Source of the DNA: Prorocentrum cordatum
Lineage: Eukaryota
NCBI GenBank assembly: GCA_963575745.1
Contig: CAUYUJ010000034.1
Coordinates: forward strand, 62,001-119,367
DNA: 57,367 bases
Direction: 5' to 3'
Part shown: positions 1 through 57,367 of the stretch, piece after piece
How the letters are laid out: each line of letters begins with the position of its first letter
How positions within the stretch are numbered: position 1 is the first letter of the stretch
Made by a program: the position numbers and the translations under genes
The notes under the pieces: model-generated
What the model was told of the DNA's origin: nothing
Database searches by the model: none
The model's input: the letters and a program-made list of their open reading frames with translations, nothing else

Positions 1-713
1 TCGTATGTGCTTGAATTGTGTCTCCAAGTAGGCTGACGATTCCCAAAAGTGTTAGCTAGCTGCAACTTGAGGGCCCCCATGGTCTTCAGAAAGGCCCCCG
101 AGTACATCTCCCGCATCCTGTTGGCTCTACTTTCGTCACCTCCACTAGACCTCCCCCTCTTACGTATAGGCCCATTCACCGCCTCCCCCGTAACCTCCAC
201 CCCATTGATCCTGTGGTGCGGGAAAACCTCCACGTTGGCGTCAGCCGAGATAACAACCTCCTCAATGTGAAATCGCTTTTTGGCCGCAGAGACATGTGCA
301 ACAAGATCCGATAACACGTCCGTATAGAGCTTGAAACTAGCGAGAAACCCTTCAGGAGAACGGCGTGCTTCACCCTGTGCACCCCGCTCAGACTCCTTAT
401 GAGGGAGATAGACAGAAACGAAGATGAGCTTGCGAAAGATCGCAATGACCCAGCGACGACCACACACAACATCGATAAGCAGATGTCTCCATACACCTCG
501 GCACAAGATGGCAGCCCGTCTCCCCGCGTTCTCCCCCTCATCTGCCGAGCGATGTATATCCCAACCCGCATCTGCAAGATCCAAGTCGTGTAAGAACTGG
601 CTCTCTTGGACCCCGACGATGGAAATCTTTAATTCGGCAATGTGATTCATGCACTCGGAGGTGTATCTTCCCAACCTCCGAACGTTCCAACCTCCAACAG
701 AAGCTGGGCACCG
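1..713 (-). CDS. LINE ORF2 N-terminal apurinic-like (APE/EEP) endonuclease domain, partial
   Basis: Manual translation of the minus strand from 713 is open to the window edge: RCPASVGGWNVRRL...IVGVQES...IFVSVYLPH...VVISADANV...LANTFGNRQPTW. These match the ordered APE motifs WNVxGL, LQE, SVYxP, GDxN and NTF..PTW. Not in the ORF track because it runs off the window. Confidence 0.88.
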
Positions 714-1826
714 TCACGAGCTGCTGTTCACCTGCCTCTCCCAAGTCTTGCAGTCCAGACCTGAATCGATGTGCTGGACCCGCTCGGCCACGAACTTCCA
801 TCCCACGGTATCCGTCCACGTACCTACACACACTTTATCACTCTGGCTATCCTTCTGCAGGTATGCCCAAGCCTTCGCAGGCCCTTCAGGCTCAAAAGTG
901 ATGAGAGCGGTGGCAACAGTCTTGAGCTTATGAAAGATCGCAGTCGCCTTGCGAGTCTCCCCAACTCGACGTCGGTCCTGTGGTGCAGGTTGGACAAACC
1001 AACCGAGGTGTCGATCTTTGTATGGTCCAAAACTGTTCTGGCAACCGACCAAATCAGGGCAAGAACTGGACCAGGCTGAGGCCCACTCGTTGCGTACTTC
1101 CCAGACCGTCCCTTTCGAAGTCCCTGGCATGAAGTATATGCGAAACTTGGTCACACCAAATCGATTGGAAGCGATATCCCCGTCCGTCCTACCCCTGTCG
1201 AAGATCTTAATAACGTCACTCTCCCGTGCTTGCGATAGTGTGTACAACTTACCTATCATGTTCCTAACCGTGGCGACCTGGATCTTGGCCTTATCTCGAG
1301 TTTCTACCTTTCGGGGGTCCTCTTGCGCGAAGCCGCCCACCTGGATCCAAGTCGGGACATGTGGTACAAAGGGCCTCTGGAAGTCAGCATTACGAGAGTC
1401 ACGAGTAGACGCACCTCCCAGAGATGATGAATCTGCCCAGGGACCCCTAGAGTTCATCTGAGCCTGAAGTGCTTTTATCTCTTTCGCCTGGGCCTCCTGA
1501 GCTGAACGAATCTCCTGCACCGACGAAGCAATAGGGGCAACCTGCTCTGATACCCTCGTTTGAATCTGCTCTTTGATGTCAACAGAGCTCTGCATAAGCA
1601 TCCTCTGCATATCTTCACGCATGGCATCGAACTGTGCACGGAGCATAGTGGCCAGATCTCCTGCTTCACCTCCTCCTCCTCCACTACTACCACTTCCATT
1701 CCCACTGACTGCCCCTCCTCCACCACCCTCGGCATCACCAAGAAGATGTCTATCTTCCAAGAGCTTCCTCTGTCGCTTCTCTCCGTTGCCCTCGGTTCCC
1801 ATATCATCATCAGAAGTCGGAACCAT
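714..1826 (-). CDS. LINE ORF1-like protein (Gly-rich linker, coiled coil, C-terminal globular region)
   Basis: Part of track ORF 714..2381. The first in-element ATG is at 1826 (MVPTSDDD). Heptad-like helix LATMLRAQFDAMREDMQ...QAKEIKALQAQM; position directly upstream of the APE domain. The frame stays open without ATG up to the element boundary and includes CPTC-x9-CWQC. The annotated start at 2381 lies in the flanking repeat. Confidence 0.7.
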   Translation of the reverse strand: MVPTSDDDMGTEGNGEKRQRKLLEDRHLLGDAEGGGGGAVSGNGSGSSGGGGGEAGDLATMLRAQFDAMREDMQRMLMQSSVDIKEQIQTRVSEQVAPIASSVQEIRSAQEAQAKEIKALQAQMNSRGPWADSSSLGGASTRDSRNADFQRPFVPHVPTWIQVGGFAQEDPRKVETRDKAKIQVATVRNMIGKLYTLSQARESDVIKIFDRGRTDGDIASNRFGVTKFRIYFMPGTSKGTVWEVRNEWASAWSSSCPDLVGCQNSFGPYKDRHLGWFVQPAPQDRRRVGETRKATAIFHKLKTVATALITFEPEGPAKAWAYLQKDSQSDKVCVGTWTDTVGWKFVAERVQHIDSGLDCKTWERQVNSSS

Positions 1827-2460
1827 CTTTCTCTTAAGATCACACTGCCAACAACTGGAAGTAGAATACCGATAAGCTCGACAAGTAGGGCACCTACTAG
1901 CCTCCAGATCACGATAGTGTTCGTCCTCGAGTTCTTCAAGAAACTTATCCCAACCCCGTAAAGGTGAATGTCGGTACGTGATGAGATCTGCTGCAACAAA
2001 AACGGTCAAAGTGTCCTTCTCAACTGCCAGAGCAAAACTGGTAAGTGCTGGGCTCCCAAGAGGATCACAAGCAAACAGCAAAGATACAAGTGCAACAAGT
2101 AGCGGCCGTGCGCCTCCAGCGGCACGTGTGGGCTCACCCAGTAACACAAGCAGAGAACAAATGCAGCGACCTATGCGCAGCACGTCCAGGAGGTTGCAGC
2201 CGACGAAGTACACGAACTTATGGGCCAGCGCGCACCCACGCGCGCCCACGGCCGCCCAGGGGGCAGCCTGAGGAGACAGGCTTGAGCCAGGGAGCTCGTA
2301 GAGCTCCTTCCACGCGTGAAAGTGCTCGGAGTCGAAGGAAGAGAGCTTCTGGAGGCATTTCTCAATAGAACGAACATTCAACGCCCCCGATGCTTCTAGA
2401 CTGTCTTCTGTACCAGCTCTGTAGCTCTCCTACAGCCCGAGTTACGTGCGTAAATCGACA

Positions 2461-3150
2461 GCACCTCTCAAGATGACTCGAACAATACGAACAGTTTGGC
2501 AAACCTAGCTCGAGTATTAGACCGAGTTCAGACCTCTGAATGCGACAGGCGGACGCGTCTGATGTCTCCGAATCGATTCCTGTGAGTACCAGCCCTGCAG
2601 CCCCCCTACAGCCCGAGTTAAGTGCAGAAAACCGACAGCACCTCGCAGGATGACTCGAACAATACAAATAGTTTCGCGAGCCTAGTTCGGGCAGCAGACC
2701 GAATTCCGAGCTCTGGATTCGACAGGCGATCGCGCCTGATGTCTCCGAATCGATGCATGTGACTACCAGCACTGTAGCCCCCCTGCAGCCCGAGTTAAGT
2801 ATAGAAAACCGACAGCACCTCTCAAGATGACTCGAACAATACGAATAGTTTCGCGAGTCTAGATCGGGCAGCAGACCGAGTTCAGAGCTCTGGATTCAAC
2901 AGACGAACGAGACTGATGATTCTGAATCGGTTTCTGTGAGAATCAGCTCTGTGGCTGTCATAAAGCTCGAGTTAAGTACAGAAGACCGAGAGCGCCTGTG
3001 AAGATGGCTCGAATAATACGAATAGGTTTGCGGACCTAGCTCGGCTAGCAGACCGAGTTCAGACCTCAGGCTGCAACAGACGAACGCGCCTGAGCCGTCC
3101 TCTATCTCGAGTTAAGTCAAATATACCGAGAGCGCCTATCAACATAACTC
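2461..3150. repeat. 177-bp tandem monomers (central repeats of a family A element)
   Basis: The AGACCGA(G/A)TTC landmark recurs near 2517, 2694, 2871 and 3048 (period 177). Confidence 0.9.
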
Positions 3151-3363
3151 GAAACGGCCGATCCCGCCCGTCTGCTTTTTCGCAGTAAAAGGTACCCGAT
3201 CGAGCTGAGATCAAGATGGCGAGCGGGAACAATATCGAATATCACGGGAAAAAACTAGAGCTCAAAAGAATTGAGGAATTTCGAGAACAAAATTGTTTGA
3301 ACCGACAAAAACTCGCCAAAAGGTCCGTCGAGATTTTTCTTGGCAACTAGCTCTCCAGCGCAA

Positions 3364-3786
3364 CTGGGAACCGGCGGTAAGCCGTCAACCAGGTTACCAC
3401 CGCCGGGCATCTCGTAGAGCTCTTTTCTTGCACAGGCTCTTCGGAACACATGAAAGAAGCTTCTACAGCAAGAGTTGACGATTTTTCAGTTTTCGTCCAC
3501 AGTCGGTTCCTCCAAGTGTTTTCATAGTAATACAGCCGCTAGAGTAAGAAATTTAACCAGCAGGTGGGTCATATCTGTCTACAGGGAATGAAAATCTCAC
3601 GTCTGAAAACGACTTTCAAAATTTTGACTTCTTTTTTTTTTAATACAAAAAAAAAAAAAAAAAAAAAAAAAAAAACACAACGACCCCAGGTTACTGCTAC
3701 ATTGTCTCTTTTCGTCGGGCCGGCCAACTAGCTGCACTCTGCGCCCGGATTCCTCTTAGCTCTTTAGCGAAGAGCTCTAGGAGGCA
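3364..3786 (-). mobile_element. Family C short element containing a T10/A29 tract
   Basis: CTGGGAACCGGCGG hairpin end at 3364; degenerate right subTIR AGCTCTAGGAGGCA at 3786, after which the host X cap resumes (TTACCCTTAAG). Confidence 0.7.
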
Positions 3787-5046
3787 TTACCCTTAAGCTT
3801 CCAGCCGTAACTTGCTAAGGGAAGCTCTACGAGTTATTCCTCTAGCTCATCGAGAACGAAGAGCTCTACGAGGTACGAAGAGCTCTGCGAGATACTCTTA
3901 AGCTTGCTGGCACCGGCGGTGAACCGTCAACCTGGTGACCGCCGGGAACTTCGTAGAGCTTCTCCCACGGGTGAGAGTGCTCAGAGTCGACGAAGAGAGC
4001 TTCTGGAGGCATTTCTCAAAAGAATTGAACATTATTTTTTTTCATGTCGACATGAAGTTGGTTCCCGCAAGTGCTTTGATAGTAAAAAGGCGCATACAGA
4101 GCTCATTCAAAGACGCAGAGGCCCTCACAGTCGTCTACAGCTGCGAAAAATCTGGTTTCTCAAAATGAATGGTCAAATATTGTTCACATCTCAGCAAAAC
4201 CGACCCCAAGTTATCACTTTGTCCATTCTGGCCAGATCGACCAACTGGGCGCCGGCGGTAAACCGTCAACCTTTCTTAGCGCCGGGAGACTCGTAGAGCT
4301 TCCTGACCATATATAATGTTAAAAAAATGAGAGAACGAATAATTCTTCAGCCCGAGCGATTCCAGACCTCTCGATGCAACAGCCGAACGTCCCTGATGCT
4401 TCTGGATCGTTTTCTGAGTACTAGCTCGTAGCTATCCCACGATCATATCGAGTCAGTTTCTGTGCGTATCAGCTCTGTAGCTATCCTACAGCCCGAATTA
4501 CGTGCGAAAATCGACAGCACCTCGCAAGACAACTCGATCAATACGAATAGGTTCGCGAACCAAGCTCGAGTACCAGACCGAGTTCAGACCTCTAAATGCG
4601 ACAGTCAGACGCGCCTGATGTCTCCAAATCGATTCCTGCGATAACCAGCCCTGTAGCCGCCCTGCAAGTGTAGAAAACCGACAGCGCCTCTATAACTCGA
4701 CCATACGAATAGTTTCGCGGACCTAGCTCGGGCAGCAGACCAAGTTCAGAGCTCTGGATGCAACAGACAAACGCGCCTCATCATTTTAAATCGGTTTCTG
4801 AAAGTATCAGCTCTGTAGCTGTCCTATAGCTCTCAAGTTAAGTTCAAAAACCGACAATGCCTGTCGAGATGACTGAAAACGGTCGATCCCGCCTGCCTGC
4901 TTTTTGGCAGTAAAAGAGACCCGATCGAGCTGAGATCAAGACGGCGAGCGGAAATAAGATCGAAAATAATGAAAAAAATACTAGAGCTCAAACAAATTGA
5001 GGAATTTCGAGAAAAAATGGGCGCCGGCGGTAAACCGTCAACCTGG

Positions 5047-5307
5047 TTTTCTTTGAGTTTGAGTCAGGGCGCGGACAGCTGTGACAGCTGAGCCCTAAGA
5101 CTCCCAAACGGAGCACAGGGTAGCTAGAGAAGGCACCTCTTATCATCACACTGCCGAGCCACTGAGGCATAGGCATCGGAATAGGATGCAGGAACAAGGA
5201 AAAGGATGCAACACAACATGTGAGAATGCAAAGGTGTTGGAACAGGTTAGAGAATGGTGTAAGAGCTGGTTGAAACGCTACCCAAAACGTGTTCCACGGC
5301 CAGGGAG
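5047..5307 (-). mobile_element. Short retroposed insert (SINE or 5'-truncated LINE 3' end) in a terminal hairpin
   Basis: Flanked by ACCTGG (5041-5046, 5308-5313); A-rich minus-strand tail CTCAAACTCAAAGAAAA; homologous to 8280-8564. Confidence 0.8.
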
Positions 5308-5737
5308 ACCTGGCTACCGCCGGGGACCTCGTAGAGCTCTTGTCTGGCCCAGCTCCTCAGAACACGTGAAGCAAGCTTAAGCGAGAGCCAAACAACTCAA
5401 AAAAAAATCGGTCGCGTAAAATGGTCTTGCGGCTTAGCTCGATGCCGAAGAGCTCTGCGAGGTATGTTCAACCGACCAAAAGTCGGCGAAGGTCGGTCGA
5501 GATTTTTCTTACCAACTGGCACCGGCGGTGAACCGTCAACCTGGTCTGCGGAGTCTGCGTAGGCCGATTCGAGCTCCCTGGAGAGCAGGCCAGGACACAG
5601 AGAAACCTAACCAGCGGAGCTGTACAGATATACACAGCGAAGCTGAAAAAGAAAGTACAAGTGCACAAACAGCGAAGCTGTAATGCACAAATATACAATA
5701 CACGAGAATGCAGCTCAAAGATTGTAAGATTGAAAGC

Positions 5738-5963
5738 AATGCGAGACCATGCAGTAACCACATATAGCGATTACCGTCTCAGCACCACTGAAAATAAAAG
5801 CAGTGAGAGACCATACAGTAACCACTGGTTTATACAGCGATTACCGTCTCAACACCACTGAGACAAACACAATACTAACAACTAAAATGACGAGTACACT
5901 TCAAAGTAATGCGAGACCATGCAGTAACCACATATAGCGATTACCGTCTCAGCACCACTGAAA
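5738..5963. repeat. Three ~55-bp direct repeats inside the 1.2-kb insert
   Basis: GAGACCATGCAGTAACCAC..ATAGCGATTACCGTCTCAGCACCACTGA at ~5738, ~5805 (variant) and ~5908. Confidence 0.85.
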
Positions 5964-6227
5964 GACCATGCACGTGAAACACAACGAATTTGCGGTCGAC
6001 TGTGCACAGAGTCAGGCAAGACACCCACCACTCTTTGAGCGGGAGTGGGCACATGCAAAACTCTTATTCCGAACAAAGTGAAGATCACGCGGAGCTCTTA
6101 TACCAACATACGCGCATGTCCGACACACACAGCATGGCAAGAGCCAACGCAAACACAAAGTCCGAAATATGTCATAACAACCCGCGGTAAGACAAGAGTC
6201 GTATGCTCACGTCAAATGTGTGATAAA

Positions 6228-6336
6228 TGAATGTCTGATAACGCACTCAAGAAGTAACTCTCGGAAAACTGAATGTCTGATAACGCACTCAGTATCTTGA
6301 ATCACCTGCATAACTGAATGTCTGATAACGCACTCA
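6228..6336. repeat. Three 22-bp direct repeats with 20- and 23-bp spacers
   Basis: TGAATGTCTGATAACGCACTCA at 6228, 6270 and 6315. Confidence 0.9.
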
Positions 6337-8279
6337 AGTATCTTGAACTCTGATCGATACGATTCAAAGAAAAAATGAAAACAGGCACGCCGATACAATG
6401 CAGAGAACCTCAATCTCAAGATACTCCAATGTCACAGAACTGTCAAAGTACCTCAATGTCAAAGAATACACACGTGTGCAAAAGCAATAATGGAGAAAGC
6501 GCAAGCAGGCAGCACAAACAAGTACAAAGCGACGACAGCGGCCTATGCGTTGAAGTCAGTCCCACTTCTGATGCCAAACAGAGCTGGCCTCCAGCATCTA
6601 TCGTCTGTCGGCCCAAGGAGAGAAGGTCGTCGCAGCCGACGAAGTACCCGCATGCATTGCACGGCCCGCCCGCGCGCACACGGCCGCCCAGGGGGCAGCC
6701 TGAGGAGACAGGCTTGAGGAAGCCCCCGACGGGCCAGGCCACCGCTGAGATCCCCGAGGAGGGACAGCAGCAACCTGGTCACCGCCGGGAACCTCGTAGA
6801 GCTCCTTTCACGCGCGAGAGTGCTAATAGTCGAAAGAGAGAGCTTATGGAGGCATTTCTCGAAAAATTGAACATTGATTTTTTTCATGTCGAGATGAAGT
6901 TGATTCCTCCAAGTGTTTTGATAGTAAATGTGTACCTACAGAGCTCATGTTAAGACGCAGAGGCCCTCATGGTCGTTTACAGGTGCGGAAAATCTGCTTT
7001 CTTAAAATGAATTGTCAAATATCTTTCAAGTCTGAGCAAAACCGACCCAAAGTCACCACTTTGTCCTTTCTGGTCGGGTCGACCAACTAGCGGCGCCGGA
7101 ATTCCTCTAGCTCATCGATAACTGGGCGCCGGTGGTAAACCGTCAACCTTTCTTACCGCCGGGGGCTCGTAGAGCTTCCTGACAATATCTAATGTGGAAA
7201 ATGCATAGAACGAATAATTTTTCAGCCCAAGTGATTTCAGACCTCTCGATGCAACAGCCGAACGCCCCCGATGCTTCTGGATTGTCTTCTTTACGAGCTC
7301 TGTATACAGCCCGAGCTACGTGCGTAAATCGCCAGCACCTCTCAAGATGACTAACAAAACAAATAGTTTGGCAACCCAGCTCGAGTATCAAACCGAGTTC
7401 AGACCTCTGAATGCGACAGGCGGACGCGTCTGATGTCTGCGAATCGACTCCTGTGATTACCAACCCTGCAGCCCCCTACAGCCCGAGTTACGTGCGTAAA
7501 CCGACAGCACCTCTCAGGATGACTCGAACAATACAGTGGTTTCGCGGACTAGTTCGGCCAGCAGACCGAGTTCCGAGCTCTGGATCGCGCCTGATGTCTT
7601 CAAATCGATTCCTGTGACCACCAGCACTGTAGCCTCAACCCAGCCCGAGTTGAGTGCAGAAAACCGAGAGCACTTCTCAAGATGACTCGAACAATACGAA
7701 CAGTTTCGCGATTCTAGATCGAGCAGCAGACCGAGTTCAGAGCTCTGGATTCAACAGACAAATGCGACTGATGATTTTGAATCGGTTTCTGTAAGTATCA
7801 GCTCTGCAGCTGTCCTATAGCCCGAGTTAAGTACAGAAAACCGAGAGCGTCTGTCAAGATGACCCAAATAATTAGCTTTGCAGACCTAGCTCGGCTAGCA
7901 GACCGACTTCAGACCTCTAGATTCAACAGACGAACGCGCCTGATCATTCTGAATCGATTAGCTGTGCTCACCAGCTCTGTAGCTGTCCTGAAGCTCGAGT
8001 TATCTTCAGAAAACCGTCATCGCGTGTCAAGATGGCTTGAAACAGCCGATCCCGCCTGCCTGCTTTTTGGCAGTAAAAAGTACCCGATCAAGCTGAGCGC
8101 AAAATGGCGAGCGGGAATAAGATCGAATATCATGGGAAAAATACTAGAGCTCAGACGAATTCTTGAATTTCGAGAACAAAATTTTCAACCGACCAAAACT
8201 CAGTCGAGATTTTTCTTGCCAACTAGCTCTCCAGCGCCCCGGAATTACTGGGAACCGGCGGTAAACCGTCAACCAAGTT

Positions 8280-8564
8280 TTTTTTGAGTTTGAGTCAGGG
8301 CGCGGACAGCTGTGACAGCTGAGCCCTAAGACTCCCAAACGGAGCACAGGGTAGCTGGAGAGGGCAACTCTTATCATCACACTGCCGAGCCACTGAGGCA
8401 TAGGCAACGGAATAGGATGCAGGAACAAGGAAAAGGATGCAATACAACATGTGAAAATGTAAAGGTGTTGGAGAGCTCCAAGCAAGATGAAATGAGTCAG
8501 CTGCTTGGATGAAAGATGCTACCCAAAATGTGCTCCACGGCCATACAGAGCCGTTGTGCTGCAA
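8280..8564 (-). mobile_element. Short retroposed insert (same family as 5047-5307) in a family C hairpin
   Basis: 11-bp TSD TCAACCAAGTT (8269-8279, 8565-8575); oligo(A) tail on the minus strand; 5' end differs from the 5047 copy. Confidence 0.85.
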
Positions 8565-11193
8565 TCAACCAAGTTACCGCCGGGCACCTCGTAGAGCTCT
8601 TTGCGCTCCTCGGAACACATAAGGGGAGCTTCTGAAGCGAGAGCCGAAAAACTCGAAAAATCATAATTTTTTCGGTTCTCATCCAAAGCCGGTTGCTCCA
8701 AGTGTTTGTATAGTAATACTGCACCTACAGACCTGAGAATTTGACTGGCAGACGCGGCATAACCCACTACAGGTGCGAAAAATCTGCTTTCTCAAAATGA
8801 ATTGTCAAATATCTTTCAAATCTTAGCAAAACCCACCCAAAGTTGTTACATTGTCTCTTTTCGTCGGGTCGGCCAACTGGGCGCCGGCGGTAAACCGTCA
8901 ACCTTCCTTACCGCCAGGGGACTCGTAGAGCTTCCTGACAATATATAATGTGGAAAAAATGCATAGAACGAATAGTTTTTCAGCCCAAGTGATTTCAGAC
9001 CTCTCGATGCAACAGCCGAACGCCCCCGATGCTTCTGGATTGTCTTCTTTGCGAGCTCTGTAGCTCTCCTACAGCCCGAGTTACGTACGTAAAGCACCTC
9101 TCAAGATCACTCTAACAAAACGAATACAACCCAGCTCGAGTATCAAACCGAATTCAGACTCCAACAGGCGGACGCGTCTGATGTCTGCGAATCGACTCCT
9201 GTGATTACCACCCCTGCAGCCCCCTACAGCTCTGGATTCGACAGGCAGACGCGCCTGATGTCTACAAATCGATTATTGTGACTACCAGCACTGTAGCCCC
9301 CCTACAAGCAAAGTTTAGTACAGAAAACCGACAGCACCTGACTCGAACAATACGAATAGTTTCGCAATTCTAGATCGGGCAGCAGACCGAGTTCAGAGCT
9401 CTGGATTCAACAGACAAATGCGACTGATGATTTTGAATCGGTTTCTGTAAGTATCAGCTATGTAGCTGTAGCTCGAGTTAAGTAAACAAAACTGAGAGCG
9501 TCTGTCAAGATGACTTGAATAATACAAATAGGTTTGCGGACCTAGCTCGGCTAGCAGACCGAGTTCAGACCTCTAGATTCAACAGGCGAACGCGCCTGAT
9601 CATTCTGAATCGATTAGCTGTGCTTACCAGCTCTGCAGCTGTCCTAAAGCTCGAGTTATCTTGAGAAAACCGTCATCGCGTGTCAAGATGACTTGAAACG
9701 GCCGATCCCGCCTGCCTGCTTTTTGGCAATAAAAGGTACCCGATCGAGCTGAGCTCAAAATGGCGAGCGGGAATAAGATCGAATATCATGGCAAAAAATA
9801 CTAGAGCTCAAACGAATTGTTGAATTCCGAGAACAAAACTGTGAGCCGGCGGTAAACCGTCAACCAGATTACCGCCGCGAGCCTCGTAGAGCTCTTTTCT
9901 TGCACGGCACTGCTAGAACACGTAGCAGGAGCTTTCCTGATACGCGAGCTGAAAACTCGAAGAAGTAAGTTTCTTTAGTTGTCACCCAACGACGGTTCCG
10001 CCAAGTGTTTTGATAGTAATGCTGCAGCTACGGACCTGAAAATTCATTGGAAGACGCGAAACAACCCACTACAGGTGCGAAAAATACCGGCTCTTAGAAC
10101 GAATGTTCAAATCTCTTACAAAGTTTGTCCAACCGACCCGAAGTTCGCACATTGTCCGTCGCAGCAGGGTCGGCCAACAGGGCGCCGGCGGTAAACCGTC
10201 AACCTTTCTTACCGCCGGGGACTCGTAGAGCTTCCTGACAATATATCATGTGGAAAAAGTGCAGAGAACGAATAGTTTTCAGCCCAAGCGATTTCAGACC
10301 TCTCGATGCAACAGCCGAACGCCCCCGATGCTTCTGGACTGTCTTCTTTACGAGCTCTGTAGCTCTCCTACAGCCCGCGTTACGTGCGTAAATCGACAGC
10401 ACCTGTCAAGATGACTCTGACAAAACGAACAGTTTGGGAACCCAGCTCGAGTATCAAACCGAGTTCAGACCTCTGAATGTGACAGGCGGACGCGTCTGAT
10501 GTCTGCAAATCGACTCCTGTGATTACCAGCCCTGCAGCCACCCTACAGCCCGAGTTACGTGCGTAAATCGACAGCACCTCTGATGATGACTCGAACAATA
10601 CAATAGTTTCGCGGACTAGTTCGGCCATAGCGAGTTCCGAGCTCTGGATTCGACAAGCAGACGCGCCTGATGTCTTCAAATCGATTCATGTGACCACCAA
10701 CTGTAGCCCCCCCCCCAGCCCGGGTTGAGTGCAGAAAACCGAGAGCACTTCTCAAGATAACTCGAACAATACGAATAGTTTCGTCTAGATCGAGCAGCAG
10801 ACCGAGTTCAGAGCTCTCGATTCAACAGACAAATGCGACTGATGATTCTGAATCAGTTTCTGTAAGTATCACCTCTGTAGCTGTCCTATAGCTCGAGTTA
10901 AGTACAGAAAACCAATAGCGCCTGTCAAGATGACCCGAATAATACGACTAGGTTTGCGGACCTAGCCTGGCTAGCAGACCGAGTTCAGACCTCTAGATTC
11001 AACAGGCGGACGCGCCTGATCATTCTGAATCGATTAGCTGTGCTTATCAGCTCTGTAGCTGTCCTGAAGCTCGAGTTATCTTCAGAAAACCGTCATCGCG
11101 TGTCAAGATGACTTGAAACGGCCGATCCCGCCTGCCTGCTTTTTGGCAGTAAAAGGTACCCGATCGAGCTGAGATCGAGATGGCGAGCGGGAA

Positions 11194-12395
11194 CTGGGCG
11201 CCGGCGGTAAAACCGTCAACCTTTCTTACCGCCGGGGGACTCGTAGAGCTTCCTGACAATACAAAATATGGAAAAGATGCAGAGAACGAATAGTTTTTCA
11301 GCCCCGGCGATTTCAGACCTCTCGATGCAACAGCCAAACGCCCCCGATGCTTCTGGAGCGTCTTCTTTACGAGCTCTGTAGCTCTCCTACAGCCCGAGTT
11401 ACGTGCGTGAATCGACAGCACCTCTCAAGATGACTCTAATAAAACGAATAGTTTGGCAACCCAGCTCGAGTATCAAACCGAGTTCAGACCTCTGAATGCG
11501 ACAGCTGGACGCGTCTGATGTCTGCGAATCGACTCCTGTGATTACCAGCCCTGTAGCCCCCCTTACAGCCCGAGTTAAGCAGAAAACCGACAGCACCTCT
11601 CAGGATGACTCGAACAATACGAACAGTTTCGCGAACCGAGTTCGGGCAGCCCAGTTCGAGCTCTGGATTCGACAGGCGGACACGCCTGACGTCTTAAAAT
11701 CGATTCCTGTGACCATCAGAAATGTAGCCCCCCCCCCAGCTCGAGTTGAGTGCAGAAAACCGAGAGCACTTCTCAAGATGACTCGAACAATACGAATAGT
11801 TTCGCGATTCTAGATCGGGCAGCAGACCGAGTTCAGAGCTCTGGATTCAACAGACAAATGCGACTGATGATTCTGAATCGCTTTCTGTAAGCATCAGCTC
11901 TGTAGCTGTCCTATAGCTCGAGTTAAGTACAGAAAACCGAGAGTGCCTGTCAAGATGACTCGAATAATACGAATAGGTTTGCGGACCTAGCTCGGCTAGC
12001 AGACCGAGTTCAGACCTCTAGATTCAACAGGCGAACGCGCCTGATCATTCTGGATCGATTAGTTACCAGCTCTGTAGCTGTCCCAAAGCTCGAGTTATGT
12101 TCAGAAAACCGCCATCGCGTGTCAAGAGGACTTGAAACGGCCGATCCCGCCTGCCTGCTTTTTGGCAGTACAAGGTACCCGATCGAGCTGAGATCAAGAT
12201 GGCGAGCGGGAATAAGATCGAATATCATGGGAAAAAATACTAGAGCTCATTGTTGAATTTCGAGAACAAAATTTTCAACCGACCAAAAGTCAGCAAAAGG
12301 TCCGTCGAGATTTTTCTTGCCAACTAGCTCTCCAGCGCCCCGGAATTACTCCTGAGCTTCCAGCAATAACTTGCTAAGGGGAGCTCTACGAGTTA
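11194..12395 (-). mobile_element. Complete family A element (1202 bp)
   Basis: Flanks GCGGGAA | TAAGATCGAAT rejoin to the parent GCGGGAATAAGATCGAAT with no TSD; hairpin end, monomers and X cap are present. Confidence 0.85.
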
Positions 12396-14308
12396 TAAGA
12401 TCGAATATCATGGGAAAAAATACTAGAGCTCAAACGAATTGTTGAATTTCGAGAACAAAATTTTTAACCGACCAAAAGTCAGCAAAAGGTCCGTCGAGAT
12501 TTTTCTTGCCAACTAGCTCTCCAGCGCCCCGGAATTACTCTTAAGCTTCCAGCAATAACTTGCTAAGGGAAGCTCTACGAGTTACTAGCTCCGCCCCGCG
12601 CCCTCTAGCGCATCGATGCCGAAGAGCTCTACGAGGCACTGGGCGCCGGCGGTAAACCGTCAACCTTCCTTACCGCCGGGGGACTCGTAGAGCTTCCTGA
12701 CATTGTATAATGTGGAAAAAAATCAAGAGAACGAATAGTTTTTCAGCCCAAGCGATTTCATACCTCTCGATGCAACAGCCGAACGCCCCCGATGCTTCTG
12801 GATTGTCTTCTTTGCGAGCTCTGTAGCTCTCCTACAGCCCGAGTTACGTGCGTACAAAACGAATAGTTTGGCAACCCAGCTCGCGTATCAAACCGAGTTC
12901 AGACCTCTGAATGCGACAGGCGGACGCGTCTGATGTCTACGAATCGACTCCTGTCACCACCAGCACTGTAGCCCACCTATAGACCGAGTTAAGTGCAGAA
13001 AACCGACAGCACCTCTCAAGATGACTCGAACAATACGAACATTTTCGCGATTCTCGATCAGGCAGCAGACCCAGTTCAGAGCTCTGGATTCAACAGACAA
13101 ACGCGACTGATGATTCTGAATCGATTTCTGTAAGTATCAGCTCTGTAGCTGTCCTATAGCTCGAGTTCAGTACAGAAAACCGAGAGCGCCCTGTCAAGAT
13201 GACATAATACGAATAGGTCTGCGGAGCTAGCTCGGCAAGCAGACCGAGTTCAGACCTCTGGATGCAACAGACGAACCGCGTCTGATCATTCTGAATCGAT
13301 GAGGTGTGCTGACCAGCTGTCCTATATCTCGAGTTCAGTCCAATATACCGACAGCCCATATCAAGATGACTCGAAACGGCCGATCCCGCCGGGACACTTT
13401 TTGAATAAAAAGGACCCGATCGAGCTGAGATCAAGATGGCGAGGGGAAATAACATCGAATGTCACGAGAAAAAATACTAGAGCTCTAACGAATGTTCAAT
13501 TTTTGTTGAGAACAAAATTTTGAACCGACCAAAAGTCACCTATAGGTCAGGCGAGATTTTTCTTGCCAACTAGCTCTCTAGCGCCCCGGAATTACTCTTA
13601 AGCTTCCAGCCATAACTTGCTAAGGGAAGCTCTACGAGTTACTAGCTCTCCAGCGCCCCGGAATTACTCTTAAGCTTCCAGCAATAACTTGCTAAGGCAA
13701 GCTCTACAAGTTACTGGGCGCCGGCGGTAAACCGTCAACCTTGGTTACCGCCGGAGGAGCTGCCTCACAATAACAATGTGAAAAGAAGATTGATGAGAGC
13801 GAATAATTTTTCAGCCCAAGCGATTTCAGACCTCTCGATGCAACAGCCGAACGCCCCCGACGCTTCTGCATTATCTTCTCTACGGGCTCTGAAGCTCTCC
13901 TACCGCCGGAGTAAGGTGCGTAAATCGACAGCACCTCTCAAGATGAATCGACACAATACGAATAGTTTGGCAAACCTAGCTCGAGTATCGGACCGATTCC
14001 AGACCTCTCAATGCGACAGAAGGACGCGTCTGATGTCTCTGAATCGATTTCTGTGATTACCAGCCCTGCAGCCCCTCTAGAGCCCGAGTTTAGTGCAGAA
14101 AACGGACAGCACCTCTCAGGGTGACTCGAACAATAGGAATAGTTTTGCGGAGCTAATTCGAGCAGCAGACAGTTCCGAGCTCTGAATTCGACAGGCGGAC
14201 GCACCTGATGTCTCCAGATCGATTCCCGTGACTGCAAGTACTGTAGCTCCCCTACAGCGCGAGCTGAATGAAGACCCAACAGCACCTCGCAAGCTGACTC
14301 GTATAATG

Positions 14309-16208
14309 CTTGGTAGCGTCCAAAACCCGGAGAGCGACTGGCGCCGGCGGTGAACCGTCGGCGGTCACCGCCGGGAGCCTCGTAGAGCTCCTAGCACGCG
14401 TAAGAGTGCTAAGGATCAAACGAGAGGGCTTCTGGAAGCATTTCTCGAAAAAAGAGCAAACATCATTTTTGTCATGTCGACATAAAGTTGGTTGCGCCAA
14501 GTGTTTTGACAGTAAAATTGCATCTAGAGAGCTCATATTCAGACGCTCAGGCCCTCATAGTCATCTACAGGTGCGAAAAATCTGCTTTCTCAAAATAAGG
14601 GTCAAAGATCTTTAAAATATTTGCAAAACTACCCAAAAGTTGTCACTTTGTCCTTTCTGGCCGGGTCGGCCAACTGGGCGCCGGCGGTAAACCGTCAACC
14701 TTTGTTACCGCCGGGGGACTCGTAGAGCTTCCTGAGAACATATAATGTCGAAAAAATTACACTGAAAAAATAGTTTCTTAGCCCAAGCAATTTCAGAACT
14801 CTCGGATGGAACAGCCGAACGCCCCCGATGCTTCTGGATTGTCTTCTGTACGATCTCTCTAGGTCCTACAGCCTGAGTTACGTGCGTAAATCGACAGCAC
14901 CTCTCAATATGATTCGAACAATTCGAATAGTTTGGCAAACCTAGCTCGAGTATCAGACCGAGTTCAGACCTCTGCATGCGACAGGCACACGCGTCTGATG
15001 TCTCTGAATCGATTCCTGTGATTACCAGCTCTGCAGCCCCCCTACAGCCCGAGTCAAGTGCAGGAAACCGACAGCACCTCTCAGGATGACTCGAACAATA
15101 CGAATAGTTTGGCAGACCTAGTTCGGGCAGCAGACAGAGTTCGGAGCTCTCGATCCAAAATGCACACGCGCCTGATGTCTCTGAATCGATTCCACTCATT
15201 ACCAGCCATGCAGCCCCCCGACACCCCGAGTTAAGTGCAGAGAACGGACAGCATCTCTCAAGATGACTCGAACAATACGAATAGTTTTGCAATTCTAGAT
15301 CCGGCAGCAGACCGAGTTCAGAGCTCTGGATCCAACAGACAACGGCCACTGATGATTCTGAATCAGATTCTGTACGCATCAGCTCTGTAGCTGTCCTGTA
15401 GCTCGAGTTAAGTTCAGAAAACCGAGAGCGTCTGTCAAGATGACTCGAATAATACAAATAGGTTTGCGGACCTAGCTCGGCTAGCAGACCGAGTTCAGAC
15501 CTCTGGGTTCAACAGGCGAACGCGCCTGATCATTCTGAATCGATTAGTTGTGCTTACCCGCTCTGTAGCTGCCCTGAAGCTCGAATTATCTCGAGAAAAC
15601 CGTCACCGCGTGACAGGATGACCCAAAACGGGCGATCCCGCCGCAGTGCTTTTTGGCAGTAAAAGGTACCCGATCGAGCTGAGATCAAGACGGCGAGCGG
15701 GAATAAGATCGAATATCACGGGAAAAAATACTAGAGCTCTAACGAATGGTTGAATTCCGAGAACGAAATTTTCAACCGACCAAAAGTCATCAAAATGACC
15801 GTCGAGATTCTTCTTGCCAACTAGCTCTCCAGCGCCCCGGAATTACTTAAGCTTCCAGCAAAAACATGCTAAGGGAAGCTCTACGAGTTACTGCTCCACC
15901 CCGCGCCGGAATTCCTCTAGCTCATCGTCGATGTCAAAGAGCTCTACGAGGTAACGGAGAGCGAAGAAACCCTTTGGAGACGGAAAATGTTTCCTGGAGA
16001 GCTCTGGGAAGCTTCCGGAACGCTTTCACGCGTGCCTGCATGCGTGCAGGCACGCGTGGAAGCTTGCCGGAAGCTCTCCCGGACCCGTTGCCGGGCCAGG
16101 CGAGTCTCTGCGAGGACTGTGGACCGCCGTGGAGGAGCTCCTGGCGGGCACCACCACCGTCGGGCTTCTAATCTTGAACCCTTTAGCTCTCGGCGGGCTC
16201 TCCGGGAA
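14309..16208. mobile_element. Family E GC-rich palindromic element, split by nested B (14338-15953) and A (14674-15890) elements
   Basis: Left end CTTGGTAGCGTCCAAAACCC, right end CTCTCCGGGAA. The outer flanks rejoin a 177-bp monomer (GACTCGTATAATG | CAAATAATTTCG). Confidence 0.65.
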
Positions 16209-16522
16209 CAAATAATTTCGTGATTCTAGATCGGGCAGCAAACCGAGTTGAGAGCTCTGCATTCAACGAACGAACGCGACTGATGATTCTGAATCGATTT
16301 CTGTAAGCATCAGCTCTGTAGCTGTCCTATAGCTCGAGTTCACTACAGAAAACCGAGAGCCTGTTAAGATGACTCGAATAATACGAATAGGTTTGCGGGC
16401 CTAGCTCGGCTAGCAGACCAAGTTCACACCTCTGGATCCAACAGACGAACGCGTCTGATCGTTCTGTTTGGAATAGGTGTGCTTACCAGCTCTGTAGCTG
16501 CCCTAGAGCTCGAGTTAGGTAC

Positions 16523-17410
16523 TGGGTTGGGTGTTGGGGTCGGCTACACAGGGCGCGTGCGCCCTAGCCGTGCAGAGTCCCTAGGGTCCCTCACGCCCTC
16601 TCAACCTCTTCGGGGTTGGAGGCACGAGGATCTCAGAGATAATCTGCCGAACACCTTGGAGCAGGCGTTCACAAGCTGTGAGCTCGCTATCTAGAACAGT
16701 GGCCCCCAGAGGGAGTAAAGAAGCCCCCTGGAAAACTCGTCGCCAGTGGTTGTCCCCAAATGAGACCTCCACATAGCAACCTAGAGCAGAGCCTTCAACA
16801 CTCACGCCACCGTCCCATCCTCCACGGATACGTTTGATACAATGTCTCTGTTGTCGCAAATATCTGAAGTCAATCCATCTTCCCGTCCGTCCCCTCCTCG
16901 CCTCCTAGGTCAACTCATCCGCAACACAATTGAACTCTCTGTAGATATGCTTCCACGGATCCGTCCCTACAGTGGCAACCTGATGTCGTAATCCTCAGCA
17001 AGTTGATTCATATCGTTTTGTAGACCATGCACTCTCCTGCGGTACGAACGATCACGGCATTCCCAGATCCCTCGGGCCCAGTTCACCACACACATACTAT
17101 CACCTGTCATTTCAACCAATAATGAGCCCTCCGGGCCTTCCTGCCAGACAGCTTCGTTGTTATATCCGTGGGCAATCCTACGAGCGAGCCTGTCGGAGTC
17201 CTCAGGGGAGTCCCACGTATCCACAGGACAAGGAGCACAGGGCGGTTTCCTGAAGATGGGTTCCCATCGAGGCTGTATTTCGTCATGCACGCAACTACAT
17301 TCCACCAGTCCGTCGCATTCCACTTGATGCTGAACCAGCGTAAATTACCACTCGCCGCCAGCATAAGACAATGCCAGCTGTCAGTGCTTGCATGCGCTCT
17401 CCCTCCCACC
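16523..17410 (-). pseudogene. Degraded retroelement 3' fragment with RNase H-like motifs
   Basis: Minus-strand translation gives VEMTGDSMCVVNW...[frameshift ~16968]...WKHIYREFNCVADEL*[16905-16907]...IRGGWDGG...ATVLDSELTACERL. It ends in a CCAACACCCAACCC tail within a monomer. Confidence 0.75.
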
Positions 17411-18014
17411 TCCAAAACCCGGAGAGCAAAGAGAACAAACACACACCGGAAAATCTTCCTGGCAAGCCCACGGAAGCTCGCGTGAAGCTCTTCTGGGGCT
17501 CTGGGGGGCTCCCCGGCAGCGCTTCCGAAGCGCTGCCAGAAACGCTTCCACGCGCGCCTGCACGCGAGCGGGCACGCGTGGAAGCTTGCCGGAAGCTCTC
17601 CCGGACACGTTGCCGGCTCAAACGAGCCGCTGCTGGGATTCTGGAGCGGCGGAGATGCGCTGCTGGCGGGCACCACCACCGTCCGGCTTCTAATCTCAAA
17701 CCCTTTAGCTCTCAGCGAGCTCTCCGGGAATAAAATACCGACAGCGCGCATGAAGATGACACGAGAAATATTCCCTGGAGAGAGCTGGGGGGCCTCCCCG
17801 AAGCGCTTCGGAAGCGCTGCCAGGAACGCTTCCACGCGTGCCTGCACGAGTGCAGGCACGCGTGGACGCATGCCGGAAGCGCTCCCGGACCCGCTGCGAC
17901 CCCACACGAACTGCTGCGAGGATTCCGGAGCGGCGGAGATGCGCTGCTGGCGGGCACCACCACCGTCCAGCTTCTAATCGAAAACCCTCTAGCTCTCAGA
18001 GAGCCCTCCGGGAA
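17411..18014. repeat. Two tandem ~300-bp family E units
   Basis: Each runs from TTCCTGG to CTCCGGGAA around a CCACGCG(C/T)GCCTGCACG..GGCACGCGTGGA quasi-palindrome. Confidence 0.75.
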
Positions 18015-18040
18015 AAAGGCCGTCGAGATTTTTTTGCCAA

Positions 18041-19258
18041 CTGGGCGCCGGCGGTAAACCGTCAACCTGTCTTACCGCCGGGGGACTCGTAGAGCTTCCT
18101 GACAATATATAATGTCGAAAAAAATTGCAGAGAACGAATTGTTTTTCAGCCCAAGCGATTTCAGACCTCCCGATGCAACAGCCAAACGCCCCCCGATGCT
18201 TCTGGATTGTCTTCTGCACGAGCTCTGTAGCTCTCCTACAGCCCGAGTTACGTGAGTCAATCGACAGCACCTCTGAAGATGACTCGAAGAAAACGAATAG
18301 TTTGGCAAACCCAGCCCGAGTATCAGACCGAGTTCAGACCTCTCAATGCGACAGGCGGACGCGTCTGATGTCTCCGAATCGATTCCTGTGATTACCCGCC
18401 CTGCAGCCCCCCTACAGTCCGAGTTAAGTGCAGGAAACCGACAGCATCTTTCAGGATGACTCGAACAATACGAACAGTTTCGCGAACCGAGTTCGGGCAC
18501 AGAACCGAGTTCCGAGCTCTAGATTCCACAGGCGGACGCGCCTGATGTCTGCAAATCGATTGCTGTCACCACCACTACTGTAGCCCCCCAACAGCCCGAG
18601 TTAAGTGCAGAAAACGCACAGCACCTCTCAAGATGACTCGAACAATACGAACAGTTTCGCGATTCTCGGGCAGCAGACCGAGTTCAGAGCTCTGCGTTCA
18701 ACAGACAAGCGCGACTGATGATTCTCAATCGGTTTCTGTAAGTATCAGCACTGTAGCTGTCATATAGCTCGAGATACGTACAGAAAACAGAGAGCGCCTG
18801 TCAAGATGACTCGAATAATACGAATAGGTTTGCGGACCTAGCTCGGGTAGCAGACCGAGTTCAGACCTCTGTTCGGAACAGCCGAACGCGCCTGATCATT
18901 CTGAATCGATGAGGTGTGCTGACCAGCTATGTAGCAATCCTATATGTCGAGTTAGGTTCAGTTTTCCGACAGCGCGAATCAAGATGACTCGAAACGGCCG
19001 ATCCCGCCGCAGTGCTTTTTGGCAGTAAAAGGTGCCCGATCGAGCTGAGATCAAGATGGCGAGCGGGAATAAGATCGAATATCACGGGACAAAATATTAG
19101 AGCTCTAACGAATGGTTGAATTTCGAGAAGAAATTTTTTAACCGACCAAAATCCCTCCAAATGTCCGTCGAGATTTTTCTTGCCAACTAGCTCTCCAGCG
19201 CCCCGGGATTACTCTTAAGCTCCCAGCAATAACTTGCTAAGGGAAGCTCTACGAGTTA
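18041..19258 (-). mobile_element. Complete family A element (1218 bp)
   Basis: Flanks TTGCCAA | CTAGCTCTCC rejoin the parent; both termini are intact. Confidence 0.85.
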
Positions 19259-20572
19259 CTAGCTCTCCAGCGCCCCGGAATCCTTTTCAGCTTCCAGCAA
19301 TGACATGCTCAGGGAAGCTCTACGAGTTACTGGAAACCGGCGGTAAACCGTCAACCAGGTTACCGCCGGGCACCTCGTAGAGCTCTTCTCTTGCGCAGCG
19401 CTTCTCGGAGCACATGAAGGAAGCTTCGAGCAGAAAAATTCGGAAAAACACTATTTGTTGGTTTTGATCCAAAGTCGGTTCCCTCAAGTCTTTTGATAGT
19501 AATACTCTAGCTACAGACTGAGAATTTTACTGGCAGACGCGGCGCAACCCACTGCACGTGAGAAAAATGTTGGTTCTCAAAACGAATTTCAAAATCTTGT
19601 ATAAAGTGAAAAAAAACGACCCCAGGTTACCACATTGTCTCTTTTGTTCGGGCCCGCCAACTGGGCGCCGGCGGTAAACCGTCAACCTTTGTTACCGCCG
19701 GGGGACTCGTAGAGCTTCCTGATAATATTTAATGTTTAAAAAAATGCAGAGAACGAGTAGTTTTTCAGCCCAAGCGATTTCAGACTTCTCGATGCGACAG
19801 CCGAACGCCCCCGATGCTTCTAGATTATATCCTGTACGGGCTCTGTAGCTCTCCTACAGCCGGAGTTACAAAATCGACAGCATCTCTCAAGATGACTCGA
19901 ACAATACGAATAGTTTGGCAAACCTAGCTCGAGTATCAAACCGAGTTCAGACCTCTGAATGCGAGAAGCGGACGCATCTGATGTCTCCGAATCGATGCCT
20001 GTGATTACCCGCCCTGCAGCCTCCCTACAGCCCGAGTTAAGTGCAGAAAACCGGCAACACCTCTCAGGATGACTCGAACAATACGAATAGTTTGGCGGAA
20101 CTAGTTCGGGCAGCAGACCGAGTTCAGAGCTCTGGATTCGACAGACGAACGCGACTGATGATTCTGAATCAGTTCATGTTAGTATCAACTCTGTAGCTGT
20201 CATATAGCTCGAGTTTAGTACAGAAAACCGAGAGCGTCTGTCAAGATGACTCAAATAATACGAATAGGTTTGCGGACCTAGCTCGGCTAGCAGACCGAGT
20301 TCAGACCTATGGATTCAACAGACAAACGCGCCTGATGATTCTGGATGCGATAGCTGTGCCCACCAGCTCTGTAGCTGCCCTACAGCTCGAGTTAAGTACA
20401 AAATACCGACAACGTATGAAGATGACTCGAAACGGCCGATCCCGCCGGGACGCTTTTTGGCATTGAAAGCTACCCGATCGAGCTGAGATCAAGATGGCGA
20501 GCGGGAATAAGATCGAATATCATGGGAAAAAATACTAGAGCTCGAACGATTTGTTGAATTTCGAGAACAAAA

Positions 20573-21364
20573 CTGGAACCGGCGGTAAACCGTCAACCAA
20601 GTTACCGCCGGGGCTCTCGTAGAGCTCTTTCTCGCACGGCGCTGCTCGATACACATGCAGATAGAGTCTGAAAGAAGACTCCCTAAAACTCGAAAAATCA
20701 CGTTTATTTTTAATCCAAAGACGGTTCCGCCAAGTGTTTTGATAGCAATACTGCACCTACATACCTGAGAATCCACTTACGAACGCACAATAACCCACTA
20801 CAGGTGCGAAAAAAACCGGATCTCAAAACGAATGTTCAAATCTCTCACGAAGTTCGTCCAACCGACCCAAAGTTCGCACATTGTCCGTCGGGGCCGGGTC
20901 GGCCTACTAGCTGCACCCCGCGCCCGAATTCCTGTAGCTCATCGATGCCGAAGAGCTCTACGAGGTACTGGGAACCGGCGGTAAACCGTCAACCAAGTTA
21001 CCGCCGGGCACCTCGTAGAGCTCTCTTCTTACACAGCGCTCCTCCGAACACGTGAAGGAAGCTTCTGAAGCGAGAGCCGAAAAATTCGAAACATGACGAT
21101 TTTTCGGTTTTCATGCAGTGGGTTCCTCCAAGTCTTTTGATAGTAATACTGGACCTAGAGCCATACAAAAATTTACCAGCAGGTGCGCCATAGCTTACTA
21201 CAGAGAATAAAAATCTCACTTCTAAAAACGAACTTCAAAATTTTGCATAAAGTGAAAAACACCGACCCCAGGTTACCACATTCTCTCTTTTCGTCGGGCA
21301 AGCCGACTAGCTCACCCTGCGCCCGAATTCCTCTTAGCTCTTTGCCGAAGAGCTCTACGAGGTA
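20573..21364 (-). mobile_element. Head-to-tail pair of family C elements (20573-20967, 20968-21364)
   Basis: Outer flanks GAGAACAAAA | TTTTCAACCGA rejoin exactly; internal junction is GAGGTA|CTGGGAACC. Confidence 0.85.
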
Positions 21365-21436
21365 TTTTCAACCGAACAAGTCACCAAAAGGTCCGCCGAG
21401 ATTTTTCTTGCCAGCTAGCTCTCCAGCGCCCCGGAA

Positions 21437-21833
21437 CTGGGAACCGGCGGTAAACCGTCAACCAAGTTACCGCCGGGCACCTCGTAGAGCTCTCTTCTTA
21501 CACAGCGCCCCTCCGAACACGTGAAGGAACCTTCTGAAGCGAGAGCCGAAAAAATCGAAAAATGACGATTTTTCGGTTTTCATACAATGGGTTCCTCCAA
21601 GTGTTTTGATAGTAATACTGGACCTAGAGCTATAGAAAGTTTACCAGCAGGTGCACCATAGCTTACTGCAGGGAATAAAAATCTCACTTCTAAAAACGAA
21701 CTTCAAAATTTTGCATAAAGTGAAAAACACCGACCCCAGTTTACCACATTCTCTCTTTTTGTCGGGCCGGCCAACTAGCTTCACCCTGCGCCCGAATTCC
21801 TCTTAGCTCTTCGCCAAAGAGCTCCACGAAGTA
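21437..21833 (-). mobile_element. Complete family C element (397 bp), close copy of 20968-21364
   Basis: Flanks CCCCGGAA | TTACTCTTAAG rejoin exactly. Confidence 0.85.
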
Positions 21834-22815
21834 TTACTCTTAAGCTTCCAGCAATAACTTGCTAAGGGAAGCTCTACGAGTTACTAGGAATTCCTCTTGG
21901 CTCTTTGGTGAAGAGCTCTACGAGGTACTAGCTCTACCCCGCGCCGGAAATCCTCTAGCTCATCGATGCCGAGCAGCTTTACAAGGTACTCTGCCAGCAA
22001 TAACTTGCTAAGGGAAGCTCTACGAGTTACAAAAAGCTCTACGAGGTACTATCTCTCCAGCGCCCCGGAATTACTCTAAAGCTTCCAGCAACTGGCTCAG
22101 GGAAGCCCTGCGAGTTTCTAGCTCCACCTCGCGCTGGAATTCCTCTGGCTCATCGATAACGAAGAGCTCTACGAGGTACTAGCTCAGGGGAAGCTCCACA
22201 AGTTATTGTTGACCGACCAAAAGGCACCAACGGGTCCGTTGCGACTGGGCGCCGGCGGTAAACCGTTAACCTTTCTAAGCGCCGGGAGACTCGTAGAGCT
22301 TCCTGACCATATATAATGTCCAAACAAATGAGAGAACGAATAGTTGTTCAGCCCGAGCGATTCCAGACCTCTCGATGCAACAGCCGAACGTCCCTGATGC
22401 TTCGTGATCGTTTTCTGTGCGTACTAGCTCGTAGCTATCCAGCCCGAGCTCAATACAGAAAAGGGACAAAATCTGCGAACGTGACTTGAAGAATACGAAT
22501 ACTTTTGCGGACCTAGCCTGAGTTGCAAACCAAGTTCAGACCTTTGGATGCAACAGACGAACGCGCAGGATGATATCGAGTCAGTTTCTGTGCGTATCAG
22601 GCTCTGTCGCTATCCTACAGCCCGAATTACGTGCTAAAATCGGCAGCACCTCGCAAGACAACTCGATCAATACGAATAGGTTCGCGAGCCTAGCTCGAGT
22701 ACCAGACCGAGTTCAGACCTTTAAATGCGACAGGCGGACGCGCCTGATGTCTCCAAATCACTGGATGCAAGAGACAAGCGCGCCCCATCGTTTTGAATCG
22801 GTTTCTGAAAGTATC

Positions 22816-23296
22816 GCCTGTCGAATCCAGAGCTCGGAACTCGGTCTGATGAACTAGTCCGCGAAACCATTGTATTGTTCGAGTCATCATGAGAGGTGCT
22901 GTCGATTTGCGCACGTAGCTCGGGCTCTAGGGGGGCTGCAGGGCTGGTAATCACAGCAGTTGATTCGCAGACATCAGACGCGTCTGCCTGTCGCATTCAG
23001 AAGTCTGAACTCGGTTTGATACTCGAGCTGGGTTGCCAAACTATTCGTTTTGTTAGAGTCATCTTGAGAGGTGCTGTCGATCTACGCGTGTAACTCGGGC
23101 TAAGGGAGAGCTACAGAGCTCGCGAAGAAGACAATCCAGAAGCATCGGGGACGTTCGGCTGTTGCATCGAGAGGTCTGAAATCGCTTGGGCTGAAAACTA
23201 TTCGTTCCCTGCATTTTTTCCACATTATATATTGTCAGGAAGCTCTACGAGTCCCCCGGCGGTAAGAAAGGTTGACGGTTTGATGCCGGCGCCCAG
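22816..23296 (+). mobile_element. Truncated family A element in the opposite orientation
   Basis: Reverse complement of monomers and head, ending AGCTCTACGAG..hairpin..GCCCAG|TT. Confidence 0.8.
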
Positions 23297-23913
23297 TTCA
23301 GAGCTCTGGATGCAAGAGACAAACGCGCCTCATCGTTTTAAATCGGTTTCTGAGAATATCAGCTCTGAAGCTGTCTTGTAGCTCAAGTTGAATTCAAAAA
23401 CCGACAACGCCTGTCGAGGTGACCCAAAACGGTCGATCCCGATTTGTGGCAGTAGAAGATACCCGATCGAGCTGAGATTAAGACGGCGAGCGGAAATGAG
23501 GTCGAATATAATGGAAAAAAAAAACTAGAGCTCAAACGAATGGAGGGAGAACAAAATTTTCAACCGACCAAAAGTAAGCAAAAGGTCCGTCGAAAGTATT
23601 ATTGCCAACTTGCTCTCCAGCGCCCCGGAATTACTCTTAAGCTTCCAGCAACTAGCTCAGGGAAGCTTTACGAGTTATTTTTCTTGCCGACTAGCTCAAG
23701 CCTGCGCCCGAATTCCTCTTAGCTCTTTGCCGAAGAACTCTAGGAGGTATATTACTCTTAAGCTTCTAGCAACTAGCTAAGGAAAGCTCGACGAGTAATT
23801 CCTCTAGCTCATCGATGCCGAGCTCTACGAGATACTAGCTGCACCCCGCGCCGGAATTCTTCTAGCTCATCGCATTCCTCCAGCTCATCGATGCCGAAGA
23901 GCTCTACAAGGTA

Positions 23914-24944
23914 AACCCAGAGAGCGAAGAGACCGTCGGGGAGGGGAAGCTTTCCGAGAGAGCTCTGGGGGCTGCCCTGAAGCCCTCCTGGCGCGCTGCC
24001 AGGAACGCGCCCACACCTGCCTGCGCGCGCGCAGGTGCACTTAAAAAACGCCCCCGAACTTGCTGCCGGGTCGGGCAAACTGCTGCTGGGATTCTGGAGC
24101 GGCGAAGATGAGCTGCTGGCGGGTACCACCGCCGTCCGGCTTCCGATCTTAAACCCTCTAGCTCGCAGAGAGCTCTCTATGAGCTAGAAGGTTTTAGAGT
24201 AGAGGCCGGACGGTGGTGGTGCCCGCCTGCAGCCCATCTCCGCCGGCCAGAATCCCCGCAGCAGTTCGCCTGGGCCGGCAGCGGGTTCGAAGGCGCTTCC
24301 GGCACGGGTCCGCGCGGGCCTGCACGCTTGCAGGCACGCGTGGATACGTTCCTGGTAGCGCTTCGGAAGCGCTTCTGGGGAGCCCCCCGCAGCTCTCCAG
24401 GAAAGATTTCCCGTCCCAGAGGTTCTTCGCTCTCCTTGGCTCTTCGGGTTTGGGACGCTGCCAAGTTCAGGTCGGTAGCTGCAGCATTACTATCAAAGCA
24501 CTTGAAGCAACCGACTTTGGATGAAAACAAACTCGGTAGCGTCCAAAACCCGGAAAGCGAAGAGCACATACACCAGAAAGCTTCCCTGGCGGGCACTCAC
24601 ACGCTTTCGTAACGGCTTTCTGCCGCTCTGGGGGGGCTCCCTACAGCGCTGCTGAAGCGCTGCCAGAATCGCTTCCATGCGTGCCTGCACGCGTGCAGGC
24701 ACGCGTGGAAGCTTGCCGGAAGCTCTCCCGGACACGGTGCCGGGCTGGGCGAGGCGCTGCGGGGGACGTGGACCGCCGTGGAGGAGCTCCTGGCGGGCAC
24801 AACCACCGTCCGGCTTGTAATCTTAAACACTCTAGCTCTCAGCGAGCTCCCCGGGGAAGAATCGCGATTTAACGTAGAGCTTCCCAGTTGCTGGAACTTA
24901 AGAGAAATTCCCAGAGAGCTCTCTGAGAGCTAAAAGATTTAGAC
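23914..24944. repeat. Cluster of family E units in alternating orientation
   Basis: Forward unit to ~24175, inverted unit ~24178-24465, forward unit ~24532-24858; near-perfect 42-bp palindrome at 24671-24712. Confidence 0.7.
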
Positions 24945-25202
24945 TGGCGCCGGCGGTGAACCGTCAACCTGGTTACCGCCGCGAACCTCGTAGAGCTCCT
25001 TGCACGCGTAAGAGTGCTCAGGATCGGAGCAGGGATGTTCTCAGGGTAATTCTAGGAAAAAATCGAATTCACATTTCTCTGTGTCAATTTCATGTTGGTT
25101 ACTCCTAATTTTCCGATAGTAAAACTGGCTCTTGAGAGCTGAGCTGCTCAGAGAACAAAATTTATATGCCAATGCTCGGCGTAAAAATCTGCTTACTCAA
25201 AA

Positions 25203-25601
25203 CTGGCGCCGGCGGTGAACCGTCAACCTGGTCACCGCCGGGAACATCGTAGAGCTCTTTTCACGTGTAAGAGTGCTCAGAGTCGAAAGAGAGAGCTTCT
25301 GGAAGCATTTCTCGAAGAAGGGAAAAATTGATTTTTTTCGCGTCGACATGAAGATGGTTCCCCCAAGTGTTTTGATAGTAAAAGTGCGCCTACAGGGCTC
25401 ATACTAAGACAGAGAGGCCCTCATAGTCGTTTACAGGTGCGAAAAATCTGCTTTCTCAAAATGAATTGACAAATATCTTTCAAAAAATCGCAAAACCACC
25501 CCAAAGTTGTCACATTGTCCGCCTCGGCCGGCTGGGCCAACTAGCTTCACCCCGCGCCGGAATTCCTCTAGCTCATCGATGCCGAAGAGCTCTACGAGGT
25601 A
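25203..25601 (-). mobile_element. Complete family B element (399 bp)
   Basis: Flanks CTCAAAA | TGAATTGTC rejoin exactly; hairpin arms GGCGGTGA/TCACCGCC. Confidence 0.85.
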
Positions 25602-28600
25602 TGAATTGTCAACTGGGCACCGGCGGTAAACCGTCAACCTTTCTTACCGCCGGGGGACTCGTAGAGCTTCCTGACAGTATATAATGTGGGAAAACAATCC
25701 AGAGAATTTCAGCCCGAGCCAGACCTCTCAAGATGACTCTGGCGAAAAAACGAACAGTTTGGAACCCAGCTCGAGTGTCAAACCGAGTTCAGACCTCTGA
25801 ATGCGGTCTGATGTCTTTGAATCGACTCCTCTGATTACCAGCCCTGCAGCCCCCCTATAGCCCGAGTTGAGTGCAGAAATCGACAGCAGCTCTCAGGATG
25901 ACTTGAATAATAGAATAGCTTCGAGGAGCTAGTTCGAGCAGCAGACCGAGTTCCGAGCTCTGTATTTGACAGACGGACACGCCTGATGTCTTCAAATCGA
26001 TTTCTGTGACCAGCAGCAATGTAGCCCTCCCCAAGCACGAGTTAAGTGCAGAAAACCGAGAGCACTTCTCAAGATGACTCGAACACTACGAATAGTTTCG
26101 CGAACCTAGCTCGGGCAGCATGCCGAGTTCAGAGCTCTCGATGCAACAGACGAACGCGCCTGATGATTCCCAATCGAGTTCTGTGACAACGAGCTCTGTA
26201 ACTGCCCTACAGCTCGAGTTAAGTACAGAAAACCGAGAGCAACTGCTACGATGACTCGAATAATACGAATAGGTTTGCGGACCTAGCTCGGCTAGCAGAC
26301 CGAGTTCAGACCTCTGCATTCAACAGGCGAACGCGCCTAATCATTCTGAATCGATTAGCTGTGCTCACCAGCTCTGTAACTGTCATGAAGCTCGAGTTAT
26401 CTTGAGAAATTCGACAGCGCGTATCAAGACAACTCGAAACGGCCGATCCCGCCGGAGTGCTTTTTGGCAGTAAAAGGTACCCGATCGAGCTGAGATCAAG
26501 ATGGCGAGCGGGAATAAGATCGAATATCACGGGAACAAATACTAGAGCCCAAACGAATTGTTGAATTTCGAGAAGAAAATTTTCAACCGACCAAAAGTCA
26601 CCAAAAGGTCCGTCGAGATTTTTCTTGCCAACTAGCTCTCCAGCGCCCCGGAATTACTCAAGCTTCCAGCAATAACTTGCTAAGGGAAGCTCTACGAGTT
26701 AACTGGGCGCCGGCGGTAAACCGTCAACCTTCGTTACCGCCGGGGGACTCGTAGAGCTTCCTGACAACATATAATGTCGAAAAAATTACACTAAAAAAAT
26801 AATGATTCAGCCCAAGCAATTTCAGACCTCTCCGATGTAAGCCGAACGCCCCCGATGCTTCTGGATTGTCTTCTGTACGAGCTCTGTAGCTCTCCTACAG
26901 CCAGAGTTACGTGCGTAAATCGACAGCACCTCTCAAGATGACTCGAACAATACGAATAGTTTGGCAAACCTAGCTCGAGTATAAGACCGAGTTCAGACCT
27001 CTCCATGCGACAGGGAGACGCATCTGATGTCTTTGAATCGATTCCTGTGACCACCAGCACTGCAGTCCCCCTACAGCCCGAGTTAAGTGCAGGAAACCGA
27101 CAGCACCTTAGGATGGCTCGAACAATAAAAATTTCGCAGCAGACAGAGTTCCGAGCTCTGGATTCGAAAGCTGGACGCACCTGATGTCTCCGAATCGATT
27201 CCAGTGATTACCGGCCATGCAGCTCCCCTACAGCCCGAGATGAGTGCAGAGAACCGACAGCATCTCTCAAGATGACTCGAACGATACGAATAGTTTTGCG
27301 ATTCTAGATTGGGCAGCTGACCGAGTTCAGAGCTCTGGATTCAACAGACAACGGCCACTGAGGATTCTGAATCGGATTCTGTACGTATAAGCTCTGTAGC
27401 TGTGCTGTAGCTCGAGTGAGTTACAGAAAACCGAGAGCGTCTGTCAAGATCACTCGAATAATACGAATAGATTTGCGGACCTAACTCGGCTAGCAGACCG
27501 AGTTCAGACCTCTGGGTTCGACAGGCGAACGCGCCTGATCATTCTGAATGCATAAGCTGTGCTGACCAGCTCTGTAGCTGCCCTGAAGCTCGAGTTATCT
27601 TAAGAACACCGTCACCGCGTATCAAGATGACTCGAAACGGCCGATCCCGCCGGAGCGCTTTTTGGCAGTAAAAGGTACCCGATCGAGCTGAGATCAAGAT
27701 GGCGAGCGGGAATAAGATCGAATATCACGGGAAAAAATACTAGAGCTCAAACGAATTGCTGCATTTCGAGAACAAAATTTTCAACCGACCAAAAGTCAGC
27801 AAAAGGTCCGTCGAGATTTTCCTTGCCAACTAGCTCTCGAGCGCCCCGGAATTACTGGGCGCCGGCGGTAAACCGTCAACCTTGGTTACCGCCGGGAAAC
27901 TCGTAGAGCTTCCTAGTGAATATTTTTTGACCTCTGAATGCGACAGGCGGACGCGTCTGATGTCTGCGAATCGACTCCTGTCATTACCAGCCCTGGAGCC
28001 CCACTACAGCCCAAGTTAAGTGCAGAAAACCGACAGCACCTCTCAGGATGACTCGAACAATACAGCAGTTTTGCAGACCTAATTCGGGCAGCAGACCGAG
28101 TACCGAGCTCTGGATTCGACAGACGGACGCGCCTGATGTCTTCAAATCGATTCCTGTGACAACAAGCACTGTAGCCCCCCTCAGCGCGAGTTGAGTGAAG
28201 AAAACCGAGAGCACTTCTCAAGATGACTCGACCAATACGAATAGTTTCGCGATTCTAGATCGGGCAGCAGACAGAGTTCAGAGCTCCGGATTCGACGCAC
28301 AAGCGCAACAGATGATTCTGAATCGGTTTCTATAAATATAAGCTCTGTAGCTGTCCTACAGCTCGAGTTAAGTACAGAAAACCGAGCGTTCCTGTCAAGA
28401 TGACTCGAATAATACGAATAGGTTCGCAGACCTAGCTCGGCTAACAGACCGAGTTCAGGCCTCTGGATTGAACAGGCGAACGCGCCTAATCATTCTACAT
28501 CGATTAGCTGTGCTTACCAGCTCTGTAGCTGTCCTAAAGCTCGAGTTATGTTCAGAAAACCGTCAGAGCGTATCAAGATGACTCCAAACGGCCGATCCCG

Positions 28601-30983
28601 CCAGTGCTTTTCGATAGTAATATTCACCCGATCGAGCTGAGATCAAGATGGCGAGCGGGAATAAGATCGAATATCACGGGAAAAAATACTAGAGCTCTAA
28701 CGAATGGTCAGATTTCGAGAACATAATTTTCAACCGAGCCAAAGTTGTGAAAAGTTCAGTCGAGATTTTTCGAGCCAACTAGCCTGCCAGCGTTTTCGAC
28801 TGGGCGCCGGCGGTAAACCGTCAACCTTTCTTACCGCCGGGGGACTCGTAGAGCTTCCCGACAACATAATGTCGAAAGAAATTACACAGAAGAAATAATT
28901 TTTCAGCCCAGGCAATTTGAGACCTCTCGGATGCAAAAGACGAGCGCCGCCGATGCTTCTAGATTGTCTTCTGTACGAGCTCTGTAGCTCTCCTACTGCC
29001 CGAGTTACGTGCGTAAATCGACAGCACCTCTCAAGATGACTCGAACAATACGAATAGTTTGGCAGACCTAGTTCGAGCATCAGACCGAGTTCAGACCTCT
29101 GCATGCGACAGGCGGACGCGTCTGATGTCTCTGAATCGATCCCTGTGATTACCAGCTCTGCAGCCCCCCCCTGCAGCCGAGTTAAGTGCAGGAAACCGAC
29201 AGCATCTCTCAGGATGACTCGAACAATACGAATAGTTTCGCGGACCTAGTTCGGGCAACAAACCGAGGTCGGAGCTCTGGATTCCGCAGGCGAACGCGCC
29301 TGATGTCTCCGAATCGATTCCAGTGATTACCAGCCATGCAGCCCCCCTACAGCCCGAGTTAAGTGCAGAGAACCGACAGTATCTCGCAAGTGACTCGAAC
29401 AATACGAATAGTTTCGCGATTCTAGATCGGGCAGCAGACCGAGTTCAGAGCTCTGCATTCAACAGACAACGGCCACTGATGATTCTGAATCAGATTCTGT
29501 ACGTAGCAGCTCTTTAGCTGTCCTGTAGCTCGAGTTAAGTACAAAAAACCGAAAGCGTCTGTCAAGATGACTCGAATAATACGAATAGGTTTGCGCACCT
29601 AGCTCGGCTAACAGACCGAATTCAGACCTCTGGCTTCAACAGGCGAACGCGCCTGATCATTCTGAATGGATTAGCTGTGCTCATCAGATCTTTAGCTGTC
29701 CTGAAGCTCCAGTTATCTTGAGAAAACCGACACCGCGTGACAAGATGACTCGAAACGGCCGATCCCGCCCGTGTGCTTTTTGGCAGTAAAAGGTACCCGA
29801 TCGAGCTGAGATCAAGATGGCGAGCGGGAATAAGATCGAATATCACGGGAAAAAAATACTAGAGCTCAAACGAATTGTTGAATTTTGAGAACGAAATTTT
29901 CAACCGACCAAAAGTCAGCAAAAAGTCCGTCGAGATTTTTCTTGCCAACTGGGCGCCGGCGGTAAACCGTCAACCTTTCTTACCGCCGGGAGACTCGTAG
30001 AGCTTCCTGACAACATAACGTCGAAAGAAATTACACAGAAAAAAAATCAGCCCAGGAAATTTGAGATCTGTCGGATGCGAAAGACGAACGCCGCCGATGC
30101 TTCTAGATTGTCTTCTGTACGAGCTCTGTAGCTCTCCTACAGCCCGAGTTACGTGCGTAAATCGACAGCACCTCTCAAGATGACTCGAACAATACGAATA
30201 GTTTGGCAAACCTAGTTCGAGCATCAGACCGAGTTCAGACCTCTGCATGCGACGGGCGGACGCGTCTGATGTCTCTGAATCGATCCCTGTGATAACCAGC
30301 CCTGCAGCCCTCCCTGCAGCCGAGTTAAGTGCAGGAAACCAACAGCATCTCTCAGGATGACTCGAACAATACGAACAGTTTCGCGGACCTAAGGTCGGAG
30401 CTCTCGATTCCGCATGCGAACGCGCCTGATGTCTCCGCATCGATTCCAGTGATTACCAGCCATGCAGCCCCCGCACAGCCCGAGTTAAGTGCAGAGAACC
30501 GACAGTATCTCGCAAGTGACTCGAACAATACGAATAGTTTCGCGATTCTAGATCGGGCAGCAGACCGAGTTCAGAGCTCTGCATTCAACAGACAACGGCC
30601 ACTGATGATTCTGAATCAGATTCTGTACGCAGCGGCTCTTTAGCTGTCCTGTAGCTCGAGTTAAGTACAAAAAACCGAGAGCGTCTGTCAAGATGACTCG
30701 AATAATACGAATAGGTTTGCGCACCTAGCTCGGCTAGCAGACCGAATTCAGACCTCTGGCTTCAACAGGCGAACGCGCCTGATCATTCTGAATCGATTAG
30801 CTGTGCTTACGAGCTCTTTAGCTGTCCTGAAGCTCGAGTTATCTTGAGAAAATCGACACCGCGTGACAAGATGACTCGAAACGGCCGATCCCGCGCGTGT
30901 GCTTTTTGGCAGTAAAAGGTACCCGATCGAGCTGAGATCAAGATAGCGAGCAAGAATAAGATCGAATATCACGGGACAAAATA

Positions 30984-33900
30984 CTGGCGCCGGCGGTGAA
31001 CCGTCAACCTGGTCACCGCCGGGAACCTCGTAGAGCTCCTTTCACGCGTAAGAGTGCTCAGAGTCGAAAGAGAGAGCTTCTGGAAGCATTTCTCGAGGAA
31101 GGGAAACATTGATTTGTTTCGTGTCGACATGAAGTTGCATCCGCCAAGTGTTTTGATAGTAAAGGGGCGCCTACAGAGCTGATGCTAAGACAGAGAGGCC
31201 CTCATATTCGTTTACAGGTGCGAAAAATCTGCTTTCTAAAAATGAATTGTCAAATATCTTTGAAAAATTGCAAAACCACCCAAACTGGGCGCCGGCGGTA
31301 AACCATCAACCTTTCTTACCGCCGGGGGACTCATAGAGCTTCCTAACAGTATATAGTGTGGGAAAAAAATCAGAGAACGACTAGTTTTCAGCCAAAGCGA
31401 TTTCAAACCTCTCAAGATGACTCTAACAAAAAAACAAACAGTTTCGCAACCCAGTTCAAGTATCAGACCGAGTTCAGACCTCTCAATGCGACAGGCGGAC
31501 GCATCTGATGTCTGCGAATCGACTCATGTGATTACCAGCCCTGCAGCCCCCCTACAGCCCGAGTTAAGTGCAGAAAACCGACAGCATCTCTCAGGATGAC
31601 TCGAATAATATAATAGTTTCGCAGACCTGTTTCGAGCAGCAGACCAAGTTCTGAGCTCTCGAATCGACCAACGAACGCGCCTGATGTGTGCAAATCGATT
31701 TCTATGACCCGCAGCACTGTAGCCCTCCCCAGCACGAGTTGAGTGCGGAAAATTGAGAGCACTTTTCACGATGATTCGGACAATACGAATAGTTTCGCGA
31801 ACCTAGCTCGGGCAGCAGGCCGAGTTCAGAGCTCTCGATACAACAGACAACTGCGCCCGATAATTCCCAATCGATTTATGTGACATAGGCTCTGTAGCTG
31901 CCCTACAGCTCGAGTTAAATACAGAAAAACGAAGGCGTTTGTCAAGATGACTCGAATAATACGAATAGATTTGCGGACCTAGCTCGGCTAGCAGACCGAG
32001 TTCAGACCTCTCGAGTCAAGAGGCGAACGCGCCTGATGATTCCGAATGCGATGGATGTGCTTACCAGCTCTGTAGCTGCTCTGCAGCTCGAATGAAGTAC
32101 AAAATACCCACCACGCGTATCAAGTTGACTCGAATAATACGAATAGGTTTGCGGACCTAGCTCGGCTGGCAGACCGAGTTCAGACCTATGGATTCAACAG
32201 GCGAACGCGACTGATGATTCTGAGTGCGATAGGTGTGCTTACCAGCACTGTAGCTGCCCTACAGCTCGAGCTAAGTAGAAAATACCGACAACGCGTATCA
32301 AGTTCACTCGAATAATACGAATAAGTTTGCGGACCTAGCTCGGCTAGCAGACCGGGTTCAGACCTATGGATTCAACAGGCGAACGCGCCTGATGATTATG
32401 AGTGCGATAGGTGTGCTTACCAGCACTGTAGCTGCCCTACAGCTCGAGTTAAGTAGAAAATACCGACAACGCGTATGAAGATGACTCGAAACAGCCGATC
32501 CCGCCGGGACGCTTTTTGGCAGTAAAAGGTACCCGATCGAGCTGACATCAAGATGGCGAGCGGGAATAAGATCGAATTTGACGGGAAAAATACTAGAGCT
32601 CAAACGAATTGTTGAATTTTGAAAACAAAACTGGAACCGGCGGTAAACCGTCAGCCTGGTTACCGCCGGAAACCTCCTAGAGCTCTTTTCTTGCACAGCG
32701 ATCGTCGGAACACATAGAAGAAGCTTCTGAGGCGAGAAACAAAAAACTCGAAAAAACGTGTTTTCTGTTTTCATACAACCTCGGTTCCTCCAAGTGTTTT
32801 GATAATAATAATACTGCACCTATGCTACCAACATTCTGACTCATAGTGAATATGTTTTGACCTCTGAATGCGACAAGCGGACGCGTCTGATGTCTGCGAA
32901 TCGACTCCTGTCATTACCAGCCCCGCAGCCCCCCTACAGCCCGAGGTCAGTGCAGAAAACCGACAGCATCTCTCAGGATGACTCGAACAATACAACACTA
33001 TCGCGAACCTAGTTCGGGAAGCAGCTGGATTCGACAGGCGGACGCGCATGATCTCTTTAAATCGATTCATATGACAACCAGCACTGTAGCCCCCTCTCAG
33101 CGCAAGTTGAGTGAAGAAAACCGAGAGCACTTCTAAAGATGACTCAAGCAATACGAATAATTTCGTGATTCTAGATCGGGCAGAAGACCAAGTCGAGAGC
33201 TCTGGATTCGACAGACAAACGCAACTCACAATTCTGAAGCAGTTTCTGTAAATATCAGCTCTGTAGCTGTCTTAGAGCTCGAGTTAAGTACAGAAAACCG
33301 AGAGTTTCTGTGAAGATGACTCGAATAATACGAATCGGTTTCCAGACCTAGCTCGGCTCACAGACCGAGTTCAGACCTCTCGATTCAACAGGCGAACGCG
33401 CCTAATCATTCTGCAACGATTACTGTGCTTACCAGCTCTGTAGATGTCTTAAAGTTCGAGTTATGTTGAGAAAACCGTCAGCGCGTATCAAGATGACTCG
33501 AAACGGCCGATCCCGCCAGAGTGCTTTTTGGCCTTGAAAGTTACCGATCGAGCTGAGATCGAAATAGCGAGCGGAAATAAGATCCAATAAAAAATACTAG
33601 AGCTCTAACGAATGGTCTAATTTCGAGAAGAAAATTTTCAATCGACCAAAAGTCAGCAAACGTTCCGTCGAGATTTTTCTTGCCAGCTAGCTCTGCAGCG
33701 CGCCGGAATTACTCTTAAGCTTCCAGCAACTAGCTTAGAGAAGCTCTACGAGTCAGTTATCATATTGTCCTCTCTGGTCGGATCGGCCAACTAGCTCCAC
33801 CCCGGGCTCGGATTCCTCTAGCTCATCGATGCCAGAGAGCTCTACGAGGTATTTTCAACCGACCAAAAGTCATCAAAGGGTCCGTCGAGATTTTCCTTGC

Positions 33901-34072
33901 GAACTAGCTCTCCAGCGCTACGGAATTACTCTTAAGCTTCCAGCAATAACTTGCTGATGGAAGCTCTACGAGTTAAGTTGTCACATTCTCTCTTTTCGTC
34001 AGGTCGGCAAACTAGCTCCATCCCGCGCCGGAATTCCTCTAGCTCATCGATTCCGAAGAGCTCTACGAGATA
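30984..34072 (-). mobile_element. Family B element containing nested A (31285-33975) and composite C (32631-33851)
   Basis: Three split targets rejoin: AAAATA|CTTGAGCTC, CCACCCAAA|AGTTGTCAC and GAAAACAAAA|TTTTCAACC. Confidence 0.85.
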
Positions 34073-34096
34073 CTTGAGCTCAAACGAATTGTTGAA

Positions 34097-34350
34097 GAAG
34101 AGACCCTTTGAGGACAGGGAATCTTTCCTGGAGAGCTCTGGGCGGCTCCCCTGCAGCGCTGCCGAAGCGCTGGCAGACACGATTCCGTGCGTACCTGCAC
34201 GCGTGCAGGCACGCGTGGAAGCTTGCCGGAAGCTCCCCGGACACGTGTCCGGTTCACCGGAGGCGCTGCAAAGCCTGTGGAGCGACGGAAATGAGCTCCT
34301 GGCGGGCACTCTTATCTTAAACCTTTAGCTCTCAGCGAGCTCTCCGGGAA
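34097..34350. repeat. Single family E unit
   Basis: TTCCTGGAGAGCT...AGCTCTCCGGGAA inverted ends with the central CCTGCACGCGTGCAGG palindrome. Confidence 0.7.
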
Positions 34351-36137
34351 AATTTTTAACCGACCAAAAGTCAGCATTTTCAACCGACCAAAAGTCAGCA
34401 AAAGGTCCGTCGAGATTTGCCTTGCCAACTGGGCGCCGGCGGCAAACCGTCAACCTTTCTTACCGCCAGGGGACTCGTAGAGCTTCCTGAAAATATAAAG
34501 TGCGGGAAAAAACTCCAAAGAACGACTAGTTTTTGAGCCCAAGCGATTTCAGACCTCTCAAGATAACGCTAACAAAAACCAACCGGTTTCGCAACCCAGT
34601 TCGAGTATCAAACCGAGTTCAGACCTCTGAATGCGACAGGCGGCCGCGTCTGATGTCTGCGAATCCACTCATGTGATTCCCAGCCCTACAGCCCCCCTAC
34701 AGCCCGAGTTAAGTGCAGAAAACCGACAGTATCGACTCGAATAATAGAATAGTTTTGCGGACCTAGTTCGAGCAGCAGACCGAGTTCCGAGCTCTGGAAT
34801 CGACCGACAAACGCGCCTGATGTGTTCAAATCGATATGTGTGACCCGCAGCACTGTAGCCGGCCCCAAACACGAGTTAAGTGCAGAAAACCGAGAGCACT
34901 TCTCAAGATGACTCGGACAATACGAATAGTTTCGCGAACCTAGCTCGGGCAGCAGACCGAGTTCAGAGCTCTCGCTTCAGTAGACGAACGCGACTGATGA
35001 TTCCATCGATGTCTGTGACAATGAGCCCTGTAGCTGCCCTAGAGCTCGAGTTAAGTACAGAAAATCGAGAGCGTCTGTCAAGATGACTCGAATAATACGA
35101 ATAGGTTTGCGGACCTAGCTCGGCTAGCAGACCGAGTTCAGACCTCTGGATTCAACAGGCCAACGCGCGTGATGATTCTGAAGGCGATAGGCGTGCTTAC
35201 CAGCACTTTAGCTGCCCTACAGCTCGAGTTGAGTAGGGAAACCCGACAACGCGTATCAAGTTGGCTCGAATAATACGAATAGGTTTCCGGACCTAGCTCG
35301 GCTAGCAGACCGAGTTCAGACCTATGGATTCAACAGACGAATGCGCCTGATGGTTCTGAGGGCGATAGATGTGCTTACCAGCACTGTGGCTGCCCTACAG
35401 CTCGAGTTAAGTAGAGAATACCGACAACACGTATCAAGTTGACTCGAATAATACGAATAGGTTTGCGGACCTAGCTCGGCTAGCAGACCGAGTTCAGACC
35501 TATGGATTCAACAGGCGAACGCGCCTGATGATTCTGAGTGCGATAGGTGTGCTTACCAGCACTGTAGCTGCCCTACAGTACAGCTCGAGTTAAGTAGAAA
35601 ATACCGACAACGCGTATCAAGATGACTCGAAACGGCCGTTCCCGCCTGCCTGCTTTTTGGCCTTGAAAGTTACTCGATCGAGCTGAGATCAAGATGGCGA
35701 GCGGGAATAAGATCGAATATCATGGGAAAAAATACTAGGGCTCTAACGAATGGTCAAATTTCGAGAACAAAATTTTCAACCGACCAAAAGTCCCAAAAAG
35801 GTCCGTCGAGATTTTTGTTGCCAACTAGCTCTCCAGCTCCCCGGAACTGGCGCCGGCGGTGAACCGTCAACCTGGTCACCGCCGGGAACCTCGTAGAGCT
35901 CCCTCAACGCGTAAGAGTGCTCAGAGTGGAAAGAGAGTGCTTCTCGAAGCATTTCTCGAAAAAGGGAAAACATGATTTTTTTTGTGTCGACATGACGATG
36001 GTTCCTCCAAGTGTTTTGATAGTAAACATGCGCCTAGAGAGCTCATATTGAGACAGAGAGGCCCTCATGGTCGTTTACAGGTGCGAAAAATCTGCTTTCT
36101 AAAAATGAATTGTCAAATATCTTTGAAATAATCGCAA

Positions 36138-37563
36138 CTGGGCGCCGGCGGTAAACCGTCAACCTTGGTTACCGCCGGGGAACTCGTAGAGCTTCCAAGC
36201 TCGACTTAAGTCGAGAAAACCGAGAGCACCTACCAACATTCTGACTCATAGTGAATATTTGTTGACCTCTGAATGCGACAAGCGGACGCGTCTGATCAGA
36301 CCGTGTTCAGACCTCTCAATGCGACAGGCGGACGCGTCTGATCTCTGCGAATCGACTCATGTCATTACCAGCCCTGCAGCCCCCCTACAGCCCGAGTTAA
36401 GTGCAGAAAACCGACAGCATCTCTCAGGATGACTCGAATAATATAATAATTTCGCAGATCTGTTTCGAGCAGCAGACCAAGTTCTGAGCTCTCGAATCGA
36501 CCAACGAACGCGCCTGATGTGTGCAAATCGATTTCTATGACCCGCAGCACTGTAGAAAATACCGAGAGCGTTTATCAAGATGACTCGAATAATACGAATA
36601 GATTTGCGGACCTAGCTCGGCTAGCAGACCGAGTTCAGACCTCTGGAGTCAAGAGGCGAACGCGCCTGATAATTATGAGTGCGATAGGTGTGCTTACCAG
36701 CACTCTAGCTGCCCTGCAGCTCGAATTAAGTACAAAATACCCACCACGCGTATCAAGTTGACTCGAATAATACGAATAGGTTTGCGGACCTAGCTCGGCT
36801 AGCAGACCGAGTTCAGACCTATGGATTAAACAGGCGAACGCGCCTGATGATTCTGAGTGCAATAGGTGTGCTTACCAGCACTGTAGCTGCCCTACAGCTC
36901 GAGTTCAGTAGAAAATATCGACAACGCGTATCAAGTTGACTCGAATAATACGAATGGGTTTGCGGACCTAGCTCGGCTAGCAGACCTAGTTCAGACCTAT
37001 GGATTCAACAGGCGAACGCGCCTGATGATTCTGAGTGCGATAGGTTTGCTTACCAGCACTGTAGCTGCACTACAGCTCGAGTTAAGTAGAGAATACCGAC
37101 AACGCGTATCAAGTTGACTCGAATAATACAAATAGGTTTGCGGACCTAGCTCGGCTAGCAAACCGAGTTCAGACCTATGGATTCAACAGGCGAACGCGTC
37201 TGATGATTCTGAGTGCGATAGCTGTGCTTACCAGCTCTGTAGCTGTCCTACAGCTCGAGTTAAGTACAAAATACCGACAGCGCGTATTACGAAGACTCGA
37301 AACGGCCGTTCCCGCCACAGTGCTTTTTGGCCTTCAAAGTTACCCGATCGAGCTGAGATCAAGATGGCGAGCGGGAATAAGATCGAATATCACGGGAAAA
37401 AATACTAGAGCTCTAACGAATGGTCAAATTTCGAGAACAAAATTTTCAACCGACGAAAAGTCACCAAAAGTTCCGTCGAGATTTTTCGAGCCAACTAGCT
37501 CTCCAGCGCGCCCGAATTACTCTTAAGCTTCCAGCAACTAGCTTAGGGAAGCTCTACGAGTCA
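36138..37563 (-). mobile_element. Family A variant (TTGG hairpin loop) with expanded 178-bp monomers
   Basis: Flanks ATCGCAA | AACCACCCC rejoin exactly; four similar monomers at ~36600-37300. Confidence 0.85.
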
Positions 37564-39134
37564 AACCACCCCAAAGTTGCCACATTGTCCGCCTCGGGCG
37601 GGTCGGCCAACTGGGCGCCGGCGGTAAACCGTCAACCTTGGTTACCGCCGGAGAACTCGTAGAGCTTCCAAGCTCGACTTAAGTTGAGAAAACCGAGAGC
37701 ACCTACCAACGTTCTGACTCATAGAAAGTATTTTTTTACCTCTGAATCCGACAAGCGGACGCGTCTGATCAGACCGAGTTCAGACCTCTCAATGCGACAG
37801 GCGGACGCGTCTGATGTCTGCGAATCGACTCATGTGATTACCAGCCCTGCAGCCCCCCTACAGCCCGAATTAAGTGCAGAAAACCGACAGCATCTCTCAG
37901 GATGACTCGAATAATACAATAGTTTCGCAGACCTGTTTCGAGCAGCAGACCAAGTTCTGAGCTCTCGAATCGACCAACGAACGCGCCGCATATGCGATTT
38001 CTATGACCCGCAGCACTGTAGCCCTCCCCCAGCACGAGTTGAGTGCAGAAAATTGAGAGCACCTTTCACGATGATCCGAACAATACGAATAGTTTCGCGA
38101 ACCTAGCTCGGGCAGCAGGCCGAGTTCAGAGCTCTCGATACAACAGACAAACGCGCCCGATAATTCTGAATCGATTTCTGTGACTGTAGGCTCTGTAGCT
38201 GCCTACAGCTCAAGTTAAGTACAGAAAATACCGAGAACGTTTGTCAAGATGACTCCAATGATACGAATAGGTTTGCGGACCTAGCTCGACTAGCAGACCG
38301 AGTTCAGACCTATCGATTCGACAGGCGAACGCGCCTAATGAGTTTGAGTGCGATAGGTGTGCTTATCAGCTCTGTAGATGCCCTGCAGCTCGAATTAAGT
38401 ACAAAATACCGACAACGCGTATCAAGTTGACTCGAAACCAATAGGTTTGCGGACCTAGCTCGGCTAGCAGACCGAATTCAGACCTATGGGATCAACAGGC
38501 GAACGCGCCTGATGATTCTGAGTGCGATAGGTGTGCTTACCAGCACTGTAGCTGACCTACAGCTCGAGTTAAGTGGAGAATAACGACAACGCGTATCAAG
38601 TTGACTCGAATAATACGAATAGGTTTGCGGACCTAGCTCGGCTAGCAGAGCGAGTTCAGACCTAGCGATTCAACAGACGAACGCGCCTGATGATTCCGAA
38701 TGCGATAGGTGTGCTTACCAGCACTGTAGCTGCCCTACAGCTCGAATTAAAGAGAAAATACCGACAACGCGTATCAAGTTGACTCGAATAATACGAATAT
38801 GTTTGCGGACCTAGCTCGGCTAGCCGACCGAGTTCAGACCTATGGATTCAACAGGCGAACGCGCCTGATGATTCTGAGTGCGATAGCTGTGCTTACCAGC
38901 TCTGTAGCTGTTCTACAGCTCGATGTGAGTACAAAATAATGAAAACGCGTATCAAGATGACTCGAAACGGCCGATCCCGCCAGTGTGCTTTTTGGCCTTC
39001 AAAGTTACCCGATCGAGCTGAGATCAAGATGGCGAGCGGGAATAAGATCGAATATCACGGGAAAAAATACTAGAGCACAAACGAATAATCAAATTTCGAG
39101 AACATAATTTTCAACCGACCAAAAGTTGTGAAAA

Positions 39135-40247
39135 CTGGGCGCCGGCGGTAAACCGTCAACCTTTCTTACCGCCGGGGGACTCGTAGAGCTTCCTGACATT
39201 ATATAATGTGGAGAAGAATTTCAGAGAACGACTAGTTTTTCAGCCCAAGCGATTATAAACCTCTCAAGATGACTCTAACAAAACAAACGAACAGTTTTCC
39301 AACCGAGCTCGAGTATGAAACCGAGTTCAGACCTCTGAATGCGACAGGCGGACTCGTCTGATGTCTGCGAATCGATTCCTGTGATTGCCAGCTCTGCAGC
39401 CCCCCATACAGCCTGAGTTAAGTGCAGAAAACCGAGAGTACCTCTCAGGATGACTCGAATAATACAACAGTTTCGCGAATCTCGTTCGAGCAGCAGACCG
39501 AGTTCCGAGCTCTCGGTTCGACAAACGAACGCGTCTGATCTCTGCAAATCGATTCATGTGACCAGCAGCACTGTAGCCCTCCCCCAGCACGATTTAAGCA
39601 CAGGAAACCGAGAGCATTTCTCAAGAAGACTCGAACAATACCAATAGGTTCGCAAACCTAGCTCGGGGAGCAGGCCGAGTTCAGAGCTCTCAGACAAACG
39701 CGCCTGATGATTCTCGATCGATTTCTGTGATTATCAGCTCTGTGGCTGCCCTAAAGATCGAGTTAAGAACGAAAAACCGAGAGCGTCTACTACAATGACT
39801 CGAATAATACGAATAGGTTTGCGACCCTAGCTCGGCTAGCAGACCGATTTCAGACCTCTGGATTCAACAGGCGAACGCGTCTCATTATTATGAACGCATT
39901 AGCTGTGCTCACCAGCTCTGTAGTTGTCCTGAAGCTCGAGTTATCTTAAGAAAACCGTCAGCGCGTATCAAGATAACTCCAAACGGTCGTTCCCGCCGGG
40001 ACGCTTTTTGGCCTTCAAAGTTACCCGATCGAGCTGAGATCAAGATGGCGAGCGGGAATAAGATCGAATATCATGGGAAAAAATACTGGAGCTCAAACGA
40101 ATGTTCAAATTTCGAGAACAAAATTTTCAACCGACCAAAAGTCAGCAAAAGGTCCGTCGAGATTTTTCTTGCCAACTAGCTCTCCAGCTCCCCGGAATTA
40201 CTCTTAAGCTTCCAGCAATAGCTTGCTAAGGGAAGCTCTACGAGTTA
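39135..40247 (-). mobile_element. Complete family A element (1113 bp)
   Basis: Flanks GTTGTGAAAA | CTTCAGTTC rejoin the parent GTTGTGAAAAGTTCAG with one mismatch. Confidence 0.8.
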
Positions 40248-43200
40248 CTTCAGTTCTTTTTTTCGAGCCAGCTAGCTCTCCAGCGCGCCGGAACTGGGCG
40301 CCGGCGGTAAACCGTCAACCTTTCTTACCGCCGGGGGACTCGTAGAGCTTCCTGACAATATATAATGTGGAACAGAATATCAGAGAACGACTAGTTTTCC
40401 AGTCTAAGCGATTATAGACCTCTCAAGATGACTCTAATAAAACAAACGAACAGTTTTGTAATCGAGCTCGAGTATGAAACCGAGTTCAGACCTCTGAATG
40501 CGATAGGCGGACGCGTCTGATGTCTGCGGATCGATTTCAATGATTACCAGCTCTGCAGCCCCATACAGCCTGAGTTAAGTGCAGAAAACCGAGAGTACCT
40601 CTCAGGATGACTCGAATAATAGAACAGTTTCGCGGATCTCGTTCGAGCAGCAGACCGAGTTCCGAGCTCTCGCTTCGACGAACGAACGCGCCTGATGTCT
40701 CGATATCGATTCATGTGACCAGCAGCACTGTAGCCCTTCCCCCAGCACGATTTAAGTACAGAAAACCGAGAGCACTTCTCAAGATGACTCGAAAAATGCG
40801 AATAGGTTCGCGAACCTAGCTCGGGGAGCAGGCCGAGTTGAGAGCTCTTGATTCAATAGACGAACGCGCCTGATAATTCTCAATCGATTTCTATGATTTC
40901 CAGCTCTGTGGCTGCCCTACTAATCGAGTTAAGTACGCAAAACCGAGAGCGTCTGCTACAATGACTCGAATAATACGAATAGGTTTGCGACCCTAGCTCG
41001 GCTAGCAGACCGAGTTCAGACCTCTCGATTCAACAGGCGAACGCGCCTGATCATTCTGAATGCATTAGCTGTGCTGACCACCTCTGTAGTTGTCCTGAAG
41101 CTCGAGTTATGTTGAGAAAACCGTCAGCGCGTATCAAGATGACTCGAAACGGTCGTTCCCGCCCGTGTGCTTTATGATCTTCAAAGTTACCCGATCGAGC
41201 TGAGATCAAGATGGCGAGCGAGAATGAGATCGAATATCATGGGAAAAAATACTAGAGCTCTAACGAATGTTCAAATTTTGAGAACAAAATTTTCAACCGA
41301 GCAAAAGTCACCAAAAGGTCCGTCGAGATTTTTCTCGCCAACTAGCTCTCCAGCTCCCCGGAATTACTCTTAAGCTTCCACAATAACTGGCGCCGGCGGT
41401 GAACCGTCAACCTGGTCACCGCCGGGAACCTCGTAGAGCTCCTTGCACGCATAAGAGTGCTCAGATGTAAAGCAGACAGCTTCACAGAGCATTTCTAGAA
41501 AAACACCGAATTTCGATTTCTCGGTATCAACATGGCGTCGGTTCCTCCAAATGTTTAGATATCAAAACTCATTCCAGAGAGCTGAGCTGCTCGCAGAACG
41601 AAATTTAGATACTAATGCTTGGAGTAAAAATCTGCTTTCCCAAAATAAATTGTCAAATGTCGTTCAAATTTTCGCAAAACCGACCCAAAGTTATCACATT
41701 TTCTTTTCTGGCCGGGTCGATCAACTAGCTCCACCCCGCGCCGGAACTGGGCGCCGGCGGTAAACCGTCAACCTTTGTTACCGCCGGGGGACTCGTAGAG
41801 CTCCTGACAACATATAATGTCGAAGAAAATTGCAGAGAACGAATAGTTTTTCAGCCCAACTCGAGTATCAGACCGAGTTCGGACCTCTGAATGCAGCAGA
41901 CAGAGGCGTCTGATGTCTCCGAATTACCCGCCCTGCAGCCCCCCTACAGCCCGAGCTAAGTGCAGAACGCCGACAGTAGCTCTCAAGATGACTGGAAGAA
42001 TACGAACAGTTTCGTGATTCTAGATCGCGCAGCAGACCGAGTTCAGAGCTCTGGATTCAACAGGCGAACGCGCCTGATTATTCTGAGTGCGATAGGTGTG
42101 CTTACCAGCACTGTAGCTGCCCTACAGCTCGATTTAAGTAGAAAATACCGACAACGCGTATCAAGTTGACTCGAATAATACGAATAGGTTTACGGACCTA
42201 GCTCGGCTAGCAGACCGAGTTCAGACCTATGATTCAACAGGCGAACGCGCCTGATTATTCTGAGTGCGATAGGTGTGCTTACCAGCACTGTAGCTGCCCT
42301 ACAGCTCGAGTTAAGTAGAAATACCGACAACGCGTATCAAGTTGACTCGAATAATACGAATAGGTTTGCGGACCTAGCTCGGCTAGCAGACCGAGTTCAG
42401 ACCTATGAATTCAACAGACGACCGCGCCTGATCATTCTGCGTGCGATAGGCGTGCTTACCAGCACTGTAGCTGCCCTACAGCTCGAGTTAAGTAGAAAAT
42501 ACGACAACGCGTATCAAGTTGACTCGAATAATACGAATAGGTTTGCGGACCTAGCTCGGCTAGCAGACCGAGTTCAGACCTATGGATTCAACAGGCGAAC
42601 GCGCCTGATGATTCTGAGTGCGATAGCTGTGCTTACCAGCTCTGTAGCTGTCCTAGAGCTCGAGTTAAGTACAAAATACCGACAGCGCGTATCAAGATGA
42701 CTCGAAACGGCCGTCCCGCCAGAGTGCTTTTTGGCCTTCAAAGTTACCCGATCGAGCTGAGATCAAGATGGCGAGCGGGAATAAGATCGAATATCACGGG
42801 GAAAAAATACTAGAGCTCTAACGAATTGTCAAATTTCGAGAACAAAATTTTCAACCGAGCAAAAGTTGTCAAAAGTTCAGTTCTTTTTTTTCGAGCCAAC
42901 TAGCTCTCCGGCGCGCCGGAATTACTCTTAGCTTCCAGCTATAACTGGCGCCGGCGGTGAACCGTCAACCTGGTCACCGCCGGGAACCTCGTAGAGCTCC
43001 TTGCATCCGTGAGAAAGCTCAGCATCAAAGCGGGAGCTTCTGGGAGCTTTTCTAGAAAAACTTCAAGTTGAGATTTTTCGGAGTCAACATGAAGTCGGTT
43101 CCTCCAAGTGAACTGGTACTAAAAATGGCTCTAGAGGGCTGAGCTGCTCAGAGAACAAAGTTTATATCTCAATGCTCAGAGTAAAAATCTGCTTTCCAAA

Positions 43201-44558
43201 ATAAATTGTCAAATATCTTTGAAAATTTCGCAAAACCGACCAAAAGTCACCAATTTGTGCTTTCTGCCCCGCGCCGGAATTCCTCTAGCTCATCGATAAC
43301 GAAGAGCTCTACTAGGTACCTGGTTACATCCGTGAGAAAGCTCAGGATTGAAGCGAGAGCTTCTGGGATCTTTTCTAGAAAAACTTCAAGTTTTTGGAGT
43401 CAACATGAAGTCGGTTCCTCCAAATGAACTCGTACTAAAAATGGCTCTAGAGCGCTAAGCTGCTCAGGGAACAAAGTTCATATGTCAATGCTCGGAGTAA
43501 AAATCTGCTTTCTCAAAATGAATTGTCAAATATCTGACAAATCTTAGCAAAACCGACCAAAAGTTATCACATCTTCTTTTCTGGTCGGATCGGCCAACTG
43601 GGCGCCGGCGTAAAACGTCAACCTTGGTAACCGCCGGGGGACTCGTAGAGCTTCCAAACTCGACTTAAAGTTGAGAAAACATACAGCAATAACCAACAAT
43701 CTGACTATATGAATAATTTTTCGGCCCGTTTTTCTGTACTTAAACTCGGGCTGGGGGGACAGCATGACACTGGTAATCAAAGGGATCAATTTAAGACATT
43801 TGGCGCGCCGCATGATCGAATACATAGCTCTGAACTCTTTCTGCTGGCCCAACTAGGTCCGCCGAAACTATTCTATTAATTTTCGAGTCATCCTGAGAGG
43901 GGCGCTGCCCAGGGTTTTCTGCACTCAACCGGGCGGTAGGGGGCTACAGTGGCTGGTAATGACAGGATTTCGATTTGCAGACAGCAGACGCGCGTCCGTC
44001 TGTCGCAGCATTATTCGCAAGCGACTCGAACGATACGAATAGTTTTGCGATTCTAGATCGGGCAGCAGGCCGAGTTCAGAGCTCTGGAGTCGACAGACAA
44101 CTGTAACTGATGATTCTGAATTGGTGCCTCTGAATATCAGCTCTGTAGCTGTCCTACAGCTCGAGTTAAGAGCAGAAAACCGAGCGTTTCTGTCAAAATG
44201 ACTCGAATGATACGAACAGGTTTGTGGCCTACTCGGCTAGCAGACCGAGATCAGGCCTCCTGATTCAACGGGCCAATACGCGCCTGATCAGATCTGCGGC
44301 TATGTACTTGCTACCAGCTCTGTACTGCCGCTAGAGCTCGATTATGTCCAGTAAACCGTTAGCGCATATTATCTAGAGGACTCAAACACGACCGATACCC
44401 GCCCCGCACAGTGCTTTTCGATAGAATATTCACCCGATCGAGCTGAGATCAAGATGGCGAGCGGGAATAAGATCGAATATCACGGGAAAAAATACTAGAG
44501 CTCTAACGAATGTTCAAATTTCGAGAACATAATTTTCAACCGAGCAAAAGTTGTCAAA

Positions 44559-44957
44559 CTGGCGCCGGCGGTGAACCGTCAACCTGGTCACCGCCGGGAA
44601 CCTCGTAGAGCTCATTTCACGCGTAAGAGTGCTCGGAGTCGAAAGAGAGAGCTTCTGGAAGCATTTCTCGAAAAAGAGAAAAAAAGATTTTTTTCGTGTC
44701 GGCATGAAGAAGGTTCCGCCAAGTGTTTTGATAGTAAAAGTGCGCCTACAGAGCTCATACTAAGACAGAGAGGCCCTCATAGTCGTTTACAGGTGCGAAA
44801 AATCTGCTTTCTCAAAATGAATTTTGAAATATCTTTCAAAAAATTGCAAAACCACCCAAAAGTTATCACATCTTCTTTTCTGGTCGGGTCGACCAACTAG
44901 CTCCACAGCGCGCCGGAATTCCTCTAGCTCATCGATATCGAAGAGCTCTACGAGGTA
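44559..44957 (-). mobile_element. Complete family B element (399 bp)
   Basis: Flanks GTTGTCAAA | AGTTCAGTCG rejoin exactly. Confidence 0.85.
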
Positions 44958-44983
44958 AGTTCAGTCGAAATTTTTCGAGCCAA

Positions 44984-45383
44984 CTGGGAACCGGCGGTAA
45001 ACCGTCAACCTGGCTACCGCCGGGAACCTCGTAGAGCTCTTTACATGCACGGCGATCGTCGGAGCACATAAAGAAAGCTTCTTGAACGCGACAGAAATAA
45101 CTCGAGAAATTACGTTTTTTTTATTTATCCAACGTCGGTTCCTGCAAGTCTTTCGATAGTAATATTGCAGCTACGGACCTGAAAATTTTACTGGCAGACG
45201 CGGCATAACCCACTACACGTGAGAAAAATACCGGTTCCCAAAATGAATTGTCAAATATCTTTCGAATATTAACAAAACCGGCCCAAGGTCATCACATTGT
45301 CTCTTTTGGTCGGGTCGGCCGACTAGCTCCACCCCGCGCCAGAATTCCTCTAGCTCATCCGTGCCGAAGAGCTCTACGAGGTA
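44984..45383 (-). mobile_element. Complete family C element (400 bp)
   Basis: Flanks GAGCCAA | ACTAGCTGTGG rejoin the parent with one extra A. Confidence 0.8.
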
Positions 45384-48300
45384 ACTAGCTGTGGGCGCGC
45401 CGGAATTACTCTTAGCTTCCAGCAATAACTTGCTAAGGGAAGCTCTACGAGTTACTGGGCGCCGGCGGTAAACCGTCAACCTTTCTTACCGCCGGGGGAC
45501 TCGTAGAGCTTCCTGACAGTATATAGCGTGAAAAAATCCAAAGAACGACTAGTGTTTCAGCCCAAGCGATTTCAGACCTCTCAAGATGACTCTAACAAAA
45601 AACGAAACAGTTTCGCAACCCAGTTCGAGTATCGAACCGAGTTCAGACCTCTGAATACGACAGGCGGGCGCGTCTGATGTCTGCGAATCCACTCATGTGA
45701 TTCCCAGCCCTGCAGCTCCCCTACAGCCCGAGTTGAGTGCAGAAAACCGACATATGACCGAATGATAGAAATAGTTCAGCGCGCCTAGTTCGAGCAGCAG
45801 ACCCGAGTTCCGAGCTCTGAATCGACCAACAGACCGCGCCTGATGTGTGCAAATCGACCCAAAAGCCCCGCCACACTGTAGCCTCCCCCCGCACGAGTTG
45901 AGTGCAGAAAATGAGGTACTTCTCAAGATGATCGACAGTACGAACAGTTTCGGCGAACCTAGCTCGGCAGGCAGGCCGAGTTCCAGAGAGCTCTCGGTTC
46001 GATATACGAACGCGACTGATGATTCCCCATCGATTTCTGTGACAATCAGCCCTGTAGCTGCCCTACAGCTCGAGTTAAGTACAGAAAACCGAGAGCGTCT
46101 GTCAAGACGACTCGAATAATGCGAATAGGTTTGCGGACCTAGCTCGGCTAGCAGACCGAGTTCAGACCTCTGGATTCAACAGGCGAACGCGCCTGATAAT
46201 TCTGAATGCGAACCTAGCCTGTGCTTACCAGCCCTGTAGCTGCCCTACAGCTCGAGTTAAGTACAGAAAACCGAGAGCGTCTGTCAAGACGACTCGAATA
46301 ATGCGAATAGGTTTGCGGACCTAGCTCGGCTAGCAGACCGAGTTCAGACCTCTGGATTCAACAGGCGAACGCGCCTGATAATTCTGAATGCGATAGGTGT
46401 GGCTTACCAGCTCTGTAGCGTCCTACGCTCGAGTAAGAACAAAATACCGACAGGCGCGTAATCAAGATGACTCGAAACGGGAGCCGTTCCCCGCCACAGT
46501 GCTTTTTTGGCCTTCAAGTTTAACCCGATCGAGCCTGAGGATCAAGATGAAGGACGGGAATAAGATCGAATATCAACGGAAAAAATACTAAGCTCTAACG
46601 AATGTCCAAAATTTCGAGAACACAAAATTCAAAACCGAACCACAGTCCAGCAAAAGGTCCGTCGAGATTTTTCTTGCCACTAGCTCTCCAGCGCTCCGGA
46701 ATTACTCTTAAGCTTCCAGCAATAACTTGCTAAGGGAAGCTCTACGAGTTACTGGGCGCCGGCGGTAAACCGTCAACCTTTCTTACCGCCGGGGGACTCG
46801 TAGAGCTTCCTGACAATATATACTGTGGGAAAAAACTCGAAAGAACGACTATTTTTTAAGCCCAAGCGATTTCAGACCTCTCAAGAGAACGCTAACAAAA
46901 AAACAAACAGTTTCGCAACCCAGTTCGAGTATCAAACCGAGTTCAGACCTCTCAATGCGACAGGCGGGCGCGTGTGATGTCTGCGAATCCACTCATGTGA
47001 TTCCCAGCCCTGAAGCCTCCCTACAGCCCGAGTTAAGTGCAGAAAACCGACAGTATCGACTCGAATAATATAATAGTTTTTGCGAACCTAGTTCGAGCAG
47101 CAGACCGAGTTCCGAGCTCTGGAATCGACCGAAAGACGCGCCTGATGTGTGCAAATCGATATATGTGACCGCAGCACTGTAGCCGTCCTCCATTACGAGT
47201 TGAGTGCAGAAAATTGAGAGCACGTCTCAAGATCATTCGGACAATACGAATAGTTTCGCGAACCTAGCTCGGGGAGCAGGCCGAGTTCAGAGCTCGCAGA
47301 TCGATAGACGAACGCGACTGATCATTTCCCATCGATGTCTCTCACAATGAGCCCTGTAGCTGCCCTACAGCTCGAGTTGAGTACAGAAAACCGAGAGCGT
47401 CTTTCAAGATGACTCGAAGAATACGAATAGGTTTGCGGACCTAGCTCGGCTAGCAGACCGAGTTCAGACCTCTGGATTAAACAGGCGAACGCTCGTAATA
47501 ATTCTGAATGCGATAGGTGTGCTTACCAGCTCTGTAGCTGCCCTACAGCTCGAGTTAAGTACAGAAAACCGAGAGCGTCAATCGAGATGACTCGAATAAT
47601 ACGAATAGGTTTGCGGATCTAGCTCGGCTAGCAGACCGAGTTCAGACCTCTGGATTGGACAGGCGAACGCGCGTGATAATTATGAGTGCGATAGCTGTGC
47701 TAACCAGCTCTGTAGCTGCCCTACAGCTCGAGTTAAGTACAAAATACCGACAGCGCGTATCAAGATGACTCGAAACGGCCGTTCCCGCCACAGTGCTTTT
47801 TGGCCTTCAAAGTTACCCGATCGAGCTGAGATCAAAATGGCGAGCGAGAATAAGATCGAATATCATGGGAAAAAATACTAGAGCTCTAACGAATTGTCAA
47901 ATTTCGAGAACAAAATTTTCAACCGACCAAAAGTCAGCAAAAGGTCCGTCGAGATTTTTCTTGCCAACTAGCTCTCCCGCGCTCCGGAATTACTCTTGAG
48001 CTTCCAGCAATAGCTTGCTAAGGGAAGCTCTACGAGTTACTAGCTCCACCCCGCGCCGGAATTCCTCTAGCTCATCGATGACGAAAAGCTCTACGAGGTA
48101 CTTGCTAAGGGAAGCTCTACGAGTTAATCCTCTAGCTCATCGATCACGAAAAGCTCTACAAGGTACTGGGCGCCGGCGGTAAACCGTCAACCTTTCTTAC
48201 CGCCGGGGGACTCGTAGAGCTTCCTGACAGTATATAGTGTGGGAAAAACCCAGTGGGAAAAAAATCCCAGAGAAACCAACGAAACTCCCTTGAGGCTGTT

Positions 48301-50942
48301 GGTGGGTTGTTCAGCCCAAGCAATTTCAGACCTCTCAAGATGACTCTAACAAAAGAACAAACAGTTTCGCAAACCAGTGAGTATCAGACCGAGTTCAGAC
48401 CTCTCAATGCGACAGGCGGACGCGTCTGATGTCTGCGAATCGACTCATGTGATTACCAGCCCTGCAGCCCCCCTGCAGCCCGAGTTAAGTGCAGAAAACC
48501 GAGAGCATCTCTCAGGGTGACTCGTATAATAGAATAGTTTCGCGGACCTGTTTCGAGCAGCAGACCAAGTTCTGAGCTCTCGAATCGACCAACGAACGCG
48601 TCTGATGTGTGCAAATCGATTTCTATGACCCACAGCACTGTAGCCCTCCCCCAGCACGAGTTGAGTGCAGGAAAATGAGAGCACTGTTTACGATGATTCG
48701 GACAATACGAATAGTTTCGCGAACCTAGCTCGGGCAGCAGGCCGAGTTCAGAGCTCTCGATACAACAGACACAGGCGCCTGATAATTATCAATCGATTTC
48801 TGTAACTACAGGCTCTGTAGCTGCCCTACAGCTCGAGTTGAGTACAGAAAACCGAGAGCGTTTGTGAAGATGACTCGAATAATACGAATAGATTTGCGGA
48901 CCTAGCTCGGCTAGCAGACCGATTTCAGACCTATGAATTCAACAGGCGAACGTGCCTGATGATTCTGAGTGCGATGCGTGTGTTTACCAGCACTGTAGCT
49001 GCCCTACAGCTCGAGTTAAGTAGAAAATACCAACAACGCGTATCAAGTTGACTCGAATAATACGAATAGGTTTGCGGACCTAGCTCGGCTAGCAGATCGA
49101 GTTCAGACCTATGGGTTGAACAGGCGAACGCGCCTGATGATTCTGAGTGCGATAGGTGTGCTTACCAGCACTGTAGCTGCCCTACAGCTCGAGTTAAGTA
49201 GAAAATACCGACAACGCGTATCAAATTGACTCGAATAATACGAATAGGTTTCCGGACCTAGCTCGGCTCACAGACCGAGTTCAGACCTCAGGGTTCAACA
49301 GGCGAACGCGCCTGATGATTCTGAGTGCAATAGGTGTGCTTACCAGCTCTGTAGCTGCCCTAGAGCTCGAGTTATGTTCAGAAAACCGTCAGCGCGTATC
49401 AAGATGACTCGAAACGGCCGTTCCCGCCACTGTGCTTTTTGGCCTTCAAAGTTACCCGAACGAGCTGAGATCAAGATGGCGAGCGGGAATAAGATCGAAT
49501 ATCACGGGAAAAAATACTAGAGCTCTAACGAATGGTCAAATTTCGAGAACCAAATTTTCAACCGAGCAAAAGTCATCAAAAGTTCCGTCGAGATTTTTCG
49601 AGCCAACTAGCTGTGGGGCGCGCCGGAATTACTCTTAGCTTCCAGCTACTGGGCGCCGGCGGTAAACCGTCAACCTTTCTTACCGCCGGGGGACTCGTCG
49701 TAGAGCTTCCTGACAATTTATAATGTGGGAAAGAATTTCAGAGAACGACTAGTTTTTCAGCCCAAGCGATTATAGACCTCTCAAGATGACTCAACAAAAC
49801 AAACAAACAGTTTTCTAATCGAGCTCGAGTATGAAACCGAGTTCAGACCACTGAATGCGACAGACGGACGCGTCTGATGTCTGCAGATCGATTCCTGTGA
49901 TTACCAGCTCTGCAGCCCCCCATACAGCCTGAGTTAAGTGCAGAAAACCGAGAGTACCTCTCAGAATGACTCGAATAATACAACAGTTTCGCGGATCTCG
50001 TTCGAGCAGCAGACCGAGTTCGGAGCTATCGGTTCGACGAACGGACGCGCCTGATGTCTCGAACTCGATTCCTGTGACTAGCAGCACTCTAGCCCTCCCC
50101 CAGCACGATTTAAGTACAGAAAACCGAGAGCACTTCTCAAGATAACTCGAACAATACCAATAGGTTTGCGACCCTAGCTCGGCTAGCAGACCGAGTTCAG
50201 ACCTCTGGATTCAACAAGCGAACGCGCCTAATCATTCTGAATGCATTAGCTGTGCTGACCAGCTCTGTAGCTGTCCTGAAGCTCGAGTTATCTTAAGAAA
50301 ACCGACAGCGCGTATCAAGATGACTCAAAATGGCTGTTCCCGCCTGCCTGCTTTTTGGTCTTCAAAGTTACCCGATCGAGCTGAGATCAAGATGGCGAGC
50401 GGCAATAAGATCGAATATCATGGGAAAAAATACTAGAGCTCTAACGAATGGTCAAATTTTGAGAACCAAATTTTCAACCGACCAAAAGTCAGCAAAAGGT
50501 CCGTCGAGATTTTTCTTGCCAACTAGCTCTCCAGCGCTCCGGAACTGGCGCCGGCGGTGAACCGTCAACCTGCTCACCGCCGGGAACCTCGTAGAGCTCC
50601 TCTCACTGGTAAGAGCGCAGAGAATCGACGCAGAATCAAAAAAAATAGCTTTTGCGAAAATCTTCAAATTCAATGTTTTCGATGTTCATATTCGTTTAGT
50701 TCCTGGGAGTCAACTCATGCAAAAATGCATCGAGCGAGCTGAGCTGCTGTCAGAGAGGAGTTTATATACCAATGCTCGGCGTAAAAATCTGCTTTCTCAA
50801 AATAAATGGTTAAATATCTTTTAAATTTTCGTAAAACCACGCAAAAGTTACCACATTGTCCGCCTCGGCCGGCTGGGCCAACTAGCTCCACCCCGCGCCG
50901 GAATTCCTCTAGCTCATCGATGCCGAAGAGCTCTACGAGGTA

Positions 50943-53900
50943 CTGGCGCCGGCGGTGAACCGTCAACCTGGTCACCGCCGGGAACCTCGTAGAGCTCCTT
51001 GAATCCGTGAGAAAGCTCAGCATCAAAGCGGGAGCTTCTGGAGCTTTTCTACAAAAACTTCAAGTTGACATTTTTTCGGAGTCAACATGAAGTCGGTTCC
51101 TTAAGTGAACTGGTACTGAAAATCACTCTAGATGGCCGAGCTGATCAGGGAACGAAGTTTATATCTCAATGCTCGGAGTAAAAATCTGCTTTTTTCAAAA
51201 TGAATTGTCAAATATCTTTCAAAAAATTGCAAAACCACCCAAAAGTTGTCACATTGTCCGCCTCGGCTGGCTGGACCAAAGTTCTCACTCCCAGCGAAGC
51301 TATTCATATGAAGTCTCGCGCTCTCAGTGAGAGCGCGAGACCATTCTGCGTCGACAAAAATGCACCAGAACTCTCTAGGTCACCCATAGATCGATATAAA
51401 TTAGAAAAAAAATCATCCGACACAAAAAATATAAAATTGTACAAATCGATATTTTCATTGATTTTGAAAATTCAAATCAATTTGGGCACTCTCGAGGCTC
51501 CCATTCGATGTCTCGCATTCGCTACTTCGATTGAATGTACCTGGCATGGCAATATAATAGACATGCACTCAGCTCCGACTTATCATCGGAACACCGTTCG
51601 CAACACGCATACATAGAGACCGTGTTTCGAGCATAACTCCTGACTCAGCCATTTCTAGGAACTCTCGAGCTTCCAGTGTGACGCGCCAGATCATTCTGCA
51701 TCGACTGGTGTGCGTGAGAGGTCTGTAGCTTGCTGACAGCTCGAGTTAAGTAAAGCCAACCACCGTCACCTGCCAAACTGCACTGCAGGCACAGTCGGTT
51801 CCTGCAAGTCTTTTGACAGTAATATTGCCCCTAGAGCCCTGAAAATTTTACCAGCAGGTGCGCCATAGCTTACTGTATGTGAGAAAAATCCGTTTTCTGA
51901 AAACGAATTGCCAAATCTTGCACAAAGTTTCAAAAACCGACCCCAGGTTAACACATTGTCTCTTTTGGTCGGGTCGGCCAATGGCGCCGGCGGTGAACCG
52001 TCAACCTGCTCACCGCCGGGAACCTCGTAGAGCTCCTTGAATCCGTGAGAAAGCTCAGCATCAAAGCGGGAGCTTCTGGGAGCTTTTCTACAAAAACTTC
52101 AAGTTGAGATTTTTTCGGAGTCAACATGAAGTCGGTTCCTTGAAGTGAACTGGTACTGAAAATGACTCTAGATGGCCGAGCTGATCAGGGAACGAAGTTT
52201 ATATCTCAATGCTCGGAGTAAAAATCTGCTTTTCCAAAATGAATTGTCAAATATCTTTCGAAAAATTGCAAAACCACCCAAAAGTTGTCACATTGTCCGC
52301 CTCGGCCGGCTGGACCAAAGTTCTCACTCCCAGCGAAGCTATTCATATGAAGTCTCGCGCTCTCAGTGAGAGCGCGAGACCATTCTGCGTCGACAAAAAT
52401 GCACAGAACTCTCTAGGTCACCCATAGATCGATATAAATTAGAAAAAAAATCATCCGACACAAAAAATACAAAATTGTACAAATCGATATTTTTCAATGA
52501 TTTTGAAAATTCTAATCAATTTGGGCACTCTCGAGGCTCCCATTCGATGTCTCGCATGTCGCTACTTCGATTGGAATGTACCTGGCATGCATAGCATGCA
52601 CTCAGCTCGAATTATCATCAAAACACCGTTCGCAACACGCATACATAGAGACAGTATTTCGAGCATAACTCCTGACTCAGCCATTTCTAGGAACTCTCGA
52701 GCTTCCAGTGTGACGCGCCAGATCATTCTGCATCGACTGGTGTGCGTGAGAGGTCTGTAGCTTGCTGACAGCTCGAGTTAAGTAAAGCCAACACCGTCAC
52801 CTGCCAAACTGCACTGCAGGCAAAGTCGGTTCCTGCAAGTCTTTTGACAGTAATATTGCCCCTAGAGCCCTGAAAATTTTACCAGCAGGTGCGCCATAGC
52901 TACTGTATGTGAGAAAAATCCGTTTTCTGAAAACGAATTGTCAAATCTTGCACAAAGTTTCAAAAACCGACCCCAGGTTAACACATTGTCTCTTTTGGTC
53001 GGGTCGGCCAACTAGCTCCACCCTGCGCCCGAATTCCTCTTAGCTCATCTCGTCGAAGAGCTCTACGAGGTACTAGCTGCACCCCGCGCCCGAATTCCTC
53101 TAGCTCATCGATGCCGAAGAGCTCTACGAGGTACTGGCGCCGGCGGTGAACCGTCAACCTGGTCACCGCCGGGAACCTCGTAGAGCTCCTTGAATCCGTG
53201 AGAAAGCTCAGCATCAAAGCGGGAGCTTCTGGGAGCTTTTCTACAAAAACTTCAAGTTGAGATTTTTTTCGGAGTCAACATGAAGTCGGTTCCTTCAAGT
53301 GAACTGGTACTGAAAATGACTCTAGATGGCCGAGCTGATCAGGGAACGAAGTTTATATCTCAATGCTCGGAGTAAAAATCTGCTTTTTCAAAATGAATTG
53401 TCAAATATCATTCAAAAAATTGCAAAACCACCCAACAGTTGTCACATTGTCCGCCTCGGCCGGCTGGACCAAAGTTCTTACTCCCACGCAAAGCTATTCA
53501 TTATAATAAAAAAGTCAGAGGGAAGCGGGGGGGGGGTGTGTTTGAGGGCCTCCCACAAATCGACAATGACCAGACCCACAGACAATAACCTGAAAAGTCT
53601 CGCGCTCTCAGTGAGAGCGCGAGACCATTTCTGCGTCGTCGAAAAAAATGCACCAGAACTCTCAAGGTTCACCCATAGAAATCGATATACATTAGAAAAA
53701 AAATCACCGACACAAAAAATACTAAAATTTGTACAAATCGATCTTTTTCATTGATTTTTAGAAAATTCTAATCAAATTGCACTCTCGAGGCACCCATTCG
53801 ATGTCTCCGCATGTCCGCATACTTCGTTGAAATGTAACCTGGCATGCAAGCATGACACTCACTCGAGTTATCATCGAAACACCGTTCGCAACACGCATAC

Positions 53901-56900
53901 ATAGAGACAGTATTTCGAGCATAACTCCTGACTCAGCCATTTCTAGGAACTCTCGAGCTTCCAGTGTGACGCGCCAGGTCATTCTGCATCGACTGGTGTG
54001 CGTGAGAGATCTGTAGCTTGCTGACAGCTCGAGTTAAGTAAAGCCAACCACCGTCACCTGCCAAACTGCACTGCAGGCAAAGTCGGTTCCCGCAAGTCTT
54101 TTGACAGTAATATTGCCCCTAGATCCTGAAAACTGGCGCCTCCGGCGGTGAAAAACCGTCAACACTGGTCACCGGCCGGGAAACCTCCGTAGGAACCCTT
54201 GAAAATCCGTGAGAAATCCCTCAGCATCAAAGCGGAGCTTCTGGGAGCTTTCTACAAAAACTCAAGTTGAGATTTGTTACGGAGTCAACATGAAAGTCGG
54301 TTCCATTCAAGTAACTGGTACTGCACAAAAATGACTCAAGATGGCCGAGCTGATCAGGGAACGAAGTTATATCTCAATGCTCGGAAAAAACTCTGCTTTT
54401 CAAAATGAATTTGTCAAATATCTTTCAAAAAATTGCAAAACCACCAAAATTAGTCACATTCGCCGCCTCGGCCGGACTGGACCCAAGGTCTCTACTCCCA
54501 GCGAAAGCTATCATATGAAGTGCTCTCCATTGAGATGCGCGAATCCATTCTGGACGTCGACACACATGCACCAGAACTCTCTAGGTCACCCATAGATCGA
54601 TATAAATTAGAAAAAAATCATCCGACACAAAAATACAAAATTGTACAAATCGATATTTTTCATTGATTTTGAAAATTCTAATCAATTTGGGCACTCTCGA
54701 GGCTCCCATTCGATGTCTCGCATGTCGCTACTTCGATTGGAATGTACCTGGCATGCATAGCATGCACTCAGCTCGAGTTATCATCGAAACACCGTTCGCC
54801 ACACGCATACATAGAGACAGTATTTCAAGCATAACTCCTGACTCAGCCATTTCTAGGAACTCTAGAGCTTCAATGGATTTTGAAAATTCTAATCAATTTG
54901 GGCACTCACGAGGCTCCCATTCGATGTCTCGCATGTCGCTACTTCGATTGGAATGTACCTGGCATGCATAGCATGCACTCAGCTCGAGTTATCAACGAAA
55001 CACCGTTCGCAACACGCATACATAGAGACAGTATTTCGAGCATAACTCCTGACTCAGCCATTTCTAGGAACTCTCGAGCTTCCAGTGTGACGCGCCAGAT
55101 CATTCTGCATCGACTGGTGTGCGTGAGAGATCTGTAGCTTGCTGACAGCTCGAGTTAAGTAAAGCCAACCACCGTCACCTGCCAAACTGCACTGCAGGCA
55201 AAGTCGGTTCCCGCAAGTCTTTTGACAGTAATATTGCCCCTAGAGCTCTGAAAATTTACCAGCAGATGCGCCATAGCTTATTGTAGGTAGGAAAAATCCA
55301 ACTTATGAAAACTAATTCTCAAATCTTGCACAATGTTCCAAAAACCGACCCCAGGTTACCACATTGTCTCTTTTGGTCGGGTCGGCCAACTAGCTCCATC
55401 CTGCGTCCGAATTCCTCTTAGCTCATCTCGTCGAAGAGCTTTACGAGGTATTTTACCAGCAGATGCGCCAGAGCTTATTGTAGGTAGGAGCAATCCAACT
55501 TATGAAAACGAATTGTCAAATCTTGCACAATGTTCCAAAAACCGACCCCAGGTTAACACATTGTCTCTTTTGGTCGGGTCGGCCAACTGGCGCCGGCGGT
55601 GAATCGTCAACCTGGTCACCGCCGGGAACCTCGTAGAGCTCCTTTCACGCGTAAGAGTGCTCAGAATCGAAAGATAAAGCTTCTGGAAGCATTTCTCGAA
55701 AAAGGGAAAACATGATTTTTTTCGTGTCGACGAAGATGGTTCTCCCAAGTGTTTTCATAGTAAAAGTGCGCCTACAAAGCTCACATTAAGACAGAGAGAC
55801 CCTCATAGTCGTTTACAGGTGCGAAAAATCTGCTTTCTCAAAATGAATTGTCAAATATCTTTCAAAAAATCGCAAAACCACCCAAAAGTTACCACTTTGT
55901 CCTTTCTGGCCGGGTGGGCCAAACTGGGCGCCGGCGGTAAACCGTCAACCTTTCTTACCGCCGGGGGACTCGTAGAGCTTCCTGACAATATATACTGTGG
56001 AAAAAAATTCGAAAGAACGACTATTTTTTGAGCCCAAGCGATTTCAGACCTCTCAAGATGACGCTAACAAAAAACGAACAGTTTCGCAACCCAGTTCGAG
56101 TATCAAACCGAGTTGAGACCTCTGAATGCGACAGGCGGGCGCGTCTGATATCTGCGAATCCACTCATGTGATTCCCAGCACTGAAGCCCCCCTACAGCCC
56201 GAGTTGAGTGCAGAAAACCGACAGTATCGATTCGAATAATATAATAGTTTTGCGAACCTAGTTCGAGCAGCAGACCGAGTTCCGAGCTCTGGAATCGACC
56301 GAAAGACGTGCCTGATGTGTGCAAATCGATATGTCCTTTCTTGTCTTTCCTGGCCGGGTGGGCCAACTGGCGCCGGCGGTGAACCGTCAACCTGGACACC
56401 GCCGGGAACCTCGTAGAGCTCCTTGAATCCGTGAGAAAGCTCAGCATCAAAGCGGGAGCTTCTGGGAGCTTTTCTACAAAAACTTCAAGTTGAGATTTTT
56501 TCGGAGTCAACATGAAGTCGGTTCCTTCAAGTGAACTGGTACTGAAAATGACTCTAGATGGCCGAGCTGATCAGGGAACGAAGTTTATATCTCAATGCTC
56601 GGAGTAAAAATCTGCTTTTTCCAAATGAATTGTCAAATATCTTTCAAAAAATTGCAAAACCACCCAAAAGTTGTCACATTGTCCGCCTCGGCCGGCTGGA
56701 CCAAAGTTCTCACTCCCAGCGAAGCTATTCATATGAAGTCTCGCGCTCTCAGTGAGAGCGCGAGACCATTCTGCGTCGACAAACAAGCACCAGAACTCTC
56801 TAGGTCACCCATAGATCGATATAAATTAGAAAAAAAATCATCCGACACAAAAAATACAAAATTGTACAAATCGATATTTTTCATTGATTTTGAAAAATCT

Positions 56901-57367
56901 AATCAATTTGGGCACTCTCGAGGCTCCCATTCGATGTCTCGCATGTCGCTACTTCGATTGGAATGTACCTGGCATGCATAGCATGCACTCAGCTCGAGTT
57001 ATCATCGAAACAACGTTCGCAACACGCATACATAGAGACAGTATTTCGAGCATAACTCCTGACTCAGCCATTTCTAGGAACTCTCGAGCTTCCAGTGTGA
57101 CGCGCCAGATCAATCTGCATCGACTGGTGTGCGTGAGAGGTCTGTAGCTTGCTGACAGCTCGAGTTAAGTAAAGCCAACCACCGTCACCTGCCAAACTGC
57201 ACTGCAGGCAAAGTCGGTTCCTGCAAGTCTTTTGACAGTAATATTGCCCCTAGAGCCCTGAAAATTTACCAGCAGATGCGCCATAGCTTATTGTAGGTAG
57301 GAAAAATCCAACTTATGAAAACGAATTTTCAAATCTTGCACAATGTTCCAAAAATCGACCCCAGGTT
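50943..57367 (-). mobile_element. Five closely related copies of a chimeric ~1.1-kb element (B head + ~510-bp unique core + C-like tail)
   Basis: Copies start at 50943, ~51982, 53134, 54133 and 56367. The core carries the 29-bp palindrome GTCTCGCGCTCTCAGTGAGAGCGCGAGAC (51313, 52352, 53597, 56738; degenerate ~54520). Confidence 0.8.

Follow-up and report, generated by a model that had tools for sequence, protein, structure and literature searches.

A LINE family that probably integrates at one hairpin position of an abundant modular repeat

The window analysed here, a stretch of DNA of 57,367 nucleotides, begins with part of a retrotransposon whose 5' end lies against a repeat rich in hairpins, and some of these hairpins are filled by other inserts. 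The locus raises the question of whether the retrotransposon selects its insertion site, and which of the inserts belong to it. We consider it likely that positions 1 to ~2290 hold the 5' half of an endonuclease/reverse-transcriptase LINE whose family integrates at one hairpin position of a very abundant modular repeat.

The LINE and its relatives

The initial annotation had identified the beginning of the window as a LINE, and this identity was borne out by the succession of an ORF1, an in-frame UGA and the start of an ORF2 with an AP-endonuclease fold.

1..2286, minus strand: 5' part of the LINE (leader, ORF1 and ORF2 start), from its open reading frames and homology to the related loci L001-L003; the 3' part lies beyond position 1
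3..713, minus strand: ORF2 start with an AP-endonuclease-type (EEP) domain, 237 codons, open to the window edge
714..716, minus strand: in-frame UGA at the ORF1/ORF2 boundary, in a context (UGA CGG UGC CCA GC) identical in the window and L001-L003
717..1826, minus strand: ORF1, with its first in-frame ATG at 1826 and the frame open upstream to 2429

Three relatives of the LINE family were found (L001-L003). All are metagenome contigs, and their ends may be artefacts of the assembly. The assignment of the ORF2 start as an endonuclease was settled by the fold search, the sequence searches having returned nothing or marginal hits: Pfam gave no family at E<=1, the ORF2 start alone found no match in a word-index search for longer proteins or in a PDB sequence search, and the profile of alignment A1 returned only marginal ExoIII-type hits from the PDB (E 0.13-0.34). 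Foldseek with the ORF2 start (AF2 model with pLDDT 74 and pTM 0.78) retrieved AP endonucleases (E 1e-5 to 1e-4), the fourth-ranked hit being the TRAS1 endonuclease domain, and ESM Atlas Exo_endo_phos clusters scored 0.95. The EEP motifs WN, LQE, YLPH, DANVE, NTFG..PTW, DY and SDHA are present (alignment A1).

The LINE continues past position 1, and the window itself shows no reverse transcriptase. The only full-length relative, L002, encodes a complete ORF2 of 1379 aa with both endonuclease and reverse transcriptase; the N-terminus of this protein shares 52% identity with the ORF2 start of the window (E 8e-82). The match of the L002 ORF2 to RVT_1 (E 1.5e-5 to 8.5e-5) falls below the Pfam cut-off (25.3 bits vs 29.6); human LINE-1 ORF2p is also matched (8c8j, E 2.2e-6, residues 376-751), Atlas RVT_1 clusters were returned at 0.95, and the C-terminus gave a weak hit to the RNase H-like RVT_3 (E 0.04). 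ORF1 is 44-55% identical to five homologues (E 1e-79 to 1e-120, alignment A2), viral_contigs contained none of its relatives, and Pfam gave no family for it at E<=0.1. The UGA region ranks among the two stretches with the highest nucleotide conservation (84% over 98 nt). In three poly(A) metatranscriptome contig sets, which derive from mixed samples and are no measure of expression, no contig reached >=90% likeness to window positions 1-2340.

The hairpin target and its fillings

Of the 56 hairpin loops in the window, 3 are filled, leaving at least 53 hairpins empty. An example of an empty hairpin and the features of the three fillings are as follows.

30990..31038, plus strand: empty target hairpin, with a 10-bp stem (CCGGCGGTGA/TCACCGCCGG), the loop ACCGTCAACCTGG and then the exit motif
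5049..5308, minus strand: 5'-truncated retrocopy of poly(A) type at the same hairpin position, with a target duplication ACCTGG[T/C]T of ~7 bp
8280..8565, minus strand: second 5'-truncated retrocopy of poly(A) type, with T6 on the plus strand and a 10-bp duplication, CAACCAAGTT, at 8270-8279 and 8566-8575
5547..6770, minus strand: non-autonomous derivative of the LINE family (1.2 kb), with a LINE-type leader at ~6598-6770, a LINE-type 3' end at ~5547-5700 and an unrelated middle
5537..5546, plus strand: left copy of its target-site duplication CAACCTGGTC, from comparison with empty sites
6771..6780, plus strand: right copy of the duplication CAACCTGGTC, 10 bp

The stem of the hairpin covaries. 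In a set of 63 empty hairpins (53 from the window and 10 from two other loci, L006 and L009), 91.3% of cells pair and 3 of the 10 pairs carry compensatory double changes (19 cells); the covariation score of 0.166, compared to 0.081 in shuffles, was reached by none of 500 shuffles, and slid controls gave at most 0.048. L006 and L009 have the same loop and compensated stems in AT-richer surroundings, with no LINE nearby. The hairpin pattern was absent from viral_contigs, and five of its seven hits in genome_contigs (L004, L005, L007, L008 and L010) were set aside as chance matches, being bacterial and lacking the right arm after the 20-mer in the surrounding sequence. Within the window, inverted copies of GAGCTCTACGAGGT / ACCTCGTAGAGCTC flank many hairpins and internal tandem-repeat arrays are present.

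All three fillings lie at the same nucleotide, just left of the ACCGCC of the right arm, with their inserts on the minus strand and target duplications of 7-10 bp that match the local host variant. All three also bear hallmarks of target-primed reverse transcription, with a duplication in every case and 5' truncation in the poly(A) copies, and the LINE family would integrate by this route. Its endonuclease would nick the plus strand between the base after CAACC[T/A][G/A]GT and the right arm's ACCGCC, the freed 3' OH would prime cDNA synthesis from the 3' end of the RNA, and a second nick 7-10 bp leftward would give rise to the duplication seen in the derivative and poly(A) copies.

The insertion of the LINE copy in the window is visible on its 5' side alone, with a target deletion and no duplication. 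The junction comprises two features.

2287..2294, minus strand: ambiguous junction bases CCAGGGAG, either a right-arm remnant, the 5' end of the element or a DinoSL 3'-end relic (compared with L002 1-50)
2295..2363, plus strand: host-repeat flank at the hairpin exit, with CTCGTAGAGCTCC at its start, from its 85% identity to 6784-6860 and a motif census

The proposal that this junction resembles a hairpin exit proved correct: 2286-2363 aligns with 6784-6860 at 85%, and GGGAGCTCGTAGAGCTCC at 2290-2307 is one of 47 copies of the exit motif in the window (<=3 mismatches), of which 0.04 are expected by chance and 46 lie on the plus strand. The proposed "hairpin remnant" beside the LINE is reduced to at most ~8 ambiguous bases, as the loop and most of the right arm are missing. 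About 13-22 nt of CAACCTGGTCACCGCCGGGAAC are absent from the target, and CCAGGGAG is the only part of the junction that could derive from the arm. Near-identical bases (CCAGGAG) occur in L002, where 7 further bases separate them from the exit motif; CCAGGGAG may therefore belong to the element or be a spliced-leader relic, rather than stem from the hairpin. The window copy has an imprecise 5' junction, having lost the first 50-110 nt of the leader along with the ~13-22 nt of target.

The exit motif stands in the same orientation 5' of the window LINE, L002 (GCAAGGAGCTCTACGAGG) and L001 (CTCTACGAGGTCCCCGGC). In L001, and possibly in the window, the element directly adjoins ...CCCGGC. The shared flank bears on whether the LINE has any site specificity, the alternative being a chance landing in a repeat-dense region with a flank likeness that reflects repeat abundance. 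Hairpins and their exits do make up ~5% of the window, and the one visible junction of the window copy is imprecise; however, two relatives from other organisms carry the exit motif directly 5' in the same orientation, and the derivative, which has the 3' end of the family, shares its insertion nucleotide with two other retrocopies, making a chance landing scarcely credible. Comparison of these flanks supports the view that the LINE family targets this hairpin. On the 3' side, the hairpin sequence expected left of a LINE 3' end is ...CCGGCGGT[G/A]AACCGTCAACC[T/A]GGT[C/T]. The LINE 3'-end pattern was absent from viral_contigs and genome_contigs; the 3' flank of L002 retains CAACCAGGT and then diverges from the hairpin left arm, and neither this flank nor the far 5' flank of L001 is canonical hairpin. 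The 3' flank that the initial annotation had predicted for the LINE is the exact 3' flank of the 1.2-kb derivative.

A different origin of the repeat itself was also considered, in which the hairpin modules are the constant 3' ends (minus strand) of retro-elements of the same system, the arrays are 5'-truncated copies inserted into each other's tails, and the LINE would be targeting elements that depend on it. To the left of ACTGG(G)CG plus hairpin, the sequence differs between sites and breaks off at many different places in the same background modules, a minus-strand reading gives a constant 3' end next to a variable 5' start, and 55 of the 56 hairpins share one orientation, all as such an origin would have it. 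The 3' end of the LINE family itself (L002 and the 1.2-kb insert) nevertheless has no such hairpin, the compensated hairpins of L006 and L009 occur in quite different surroundings with no LINE near, and neither poly(A) nor a tail repeat follows the module. We regard this origin as clearly improbable and retain the reading of the hairpin as a target site in a host repeat.

The two poly(A) copies are 96% identical over 195 bp, and an 891-nt RNA contig extends beyond 5302; both derive, with 5' truncation, from a poly(A) RNA of 891 nt or more. Apart from the flanks they share no sequence with the LINE family, their sole tie to it being the common insertion site.

The 1.2-kb derivative, the shared leader and spliced-leader traces

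The link between the LINE and the 1.2-kb insert was first drawn from two short matches, and both stand. The 40-bp identity was confirmed at all 40 of 40 bases (2247-2286 = 6679-6718) and sits in a 94-bp alignment of 84% (2193-2286 vs 6629-6718, BLAST E 2e-21 to 4e-19). The 16-mer GCAGCCGACGAAGTAC occurs only at 2196 and 6632 (<=2 mismatches), with 0.03 occurrences expected by chance and two or more matches in 0 of 100 shuffles. A blastn search of LINE positions 1-2290 against the remaining window returned nothing besides the insert's leader block.

2193..2286, minus strand: shared GC-rich 5' leader block, 84% identical to 6629-6718 and 82-84% to L001 270-359 and L002 3-122 (alignment A3)

The leader of the insert is common to the window LINE, L001, L002 and L003 (83% over 139 bp to L001 256-393, E 2e-29), and its 3' end is common to L002 (80% over 110 bp to L002 5624-5729, E 3e-17). 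The two 3' ends align with a mean column identity of 81% (alignment A5) and form the same two stem-loops, with one compensatory pair; on the plus strand, the insert's 3' region (5547-5650) begins with a TGCGGAGTCTGCG-like sequence. The ~900 nt in the middle have no match in the LINE loci. Since both ends match the LINE family, the insert is a non-autonomous, internally replaced derivative. It retains ~135-175 nt of the LINE leader and at least 100 nt of the 3' terminal region around a replaced coding body, and it would be copied in trans by the LINE proteins. The claim that the LINE is the autonomous partner of the hairpin inserts thus holds for the 1.2-kb insert, through the shared 5' leader and the 3' end in common with L002, and is not supported for the two short inserts, which show no similarity beyond the flanks. 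On this sequence evidence, the window LINE is supported as an autonomous-type relative of the 1.2-kb insert.

The sequence of the derivative recurs in DNA contigs and, in 3 studies, in contigs of poly(A) RNA; the pieces are near-identical (0-10 differences each) and come from four studies, through three RNA runs and a further run whose type is uncertain. RNA contigs of two studies stop exactly at 6780 (X15 record 16 and X17 record 24), a weak hint that this position is an RNA 5' end. In one RNA contig, a T-run connects a hairpin left arm (4273) with 5989, marking a further copy. These contigs bear on whether the insert is instead a chimera that arose once, when template switching or recombination joined a LINE 5' piece to an unrelated RNA, in which case there would be no propagating family and the shared block would be uninformative on partnership. 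The unmatched ~900-nt middle would suit such an event, as would the loose end at 6655 of an RNA contig that shares only 6655-6780 and then differs, and the copy that apparently ends with the T-run near 5989. The latter two observations suggest that the insert family is mosaic. A single accident is nonetheless very improbable given that both ends of the insert match the LINE family, that a clean 10-bp duplication flanks it at the canonical site, and that near-identical pieces occur in contigs from four studies. The reading as a propagating LINE derivative is therefore preferred.

The shared 94-bp block probably represents the conserved start of the LINE family's 5' untranslated region. Nucleotide identity of the leader is 82-84%, compared to 73-77% for the BLAST-detectable segments of ORF1, and its conservation sets in exactly at the step from ...CTCAAG to CCTGTC. 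This onset may mark the start of the mature RNA, acting as a trans-splice acceptor and/or as a cis-element for transcription or RNP formation. The block may be an internal promoter or a structured leader, as the initial annotation suggested. RNAalifold on 4 leaders found compensatory change in 0 of 22 predicted pairs, and the folding z-score of the insert leader was only -2.39. Rfam returned nothing at gathering thresholds across the whole window and, at E<=10 on 1-2500 and 5000-8700, unrelated sub-threshold hits only, with no match to an HDV-like ribozyme model; a tRNA search found none.

Traces of a spliced leader are found 5' of the LINE leader. L001 carries two exact tandem copies of TTGGCTCAAG, the final 10 nt of the 22-nt dinoflagellate spliced leader (0.02 expected; 0 of 200 shuffles), directly 5' of 18 nt of the host hairpin exit and the LINE leader. 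From this layout, the RNA concerned would have begun upstream in the target repeat and received its 5' end by processing; the arrangement of L001 points to one LINE RNA or more with a start in the host repeat and a trans-spliced 5' end. In the window copy, TGGCTCAAG on the minus strand (2281-2289) fits the DinoSL 3' end, but these 9 nt are all that fit and 6 of the 9 are native to the family leader. The window LINE otherwise offers only CTGGCTCAAG (1 mismatch), compared to 4.45 such chance matches expected per window.

A bolder reading combines three proposals that, taken jointly, we consider unlikely. The LINE endonuclease may read DNA structure as well as sequence, at the loop edge of an extruded hairpin. 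The hairpin may be the working terminus of another mobile element, hence its compensated stem and a loop that does not vary across organisms, with the LINE parasitising a hairpin essential to a second transposon. Finally, the RNAs would begin exactly at the nick site and carry the 10-nt 'duplication', which would guide precise second-strand priming, with spliced-leader trans-splicing as another route to the 5' end.

Comparison with known systems

Target-specific LINEs are natural models for programmable site-directed DNA insertion, and each new pair of target and endonuclease informs how AP-type endonucleases read DNA. The combination of an invariant loop with a covarying stem offers a clean test of sequence against structure recognition. 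Should the host be a dinoflagellate, the LINE, its non-autonomous partner, the defined target and the spliced-leader-tagged copies would together form a concrete and datable retrotransposon system in a lineage of huge, poorly understood genomes, with bearing on which machinery makes the very numerous retrogenes of dinoflagellates.

The host repeat recalls the termini of Helitrons and Helentrons. According to the excerpt available of PMC5148889, Helitron1 elements have 5'-TC and 3'-CTRR ends and carry a hairpin at a distance of 10-12 nt from the latter, Helitron2/Helentron elements have asymmetric terminal inverted repeats and terminal hairpins, and autonomous copies encode a Rep-Hel gene. Similarly, the host repeat has a short GC-rich hairpin near a constant end, head-to-tail arrays in one orientation, inverted repeats and internal tandem repeats. 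It differs in the variable sequence upstream of the hairpin; neither the window nor L006 or L009 contained a Rep/helicase gene, and 5'-TC or 3'-CTRR ends and an insertion site between A and T or at TT could not be defined. The repeat was therefore not classed as a Helitron, its searches having revealed neither the defining ends nor the gene. Titles and abstract openings of the literature searched held nothing relevant on Helitron-like hairpin repeats in dinoflagellates, and no site-specific LINE of dinoflagellates was apparent in them.

In the ingi/RIME and L1Tc/NARTc pairs of trypanosomatids, a short non-autonomous element combines the 5' leader and the 3' end of its autonomous LINE but no longer carries the coding body. 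The 1.2-kb element likewise has LINE 5' and 3' ends, with a leader conserved across the family; its middle, however, is foreign sequence instead of the product of a simple deletion and, unlike leaders of the L1Tc/NARTc type, the one described here had no Rfam ribozyme match at E<=10. R2-type elements are co-transcribed with their target and processed at the 5' end. The L001 RNA is similar in that it would have begun in the target repeat and been processed at its 5' end, although the processing here would be spliced-leader trans-splicing and not cleavage by a self-cleaving ribozyme. DinoSL-tagged retrogenes provide a further comparison system (excerpt of PMC6050394).

The closest behaviour is that of the R1 and Tx1 clades. 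As a point of reference, R1 occupies 28S rDNA, TRAS and SART occupy telomeric repeats, and Tx1L resides inside another transposon. Both clades contain target-specific APE-type LINEs (excerpt of PMC4640811). In common with them, the LINE family has an APE-type endonuclease followed by a reverse transcriptase (the latter in L002), and its insertions fall at a single nucleotide of a multicopy repeat, all oriented alike and accompanied by short duplications or deletions of the target. This likeness rests on behaviour, the clade signals here being the LINE-1 ORF2p likeness and the weak RVT_3 hit. The family differs from these clades in that ORF1 and ORF2 share one frame with a UGA between them, and in that its target is the loop edge of a covarying hairpin within a repeat, and not an RNA gene, a telomere or a microsatellite. 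The window LINE probably adds to the target-specific LINEs, in what is probably a dinoflagellate.

The hairpin and the insertions at its loop edge

The window looks eukaryotic (G+C ~50%) and is filled by short arrays of a 177-bp satellite, and a hairpin motif recurs between the arrays. At ≤1 mismatch, the loop core AACCGTCAACC is present in 56 copies, 55 of them on the plus strand; a typical copy reads CCGGCGGTGA-ACCGTCAACCTGG-TCACCGCCGG and is followed by the exit motif, (G)AACCTCGTAGAGCTC. An alignment of 63 empty hairpins was scored over a 10-bp stem; the window supplied 53 of them, and the other 10 come from L006 and L009, two unrelated short contigs recovered by a genome_contigs pattern scan. 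Within this alignment, 91.3% of stem cells form standard pairs, both-side changes occur in three of the ten stem pairs (19 cells), and the covariation score is 0.166 vs 0.081 when shuffled (0.166 reached in 0/500 shuffles) and ≤0.048 for slid partner columns. L006 (5397 bp) and L009 (1801 bp) have a G+C of 41-43%, and their 10 copies of the loop carry compensated stems, mostly CGAGCGG/CCGCTCG vs CCGGCGG/CCGCCGG, around an unchanged loop, AACCGTCAACC[T/A][G/A]GTT. No convincing ORF was seen in these two contigs, which were binned in a bacterial (Nitrospinota) MAG and are probably mis-binned eukaryotic repeat DNA; they also contain ACTCG[T/A]AGAGC modules. Since the stems are compensated and the loop is constant in both the window and these contigs, the LINE target is a structured, conserved element whose loop does not vary in sequence.

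Several other repeat features of the window were observed. Left of ACTGG(G)CG and the hairpin, background modules break off at many points (for example at 12646, 26710, 29956 and 39142), but what lies to the right does not vary. The hairpin module thus acts as the fixed end of a unit with a variably truncated neighbour, suggesting that the host repeat is itself mobile. Modules of 61 and 72 bp (13569-13715, 19186-19331, 53011-53135 and elsewhere) start with ACTAGCTC, include a small hairpin of their own, and end with GCTCTACGAG[G/T]T, which inverts and complements the exit motif that follows the main hairpin. The satellite forms arrays of 2-6 copies between hairpin modules (2410-3093 and ~25 further arrays), and its summed contig depth in X1, a contig run of uncertain type, is thousands-fold above that of the LINE, depth not being equal to copy number. 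A GC-rich block (≤60% G+C; 15960-16110 and 17501-18014) comprises a 284-bp unit x1.8 with long palindromes of the type GGAAGCGCTTCC / GCCTGCACG..CGTGCAGGC. An unrelated ~1-kb insert lies inside a satellite array at 16520-17480, and a 211-bp unit x2 (97% identity), unrelated to the satellite, lies at 54665-55082, toward the right end of the window, where G+C is lower.

Inserts at the hairpin and their duplications
5547-6770, minus strand, 1.2-kb insert: left duplication CAACCTGGTC at 5537-5546, right copy at 6771-6780
8280-8565, minus strand, poly(A) insert: left duplication CAACCAAGTT at 8270-8279, right copy at 8566-8575
~5049-5308, minus strand, poly(A) insert: left duplication ACCTGGTT, right copy ACCTGGCT

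Relative to the plus-strand hairpin, each of the three inserts lies on the minus strand, and its right duplication copy stops immediately before the right-arm ACCGCC. The duplications match the local host-hairpin variant and are therefore true target duplications, not brought by the element. From the geometry of these duplications we infer two nicks: the first would fall on the plus strand between ...GGT[C/T] and ACCGCC, and the second on the opposite strand, 7-10 bp leftward. The T-runs at 5049 and 8280 are consistent with cDNA primed at the first nick on a poly(A) tail. Additionally, 19 X1 contigs join 5542/5546 straight to 6778-6788 in three joints, which are empty paralogous sites, and one RNA contig that connects 4273, within the left arm of a hairpin, to 5989 via GGTTTTTTGCGGAC is evidence of another poly(A)-tailed copy at a hairpin; all RNA and DNA run evidence consists of contigs from mixed samples.

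The LINE and its relatives

Coding regions of the window LINE and of a complete relative
2429-717, minus strand: ORF1 frame, first in-frame ATG at 1826, UGA at 716-714
Past the UGA, minus strand: ORF2 start, same frame as ORF1, 237 codons without a stop up to the window edge
L002, 5754 bp, metagenome locus: complete element, ORF1 157-1443, in-frame stop as in the window, ORF2 1444-5583 (1379 aa)

Pfam gave no family at E≤1 for the ORF2 start, nor did a PDB sequence search give a match at E≤10. An exhaustive phmmer search returned 13 relatives, in whose alignment the EEP motif series is visible, and the AlphaFold model built from that alignment (pLDDT 74, pTM 0.78) matches AP endonucleases (E 1e-5 to 1e-4), with the structurally similar endonuclease domain of TRAS1, a telomere-specific LINE, at rank 4. 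ORF1 has five homologues at 44-55% identity, and a metagenome scan with their alignment yielded three loci (L001, L002 and L003). The N-terminus of L002 ORF2 is 52% identical to the window ORF2 (E 8e-82), its central part has an RVT_1 match (E 1.5e-5) that stays under the Pfam cut-off, residues 376-751 match human LINE-1 ORF2p (E 2.2e-6), and the C-terminus has a weak RNase H-like RVT_3 match (E 0.04). The window element can be accepted as the LINE that the initial annotation named because its ORF2 start is endonuclease-like and homologous to an ORF2 with an RVT_1 match; its own reverse transcriptase lies outside the window. A single UGA separates the same-frame ORF1 and ORF2 in the window (714-716, minus strand), L001 (~1678-1680) and L002 (1441-1443), and its context, UGA CGG UGC CCA GC, is identical in the window and three relatives within an 84%-conserved 98-nt stretch. 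Judged from sequence, this looks like programmed stop-codon read-through, which would yield an ORF1-ORF2 fusion.

LINE 5' junctions, sense strand
Window LINE: GGAGCTCTACGAG-CTCCCTGG-CTCAAGCCTGTC...
L002: GCAAGGAGCTCTACGAGG-CTCAAGG-CTCCTGG-CTCAAGCCTGTC...
L001: ...TTGGCTCAAGGTTGGCTCAAG-CTCTACGAGGTCCCCGGC-CCTGTGCCC..., then 110 more leader bases, ...CCTCAAGCCTGTC

The exit motif is directly upstream, in the same orientation, in all three copies. ORF1 of the window is only ~55% identical to those of L001 and L002, and the copies are therefore not orthologous; the shared exit flank at three related loci is the strongest evidence that hairpin targeting is a trait of the family, beyond the window copy alone. 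The exit resemblance noticed at the right flank of the window LINE is in fact an exact exit motif (2290-2307; 47 copies at ≤3 mismatches, expectation 0.04), and 2286-2363 is 85% identical to 6784-6860, the flank right of the 1.2-kb insert. The loop is retained in none of the three copies, and the window LINE is missing ~13-22 nt of target as well as the initial 50-110 nt of leader. The hairpin remnant said to abut the LINE amounts to no more than a few bases, if any, since three readings fit CTCCCTGG: a right-arm outer end that has mutated (similar to GAGGCTCCCGGC at ~14370), element sequence (CTCCTGG is apart from the exit motif in L002, and CCTCCTGGCT occurs in the L001 leader) or, joined to the CTCAAG after it, the final 9 nt of the dinoflagellate spliced leader. 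The string predicted for the LINE 3' flank is found, base for base, beside the 3' end of the 1.2-kb derivative. Beyond its 3' end, L002 reads ACCTGGTTG (CAACCAGGT when taken from the opposite strand) and then CTCAAGGCCTTGCCGTGGGAAGCTC, not the left arm; this could be the 5' end of an earlier retrocopy at the same site or an assembly join.

The shared leader block, the 1.2-kb insert and the poly(A) inserts

The 40-bp identity proposed between the LINE and the 1.2-kb insert is exact (2247-2286 = 6679-6718, 40/40 bases) and extends to 94 bp at 84% (2193-2286 vs 6629-6718); the linking 16-mer is found in the window only at 2196 and 6632 (chance expectation 0.03), and the rest of the window has no other match to the LINE. 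In a five-sequence leader alignment, conservation begins exactly at CTCAAG|CCTGTC and extends ~100-135 nt; upstream of this point, L001 and the 1.2-kb insert are unlike in length and have little sequence in common. Window and metagenome loci agree at 82-84% of nucleotides in the block, which, with the ORF1-stop/ORF2-start region (84% over 98 nt), is the best-conserved stretch, BLAST-detectable ORF1 segments reaching 73-77%. The non-autonomous element keeps the block as well, as does at least one other RNA species (common over 6655-6780, then diverging, with a loose end at 6655). Because of this conservation and retention, the block is a constrained cis-element starting the 5' UTR, with a promoter, a trans-splice acceptor region and an RNP or translation signal as candidate functions. 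No Rfam family matched the block, the four leaders compared gave no covariation, and folding is modestly better than for shuffles (z -2.39). The leaders of L001 and L002 (L002 ~145-160) and L003 (~60-80) contain GGT[G/A]ACCAGGT[C/T], a near copy of the target around the nick, ~110 nt downstream of the block start; it is absent from the window LINE and the 1.2-kb insert.

The 1.2-kb insert resembles the family at both ends. Its leader matches L001 256-393 (139 bp, 83%, E 2e-29), and the comparison of 5547-5700 with a LINE 3' UTR was positive via L002 rather than the window copy, at the extreme 3' end of that full-length element (5624-5729; 110 bp, 80%, E 3e-17). Pairwise alignment stretches this 3' likeness to ~165 nt (81% mean column identity), and both 3' ends are predicted to form the same pair of stem-loops; in the second stem-loop, the inner stem differs by one compensatory pair, GCUCU/GGAGC vs GUUCC/GGAAC, which is suggestive from two sequences only. 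The ~900-nt middle has no match in the LINE loci. With family ends and an unmatched middle, the insert is a non-autonomous member of the LINE family, with the layout expected of an internally replaced and trans-dependent element. Three ~60-nt unit copies and a 45-bp unit x2.5 (5738-5960, 6228-6338) were observed in the middle, and RNA contigs carry small insertions there (AC after 6122, AAAG after 6365), so the 1.2-kb family has variants. RNA contigs from two studies stop exactly at 6780, both the outer edge of the duplication and the predicted nick site, a weak hint that RNAs of this family start there, carrying the 10-nt duplication; base-pairing of these 10 nt with the second-strand primer could then make the 5' junctions precise.

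The poly(A) inserts share 96% identity over 195 bp of their 3' parts, and comparison of 5047-5307 and 8280-8564 with the LINE found nothing common to the LINE loci beyond the flank. Their sequence is the 3' part of longer contigs (≤891 nt) in three poly(A) metatranscriptome runs, which led to the rejection of the inserts as SINEs. Since these contigs continue past 5302, with bases resembling the 5' part of the second copy, the inserts are 5'-truncated retrocopies of a longer poly(A) RNA. Given the identical insertion point, the same endonuclease or one related to it is the likely agent, on circumstantial grounds.

Putative spliced-leader relics and the kind of system

The 22-nt dinoflagellate spliced leader is given as DCCGUAGCCAUUUUGGCUCAAG in PMC6050394. 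In L001, the final 10 nt of this leader occur twice in tandem without mismatch (136-145 and 147-156; expectation 0.02, with ≥2 matches in 0/200 shuffles); host exit and arm (18 nt) come immediately after, and the LINE leader next. The simplest reading is a four-step history in which an ancestor resident in the hairpin would have been transcribed from upstream, its RNA trans-spliced at the AG before CTCTACGAG, and the trans-spliced RNA retrotransposed, more than once. This reading points to a dinoflagellate-type host for the relatives, and L001 shows that productive RNA is possible without an internal promoter. The window LINE has one 1-mismatch spliced-leader match vs 4.45 expected per window, which is weak, its junction position being suggestive.

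Combined, these results bear out part of the initial annotation's view of the LINE as the autonomous partner of the hairpin-targeting inserts: the LINE family targets the hairpin and has both ends in common with the 1.2-kb insert, but the poly(A) inserts are unlike it. A target-specific LINE with a non-autonomous partner is a system of a known kind, the window LINE being seen at its 5' junction only. What is new is the target, at the edge of the loop in a conserved hairpin whose stem covaries, and probably also the host lineage for a target-specific LINE.

Follow-up and report, generated by a model that had tools for sequence, protein, structure and literature searches.

Insertion into their own kind, with nested copies or clusters as the result, is known from DIRS-1 of Dictyostelium, Zepp of Chlorella, twintrons and nested MITEs, the transposition chemistries of which differ from those of the elements described here. 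Closer in layout are the HINE/DINE-1 elements, non-autonomous Helentrons of insects, mites and oysters, for which the accessible parts of the literature report a T-rich insertion preference and not self-homing; the arrangement of subterminal repeats and a hairpin is described for these and for Helitron2 in the accessible text of three papers (PMC4067079, PMC5148889, PMC13085455). In Fusarium oxysporum, there are copies of the Helitron2 elements FoHeli1-5 in which the short 5′ termini (<200 bp) number from two to five, a multiplicity that the available portions of the reports ascribe to self-insertion (PMC5148889, PMC13342296); as described there, these elements are autonomous, 5-11 kb long and have few stacked termini, whose nested origin is inferred. 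Telomere-targeting Helitrons of Paramecium aurelia, according to the available excerpts, combine strict integration specificity with an absolute orientation bias and build repeat-rich chromosome regions (PMC13085455), with the telomeric repeat as target and a transposase clade of their own. In plant centromeres, truncated Helitrons form tandem arrays (Xiong, Dooner and Du 2016, as summarized in passages of the citing papers PMC12628747 and PMC5148889) that have many 5′ ends and a single 3′ end and are explained as rolling-circle concatemers. In print, stacks of Helitron 5′ ends have two accounts, self-insertion and partial rolling-circle replication.

Here we describe a window (the whole stretch of DNA analysed, 57,367 nt; Prorocentrum cordatum, GenBank assembly GCA_963575745.1, contig CAUYUJ010000034.1, positions 62,001 to 119,367) in which small elements, apparently of Helitron type, are stacked in one direction, each within earlier copies in Russian-doll order. 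They resemble HINE/DINE-1 by layout and differ in that insertion is concentrated within 183 nt of the 5′ end of resident copies and keeps to one orientation. With FoHeli1-5, as far as the text available describes these, they share asymmetric terminal inverted repeats and hairpins at both ends, but the window holds three cross-inserting non-coding families and a pile of eight caps (the short 5′ termini, in the Helitron sense, of split hosts), each matched to its body. The target is the elements' own 5′ region, in contrast to the telomeric repeat, and unlike in the plant arrays as cited, a separate 3′ end exists for each 5′ end, the order of one set mirroring that of the other. Self-insertion that stacks up to five 5′ termini is already reported for Fusarium Helitron2; the present nest goes far deeper, involves three families and is site-specific, and our literature searches found no description of comparable nest depth or site-specificity.

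Structure of the nest

Nesting order, family match, host restoration, strand bias, site bias and end architecture are all directly observed at this locus. Family A measures ~1.2 kb and families B and C ~0.4 kb. The hairpin motif CCGGCGGTRAACCGTC (at most one mismatch) occurs 53 times in the window, 53/53 on the plus strand, as against no occurrence in 100 shuffles; a looser scan gave 55 hairpin ends. Read in the Helitron convention the elements lie on the minus strand, as do all of E1 to E20 and the three piles of termini described below. The one inverted fragment in this half of the window, a family A piece on the plus strand at 22815..23296, has a hairpin end that is again followed by TT, here within a 177-nt repeat unit.

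Levels are counted from E1 (family B, 3907..22178), whose own sequence (3907-4244 and 22118-22178, 399 nt) is split at CCAA|CTAG, 61 nt from the hairpin-free end. It encloses E2 (A, 4245..22117; own 4245-5016, 5465-5515 and 22049-22117), which holds E3 126 nt and E4 72 nt from its end. E3 (C-like, 5017..5464) is internally deleted, and its hairpin loop contains a retro-type insert (~5047-5307). E4 (B, 5516..22048; own 5516-5544, 6771-7121 and 22030-22048) also carries a loop insert, at 5545-6770 with an 8-nt duplication, CAACCTGG, and is split 19 nt from its end by E5 (A, 7122..22029; own 7122-8247 and 21989-22029), itself split 47 nt from the end, with an 11-nt loss 4 nt past the junction. 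Next comes E6 (C, 8248..21988; own 8248-8277, 8565-8876 and 21928-21988), which has a loop insert at 8278-8564 with a 9-nt duplication; E7, E12 and E16 abut one another in its CCAA|CTAG site.

E7 (A, 8877..13713; own 8877-9838 and 13642-13713) holds E8 and E11. Within E8 (C-like, 9839..12638; own 9839-10177 and 12585-12638, 393 nt) lies E9 (A, 10178..12584; own 10178-11193 and 12396-12584), interrupted at a distance of 183 nt from the end by E10, the innermost element at level 9 from E1, an intact A copy of 1202 nt (11194..12395). E11 (A, 12639..13641) abuts the end of E8, and the host E7 lacks 52 nt between two hot sites, in keeping with the incomplete flank that had already been noticed after 12638. 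E12 (A, 13714..19329), which has a degenerate subterminal repeat, carries at A position 606|607 a stretch of X-type DNA that includes E13 and E14; it also contains unrelated DNA at 16521-18013, and E15. E13 (B, 14338..15953, 399 nt of its own) sits in the X-type DNA between 10-nt direct repeats and holds E14 (14674..15890), an intact A copy of 1217 nt at level 9, the empty site of which (joint 14675->15893) was seen in contigs. E15 (18041..19258, 1218 nt), our intact reference for family A, has a 177-nt unit repeated 3.7 times in tandem (18221-18870). E16 (C, 19330..21927; own 19330-19660 and 21884-21927, 375 nt) has lost ~20 nt just after CTAG and holds E17 (A, 19661..21883). Three intact C copies, together spanning 20573..21833, lie in E17: E18 (20573-20967) and E19 (20968-21364), which abut each other at a site 124 nt from its end, and E20 (21437-21833), at 50 nt.

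The 5′-terminal pieces of the split hosts, 19-69 nt each, are gathered in a pile at 21834..22205 in the order E17, E16, E6, E5, E4, E2, E1, E0, the mirror of their hairpin ends. An earlier pile (3783..3906) consists of three ends (3836, 3875, 3894) followed by 12 nt of the host E0, and an outer one (23678..23913) of four to five 5′-terminal pieces (23749, 23796, 23834, 23913); the partner openings of all these and of the closing at 22205 lie upstream of the window. In the preliminary description, made from the letters alone, nine hairpin ends (3907, 4245, 5516, 7122, 8248, 8877, 9839, 10178, 11194) and nine closings (12395, 12584, 12638, 21927, 21988, 22029, 22048, 22117, 22178) had been named; all are there, the ends with the family given and the closings with the sequence that the host needs next. 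Its depth of about nine levels agrees with the 9 in view from E1, but the real nest is deeper, 15-16 levels with the outer closings counted. An element does open at 8877 as it had proposed, but the site holds three abutting elements (8877-13713, 13714-19329, 19330-21927) and not one.

Pairing and host restoration

The bracket-parse and excision test proposed at the outset was run and passed, in pairing and in host restoration relative to shuffles. A blind stack parse of 3364-23677 gave 22 pairs, 21 of them type-consistent as computed and 22/22 once a single call was corrected by hand (13714, where the subterminal repeat is degenerate); the chance of all 22 types matching under random closer order is 1/C(22,11) = 1.4e-6. 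Across the whole window 41/41 pairs were type-consistent after hand corrections, a figure that includes five hand type fixes, an added 5′-truncated start (43319) and an added end (23796), and the best of 100,000 trials with shuffled closer types reached 35/41 matches.

In a strict junction test (ungapped, 20+20 nt), 11/16 junctions were restored, as against a shuffled mean of 3.5 and maximum of 9 (0/20,000 reached 11). A gapped test (a single HSP to an intact copy across the junction) restored 14/16, with a shuffled mean of 5.1 and maximum of 12 (0/20,000 reached 14); two of the 16 stayed unrestored even with gaps, and three further junctions were restored only with a loss of 11-52 nt beside the junction. 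After excision the B and C hosts measured 399, 393, 399, 375, 395, 397 and 397 nt, compared with 395-400 nt in intact copies. The reading of the locus as an insertion history is thereby supported: pairing is last-in-first-out with the right family, and excision restores parents far above shuffled pairings. Divergence from consensus, which had been suggested as a further check, showed no significant fall with depth in family A (Spearman -0.34, n = 10, p = 0.34), and the child was less diverged than its parent in only 8/19 pairs.

That the nest was partly block-copied, either by transposition of nested composites that begins at an outer 5′ end and stops at the first 3′ end, or by segmental duplication, is unlikely. 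Chimeric mobilisation of this kind has been proposed for Fusarium, in the portion of that report available (PMC5148889), a composite of ~1.04 kb recurs 4-5 times at 50.9-57.4 kb, and E19 and E20 are 94% alike. A mobilised chimera would, however, be expected to leave orphan caps, and every 5′ piece in 3907-22178 has its own body and hairpin end (20/20 elements paired), which argues against block copying; moreover, copies at equivalent places are 5-25% different. Under nested self-insertion, the array's own growth record is legible as that of a repeat array enlarged by insertion into itself.

Element architecture and classification

Each element starts with TA(A/C)CTCGTAGAGC, a 5′ subterminal inverted repeat within a 5′ hairpin, and finishes with the partner repeat GCTCTACGAG, then a hairpin whose stem is 10 bp long and ...CCCAG, beyond which stands a host T. 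The family A inverted repeat, of 15 nt, pairs ACTCGTAGAGCTTCC with GGAAGCTCTACGAGT and adjoins the 10-bp-stem hairpin; in B and C, ACCTCGTAGAGCTC pairs with GAGCTCTACGAGGT. The 5′ terminus is complementary to the stretch just upstream of the 3′ hairpin, that is, the terminal inverted repeats are asymmetric. The 3′ hairpin has a folding energy of -12 to -13.9 kcal/mol (z -1.7 to -2.3), with a compensatory A-T to G-C pair change in the stem in family B, and a second hairpin at the opposite end spans the first 45-48 nt. The interior of family A consists of 177-nt tandem repeats.

On the hairpin strand the flanking base is A at 54/55 ends (T on the element's strand), followed by A in 36 cases and T in 13, so that on the element's strand the insertion step is T|T in 36/55, T|A in 13, T|C in 4 and T|G in 2. 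No target duplication was seen at restored junctions, and insertion agrees with that of Helentrons (TT) or Helitron2 (T(T/C)) without target site duplication, with one exception: the 10-nt direct repeat flanking E13, which is unexpected under the Helitron2/Helentron mechanism. The 19/55 insertions away from T|T also count against a Helentron-type reading.

The best explanation, which we consider probable, is a cluster of rolling-circle transposons, non-autonomous and of Helitron2/Helentron type (HINE/DINE-1-like), in the related families A, B and C, built with a transposase supplied in trans by repeated same-orientation self-insertion behind 5′ termini. This layout, and the identification of the caps as element 5′ termini, go beyond the preliminary description. 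No Rep-helicase or transposase gene was found among the 68 open reading frames of at least 110 aa in the window, none of which scores as high as the curated cut-off of its Pfam family, so that membership of the Helitron superfamily is assigned by architecture alone. In metagenome contigs, the 28 open reading frames scanned (out of 47 listed of at least 200 aa) held host genes only and no Rep-helicase.

Several other classes were considered and rejected. Canonical Helitrons (HLE1: 5′-TC, 3′-CTRR, hairpin 10-12 nt from the 3′ end, A/T insertion) do not fit ends of the form TA(A/C)CTCG.../...CCCAG with a T|T flank. Against hammerhead-bearing retrozymes or Penelope-like repeats, Rfam gave 0 matches at gathering score in the whole window, and the hairpin-side ends of related metagenome copies are not AG, as introner elements (GT...AG ends) would have. 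Separately, minus-strand open reading frames at 1-2429 had no match in Pfam, in PDB sequences or in a 5.8-billion-protein search; the top Foldseek matches of a predicted model (pLDDT 50) were AP endonucleases, not significant (E 0.17-1). Their N-terminal motif may resemble that of a non-LTR retrotransposon.

Quite improbable, in our estimate, is conservative site-specific recombination, in which a tyrosine or serine recombinase (Crypton- or att-like) would bring a circle into a site in the resident copy. The locked orientation, the reuse of sites and the lack of duplication would suit such an enzyme, and end-to-end junctions resemble circle junctions, but the far-side flanks vary (CTAG, TAAG, TTTT, CGAA, TTAC, CTCT, CTTG) and a single base is common to the element's joined ends and the targets, which is less than a crossover core would need. 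The offset inverted repeat and terminal hairpin are, furthermore, the Helitron2/Helentron layout, and no recombinase gene was found in the window.

Relatives in marine metagenomes

Metagenome contigs that contain the hairpin number at least 124; they provide 105 distinct 5′ ends (hairpin side), with bodies that are mostly unrelated; the flanking base is A in 99/105 and the repeat motif is present in 90/105. Copies stand directly behind another copy's end in 6/98 cases (control 0.4%) and within 40 nt of a CTAGC tail in 12/98 (control 2.4%). A literature search found no printed occurrence of the hairpin letters. Small nests of like kind occur in independent metagenome contigs (e.g. L003), which speaks against an assembly artefact of a highly repeated family, an explanation that we hold to be very improbable. 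Word depths do run to thousands to tens of thousands in the runs holding the families, and the contigs compared, from four runs, are short, with no listed piece spanning the arrangement; yet random mis-joins would break the bracket order, whereas 41/41 types match and 14/16 junctions restore, and the copy divergence of 5-25% is enough for long reads to distinguish.

Target sites and proposed mechanism

The self-targeting that had been claimed for these elements is confirmed by 49/55 insertion points, the left flanks of which lie on A, B or C tails, in every case at a distance of 0-183 nt from the terminus that lacks the hairpin (the Helitron 5′ end). In A hosts, 24/24 internal sites fall in the last 190 nt, which hold only 25.5% of AA steps (5.9e-15). 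The favoured site is CTAG|TTGG, 59-73 nt from the end, with 16/49 tail-mapped insertion points; the loop and 3′ foot of the 5′ hairpin are another favoured target, and the very terminus, with 9/49, yields end-to-end pairs. There are ten end-to-end junctions in the window. The neighbours are independent hits: 3/10 pairs differ in family, and the 80.5% likeness of E18 to E19 does not exceed that of random B/C pairs (75-82%).

Although partial rolling-circle replication or tandemisation with unequal crossing-over, and no nested insertion, is a published model for those Helitron arrays of plants that combine numerous 5′ ends with a single 3′ end (Xiong et al. 2016, as cited in the accessible parts of PMC12628747 and PMC5148889) and could draw on the ten end-to-end junctions, it is scarcely credible here and is already contradicted at this locus, where each cap is a different member with its own body, in the mirrored order A in B in A in B in A in C that favours nested insertion, and where 3/10 end-to-end pairs are mixed in family and homotypic neighbours resemble each other no more closely than copies that are not adjacent.

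Nested self-insertion would proceed as follows. A trans-acting transposase absent from the window, putatively an HUH Rep-helicase, would drive repeated insertion of new copies, which would land 0-183 nt behind a resident 5′ terminus in constant orientation, each insertion cutting off the host's short 5′ piece. As the host's 5′ piece is split off and the newest copy is hit repeatedly, 5′ pieces would collect on one side and bodies on the other, in mirror order. CTAG|T may be chosen because it mimics CCAG|T, the 3′ site that the enzyme itself would cleave, and incoming copies may be drawn to single-stranded or hairpin DNA close to a resident 5′ end.

A broader and much more tentative reading, which we think possible but doubtful, would make these true self-homing rolling-circle transposons: the transposase would expose or hold single-stranded DNA at the resident 5′ terminus and cut at YAG|T mimics in hairpin loops and feet. 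Cutting at such mimics of its 3′ site, it would direct incoming copies, always the same way round, into the 5′-terminal ~190 nt of those already resident. The nest would then be a programmed safe haven and an array-building engine, the elements members of a widespread, undescribed lineage of mobile DNA in marine eukaryotes, united by one conserved 3′ hairpin, and the loop-inserting retro-element a second-tier parasite.

Implications

At this locus each stacked end can be assigned to a body of its own, the two sets standing in mirrored order, so that nested self-insertion can be read off and need not be inferred. As the locus further shows, the target of a Helitron-type element can be narrow, oriented and situated within the element's own terminus. 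This offers a simple route from a dispersed transposon to long one-directional repeat arrays and leaves natural layers from which the order of insertion events can be worked out. The common hairpin serves as a marker of a large family in marine metagenomes. If the self-homing reading is true, such elements would build orientation-locked, satellite-like arrays from nothing.

Element families and their termini

Repeat DNA of eukaryote-like character fills the window, with 44,792 of its 57,367 bases covered by three related non-coding families, A, B and C. Family A is ~1,218 nt long (reference copy 18041-19258) and carries an internal 177-nt tandem repeat in 3.7 copies; families B (25203-25601) and C (20968-21364) measure ~399 and ~397 nt, respectively. 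On the plus strand, every copy starts with CTGG(G)CG/AA-CCGGCGGT(A/G)AACCGTCAACC...ACCGCCGG, a hairpin whose 10-bp stem has, in family B, G-C in place of an A-T pair, both arms being changed. Located 3′ of the hairpin is a 13-15-nt stretch (ACTCGTAGAGCTTCC in A) whose reverse complement, GGAAGCTCTACGAGTTA in A and GAAGAGCTCTACGAGGTA in B and C, forms the end of the element. Read on the minus strand, the termini are thus TA(A/C)CTCGTAGAGC... at the 5′ end and ...hairpin-CCCAG|T at the 3′ end, the bar marking the junction. Allowing up to one mismatch, the hairpin motif occurs 53 times in the window, on the plus strand in 53/53 cases, and is not found in shuffled sequence; a looser scan gave 55 element starts. 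Two inverted A fragments were found by BLAST (22815-23296 and ~43727-44007). In the first, the hairpin end is retained and is again followed by TT, inside a 177-nt repeat unit (CGAG|TTCAGAGC), which fits a rule whereby orientation is set by the target strand. Separately, a ~1.04-kb composite is repeated at 50943-57367 in 4-5 copies of 88-95% identity, composed of a B-like head (1-338), a ~400-nt unit, a short A-like segment and a C-like tail; it represents either a higher-order repeat that duplication produced or a fourth family of greater length.

Bracket parsing and restoration of hosts

The preliminary description had read 3907..22205 as a nest of self-insertions, closing in last-in-first-out order about nine levels deep, that could be resolved with a bracket parser. 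Element starts and ends were listed mechanically and a plain stack was run over both, with end type (A versus B/C) taken from the 8 nt preceding the end core and start type from the subterminal repeat. The stack parse of 3364-23677 gave 22 pairs, of which 21 agreed in type as computed; the remaining pair (13714) has a degenerate repeat, with a head and body of family A, bringing agreement to 22/22 after hand correction. For this stretch, the chance of every type matching is 1/C(22,11) = 1.4e-6. Across the whole window, 36/41 pairs were type-matched initially and 41/41 after corrections, which comprised five type calls (a variant A subfamily and 13714), a 5′-truncated B start added at 43319 (from tiling) and, at 23796, an additional end that has lost 1 nt. 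When closer types were shuffled in 100,000 trials, the maximum was 35/41 and the observed number was never reached.

Excision of the nested copies restores their hosts. We built an insertion tree for 3895-22205 and removed the children of every host. This gave 16 host junctions, a run of abutting children being scored once, and these were compared with intact non-host copies. Under a strict test, an ungapped comparison of 20+20 nt that required ≥70% on each side and allowed a shift of ≤3, 11/16 junctions were restored, against a mean of 3.5 and a maximum of 9 for shuffled pairings (0/20,000 reaching 11). Under a gapped test, requiring a single HSP to cross the junction with ≥12 nt on each side, the figure was 14/16 (shuffled mean 5.1, maximum 12, 0/20,000 reaching 14). 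Excision therefore performs better than every shuffled pairing. Once excised, B and C hosts measured 399, 393, 399 and 375 nt, compared with 395-400 nt for intact copies; by arithmetic, two further hosts, E4 (5516..22048, B) and E6 (8248..21988, C), come to ~391-399 and ~394-403 nt with their loop inserts removed.

Five of the 16 junctions are imperfect. That of the outermost host, E0, fails both tests with only 12 nt of left flank in view; its right side continues the subfamily tail CAA|CTAGCTCAGGG, found uninterrupted at 23650-23677. The junction of E7 (8877..13713, A) also fails both, the host being without exactly 52 nt between two hot sites. These 52 nt (9838/13642) lie between favoured steps 124 and 72 nt from the host end, where the nested elements E8 and E11 meet; a single integration may have used two cleavage steps, dropping the intervening piece. 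Three more junctions pass only with an 11-20-nt loss or a 10-nt repeat adjoining the junction.

Depth, extent and age of the nest

The insertion tree bears out the nine levels, running from E1 (3907..22178, B) to the innermost E10 (11194..12395, A), and E14 (14674) likewise stands at level 9. The mirrored order of ends is thus confirmed by the stack parse and restoration tests, and type-matched pairs together with restored hosts support the interpretation of an array growing by self-insertion. The nest is also bigger than was described: eight further closings (3836, 3875, 3894, 22205, 23749, 23796, 23834 and 23913), whose starts are absent from the window, follow the same nesting logic. Past 22205 an A host picks up again at a point 124 nt from its end; it resumes once more past 23677, and the next tails are C, A, B and B. 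If the starts of these eight lie upstream, the deepest elements would be at level 15-16. The second half of the window shows the same nesting behaviour, with at most 15 elements open at the window end, an upper bound because lost ends inflate the count.

A gradient of divergence with depth, proposed as a check, was not significant. Divergence among main-chain A copies declines through 0.089, 0.046, 0.036 and 0.016, then stands at 0.029; for B and C, the pooled consensus is a poor yardstick. None of the 24 sequencing runs listed contained as much as half of the window's words, and runs containing window words were for the most part metagenomes from marine, estuary and plankton sources, together with coded organisms. 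Contigs of four runs compared with 3300-22300 were short, none spanning, and neither back nor contradict the long-range order; family depth in them was very high, and joints such as 14675->15893 and 5546->6788 occur elsewhere in those data.

Insertion sites

Left flanks could be mapped to A, B or C (≥15/20 nt) for 49/55 starts, all on the plus strand within the last 0-183 nt of the host. Nine lie at the very end of the host, 16 at CCAA|CTAG 59-73 nt from it, and the others at 47-55 nt (7), 19-39 nt (5) and 83-183 nt (12). Visual inspection assigns four of the remaining six to near-ends or variant tails, and the other two fall in X-type DNA. In A hosts, 24/24 internal sites fall in the last 190 nt, a zone holding 25.5% of AA steps (5.9e-15 under uniform choice). 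The base preceding the element is A at 54/55 starts, and one position further out 36 starts have A and 13 have T; the T|T step is absent at 19/55 sites. When host ends were folded as single-stranded DNA, the A-host sites at 26/27 nt and the B-host site at 19 nt fell in the loop of the terminal hairpin, and the A-host sites at 47/50 nt and the B-host site at 39 nt fell at its foot. No self-insertion shows a duplication at its junctions.

Rolling-circle concatemers are reportedly the explanation given for plant arrays in which numerous 5′ ends accompany one 3′ end (Xiong et al. 2016, as cited by others). In the window, end-to-end neighbours are separate insertion events. Unlike families make up 3/10 end-to-end pairs; the adjoining C copies E18 and E19 are 80.5% alike, versus 75-82% for random B/C pairs, and the A pair 45455/46752 is 93.6% alike, versus 88-95% for other A pairs.

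The sole non-self DNA receiving B copies in the window is the X unit, an unrelated, GC-rich sequence of ~280-330 nt with an internal palindrome, present in both orientations (14308-14337 + 15954-16207, 17415-18013, 23914-24943 and 34119-34350). There, the B copy E13 (14338..15953) has a 10-nt direct repeat, CGGAGAGCGA, on both flanks, as is seen at no self-insertion.

Hairpin-loop inserts and other DNA

Three retro-type inserts (5047-5307, 8278-8564 and 5545-6770) occupy the identical hairpin-loop step, after CAACC(T/A)(G/A)G, each within a different element. Every insert is accompanied by a separate 6-9-nt duplication matching the loop variant of its host, so the inserts look independent. Two have a T run at the start and are 96% alike over 193 nt, and the third has 94 nt (84%) in common with the 5′ end of a minus-strand two-ORF element (1-2290) that abuts a B copy just past the B hairpin. 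Possibly, then, a retro-element targets the hairpin loop. The two consecutive minus-strand ORFs (3-2429) encode 571 aa, with a coiled-coil-like stretch, and then 237 aa, cut by the window start; the beginning of the latter may resemble the motif of an apurinic-type endonuclease. Neither matched anything in Pfam, PDB sequences or a large protein search. The endonuclease reading of ORF 3-713(-) is unsupported by PDB sequences, by the large protein search (longer lengths) or by fold search, where AP endonucleases top the list for a model of pLDDT 50 in non-significant rows.

A single-copy block at 16521-17414 in E12 (13714..19329, A), which had no Pfam match, stands in place of A positions 918-1118. 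It is covered, from 16521 onward, by contigs of two further runs, one of them ending at 17409, which indicates a discrete unit repeated elsewhere.

Relatives in metagenomes

The 20-nt hairpin core was found in at least 124 metagenome contigs and had 0 matches in viral contigs. In the 120 contigs analysed, median coverage by A, B and C was 6% per contig, and most contigs therefore have bodies of another kind. Loop letters included, the hairpin is conserved across 105 distinct copies with unrelated bodies among the matches listed (L001-L120); in the same set, the repeat motif lies ≤40 nt from the hairpin in 90/105, and A occupies the position 8 nt ahead of the core in 99/105 with outer positions unconserved, placing the element boundary as in the window. 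Some copies adjoin ordinary housekeeping genes, among them those for glutamyl-tRNA synthetase, pyruvate kinase and RNase HII, and three contigs (L070, L078 and L091) hold a ~100-nt miniature element that is barely more than the hairpin and two repeats.

Among the matches listed, 6/98 copies lie directly behind another copy's end (control 0.4%) and 12/98 lie ≤40 nt from a CTAGC tail (control 2.4%), 10 of these 12 reading CAACTAGC... as in the window. Contig L003 contains a closed insertion at a CTAG site with another start 21 nt later. The wider group therefore tends towards self-targeting.

Element class and proposed mechanism

On the minus strand, the layout comprises a 5′ subterminal inverted repeat, central tandem repeats, a partner repeat, a 3′ stem-loop and a host T, with no duplication. 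HINE/DINE-1 and Helitron2 elements are described with such a layout in the portions of the sources consulted (PMC4067079, PMC7492417, PMC5148889, PMC13085455). In this frame, the hairpin ends are 3′ ends and the stacked caps are 5′ termini. The favoured target, CTAG|TTGG on the element's strand, is a near-match to the element's own 3′ junction, CCAG|TT. None of the 68 ORFs of ≥110 aa in the window scored above curated Pfam cut-offs and no transposase gene is present, which makes the elements non-autonomous and leaves their enzyme class to inference. Integration by a recombinase-type enzyme is unlikely because only one base is common to the targets and the element's joined ends. Canonical Helitrons, with TC...CTRR ends and an A|T target, do not describe these copies; an introner origin, with the ends as splice sites, was dropped given related copies without an AG end; and a hammerhead or retrozyme was ruled out by 0 Rfam families over the window.

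Turning back to a Helitron2-type element, nested insertion is seen in the order, types and restored parents, as are the single orientation, the narrow zone at the host 5′ terminus, the T flank and the lack of duplication. A HUH Rep-helicase would be supplied in trans, picking CTAG|T and unpaired T steps in or beside the 5′ hairpin as mimics of its 3′ cleavage site. Such T steps would be single-stranded when the resident copy is bound or unwound. Each insertion would create fresh YAG|T steps at its two junctions, a possible explanation for the end-to-end pairs, and insertion into the 5′ region of the newest copy would yield a mirror-ordered stack.

As far as the sources consulted extend, Helitron2 self-insertion in Fusarium gives copies with two to five short 5′ termini (PMC5148889, PMC13342296), and Paramecium Helitrons insert strictly into telomeric repeats, with an absolute bias in orientation (PMC13085455). 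In the portions of the literature searched, no nest of such depth was described, nor was the hairpin sequence or a set of three non-coding families cross-inserting at fixed steps. The locus is a new, extreme variant of known Helitron2-type self-insertion rather than a new kind of element, and the window is an extreme case of the self-targeting tendency of the wider group.

Follow-up and report, generated by a model that had tools for sequence, protein, structure and literature searches.

A probable non-autonomous Helitron2/Helentron-type element within a one-orientation nest of related copies

Introduction

What is the unit that occupies positions 12395 to 11194 of the minus strand of this DNA, how did it come to lie within a long pile of similar units, and what kind of enzyme is likely to move it? 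The window, by which we mean the whole stretch of 57,367 nt that was analysed, raises these questions because the preliminary description of this unit had read it as a Helentron/HINE-like rolling-circle element, mobilised by a HUH transposase encoded elsewhere.

The group to which this reading refers has several described hallmarks. In the account of Thomas et al. (2014, PMC4067079), HINEs and Helentrons carry sub-terminal repeats of 12-15 nt, at a distance of 2-4 nt from the 5′ terminus and of 38-60 nt from the 3′ terminus. A palindrome lies near the latter, the targets, T-rich or TT, are left unmodified, and tandem repeats are sometimes present. Helitron2 elements are described as having hairpins at both ends, with the 5′ repeat joining the 5′ hairpin and the 3′ repeat located just upstream of the 3′ hairpin; they begin with T, show compensatory changes, and their 3′ ends are in excess (Bao and Jurka, 2013, PMC3627910). 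The HELIANO paper describes insertion of the Helitron2/Helentron group between T and T (PMC11417382). Our study indicates that the copy at 11194..12395 is most likely a well-formed non-autonomous Helitron2/Helentron (HINE-like) element, of a known kind and not a new class.

Results

Anatomy of the copy

The copy, the representative of the family that we call F1, is a complete element of 1,202 bp that runs from 12395 to 11194 on the minus strand and has no coding capacity. Its parts are the following.

11194..12395, minus strand: complete non-coding F1 element (termini read from the sequence; both ends abut host sequence precisely)
12343..12395, minus strand: 5′ end module, consisting of T-A-A and the 5′ repeat CTCGTAGAGCT (12392..12382), then an inner hairpin that is variable, with GGAGTAAT as closing word
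12212..12342, minus strand: remainder of the 184-nt head, with the sites that are interrupted in other copies (after ..AAGAG, ..GCTAG, ..GAAAA and ..GATCTTA)
11308..12136, minus strand: central tandem array, about 4.4 x 177 bp (Tandem Repeats Finder: period 177 at 11372..12136, period 349 at 11308..12136)
11240..11250, minus strand: the 3′ member of the sub-terminal inverted repeat, AGCTCTACGAG, which ends 46 nt before the terminus
11201..11235, minus strand: 3′ hairpin with arms CCGGCGGTAA (11235..11226) and TTACCGCCGG (11210..11201) and a loop containing GGTTGACGG (DNA fold)
11194..11200, minus strand: 3′ tail CGCCCAG, with T next, at 11193 (sequence read)

Read on the minus strand, the element starts at 12395 with TAACTCGTAGAGCT and ends with, in order, AGCTCTACGAG, TCCC, CCGGCGGTAA, a 15-nt loop, TTACCGCCGG and CGCCCAG, after which comes a T. 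The 11-nt word at the 5′ end, CTCGTAGAGCT, and the word at the 3′ end are reverse complements of each other, and they lie asymmetrically, the former 3 nt and the latter 46 nt from its terminus. The Helitron2/Helentron group is recognised by an asymmetric inverted repeat of 8-16 nt, of which the 5′ member lies 0-4 nt from the end and the 3′ member is sub-terminal, and the F1 copy has exactly this arrangement. Its interior is occupied by 4.4 copies of a 177-bp unit at 11372..12136 (Tandem Repeats Finder). The termini, the following T and the central tandem repeats listed in the preliminary description were all recovered. The boundary is ambiguous by one T, since TAAC...CCCAG before TT is the same string as AAC...CCCAGT between T and T.

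The described termini are far from chance. When up to two mismatches are allowed, the window contains 52 instances of AGCTCTACGAGNNNNCCGGCGGT, which comprises the 3′ word and the left hairpin arm; 51 of them read on the minus strand and one on the plus strand, and 100 dinucleotide-preserving shuffles contain none. Scans of the window with Rfam and for tRNAs gave no match.

Insertion without target-site duplication

The F1 copy is a precise insertion into another F1 copy, without target-site duplication. Joining its two flanks (GATCTTA|TTCCCGC) creates a sequence that is matched by 28 uninterrupted paralogous sites in the window, gap-free at the junction and with a best identity of 97.5%; this internal empty-site comparison bears out the lack of a target-site duplication noted earlier. 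The host is itself inserted in a third element, giving a local nest of three levels.

12396..12584, minus strand: head of the host F1 (positions 1-184), 94.7% identical to the same positions of the inserted copy
10178..11193, minus strand: rest of the host F1, from position 184/185 onwards, with 90.9% identity to the inserted copy (positions 184-1200); the 3′ end of the host lies at 10178
12585..12638, minus strand: head of an F3-type element of about 393 bp, in which the host F1 is inserted after ..GCTAG (junction spanned in the un-nesting)
9839..10177, minus strand: remainder of the same F3-type element (un-nesting)

Once the insert is removed, the host F1 measures 1,205 bp and is colinear with F1 over the junction, and the F3-type element, without its inserts, measures 393 bp and is colinear with its family. 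The head of the latter, at 12638, directly adjoins the 3′ end of the preceding element at 12639.

This mode of insertion is not confined to one copy. Sixteen complete copies were examined, eight of which have a paralogous empty site that is gap-free at the junction (those starting at 12395, 37563, 40247, 44957, 19258, 15890, 23677 and 25601); among the rest, one extra T is seen in one, a spanning site is lacking for three, and the remainder are tandem or gapped cases. The absence of target-site duplication or modification that characterises the Helitron2/Helentron group was thus seen cleanly in half of the complete copies examined (8/16), and the consistent duplications among copies that would have spoken against the preliminary reading did not appear.

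A nest of about 50 copies in one orientation

The three-level nest is a small part of a much larger one.

2380..57367, minus strand: nest of about 50 copies from at least five families that share their end architecture
Family sizes: F1, about 1.2 kb; F2 and F3, about 0.4 kb; F4, about 1.4 kb; F5, about 2.1 kb

A BLAST comparison of the F1 copy with the window gave 328 alignments, and representatives of the five families together cover 49,461 of its 57,367 bases (86%); the minus strand accounts for 48,702 and the plus strand for 764, which places 98% in one orientation. Interiors are similar between F1 and F4 on the one hand and among F2, F3 and F5 on the other, and the end modules are common to all five. 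The G+C content of the window, in 2-kb steps, is 46-58%. Some neighbouring units, such as 37610..36138 and 39134..37611, are possible tandem duplicates.

We counted 53 3′ ends and 45 5′ ends in the window. The base after the 3′ end is T in 52 of 53 cases and the next two are TT in 35 of 53 (backgrounds 28% and 8.9%, respectively), and AG precedes the 5′ end in 23 of 45 (background 7%); these flank counts, like the pair counts below, are of copies and not of independent events, since segmental duplication inside the pile inflates them. Every 5′ end begins with T, and the string can equally be read as an insertion between T and T. The window copies therefore have both the TT or T-rich target and the 5′ T of the Helitron2/Helentron group.

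Ten junctions join elements head to tail. Several of them are between families, for example from F3 to F1 at 19330/19329 and from F1 to an F2/F3-type head at 12639/12638, so that these are insertions at the 3′ junction of a resident element, and read-through multimers of a single element cannot account for them. Automatic un-nesting, in which 5′ and 3′ ends were paired, resolved 42 elements over 8 rounds, with nesting up to 8 levels deep. Of 25 un-nested junctions, only 12 were colinear with a representative of the family; no partner was assigned to 11 of the 3′ ends and 3 of the 5′ ends, so that part of the pile is truncated, rearranged or mis-parsed.

The only ORFs in the non-repeat parts of the window are LINE-like (3..2429 and around 16540..17350), and a protein search of a broad taxon with the LINE-like ORF1 gave 2 relatives only. 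Retroposon-like insertions, with tails and duplications of 7-10 bp, occur elsewhere in the window.

Covariation in both end modules

Both end modules are backed by compensatory changes. The 5′ module opens with T[A/G][A/C]CTCGTAGAGC, continues with an inner hairpin that is variable and closes with the word AGAG[T/G]AAT; the DNA fold pairs ACTC with GAGT around the inner stem. Among 81 distinct heads from the window and the metagenome loci described below, the closing pair, formed by position 3 and the base after GAG, is kept in 78 (A:T in 52, C:G in 20, G:C in 1 and a wobble in 5, against 3 mismatches), and 67 are predicted to form an inner stem of 5 bp or more. These heads thus have a 5′ hairpin that involves the 5′ repeat, as in the Helitron2/Helentron group.

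The 3′ hairpin typical of this group is also present, with a stem that folds to 10-12 bp. Of 48 window copies, 30 have A:T and 13 have G:C at pair 9 of the stem. In a MAFFT alignment of 115 distinct 3′ modules, some rows of which are one base out of register, 82.8% of cells are paired and 8 of 12 pairs change on both sides, a number reached by 3 of 500 shuffles. The stem has 47 double-change cells where 8.6 are expected in these 115 modules, and its covariation score is 0.157, compared to 0.090 in shuffled alignments (reached by 0 of 500) and at most 0.061 in slid controls. Secondary copies with variant arms, which come from the fetched metagenome loci and were not picked by the search word, also keep their arms complementary (CCGAGCGG/CCGCTCG, CCAGGCAG/CTGCCTGG, CCGCCAG/CTGGCGG and CCGGTGG/CCACCGG), with the loop GGTTGAC conserved between them. 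The folding energies of single sequences are only mildly below those of shuffles (z between -1.3 and -2.9) and are unremarkable, so it is conservation and covariation that support functional ends.

Relatives in metagenomes and other collections

Scanning metagenome contigs with a 19-nt word from the right arm gave at least 134 matches in at least 120 loci. Both the 3′ repeat and the left arm accompany 95 of the 134 matches listed; a further 22 have just the arm, 1 has just the repeat, and 16 lack both. The listed matches comprise 83 distinct 3′ modules, on contigs with a G+C content of 34-62% (64 contigs of at least 1 kb), and T is the eighth base after the hairpin in 77 of these 83 modules, among the matches listed. 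Most listed loci match only F1 positions of about 1147-1196; similarity to the head or to the repeats, at about 68-92%, is found in nine of them (L003, L007, L041, L054, L057, L060, L069, L108 and L112). Complete elements in the listed loci measure about 340-1,800 bp, heads are often stacked 2-8 in a row, as they are in the window, and in many contigs the same ends adjoin unrelated sequence. Six of the listed loci (L013, L025, L042, L049, L051 and L073) are prokaryote-looking contigs with a 3′ module at their end, and may be chimeric. Metagenome runs from marine, estuarine and freshwater settings are listed as containing parts of the F1 copy.

In 596 Gb of prokaryote genomes, the 19-nt word has 17 matches, 15 of which have neither repeat nor arm; the other two are on two contigs of one marine genome bin, with one full module. 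A Helitron_like_N search gave no match in this bin, and none in control genomes either. In viral contigs, the same word has 2 matches, both chance-like.

The family is present in very high copy number in two organisms, whose public runs gave 125,053 and 28,848 short contigs on the 3.7 kb between 10100 and 13800. The contigs of four runs on this same interval are pieces of 75-190 nt, with hundreds of joints, and are indistinguishable from paralogous copies.

Search for the mobilising enzyme

Five window ORFs had no match in Pfam. The search was extended to 50 ORFs of at least 160 aa from the related metagenome loci, chosen from 191 by omitting five high-G+C loci with a chance-like match and, for the most part, overlapping frames; none of these, encoded on short contigs, matched Helitron_like_N or PIF1. 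The PIF1-type Walker A word G..G[TSC]GK[ST] did not occur in any of the six frames of the window and of 120 loci, again on short contigs, and no recombinase ORF was found among the 5 window ORFs and the 50 locus ORFs. A 340-aa ORF upstream of a 3′ end in locus L029 does not resemble a transposase.

The Helentron/HINE reading of the preliminary description thus holds for the structure (sub-terminal inverted repeats, both hairpins, the T/TT target, the lack of a target-site duplication, the tandem array and the absence of coding capacity), and the HUH RepHel partner that it had called for was not among the 50 ORFs. As no transposase was found in the sequence searched, it is the architecture of the ends that links the element to RepHel, and both this enzyme and single-strand rolling-circle chemistry are suggested by that architecture.

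Discussion

Proposed mechanism

For an element with this anatomy, inserted without duplication at a T/TT target, with covarying ends, a strong orientation bias and end modules of wide occurrence, it is probable that F1 is moved in trans by RepHel, as a non-autonomous element of the Helitron2/Helentron type. RepHel, in which a two-tyrosine HUH nuclease is joined to a PIF1-like helicase and sometimes also to an AP-endonuclease domain, would be encoded by an autonomous partner elsewhere. It would be predicted to recognise the 5′ hairpin, which contains the 5′ repeat, together with the 3′ repeat and hairpin, and to nick one strand just before the 5′ T and 7 nt past the 3′ hairpin. The nicked strand would be peeled off or copied and then joined into a single-stranded target immediately before T or TT, with no duplication. 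The sites accepted often resemble the element's own 3′ junction (..AG|T). Resident copies provide them in two places, namely the 3′ end and the first ~185 nt, where they follow, among others, ..AAGAG (the foot of the 5′ hairpin) and ..GCTAG. New copies would consequently insert within older ones or immediately after them, with the orientation preserved, and generate the nested head-to-tail pile.

A broader possibility is that the two nearly invariant end modules mark a lineage across many aquatic eukaryotes, with either a non-standard transposase or a RepHel that unusually favours, as acceptor sites, the base of the element's 5′ hairpin and the element's 3′ junction (..AG|T), and that one-orientation satellite-like arrays of tens of kilobases form by transposition and not by unequal crossing-over; we view this as unlikely.

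Other explanations

The alternative that survives best, though we judge it quite unlikely, is that a different or undescribed HUH enzyme acts on single-stranded DNA, be it a Replitron-like Rep with one tyrosine, an IS200/IS605- or IS91-like enzyme or a new group. The lack of RepHel in the 50 ORFs, the window and the 120 loci is compatible with this idea, as is the AG before 23 of 45 5′ ends, since Replitron-1 is described as inserting after RG, in one orientation, and hairpins at the two ends are presented as general for HUH transposons (PMC10288648). However, the same paper describes Replitrons with short direct terminal repeats and without inverted sub-terminal repeats, while the 11-nt inverted repeat here is placed exactly as in Helitron2; moreover, 15 of the 17 matches in the prokaryote collection are chance-like.

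An element of the tyrosine- or serine-recombinase type (Crypton- or IS607-like), moved by recombination at a one-base T overlap, would also leave no target-site duplication and would account for the one-T ambiguity of the boundary. Nevertheless, it is very unlikely. No recombinase ORF was seen among the ORFs examined, and recombinase elements are not known to have a conserved 3′ hairpin or abundant non-autonomous families. In addition, such elements are described as having no terminal inverted repeats (Bao and Jurka, PMC3627910).

The satellite-like appearance of the locus could suggest that nothing here moves at all, and that the units belong to an immobile repeat, either a complex satellite or one of higher order, that owes its spread to unequal crossing-over and segmental duplication. 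The coverage of 86% of the window in one orientation, the 177-bp internal repeats, the very many short contigs of two organisms that match and neighbours resembling tandem duplicates (37610..36138 and 39134..37611) would all be expected of such a repeat. It would not explain why interruptions occur precisely at fixed ends and match uninterrupted sequence elsewhere, why unrelated interiors have only the two end modules in common, why covariation preserves both hairpins, or why the same ends lie next to unrelated sequence in many metagenome contigs, and we consider it highly improbable.

It is harder still to believe that F1 is a SINE-like retroposon copied by the LINE of the window. Such an origin would explain the excess of 3′ ends (53, compared to 45 5′ ends, with 11 3′ ends unpaired) and the 5′-shortened copies, and LINE-like ORFs are present at 3..2429 and around 16540..17350. 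Yet the elements have neither an A-rich or microsatellite tail nor a target-site duplication, which the real retroposon-like insertions of the window do carry (tails and duplications of 7-10 bp), their full-length copies have exact 5′ ends and the LINE piece has a different end. An excess of 3′ ends is, furthermore, described for Helitron2 too (PMC3627910). Lastly, an ordinary MITE moved by a DDE transposase, which the short inverted repeats and the small, non-coding nature of the elements might bring to mind, is the least probable of all, given the absence of a target-site duplication in 8 clean events, the position of the 3′ repeat 46 nt inside the end and the strong orientation specificity of insertion.

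Significance

The Helitron2/Helentron-type reading makes this locus a clean natural example of non-autonomous elements that carry satellite-like repeats, and one in which long repeat arrays can arise as elements insert within and behind each other with the same orientation. What stands out is the depth and polarity of the nest and the wide recurrence of the end modules in aquatic metagenomes. The covarying modules also provide a compact search key, with a 5′ part of about 45 nt and a 3′ part of about 55 nt, for relatives and, in a full assembly, for the autonomous partner; at the right end, this key takes the form GCTCTACGAG-N3-8-hairpin (with the GGTTGAC loop)-N7. It should be useful because standard Helitron finders seek TC...CTRR ends and miss the Helitron2/Helentron group, as described in the HELIANO paper (PMC11417382).

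Comparison with known systems

Three other classes do not fit the F1 copy. Canonical Helitrons (HLE1) have a 5′ TC, a 3′ CTRR, insertion between A and T and no inverted repeats, whereas the ends in the window are T[A/G][A/C]C and ..CCAG/..CCCAG, with inverted repeats, a T after the element and mostly G before it. A DDE-type MITE would have inverted repeats at both extreme ends and a target-site duplication of fixed length, and neither is seen here. Replitrons share with F1 the insertion in one orientation after a purine and G, the right-end hairpin and the existence of non-autonomous partners, but differ in their direct terminal repeats and, for Replitron-1, in the fuzzy right ends and variable duplications that are described for it (PMC10288648) and that F1 does not have; the F1 termini TAACTCG... 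and ...CGCCCAG have no direct repeat in common.

F1 resembles HINE/DINE-1 elements and Helentrons, as characterised by Thomas et al. (PMC4067079). The F1 repeat offsets of 3 and 46 nt fall within their ranges, the 3′ palindrome, the unmodified T-rich or TT target and the tandem repeats of some members are alike, and in both cases ends are shared among families with unrelated interiors. The differences are the position of the palindrome, 7 nt from the end in F1 and about 8-35 nt in theirs, and the Helentron partner, none having been found for F1 in the sequence searched. By the rule of 11 identical bases that these authors apply, CTCGTAGAGCT, which is outside the 15 repeats of their Table S2, defines a separate family, and F1 would accordingly be a new family when set against those 15 repeats. 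The F1 end strings are absent from the supplements of two papers, and in a literature string search with four end 10-mers, the titles among the matches listed concern unrelated work (primer or oligonucleotide strings).

Helitron2 elements such as Helitron-1N1_CRe, as presented by Bao and Jurka (PMC3627910), have two hairpins in the same layout relative to the repeats, a 5′ T and an excess of 3′ ends, as F1 does; both insert after T-rich sequence or before T without duplication, and both have compensatory changes in their hairpins. Their repeats lie closer to the termini than the 3 and 46 nt seen in F1, with offsets of 0-2 nt (5′) and 20-30 nt (3′). In Fusarium oxysporum, FoHeli1/2 are described with a 12-nt asymmetric repeat, of which the 3′ copy is 38-51 nt from the end, and with two hairpins, an arrangement like that of F1; insertion before T and tandem or self-inserted copies are also common to both (PMC5148889). 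Unlike F1, FoHeli1/2 are autonomous fungal elements of 5-6 kb, and their joined ends were detected by PCR (PMC5148889).

By layout, the closest analogues of F1 are the Cg_HINEs of the Pacific oyster (PMC7492417), although similarity in sequence would not be expected. As they are described there, both have a 5′ repeat of 11-12 nt, shortly after which comes a word complementary to it, a 3′ repeat that precedes a palindrome inside the last ~60 nt, and a central array of 140-180-bp units, mostly in 2-5 copies and in fixed orientation; both also favour TT, insert without duplication and often land in other repeats. They differ in that no microsatellite was noted in the left flank of F1, and in that the window copies are nested and nearly all in one orientation, whereas Cg_HINEs occur in both. 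Pearl, DTC84 and MgE of other bivalves are described, like Cg_HINE, as non-autonomous Helentrons with central satellite-like arrays (PMC7492417).

Insertions within and beside the nested families

The 3' hairpin loop of families F1-F5, which share one end architecture and form a nested pile, nearly all on the minus strand, has itself received other DNA in the window:

8265..8565, minus strand: insertion in 3' hairpin loop, with target-site duplication
5038..5320, minus strand: insertion in 3' hairpin loop, with target-site duplication
about 5545..6771, minus strand: insertion in 3' hairpin loop, with target-site duplication

These three insertions struck the loops of three separate copies, within a few bases around one spot. 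Two are copies of one A-tailed, retroposon-like sequence of ~300 nt with a variable 5' end, and their target-site duplications are ACTTGGTTGA and [A/G]CCAGGT; the third, of 1.2 kb, is unrelated to this pair and is accompanied by the duplication GACCAGGTTG. The loop may be a hot spot for, or a specific target of, other elements.

Four further stretches of the window were delimited:

about 15954..18040, minus strand: separate repeat family, starting TTCCCGGAG(G/A)GCTC...
3..2429, minus strand: LINE-like 5' part
22814..23296, plus strand: stretch of F1-F5 families, a 3' part that faces a minus-strand copy
43727..44007, plus strand: stretch of F1-F5 families

The separate repeat family sits within a copy of F1, the ~1.2-kb, probably non-autonomous Helitron2/Helentron-type family, and adjoins 177-bp repeats at about 16540. 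It has a 284-bp tandem unit (17501..18014), and one stretch within it reads to us as a LINE's RNase H end. Fragments similar to it are found at 23914..24943 and 34073..34375. The LINE-like part at the window edge comprises an open frame of 571 codons followed downstream by one of 237 codons; the latter, which had no Pfam match, looks to us like the start of an AP-endonuclease. Just two relatives (53-55% identity) were found among 5.8 billion proteins. The two plus-strand stretches, 764 bases in total, are the only ones of F1-F5 in the window.

Related modules in metagenome loci

Metagenome loci were fetched with the 19-nt right-arm word of the 3' module (L-numbers). In six of them (L013, L025, L042, L049, L051 and L073) this module adjoins tightly spaced, prokaryote-looking genes: pantoate ligase and starch synthase, PAPS reductase, MOSC, RNase HII with Glu/Gln-tRNA synthetase, pyruvate kinase, and POTRA/Omp85. 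In L013, G+C content shifts abruptly and the ligase match ends after about 140 residues. True insertion into prokaryotes seems less likely than chimeric assembly, since across 596 Gb of prokaryote genomes all matches looked like chance, except those on two contigs from a single genome bin.

Two other loci carry features of note:

L068 1407..1961, minus strand: similarity to an ISXO2-like (IS1595) DDE transposase domain, weak and under the cut-off
L049 186..244, minus strand: divergent 3' module opposite a canonical one, about 25 nt apart

The DDE-like match lies in flank DNA separating two elements, outside either of them. Compared with the window's canonical arms, the divergent module is altered on both sides at three stem pairs, and its loop is unchanged.

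Finally, seven loci (L002, L003, L013, L029, L036, L074 and L089) contain rows of two to eight stacked 5' heads of 35-55 nt each, the next head beginning directly after the ..AGAG(TAA) of the preceding one. Other organisms thus show the self-nesting seen in the window at the base of the 5' hairpin.

What the first reader, a model, noticed from the sequence alone, without database searches (positions are those of the whole stretch)
25203..25680. Compensatory changes in both the hairpin stem and the long-range subTIR pair
Seen: family B has GGCGGTGA/TCACCGCC while A and C have GGCGGTAA/TTACCGCC, with the loop ACCGTCAACC nearly invariant. Family A pairs ACTCGTAGAGCTTCC with GGAAGCTCTACGAGT at its far end; B and C pair ACCTCGTAGAGCTC with GAGCTCTACGAGGT. 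Inference: both pairings are under selection, as expected for ssDNA recognition by a HUH enzyme. At head-to-tail junctions (20967, 53133) both assemble into one nested stem-loop, as they would on a circle.
Basis: partly seen in the sequence, partly recalled or inferred. Interest (0 to 1): 0.7.

Follow-up and report, generated by a model that had tools for sequence, protein, structure and literature searches.

The report
Helitron2-type transposon ends with compensated pairings
The hairpin and the long-range inverted repeat are the two ends of small non-coding rolling-circle-type (Helitron2/Helentron-like) transposons piled into each other, and their base pairings are kept by compensatory changes, a feature already described for this class.

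Summary
The window holds 56 copies (55 on the + strand) of a terminus made of a 10-bp hairpin with a near-invariant loop (exact in 49 of 56), followed by a CTCGTAGAG box. The inverse box ends each element. Inside the window the compensation amounts to one hairpin position (36 A-T, 12 G-C, 5 unpaired, 3 lacking the arm) and two or three box-flank positions, all on a single A versus B/C split. That is too few events to pass a phylogeny-aware test.

Related copies from marine metagenomes settle it. In 129 distinct termini the stem is 92.5% paired, 6 of 10 pairs show double changes, and there are at least 9 distinct compensated stems. The covariation score is 0.259 against 0.078 shuffled (0 of 500). 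The flanks of the long-range pair also match their own partner better than partners from other lineages (0 of 5000 permutations).

The anatomy matches published Helitron2/Helentron non-autonomous elements:
- a 5' inverted repeat 2 nt from one end;
- its partner just before a subterminal hairpin at the other end;
- a second hairpin at the 5' end;
- no target duplication;
- internal tandem repeats.

Compensatory changes were already reported for that class. No RepHel gene was found, so the HUH enzyme is inferred. This is a new member of a known kind.

The parts
25203..25601 (+). Complete B-family element (399 bp), from the hairpin end CTGGCG... to ...GAGGTA
   Evidence: In public-run unitigs, loose ends just before 25201 and behind 25601/25602 show the same ends joined to other flanks.
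25209..25241 (+). Subterminal hairpin of the B copy: arms CCGGCGGTGA / TCACCGCCGG, loop ACCGTCAACCTGG
25244..25257 (+). Hairpin-side inverted repeat (subTIR/ATIR) of the B copy, ACATCGTAGAGCTC. It carries one mutation against the family form ACCTCGTAGAGCTC.
25587..25600 (+). Far-end inverted repeat of the B copy, GAGCTCTACGAGGT, followed by the terminal A at 25601
25613..26701 (+). A-family element: hairpin 25620-25653, repeat ACTCGTAGAGCTTCC 25657-25671, partner GGAAGCTCTACGAGT 26685-26699, end ...GAGTTA
20947..21029 (+). Head-to-tail junction (tail ends at 20967, head starts at 20968) that folds into a nested stem-loop. The junction point TA|CT lies in the internal loop between the two helices.
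   Evidence: -27.2 kcal/mol, z -7.2 (+ strand); z -8.0 (- strand).
53113..53195 (+). Second head-to-tail junction (tail ends at 53133) with the same nested fold
   Evidence: z -7.2 and -7.0.
45452..46751 (+). Reference full-length A copy (1300 bp) with internal tandem repeats of about 178 bp (about 45573-46476). It also has a second hairpin near the tail, formed with the internal box ATTACTCTTAAGCTTCC.
3364..57367 (+). Array of 56 hairpin termini (55 on +, one on - at 23169-23297), nested into and abutting each other. The window's right end is still inside the array.

Best explanation
The finding covers the two ends of non-autonomous Helitron-like elements of the HLE2 group (Helitron2/Helentron; the non-autonomous ones are called HINEs). 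Three families, A, B and C, have inserted into one another about 56 times in one orientation.

Anatomy, read on the strand opposite to the window (the usual Helitron2 convention):
- The element starts T-N-ACTCGTAGAGC.... This is the 5' inverted repeat, 2 nt from the end.
- That repeat can also pair with a box about 20-40 nt further in, giving a 5' hairpin.
- The element ends ...GCTCTACGAGT, then 3-5 nt, a 10-bp hairpin with loop GGTTGACGGTT, and 6-7 nt to the end.

What is shown:
- The ends are precise and there is no target duplication.
- Insertion is after an A and before a pyrimidine.
- The hairpin stem and the flanks of the long-range repeat change in concert across lineages, while the loop and a 9-nt core stay fixed.
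- Joined ends fold into an outer helix (repeat pair) and an inner hairpin, with the junction point in the internal loop between them.

What is inferred:
- A RepHel (HUH) transposase encoded elsewhere recognises this folded single strand. The stems would be read as shape, and the loop and core as sequence.
- It would nick at A|Y in the internal loop and move the element by rolling-circle replication.
- Pairing of the two repeats would compete with the 5' hairpin to mark the end point, as Bao and Jurka proposed for Helitron2.
- The uniform orientation would arise because the preferred target (A|CT, especially GCCAA|CTAGC inside the element's own tail region) resembles the element's own joined ends (TA|CTGG). 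Copies would therefore keep landing in resident copies the same way round.
For: Copy number and ends:
- 56 termini against 2.2 expected.
- Outside the element, similarity stops at one position. The base before the element is A in 55 of 56 window copies and in 137 of 160 metagenome copies, with random sequence upstream.
- The base after the tail is a pyrimidine in 34 of 43 window tails and 59 of 63 locus tails.
- Interrupted host copies resume exactly after the inserted copy, for example ...GAGTTA|CTAGCTCTCC and ...GAGTTA|TTCCTCTAGC. Hence there is no target duplication.
- Unitigs of four public runs show the same ends at 25201 and 25601/25602 joined to other flanks.

Hairpin covariation:
- In 129 distinct metagenome termini, 92.5% of cells are paired and 6 of 10 pairs have double changes (133 cells).
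- The score is 0.259 against 0.078 +/- 0.007 shuffled (0 of 500) and 0.019-0.036 with the partner slid.
- At least 9 distinct compensated stems occur, such as CCGGCGG/CCGCCGG, CGCGCGG/CCGCGCG, CGAGCGG/CCGCTCG, CCCGCGG/CCGCGGG, CGGGCGG/CCGCCCG, CTGGCGG/CCGCCAG, CGCTCGG/CCGAGCG, CCGCCAG/CTGGCGG and CCGGTGG/CCACCGG.

Long-range pair:
- 46 distinct head-tail pairs fall into 17 head types.
- 6.57 of 10 flank positions match the own partner against 4.50 for partners of other lineages.
- The lineage-level permutation gives 5.71 against 4.23 +/- 0.31 (0 of 5000), with misbracketed pairs left in.

Other structure:
- Junction folds have z -6.0 to -8.0.
- A 5' hairpin was predicted on the reverse strand in most of 15 tails folded. 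The box TTACTCTT lies within 70 nt upstream of 60 of 79 locus tails and 21 of 48 window tails.
- Internal tandem repeats are present.
- There are more hairpin ends (56) than far ends (about 43).

Match to the literature (passages read):
- PMC4067079: subTIRs of 12-15 bp, 2-4 nt from the 5' end and 38-60 bp from the 3' end; a palindrome 8-35 bp from the 3' end; central repeats; T-rich targets.
- PMC3627910: asymmetric terminal inverted repeats, a 5' hairpin, a 5' T, compensatory mutations, and excess of 3' ends.
Against: - No RepHel, PIF1-type helicase or any other transposase domain was seen in 189 ORFs of the window and related loci. None was found in the one held genome that carries the element. 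These are mostly short contigs, and the window's own genome is not held.
- The target is A|Y rather than the T|T reported for HLE2. A 1-nt register ambiguity lets 38 of 55 window insertions be read as T|T on the other strand. Only about a third of metagenome copies can be read that way.
- G.T and A.C mismatches in the stem are equally common (20 against 27). Neither the folded strand nor DNA versus RNA can be told from this.
- Loop invariance outside the window was imposed by my search pattern.
- Inverted-repeat covariation does not by itself require base pairing.
Confidence: 0.75

Rival explanations
1. The elements are moved by a different single-strand DNA enzyme, not a Helitron RepHel. Candidates are an IS200/IS605- or IS91-like HUH transposase without helicase, or an undescribed eukaryotic one. 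It would read hairpins at both ends and insert 3' of a short word.
For: - There are hairpins at both ends.
- Insertion is always after an A, and the element also ends in A.
- There is no target duplication.
- The target resembles the element's own junction.
- No RepHel was found.
Against: - The combination of an asymmetric inverted repeat, a hairpin at one end, a 5' hairpin and central repeats matches Helitron2/HINE descriptions point by point.
- From my own knowledge, IS200/IS605 ends have no long-range inverted repeat and are not known as eukaryotic repeats.
- The pattern was essentially absent from 185,579 prokaryote species genomes: 2 true hits, both short contigs of one MAG.
Confidence: 0.1
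2. The elements are ordinary cut-and-paste TIR elements (MITE-like). The two repeats would be the same duplex binding site for a DDE transposase, and the hairpin a palindromic protein site. Co-change of the two repeats would then be co-evolution with the protein rather than pairing.
For: - The 9-nt core of the repeat is invariant, so it is read as sequence.
- Covariation of inverted repeats is expected under this model too.
- G.T wobble is not favoured over A.C.
Against: - There is no target duplication.
- One repeat is 2 nt from its end and the other 44 nt from its end.
- Stem sequences vary freely while staying complementary, which fits recognition of shape rather than a duplex sequence site.
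- Head-to-tail joins and an excess of one end fit rolling-circle copying.
Confidence: 0.05
3. This is an integron-like cassette array. The imperfect palindrome at each junction would be an attC-like folded site recombined by a tyrosine recombinase.
For: - 55 of 56 sites lie in one orientation, 0.26-3.4 kb apart.
- Each junction is an imperfect palindrome with unpaired bases at the crossover point.
Against: - The crossover is A|CTGG, not G|TTRRRY (the attC core is recalled, not taken from a call).
- Copies sit inside one another's bodies and not only at junctions.
- The 'cassettes' are repeats with no ORFs that have Pfam hits, and no integrase was found.
- Single copies lie next to housekeeping genes in unrelated contigs.
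- The pattern is absent from prokaryote genomes.
Confidence: 0.03
4. The pairings are not selected. Complementarity would be inherited within two or three families and restored by templated (quasi-palindrome) mutation or segmental duplication, in a satellite-like region without current mobility.
For: - Within the window the compensation is one event per position on a single split.
- Copies are 75-90% alike, so they are old.
- Many copies are truncated.
Against: - At least 9 compensated stems and at least 8 flank states occur across lineages, beside an unchanged loop and core.
- The same ends are joined to many different flanks in the window, in metagenome contigs and in public runs.
Confidence: 0.07

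Closest known systems
HINEs / DINE-1: non-autonomous Helentrons (Thomas et al. 2014, PMC4067079; passages read)
   Same: - Subterminal inverted repeats of about 12-15 bp: one 2 nt from one end, the other about 44 nt from the other end, just before a short stem-loop.
- Central tandem repeats.
- No coding capacity and no target duplication.
- T-rich flank in dispersed copies.
- Dense accumulation in repeat-rich regions.
   Different: - The target is A|Y rather than clearly T|T.
- The stem is longer (10 bp) with an 11-nt loop conserved across lineages.
- No autonomous partner has been identified.
- The host is an unidentified marine organism rather than an arthropod.
- There is strong same-orientation self-nesting.
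Helitron2 of Bao and Jurka 2013 (PMC3627910; passages read), for example Helitron-1N1_CRe of Chlamydomonas
   Same: - Asymmetric terminal inverted repeats.
- A 5' hairpin that uses the 5' repeat.
- A 3' hairpin after the 3' repeat.
- A 5' T.
- Sequence-specific insertion without duplication.
- Excess of 3' ends.
- Compensatory mutations that keep the structures, already noted there for two Culex elements.
   Different: - Here the 3' repeat lies about 44 nt from the end, against 20-30 nt.
- The target word differs (TTTT|T/C there).
- The compensation is documented here over many lineages rather than one pair of elements.
Canonical Helitron (HLE1), as summarised in PMC11417382 (passages read)
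   Same: - Insertion between A and T or a pyrimidine, without duplication.
- A hairpin a few nt before the 3' end.
- A 5' T.
- Head-to-tail copies.
   Different: - Canonical Helitrons lack inverted repeats.
- They end in CTRR and start with TC. These elements end in CCAG/CAAG-like words and start with TA/TG.
IS608 / IS200-IS605 single-strand transposition (recalled, not from a call)
   Same: - Works alike in outline: folded subterminal hairpins recognised on one strand.
- The cleavage point lies outside the hairpin.
- Insertion is 3' of a short word related to the element's own end.
- Orientation is fixed by the target.
   Different: - IS608 is prokaryotic.
- It has no long-range inverted repeat and no internal tandem repeats.
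- It uses a different enzyme (Y1 TnpA).

Membership tests
HLE2 (Helitron2/Helentron) non-autonomous element | 5' inverted repeat 0-4 nt from the 5' terminus | tested here: met
   T-A/G-ACTCGTAGAGC... lies 2 nt from the end in all lineages.
HLE2 (Helitron2/Helentron) non-autonomous element | 3' inverted repeat placed subterminally, immediately upstream of a 3' stem-loop that lies a few nt from the 3' end | tested here: met
   The repeat is 3-5 nt from a 10-bp stem, the stem foot is 6-7 nt from the end, and the repeat starts about 44 nt from the end. The published ranges are 20-30 or 38-60 nt.
HLE2 (Helitron2/Helentron) non-autonomous element | 5' hairpin that uses part of the 5' inverted repeat (Helitron2 feature) | tested here: met
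   This hairpin was predicted in most of 15 tails from different lineages. The partner box is within 70 nt of 60 of 79 locus tails. Position y1 co-changes in the box, the tail and the head between families A and B.
HLE2 (Helitron2/Helentron) non-autonomous element | No target-site duplication | tested here: met
   Interrupted resident copies resume exactly after the inserted copy.
HLE2 (Helitron2/Helentron) non-autonomous element | Insertion between T and T | tested here: inconclusive
   On the window strand the target is A|Y. With the 1-nt register ambiguity, 38 of 55 window copies read as T|T on the other strand, but only about 34% of 160 metagenome copies do.
HLE2 (Helitron2/Helentron) non-autonomous element | An autonomous partner with the same ends that encodes RepHel (HUH Rep plus helicase, with or without an endonuclease) | tested here: inconclusive
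   None was found among 189 ORFs of the window and 126 short loci, nor in G001. The host genome is not held, so absence cannot be judged.
Canonical Helitron (HLE1) | 5' TC and 3' CTRR ends, with no inverted repeats | tested here: not met
   The ends are TA/TG... and ...CCAG/CAAG, and a 14-16 bp inverted repeat is present.
Integron attC array | Crossover at G|TTRRRY core sites, with intI and attI nearby and ORF-bearing cassettes | tested here: not met
   The junction is A|CTGG, no integrase domain was found, the units are non-coding repeats, and copies are nested inside bodies. The core-site consensus is recalled.
TIR (cut-and-paste) DNA transposon / MITE | Terminal inverted repeats at both extreme ends, flanked by a target-site duplication | tested here: not met
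   There is no duplication, and one repeat is 44 nt internal.

The most novel reading that the evidence does not exclude
This could be a previously undescribed clade of rolling-circle or other HUH elements of marine microbial eukaryotes. Its enzyme would read an 11-nt hairpin loop and a 9-nt repeat core as sequence and the stems as shape. It would nick in the internal loop of the folded joined ends and choose targets that mimic that junction. The elements would then build long one-way self-nested arrays, possibly a structural chromosome domain. The mobilising enzyme may not be a standard RepHel, since none was seen.
Probability: 0.15. Interest if true: 0.6.

Novelty: new member of a known kind. 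Interest (0 to 1): 0.38.

Why it matters
The result gives an unusually clean natural data set on what a Helitron2/Helentron-type transposase must read at its ends. Many lineages share one loop and one 9-nt core while their stems and repeat flanks drift in a compensated way. That separates the positions read as shape from those read as sequence. It also points to the likely nick site, in the internal loop of the joined ends. HLE2 end recognition is, to my knowledge, not worked out biochemically, so these are directly testable predictions.

The result also explains a 54-kb array with almost no genes. The array is self-targeted nesting, not an integron or a satellite. The general phenomenon, compensatory changes that keep Helitron2 end structures, is already in print (PMC3627910).

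Tried and rejected
- The first pattern, with a fixed 10-nt loop, found nothing because the loop is 13-14 nt.
- No whole genome is held for the window.
- Rfam at gathering threshold and the tRNA scan found nothing.
- Earlier findings of the scan held nothing by place, sequence or words.
- The viral-contig scan gave 0 hits.
- The genome-contig scan gave 11 hits. Nine are chance single matches without the rest of the motif. Two are true, both short contigs of one MAG.
- Pfam on 10 + 29 + 150 ORFs found no transposase. It found only flanking housekeeping domains and one Exo_endo_phos ORF that lies outside the element in L085.
- The Helitron_like_N search was run in only one held genome. It found nothing there, and the controls did not ring either, so it is uninformative.
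- The protein atlas on the 571-aa frame of the left flank (717-2429) and on a flanking pyruvate kinase gave no usable taxon. The kinase's nearest clusters are bacterial by features, which I do not take as evidence of host.
- G.T against A.C mismatch counts, meant to tell the folded strand, gave no asymmetry.
- A full stack parse of heads and tails fails at long range because many copies are truncated.
- My first right-flank tally was contaminated by reverse strands of heads and was redone.
- Sequencing-run look-up and lay: all runs are short unitigs. They confirm the ends but cannot show circles, empty sites or copy number. Depth is no copy number.
- The literature search pairing Helitron with three prasinophyte genera listed nothing relevant. 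The host is not established, so this says little.
- The attC reading and the MITE reading were rejected, as set out under the rival explanations.
Full report
**What is there**

The window is a short unique stretch (1 to about 2290) followed by about 54 kb of repeats. The word ACCGTCAACC, with up to 1 mismatch, occurs 56 times against 2.2 expected. Of these, 55 are on the + strand, spaced 259-3367 bp apart.

Each occurrence is the loop of a hairpin inside a conserved 'head':
- Family A: A|CTGGGCG-CCGGCGGTAA-ACCGTCAACCTTTC-TTACCGCCGG-GGG-ACTCGTAGAGCTTCC.
- Family B: ...GGTGA...TCACC..., then ACCTCGTAGAGCTC.
- Family C: the A-type stem with the B-type box.

The 'tails' end ...GGAAGCTCTACGAGTTA| in family A and ...GAGCTCTACGAGGTA| in families B and C. 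The quoted coordinates are right. The B copy is 25203-25601 and the next A copy is 25613-26701.

**Element ends**

Where one copy interrupts another, the host copy resumes exactly after the inserted tail. Examples are gccaa|[copy]|ctagctctcc and ccggaa|[copy]|ttcctctagc. The element therefore runs from CTGG... to ...GAG(T/G)TA and makes no target duplication.

The base before the head is A in 55 of 56 window copies (AA 38, TA 12, GA 3, CA 2). In 160 metagenome copies it is A in 137, with random sequence upstream. The base after the tail is a pyrimidine in 34 of 43 window tails and 59 of 63 locus tails. Because the flank and the element both end in A, the boundary has a 1-nt ambiguity.

Unitigs of four public runs show loose ends at exactly 25201 (before) and 25601/25602 (behind). 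They lead into other flanks of the same recurrent kinds.

**Insertion sites**

33 of 56 heads sit at five recurrent places:
- after GCCAA, 14 copies;
- after CCGGAA, 5 copies;
- after GGAATTA, 2 copies;
- after ATAA, 2 copies (these four places lie in the tail region of resident copies);
- directly after another tail, 10 copies.

The flank after window tails starts with CT in 22 of 43. The preferred target A|CT(A/T)G looks like the element's own joined ends, TA|CTGG. Because that target is oriented and lies inside the element, it accounts for the one-way nesting. This last step is inference.

**Compensation inside the window**

On 35 distinct heads the 9 scored stem pairs are 95.2% paired. Only one pair varies on both sides (AU 25, GC 5, GU 1, other 4). 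The covariation score is reached by 11 of 500 shuffles. Over all 56 copies that position is A-T 36, G-C 12, other 5, and 3 have no arm.

For the long-range pair, families A and B/C differ at the base next to the core. It is T-A in A and G-C in B/C. They also differ at the third base on the inner side, A-T in A and G-C in B/C.

Among adjacent head-tail pairs, 20 of 22 are type-concordant by my reading. A naive stack parse over all 47 tails gives 22 concordant and 10 discordant, with 15 unclassifiable, because many copies are truncated.

All of this is one split in the family tree.

**Compensation across lineages**

In 129 distinct heads:
- The 10-pair stem is 92.5% paired, against 81.7% when shuffled.
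- 6 pairs have changes on both sides (133 cells against 57 shuffled).
- The covariation score is 0.259 against 0.078 +/- 0.007 (0 of 500). Sliding the partner by 1-3 columns gives 0.019-0.036.

At least 9 different fully compensated stems occur. That needs at least 8 double changes whatever the tree.

One class of 54 heads carries a conserved mismatch (mostly T.T) at one stem position.

Loop constancy in this set was imposed by the search pattern and is not evidence.

**The long-range pair across lineages**

I paired each head with the next tail downstream. This gave 46 distinct pairs in 17 head types, with misbracketed ones left in. Of 10 positions flanking the invariant 9-nt core, 6.57 match the own partner against 4.50 for partners of other lineages. 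Permuting tails among lineages gives 4.23 +/- 0.31 against 5.71 observed (0 of 5000).

The inner flank differs by lineage and is mirrored each time in that lineage's own tail: CTTCC, CTCTT, CCTTCT, CCTTTCT, CCTGTCT, CAG, CATTT, CAC.

**Folds**

Three head-to-tail junctions fold, on either strand, into an outer helix (the repeat pair) and the inner hairpin. Energies are -26 to -29 kcal/mol, with z -6.0 to -8.0. The junction point lies in the internal loop between the helices.

The tail region also folds on its own. The terminal repeat pairs with an internal box (TATTACTCTTAGAGC in most lineages, ATTACTCTTAAGCTTCC in A, TTCCTCTAGCTC in B). The box is present near 60 of 79 locus tails. Between A and B the base next to the core changes in all three places: box, tail and head.

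**What it is**

Read on the other strand, this is the published blueprint of Helitron2/Helentron ends:
- a 5' T;
- a 5' inverted repeat 0-4 nt from the end that can also form a 5' hairpin;
- a 3' inverted repeat just upstream of a stem-loop close to the 3' end;
- central tandem repeats (the 1300-bp A copy has units of about 178 bp);
- no duplication and T-rich targets;
- an excess of 3' ends.

These points come from passages read in PMC4067079 and PMC3627910. The HLE1/HLE2 summary comes from passages read in PMC11417382. Bao and Jurka already reported compensatory mutations that keep these features in two Culex elements. They proposed that pairing of the two repeats opens the 5' hairpin and marks the end of rolling-circle copying.

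**What is missing**

No RepHel or other transposase domain was found in 189 ORFs. The window's genome is not held. The enzyme, and the element's sense strand, are therefore inferred.

The host is also inferred to be a eukaryote, on three grounds:
- 54 kb lack credible genes.
- The motif is absent from 185,579 prokaryote species genomes, except two short contigs of one MAG.
- Viral contigs gave no hits.

Mismatch types do not reveal which strand folds.

**Verdict**

This is a new family of a known kind. Its useful extras are the wide compensated series, the conserved loop and core, the position of the nick site, and the self-targeted one-way nesting.

Noticed in passing
window 45573-46476 (and the matching part of every A copy): A-family elements carry about five internal tandem repeats of about 178 bp. 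The left edge of the array (2411-3093) is made of the same repeat.
   Followed up: partly
window 5034, 8265, 5532 (loop positions): Three heads keep the 5' arm and the loop but lack the 3' arm and the box. The break is at the loop/3'-arm border. Two of them continue with the same sequence (...TTTGAGTTTGAGTCAGGGCGCGGACAGCTGTG) although their upstream parts belong to different subfamilies. A further degenerate head with a deleted loop lies at about 14340-14390.
   Followed up: partly
window 15955-18035, 23915-24940, 34100-34310: A different GC-rich repeat with internal inverted repeats follows B-type tails. It has ORFs without Pfam hits, and its nature is unknown.
   Followed up: partly
window 23169-23297 (-): This is the only head in the opposite orientation. 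It lies inside an A copy.
   Followed up: no
window 714-2381 (-): A 555-aa ORF in the unique left flank has five metagenome-only homologues (44-55% identity, E 1e-79 to 1e-120) and no Pfam family. It looks like a real but uncharacterised gene.
   Followed up: partly
L003, L008 (same contig as L017 for L003): Two short contigs binned into a marine 'Nitrospinota' MAG carry the element. No other prokaryote species genome in the scan does, so they are probably mis-binned eukaryotic DNA.
   Followed up: partly
L060-L062 (one 8.9-kb metagenome contig), L066/L067: Runs of 3-5 heads in one orientation, 0.5-1.4 kb apart, also occur in another lineage (stem CGCGCGG). One-way clustering is therefore not peculiar to this window.
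   Followed up: no
L085 14-1153 (+): An ORF with an Exo_endo_phos (AP-endonuclease type) domain, E 2.5e-7, ends about 100 nt outside a head. It lies outside that element, so it may be a LINE or a host gene rather than a Helentron endonuclease.
   Followed up: partly
metagenome heads, alignment A2 columns 12/33: 54 of 129 heads carry a non-pairing combination (mostly T.T) at one stem position (GGTA...TTTCC class). This is a conserved internal mismatch rather than decay.
   Followed up: no
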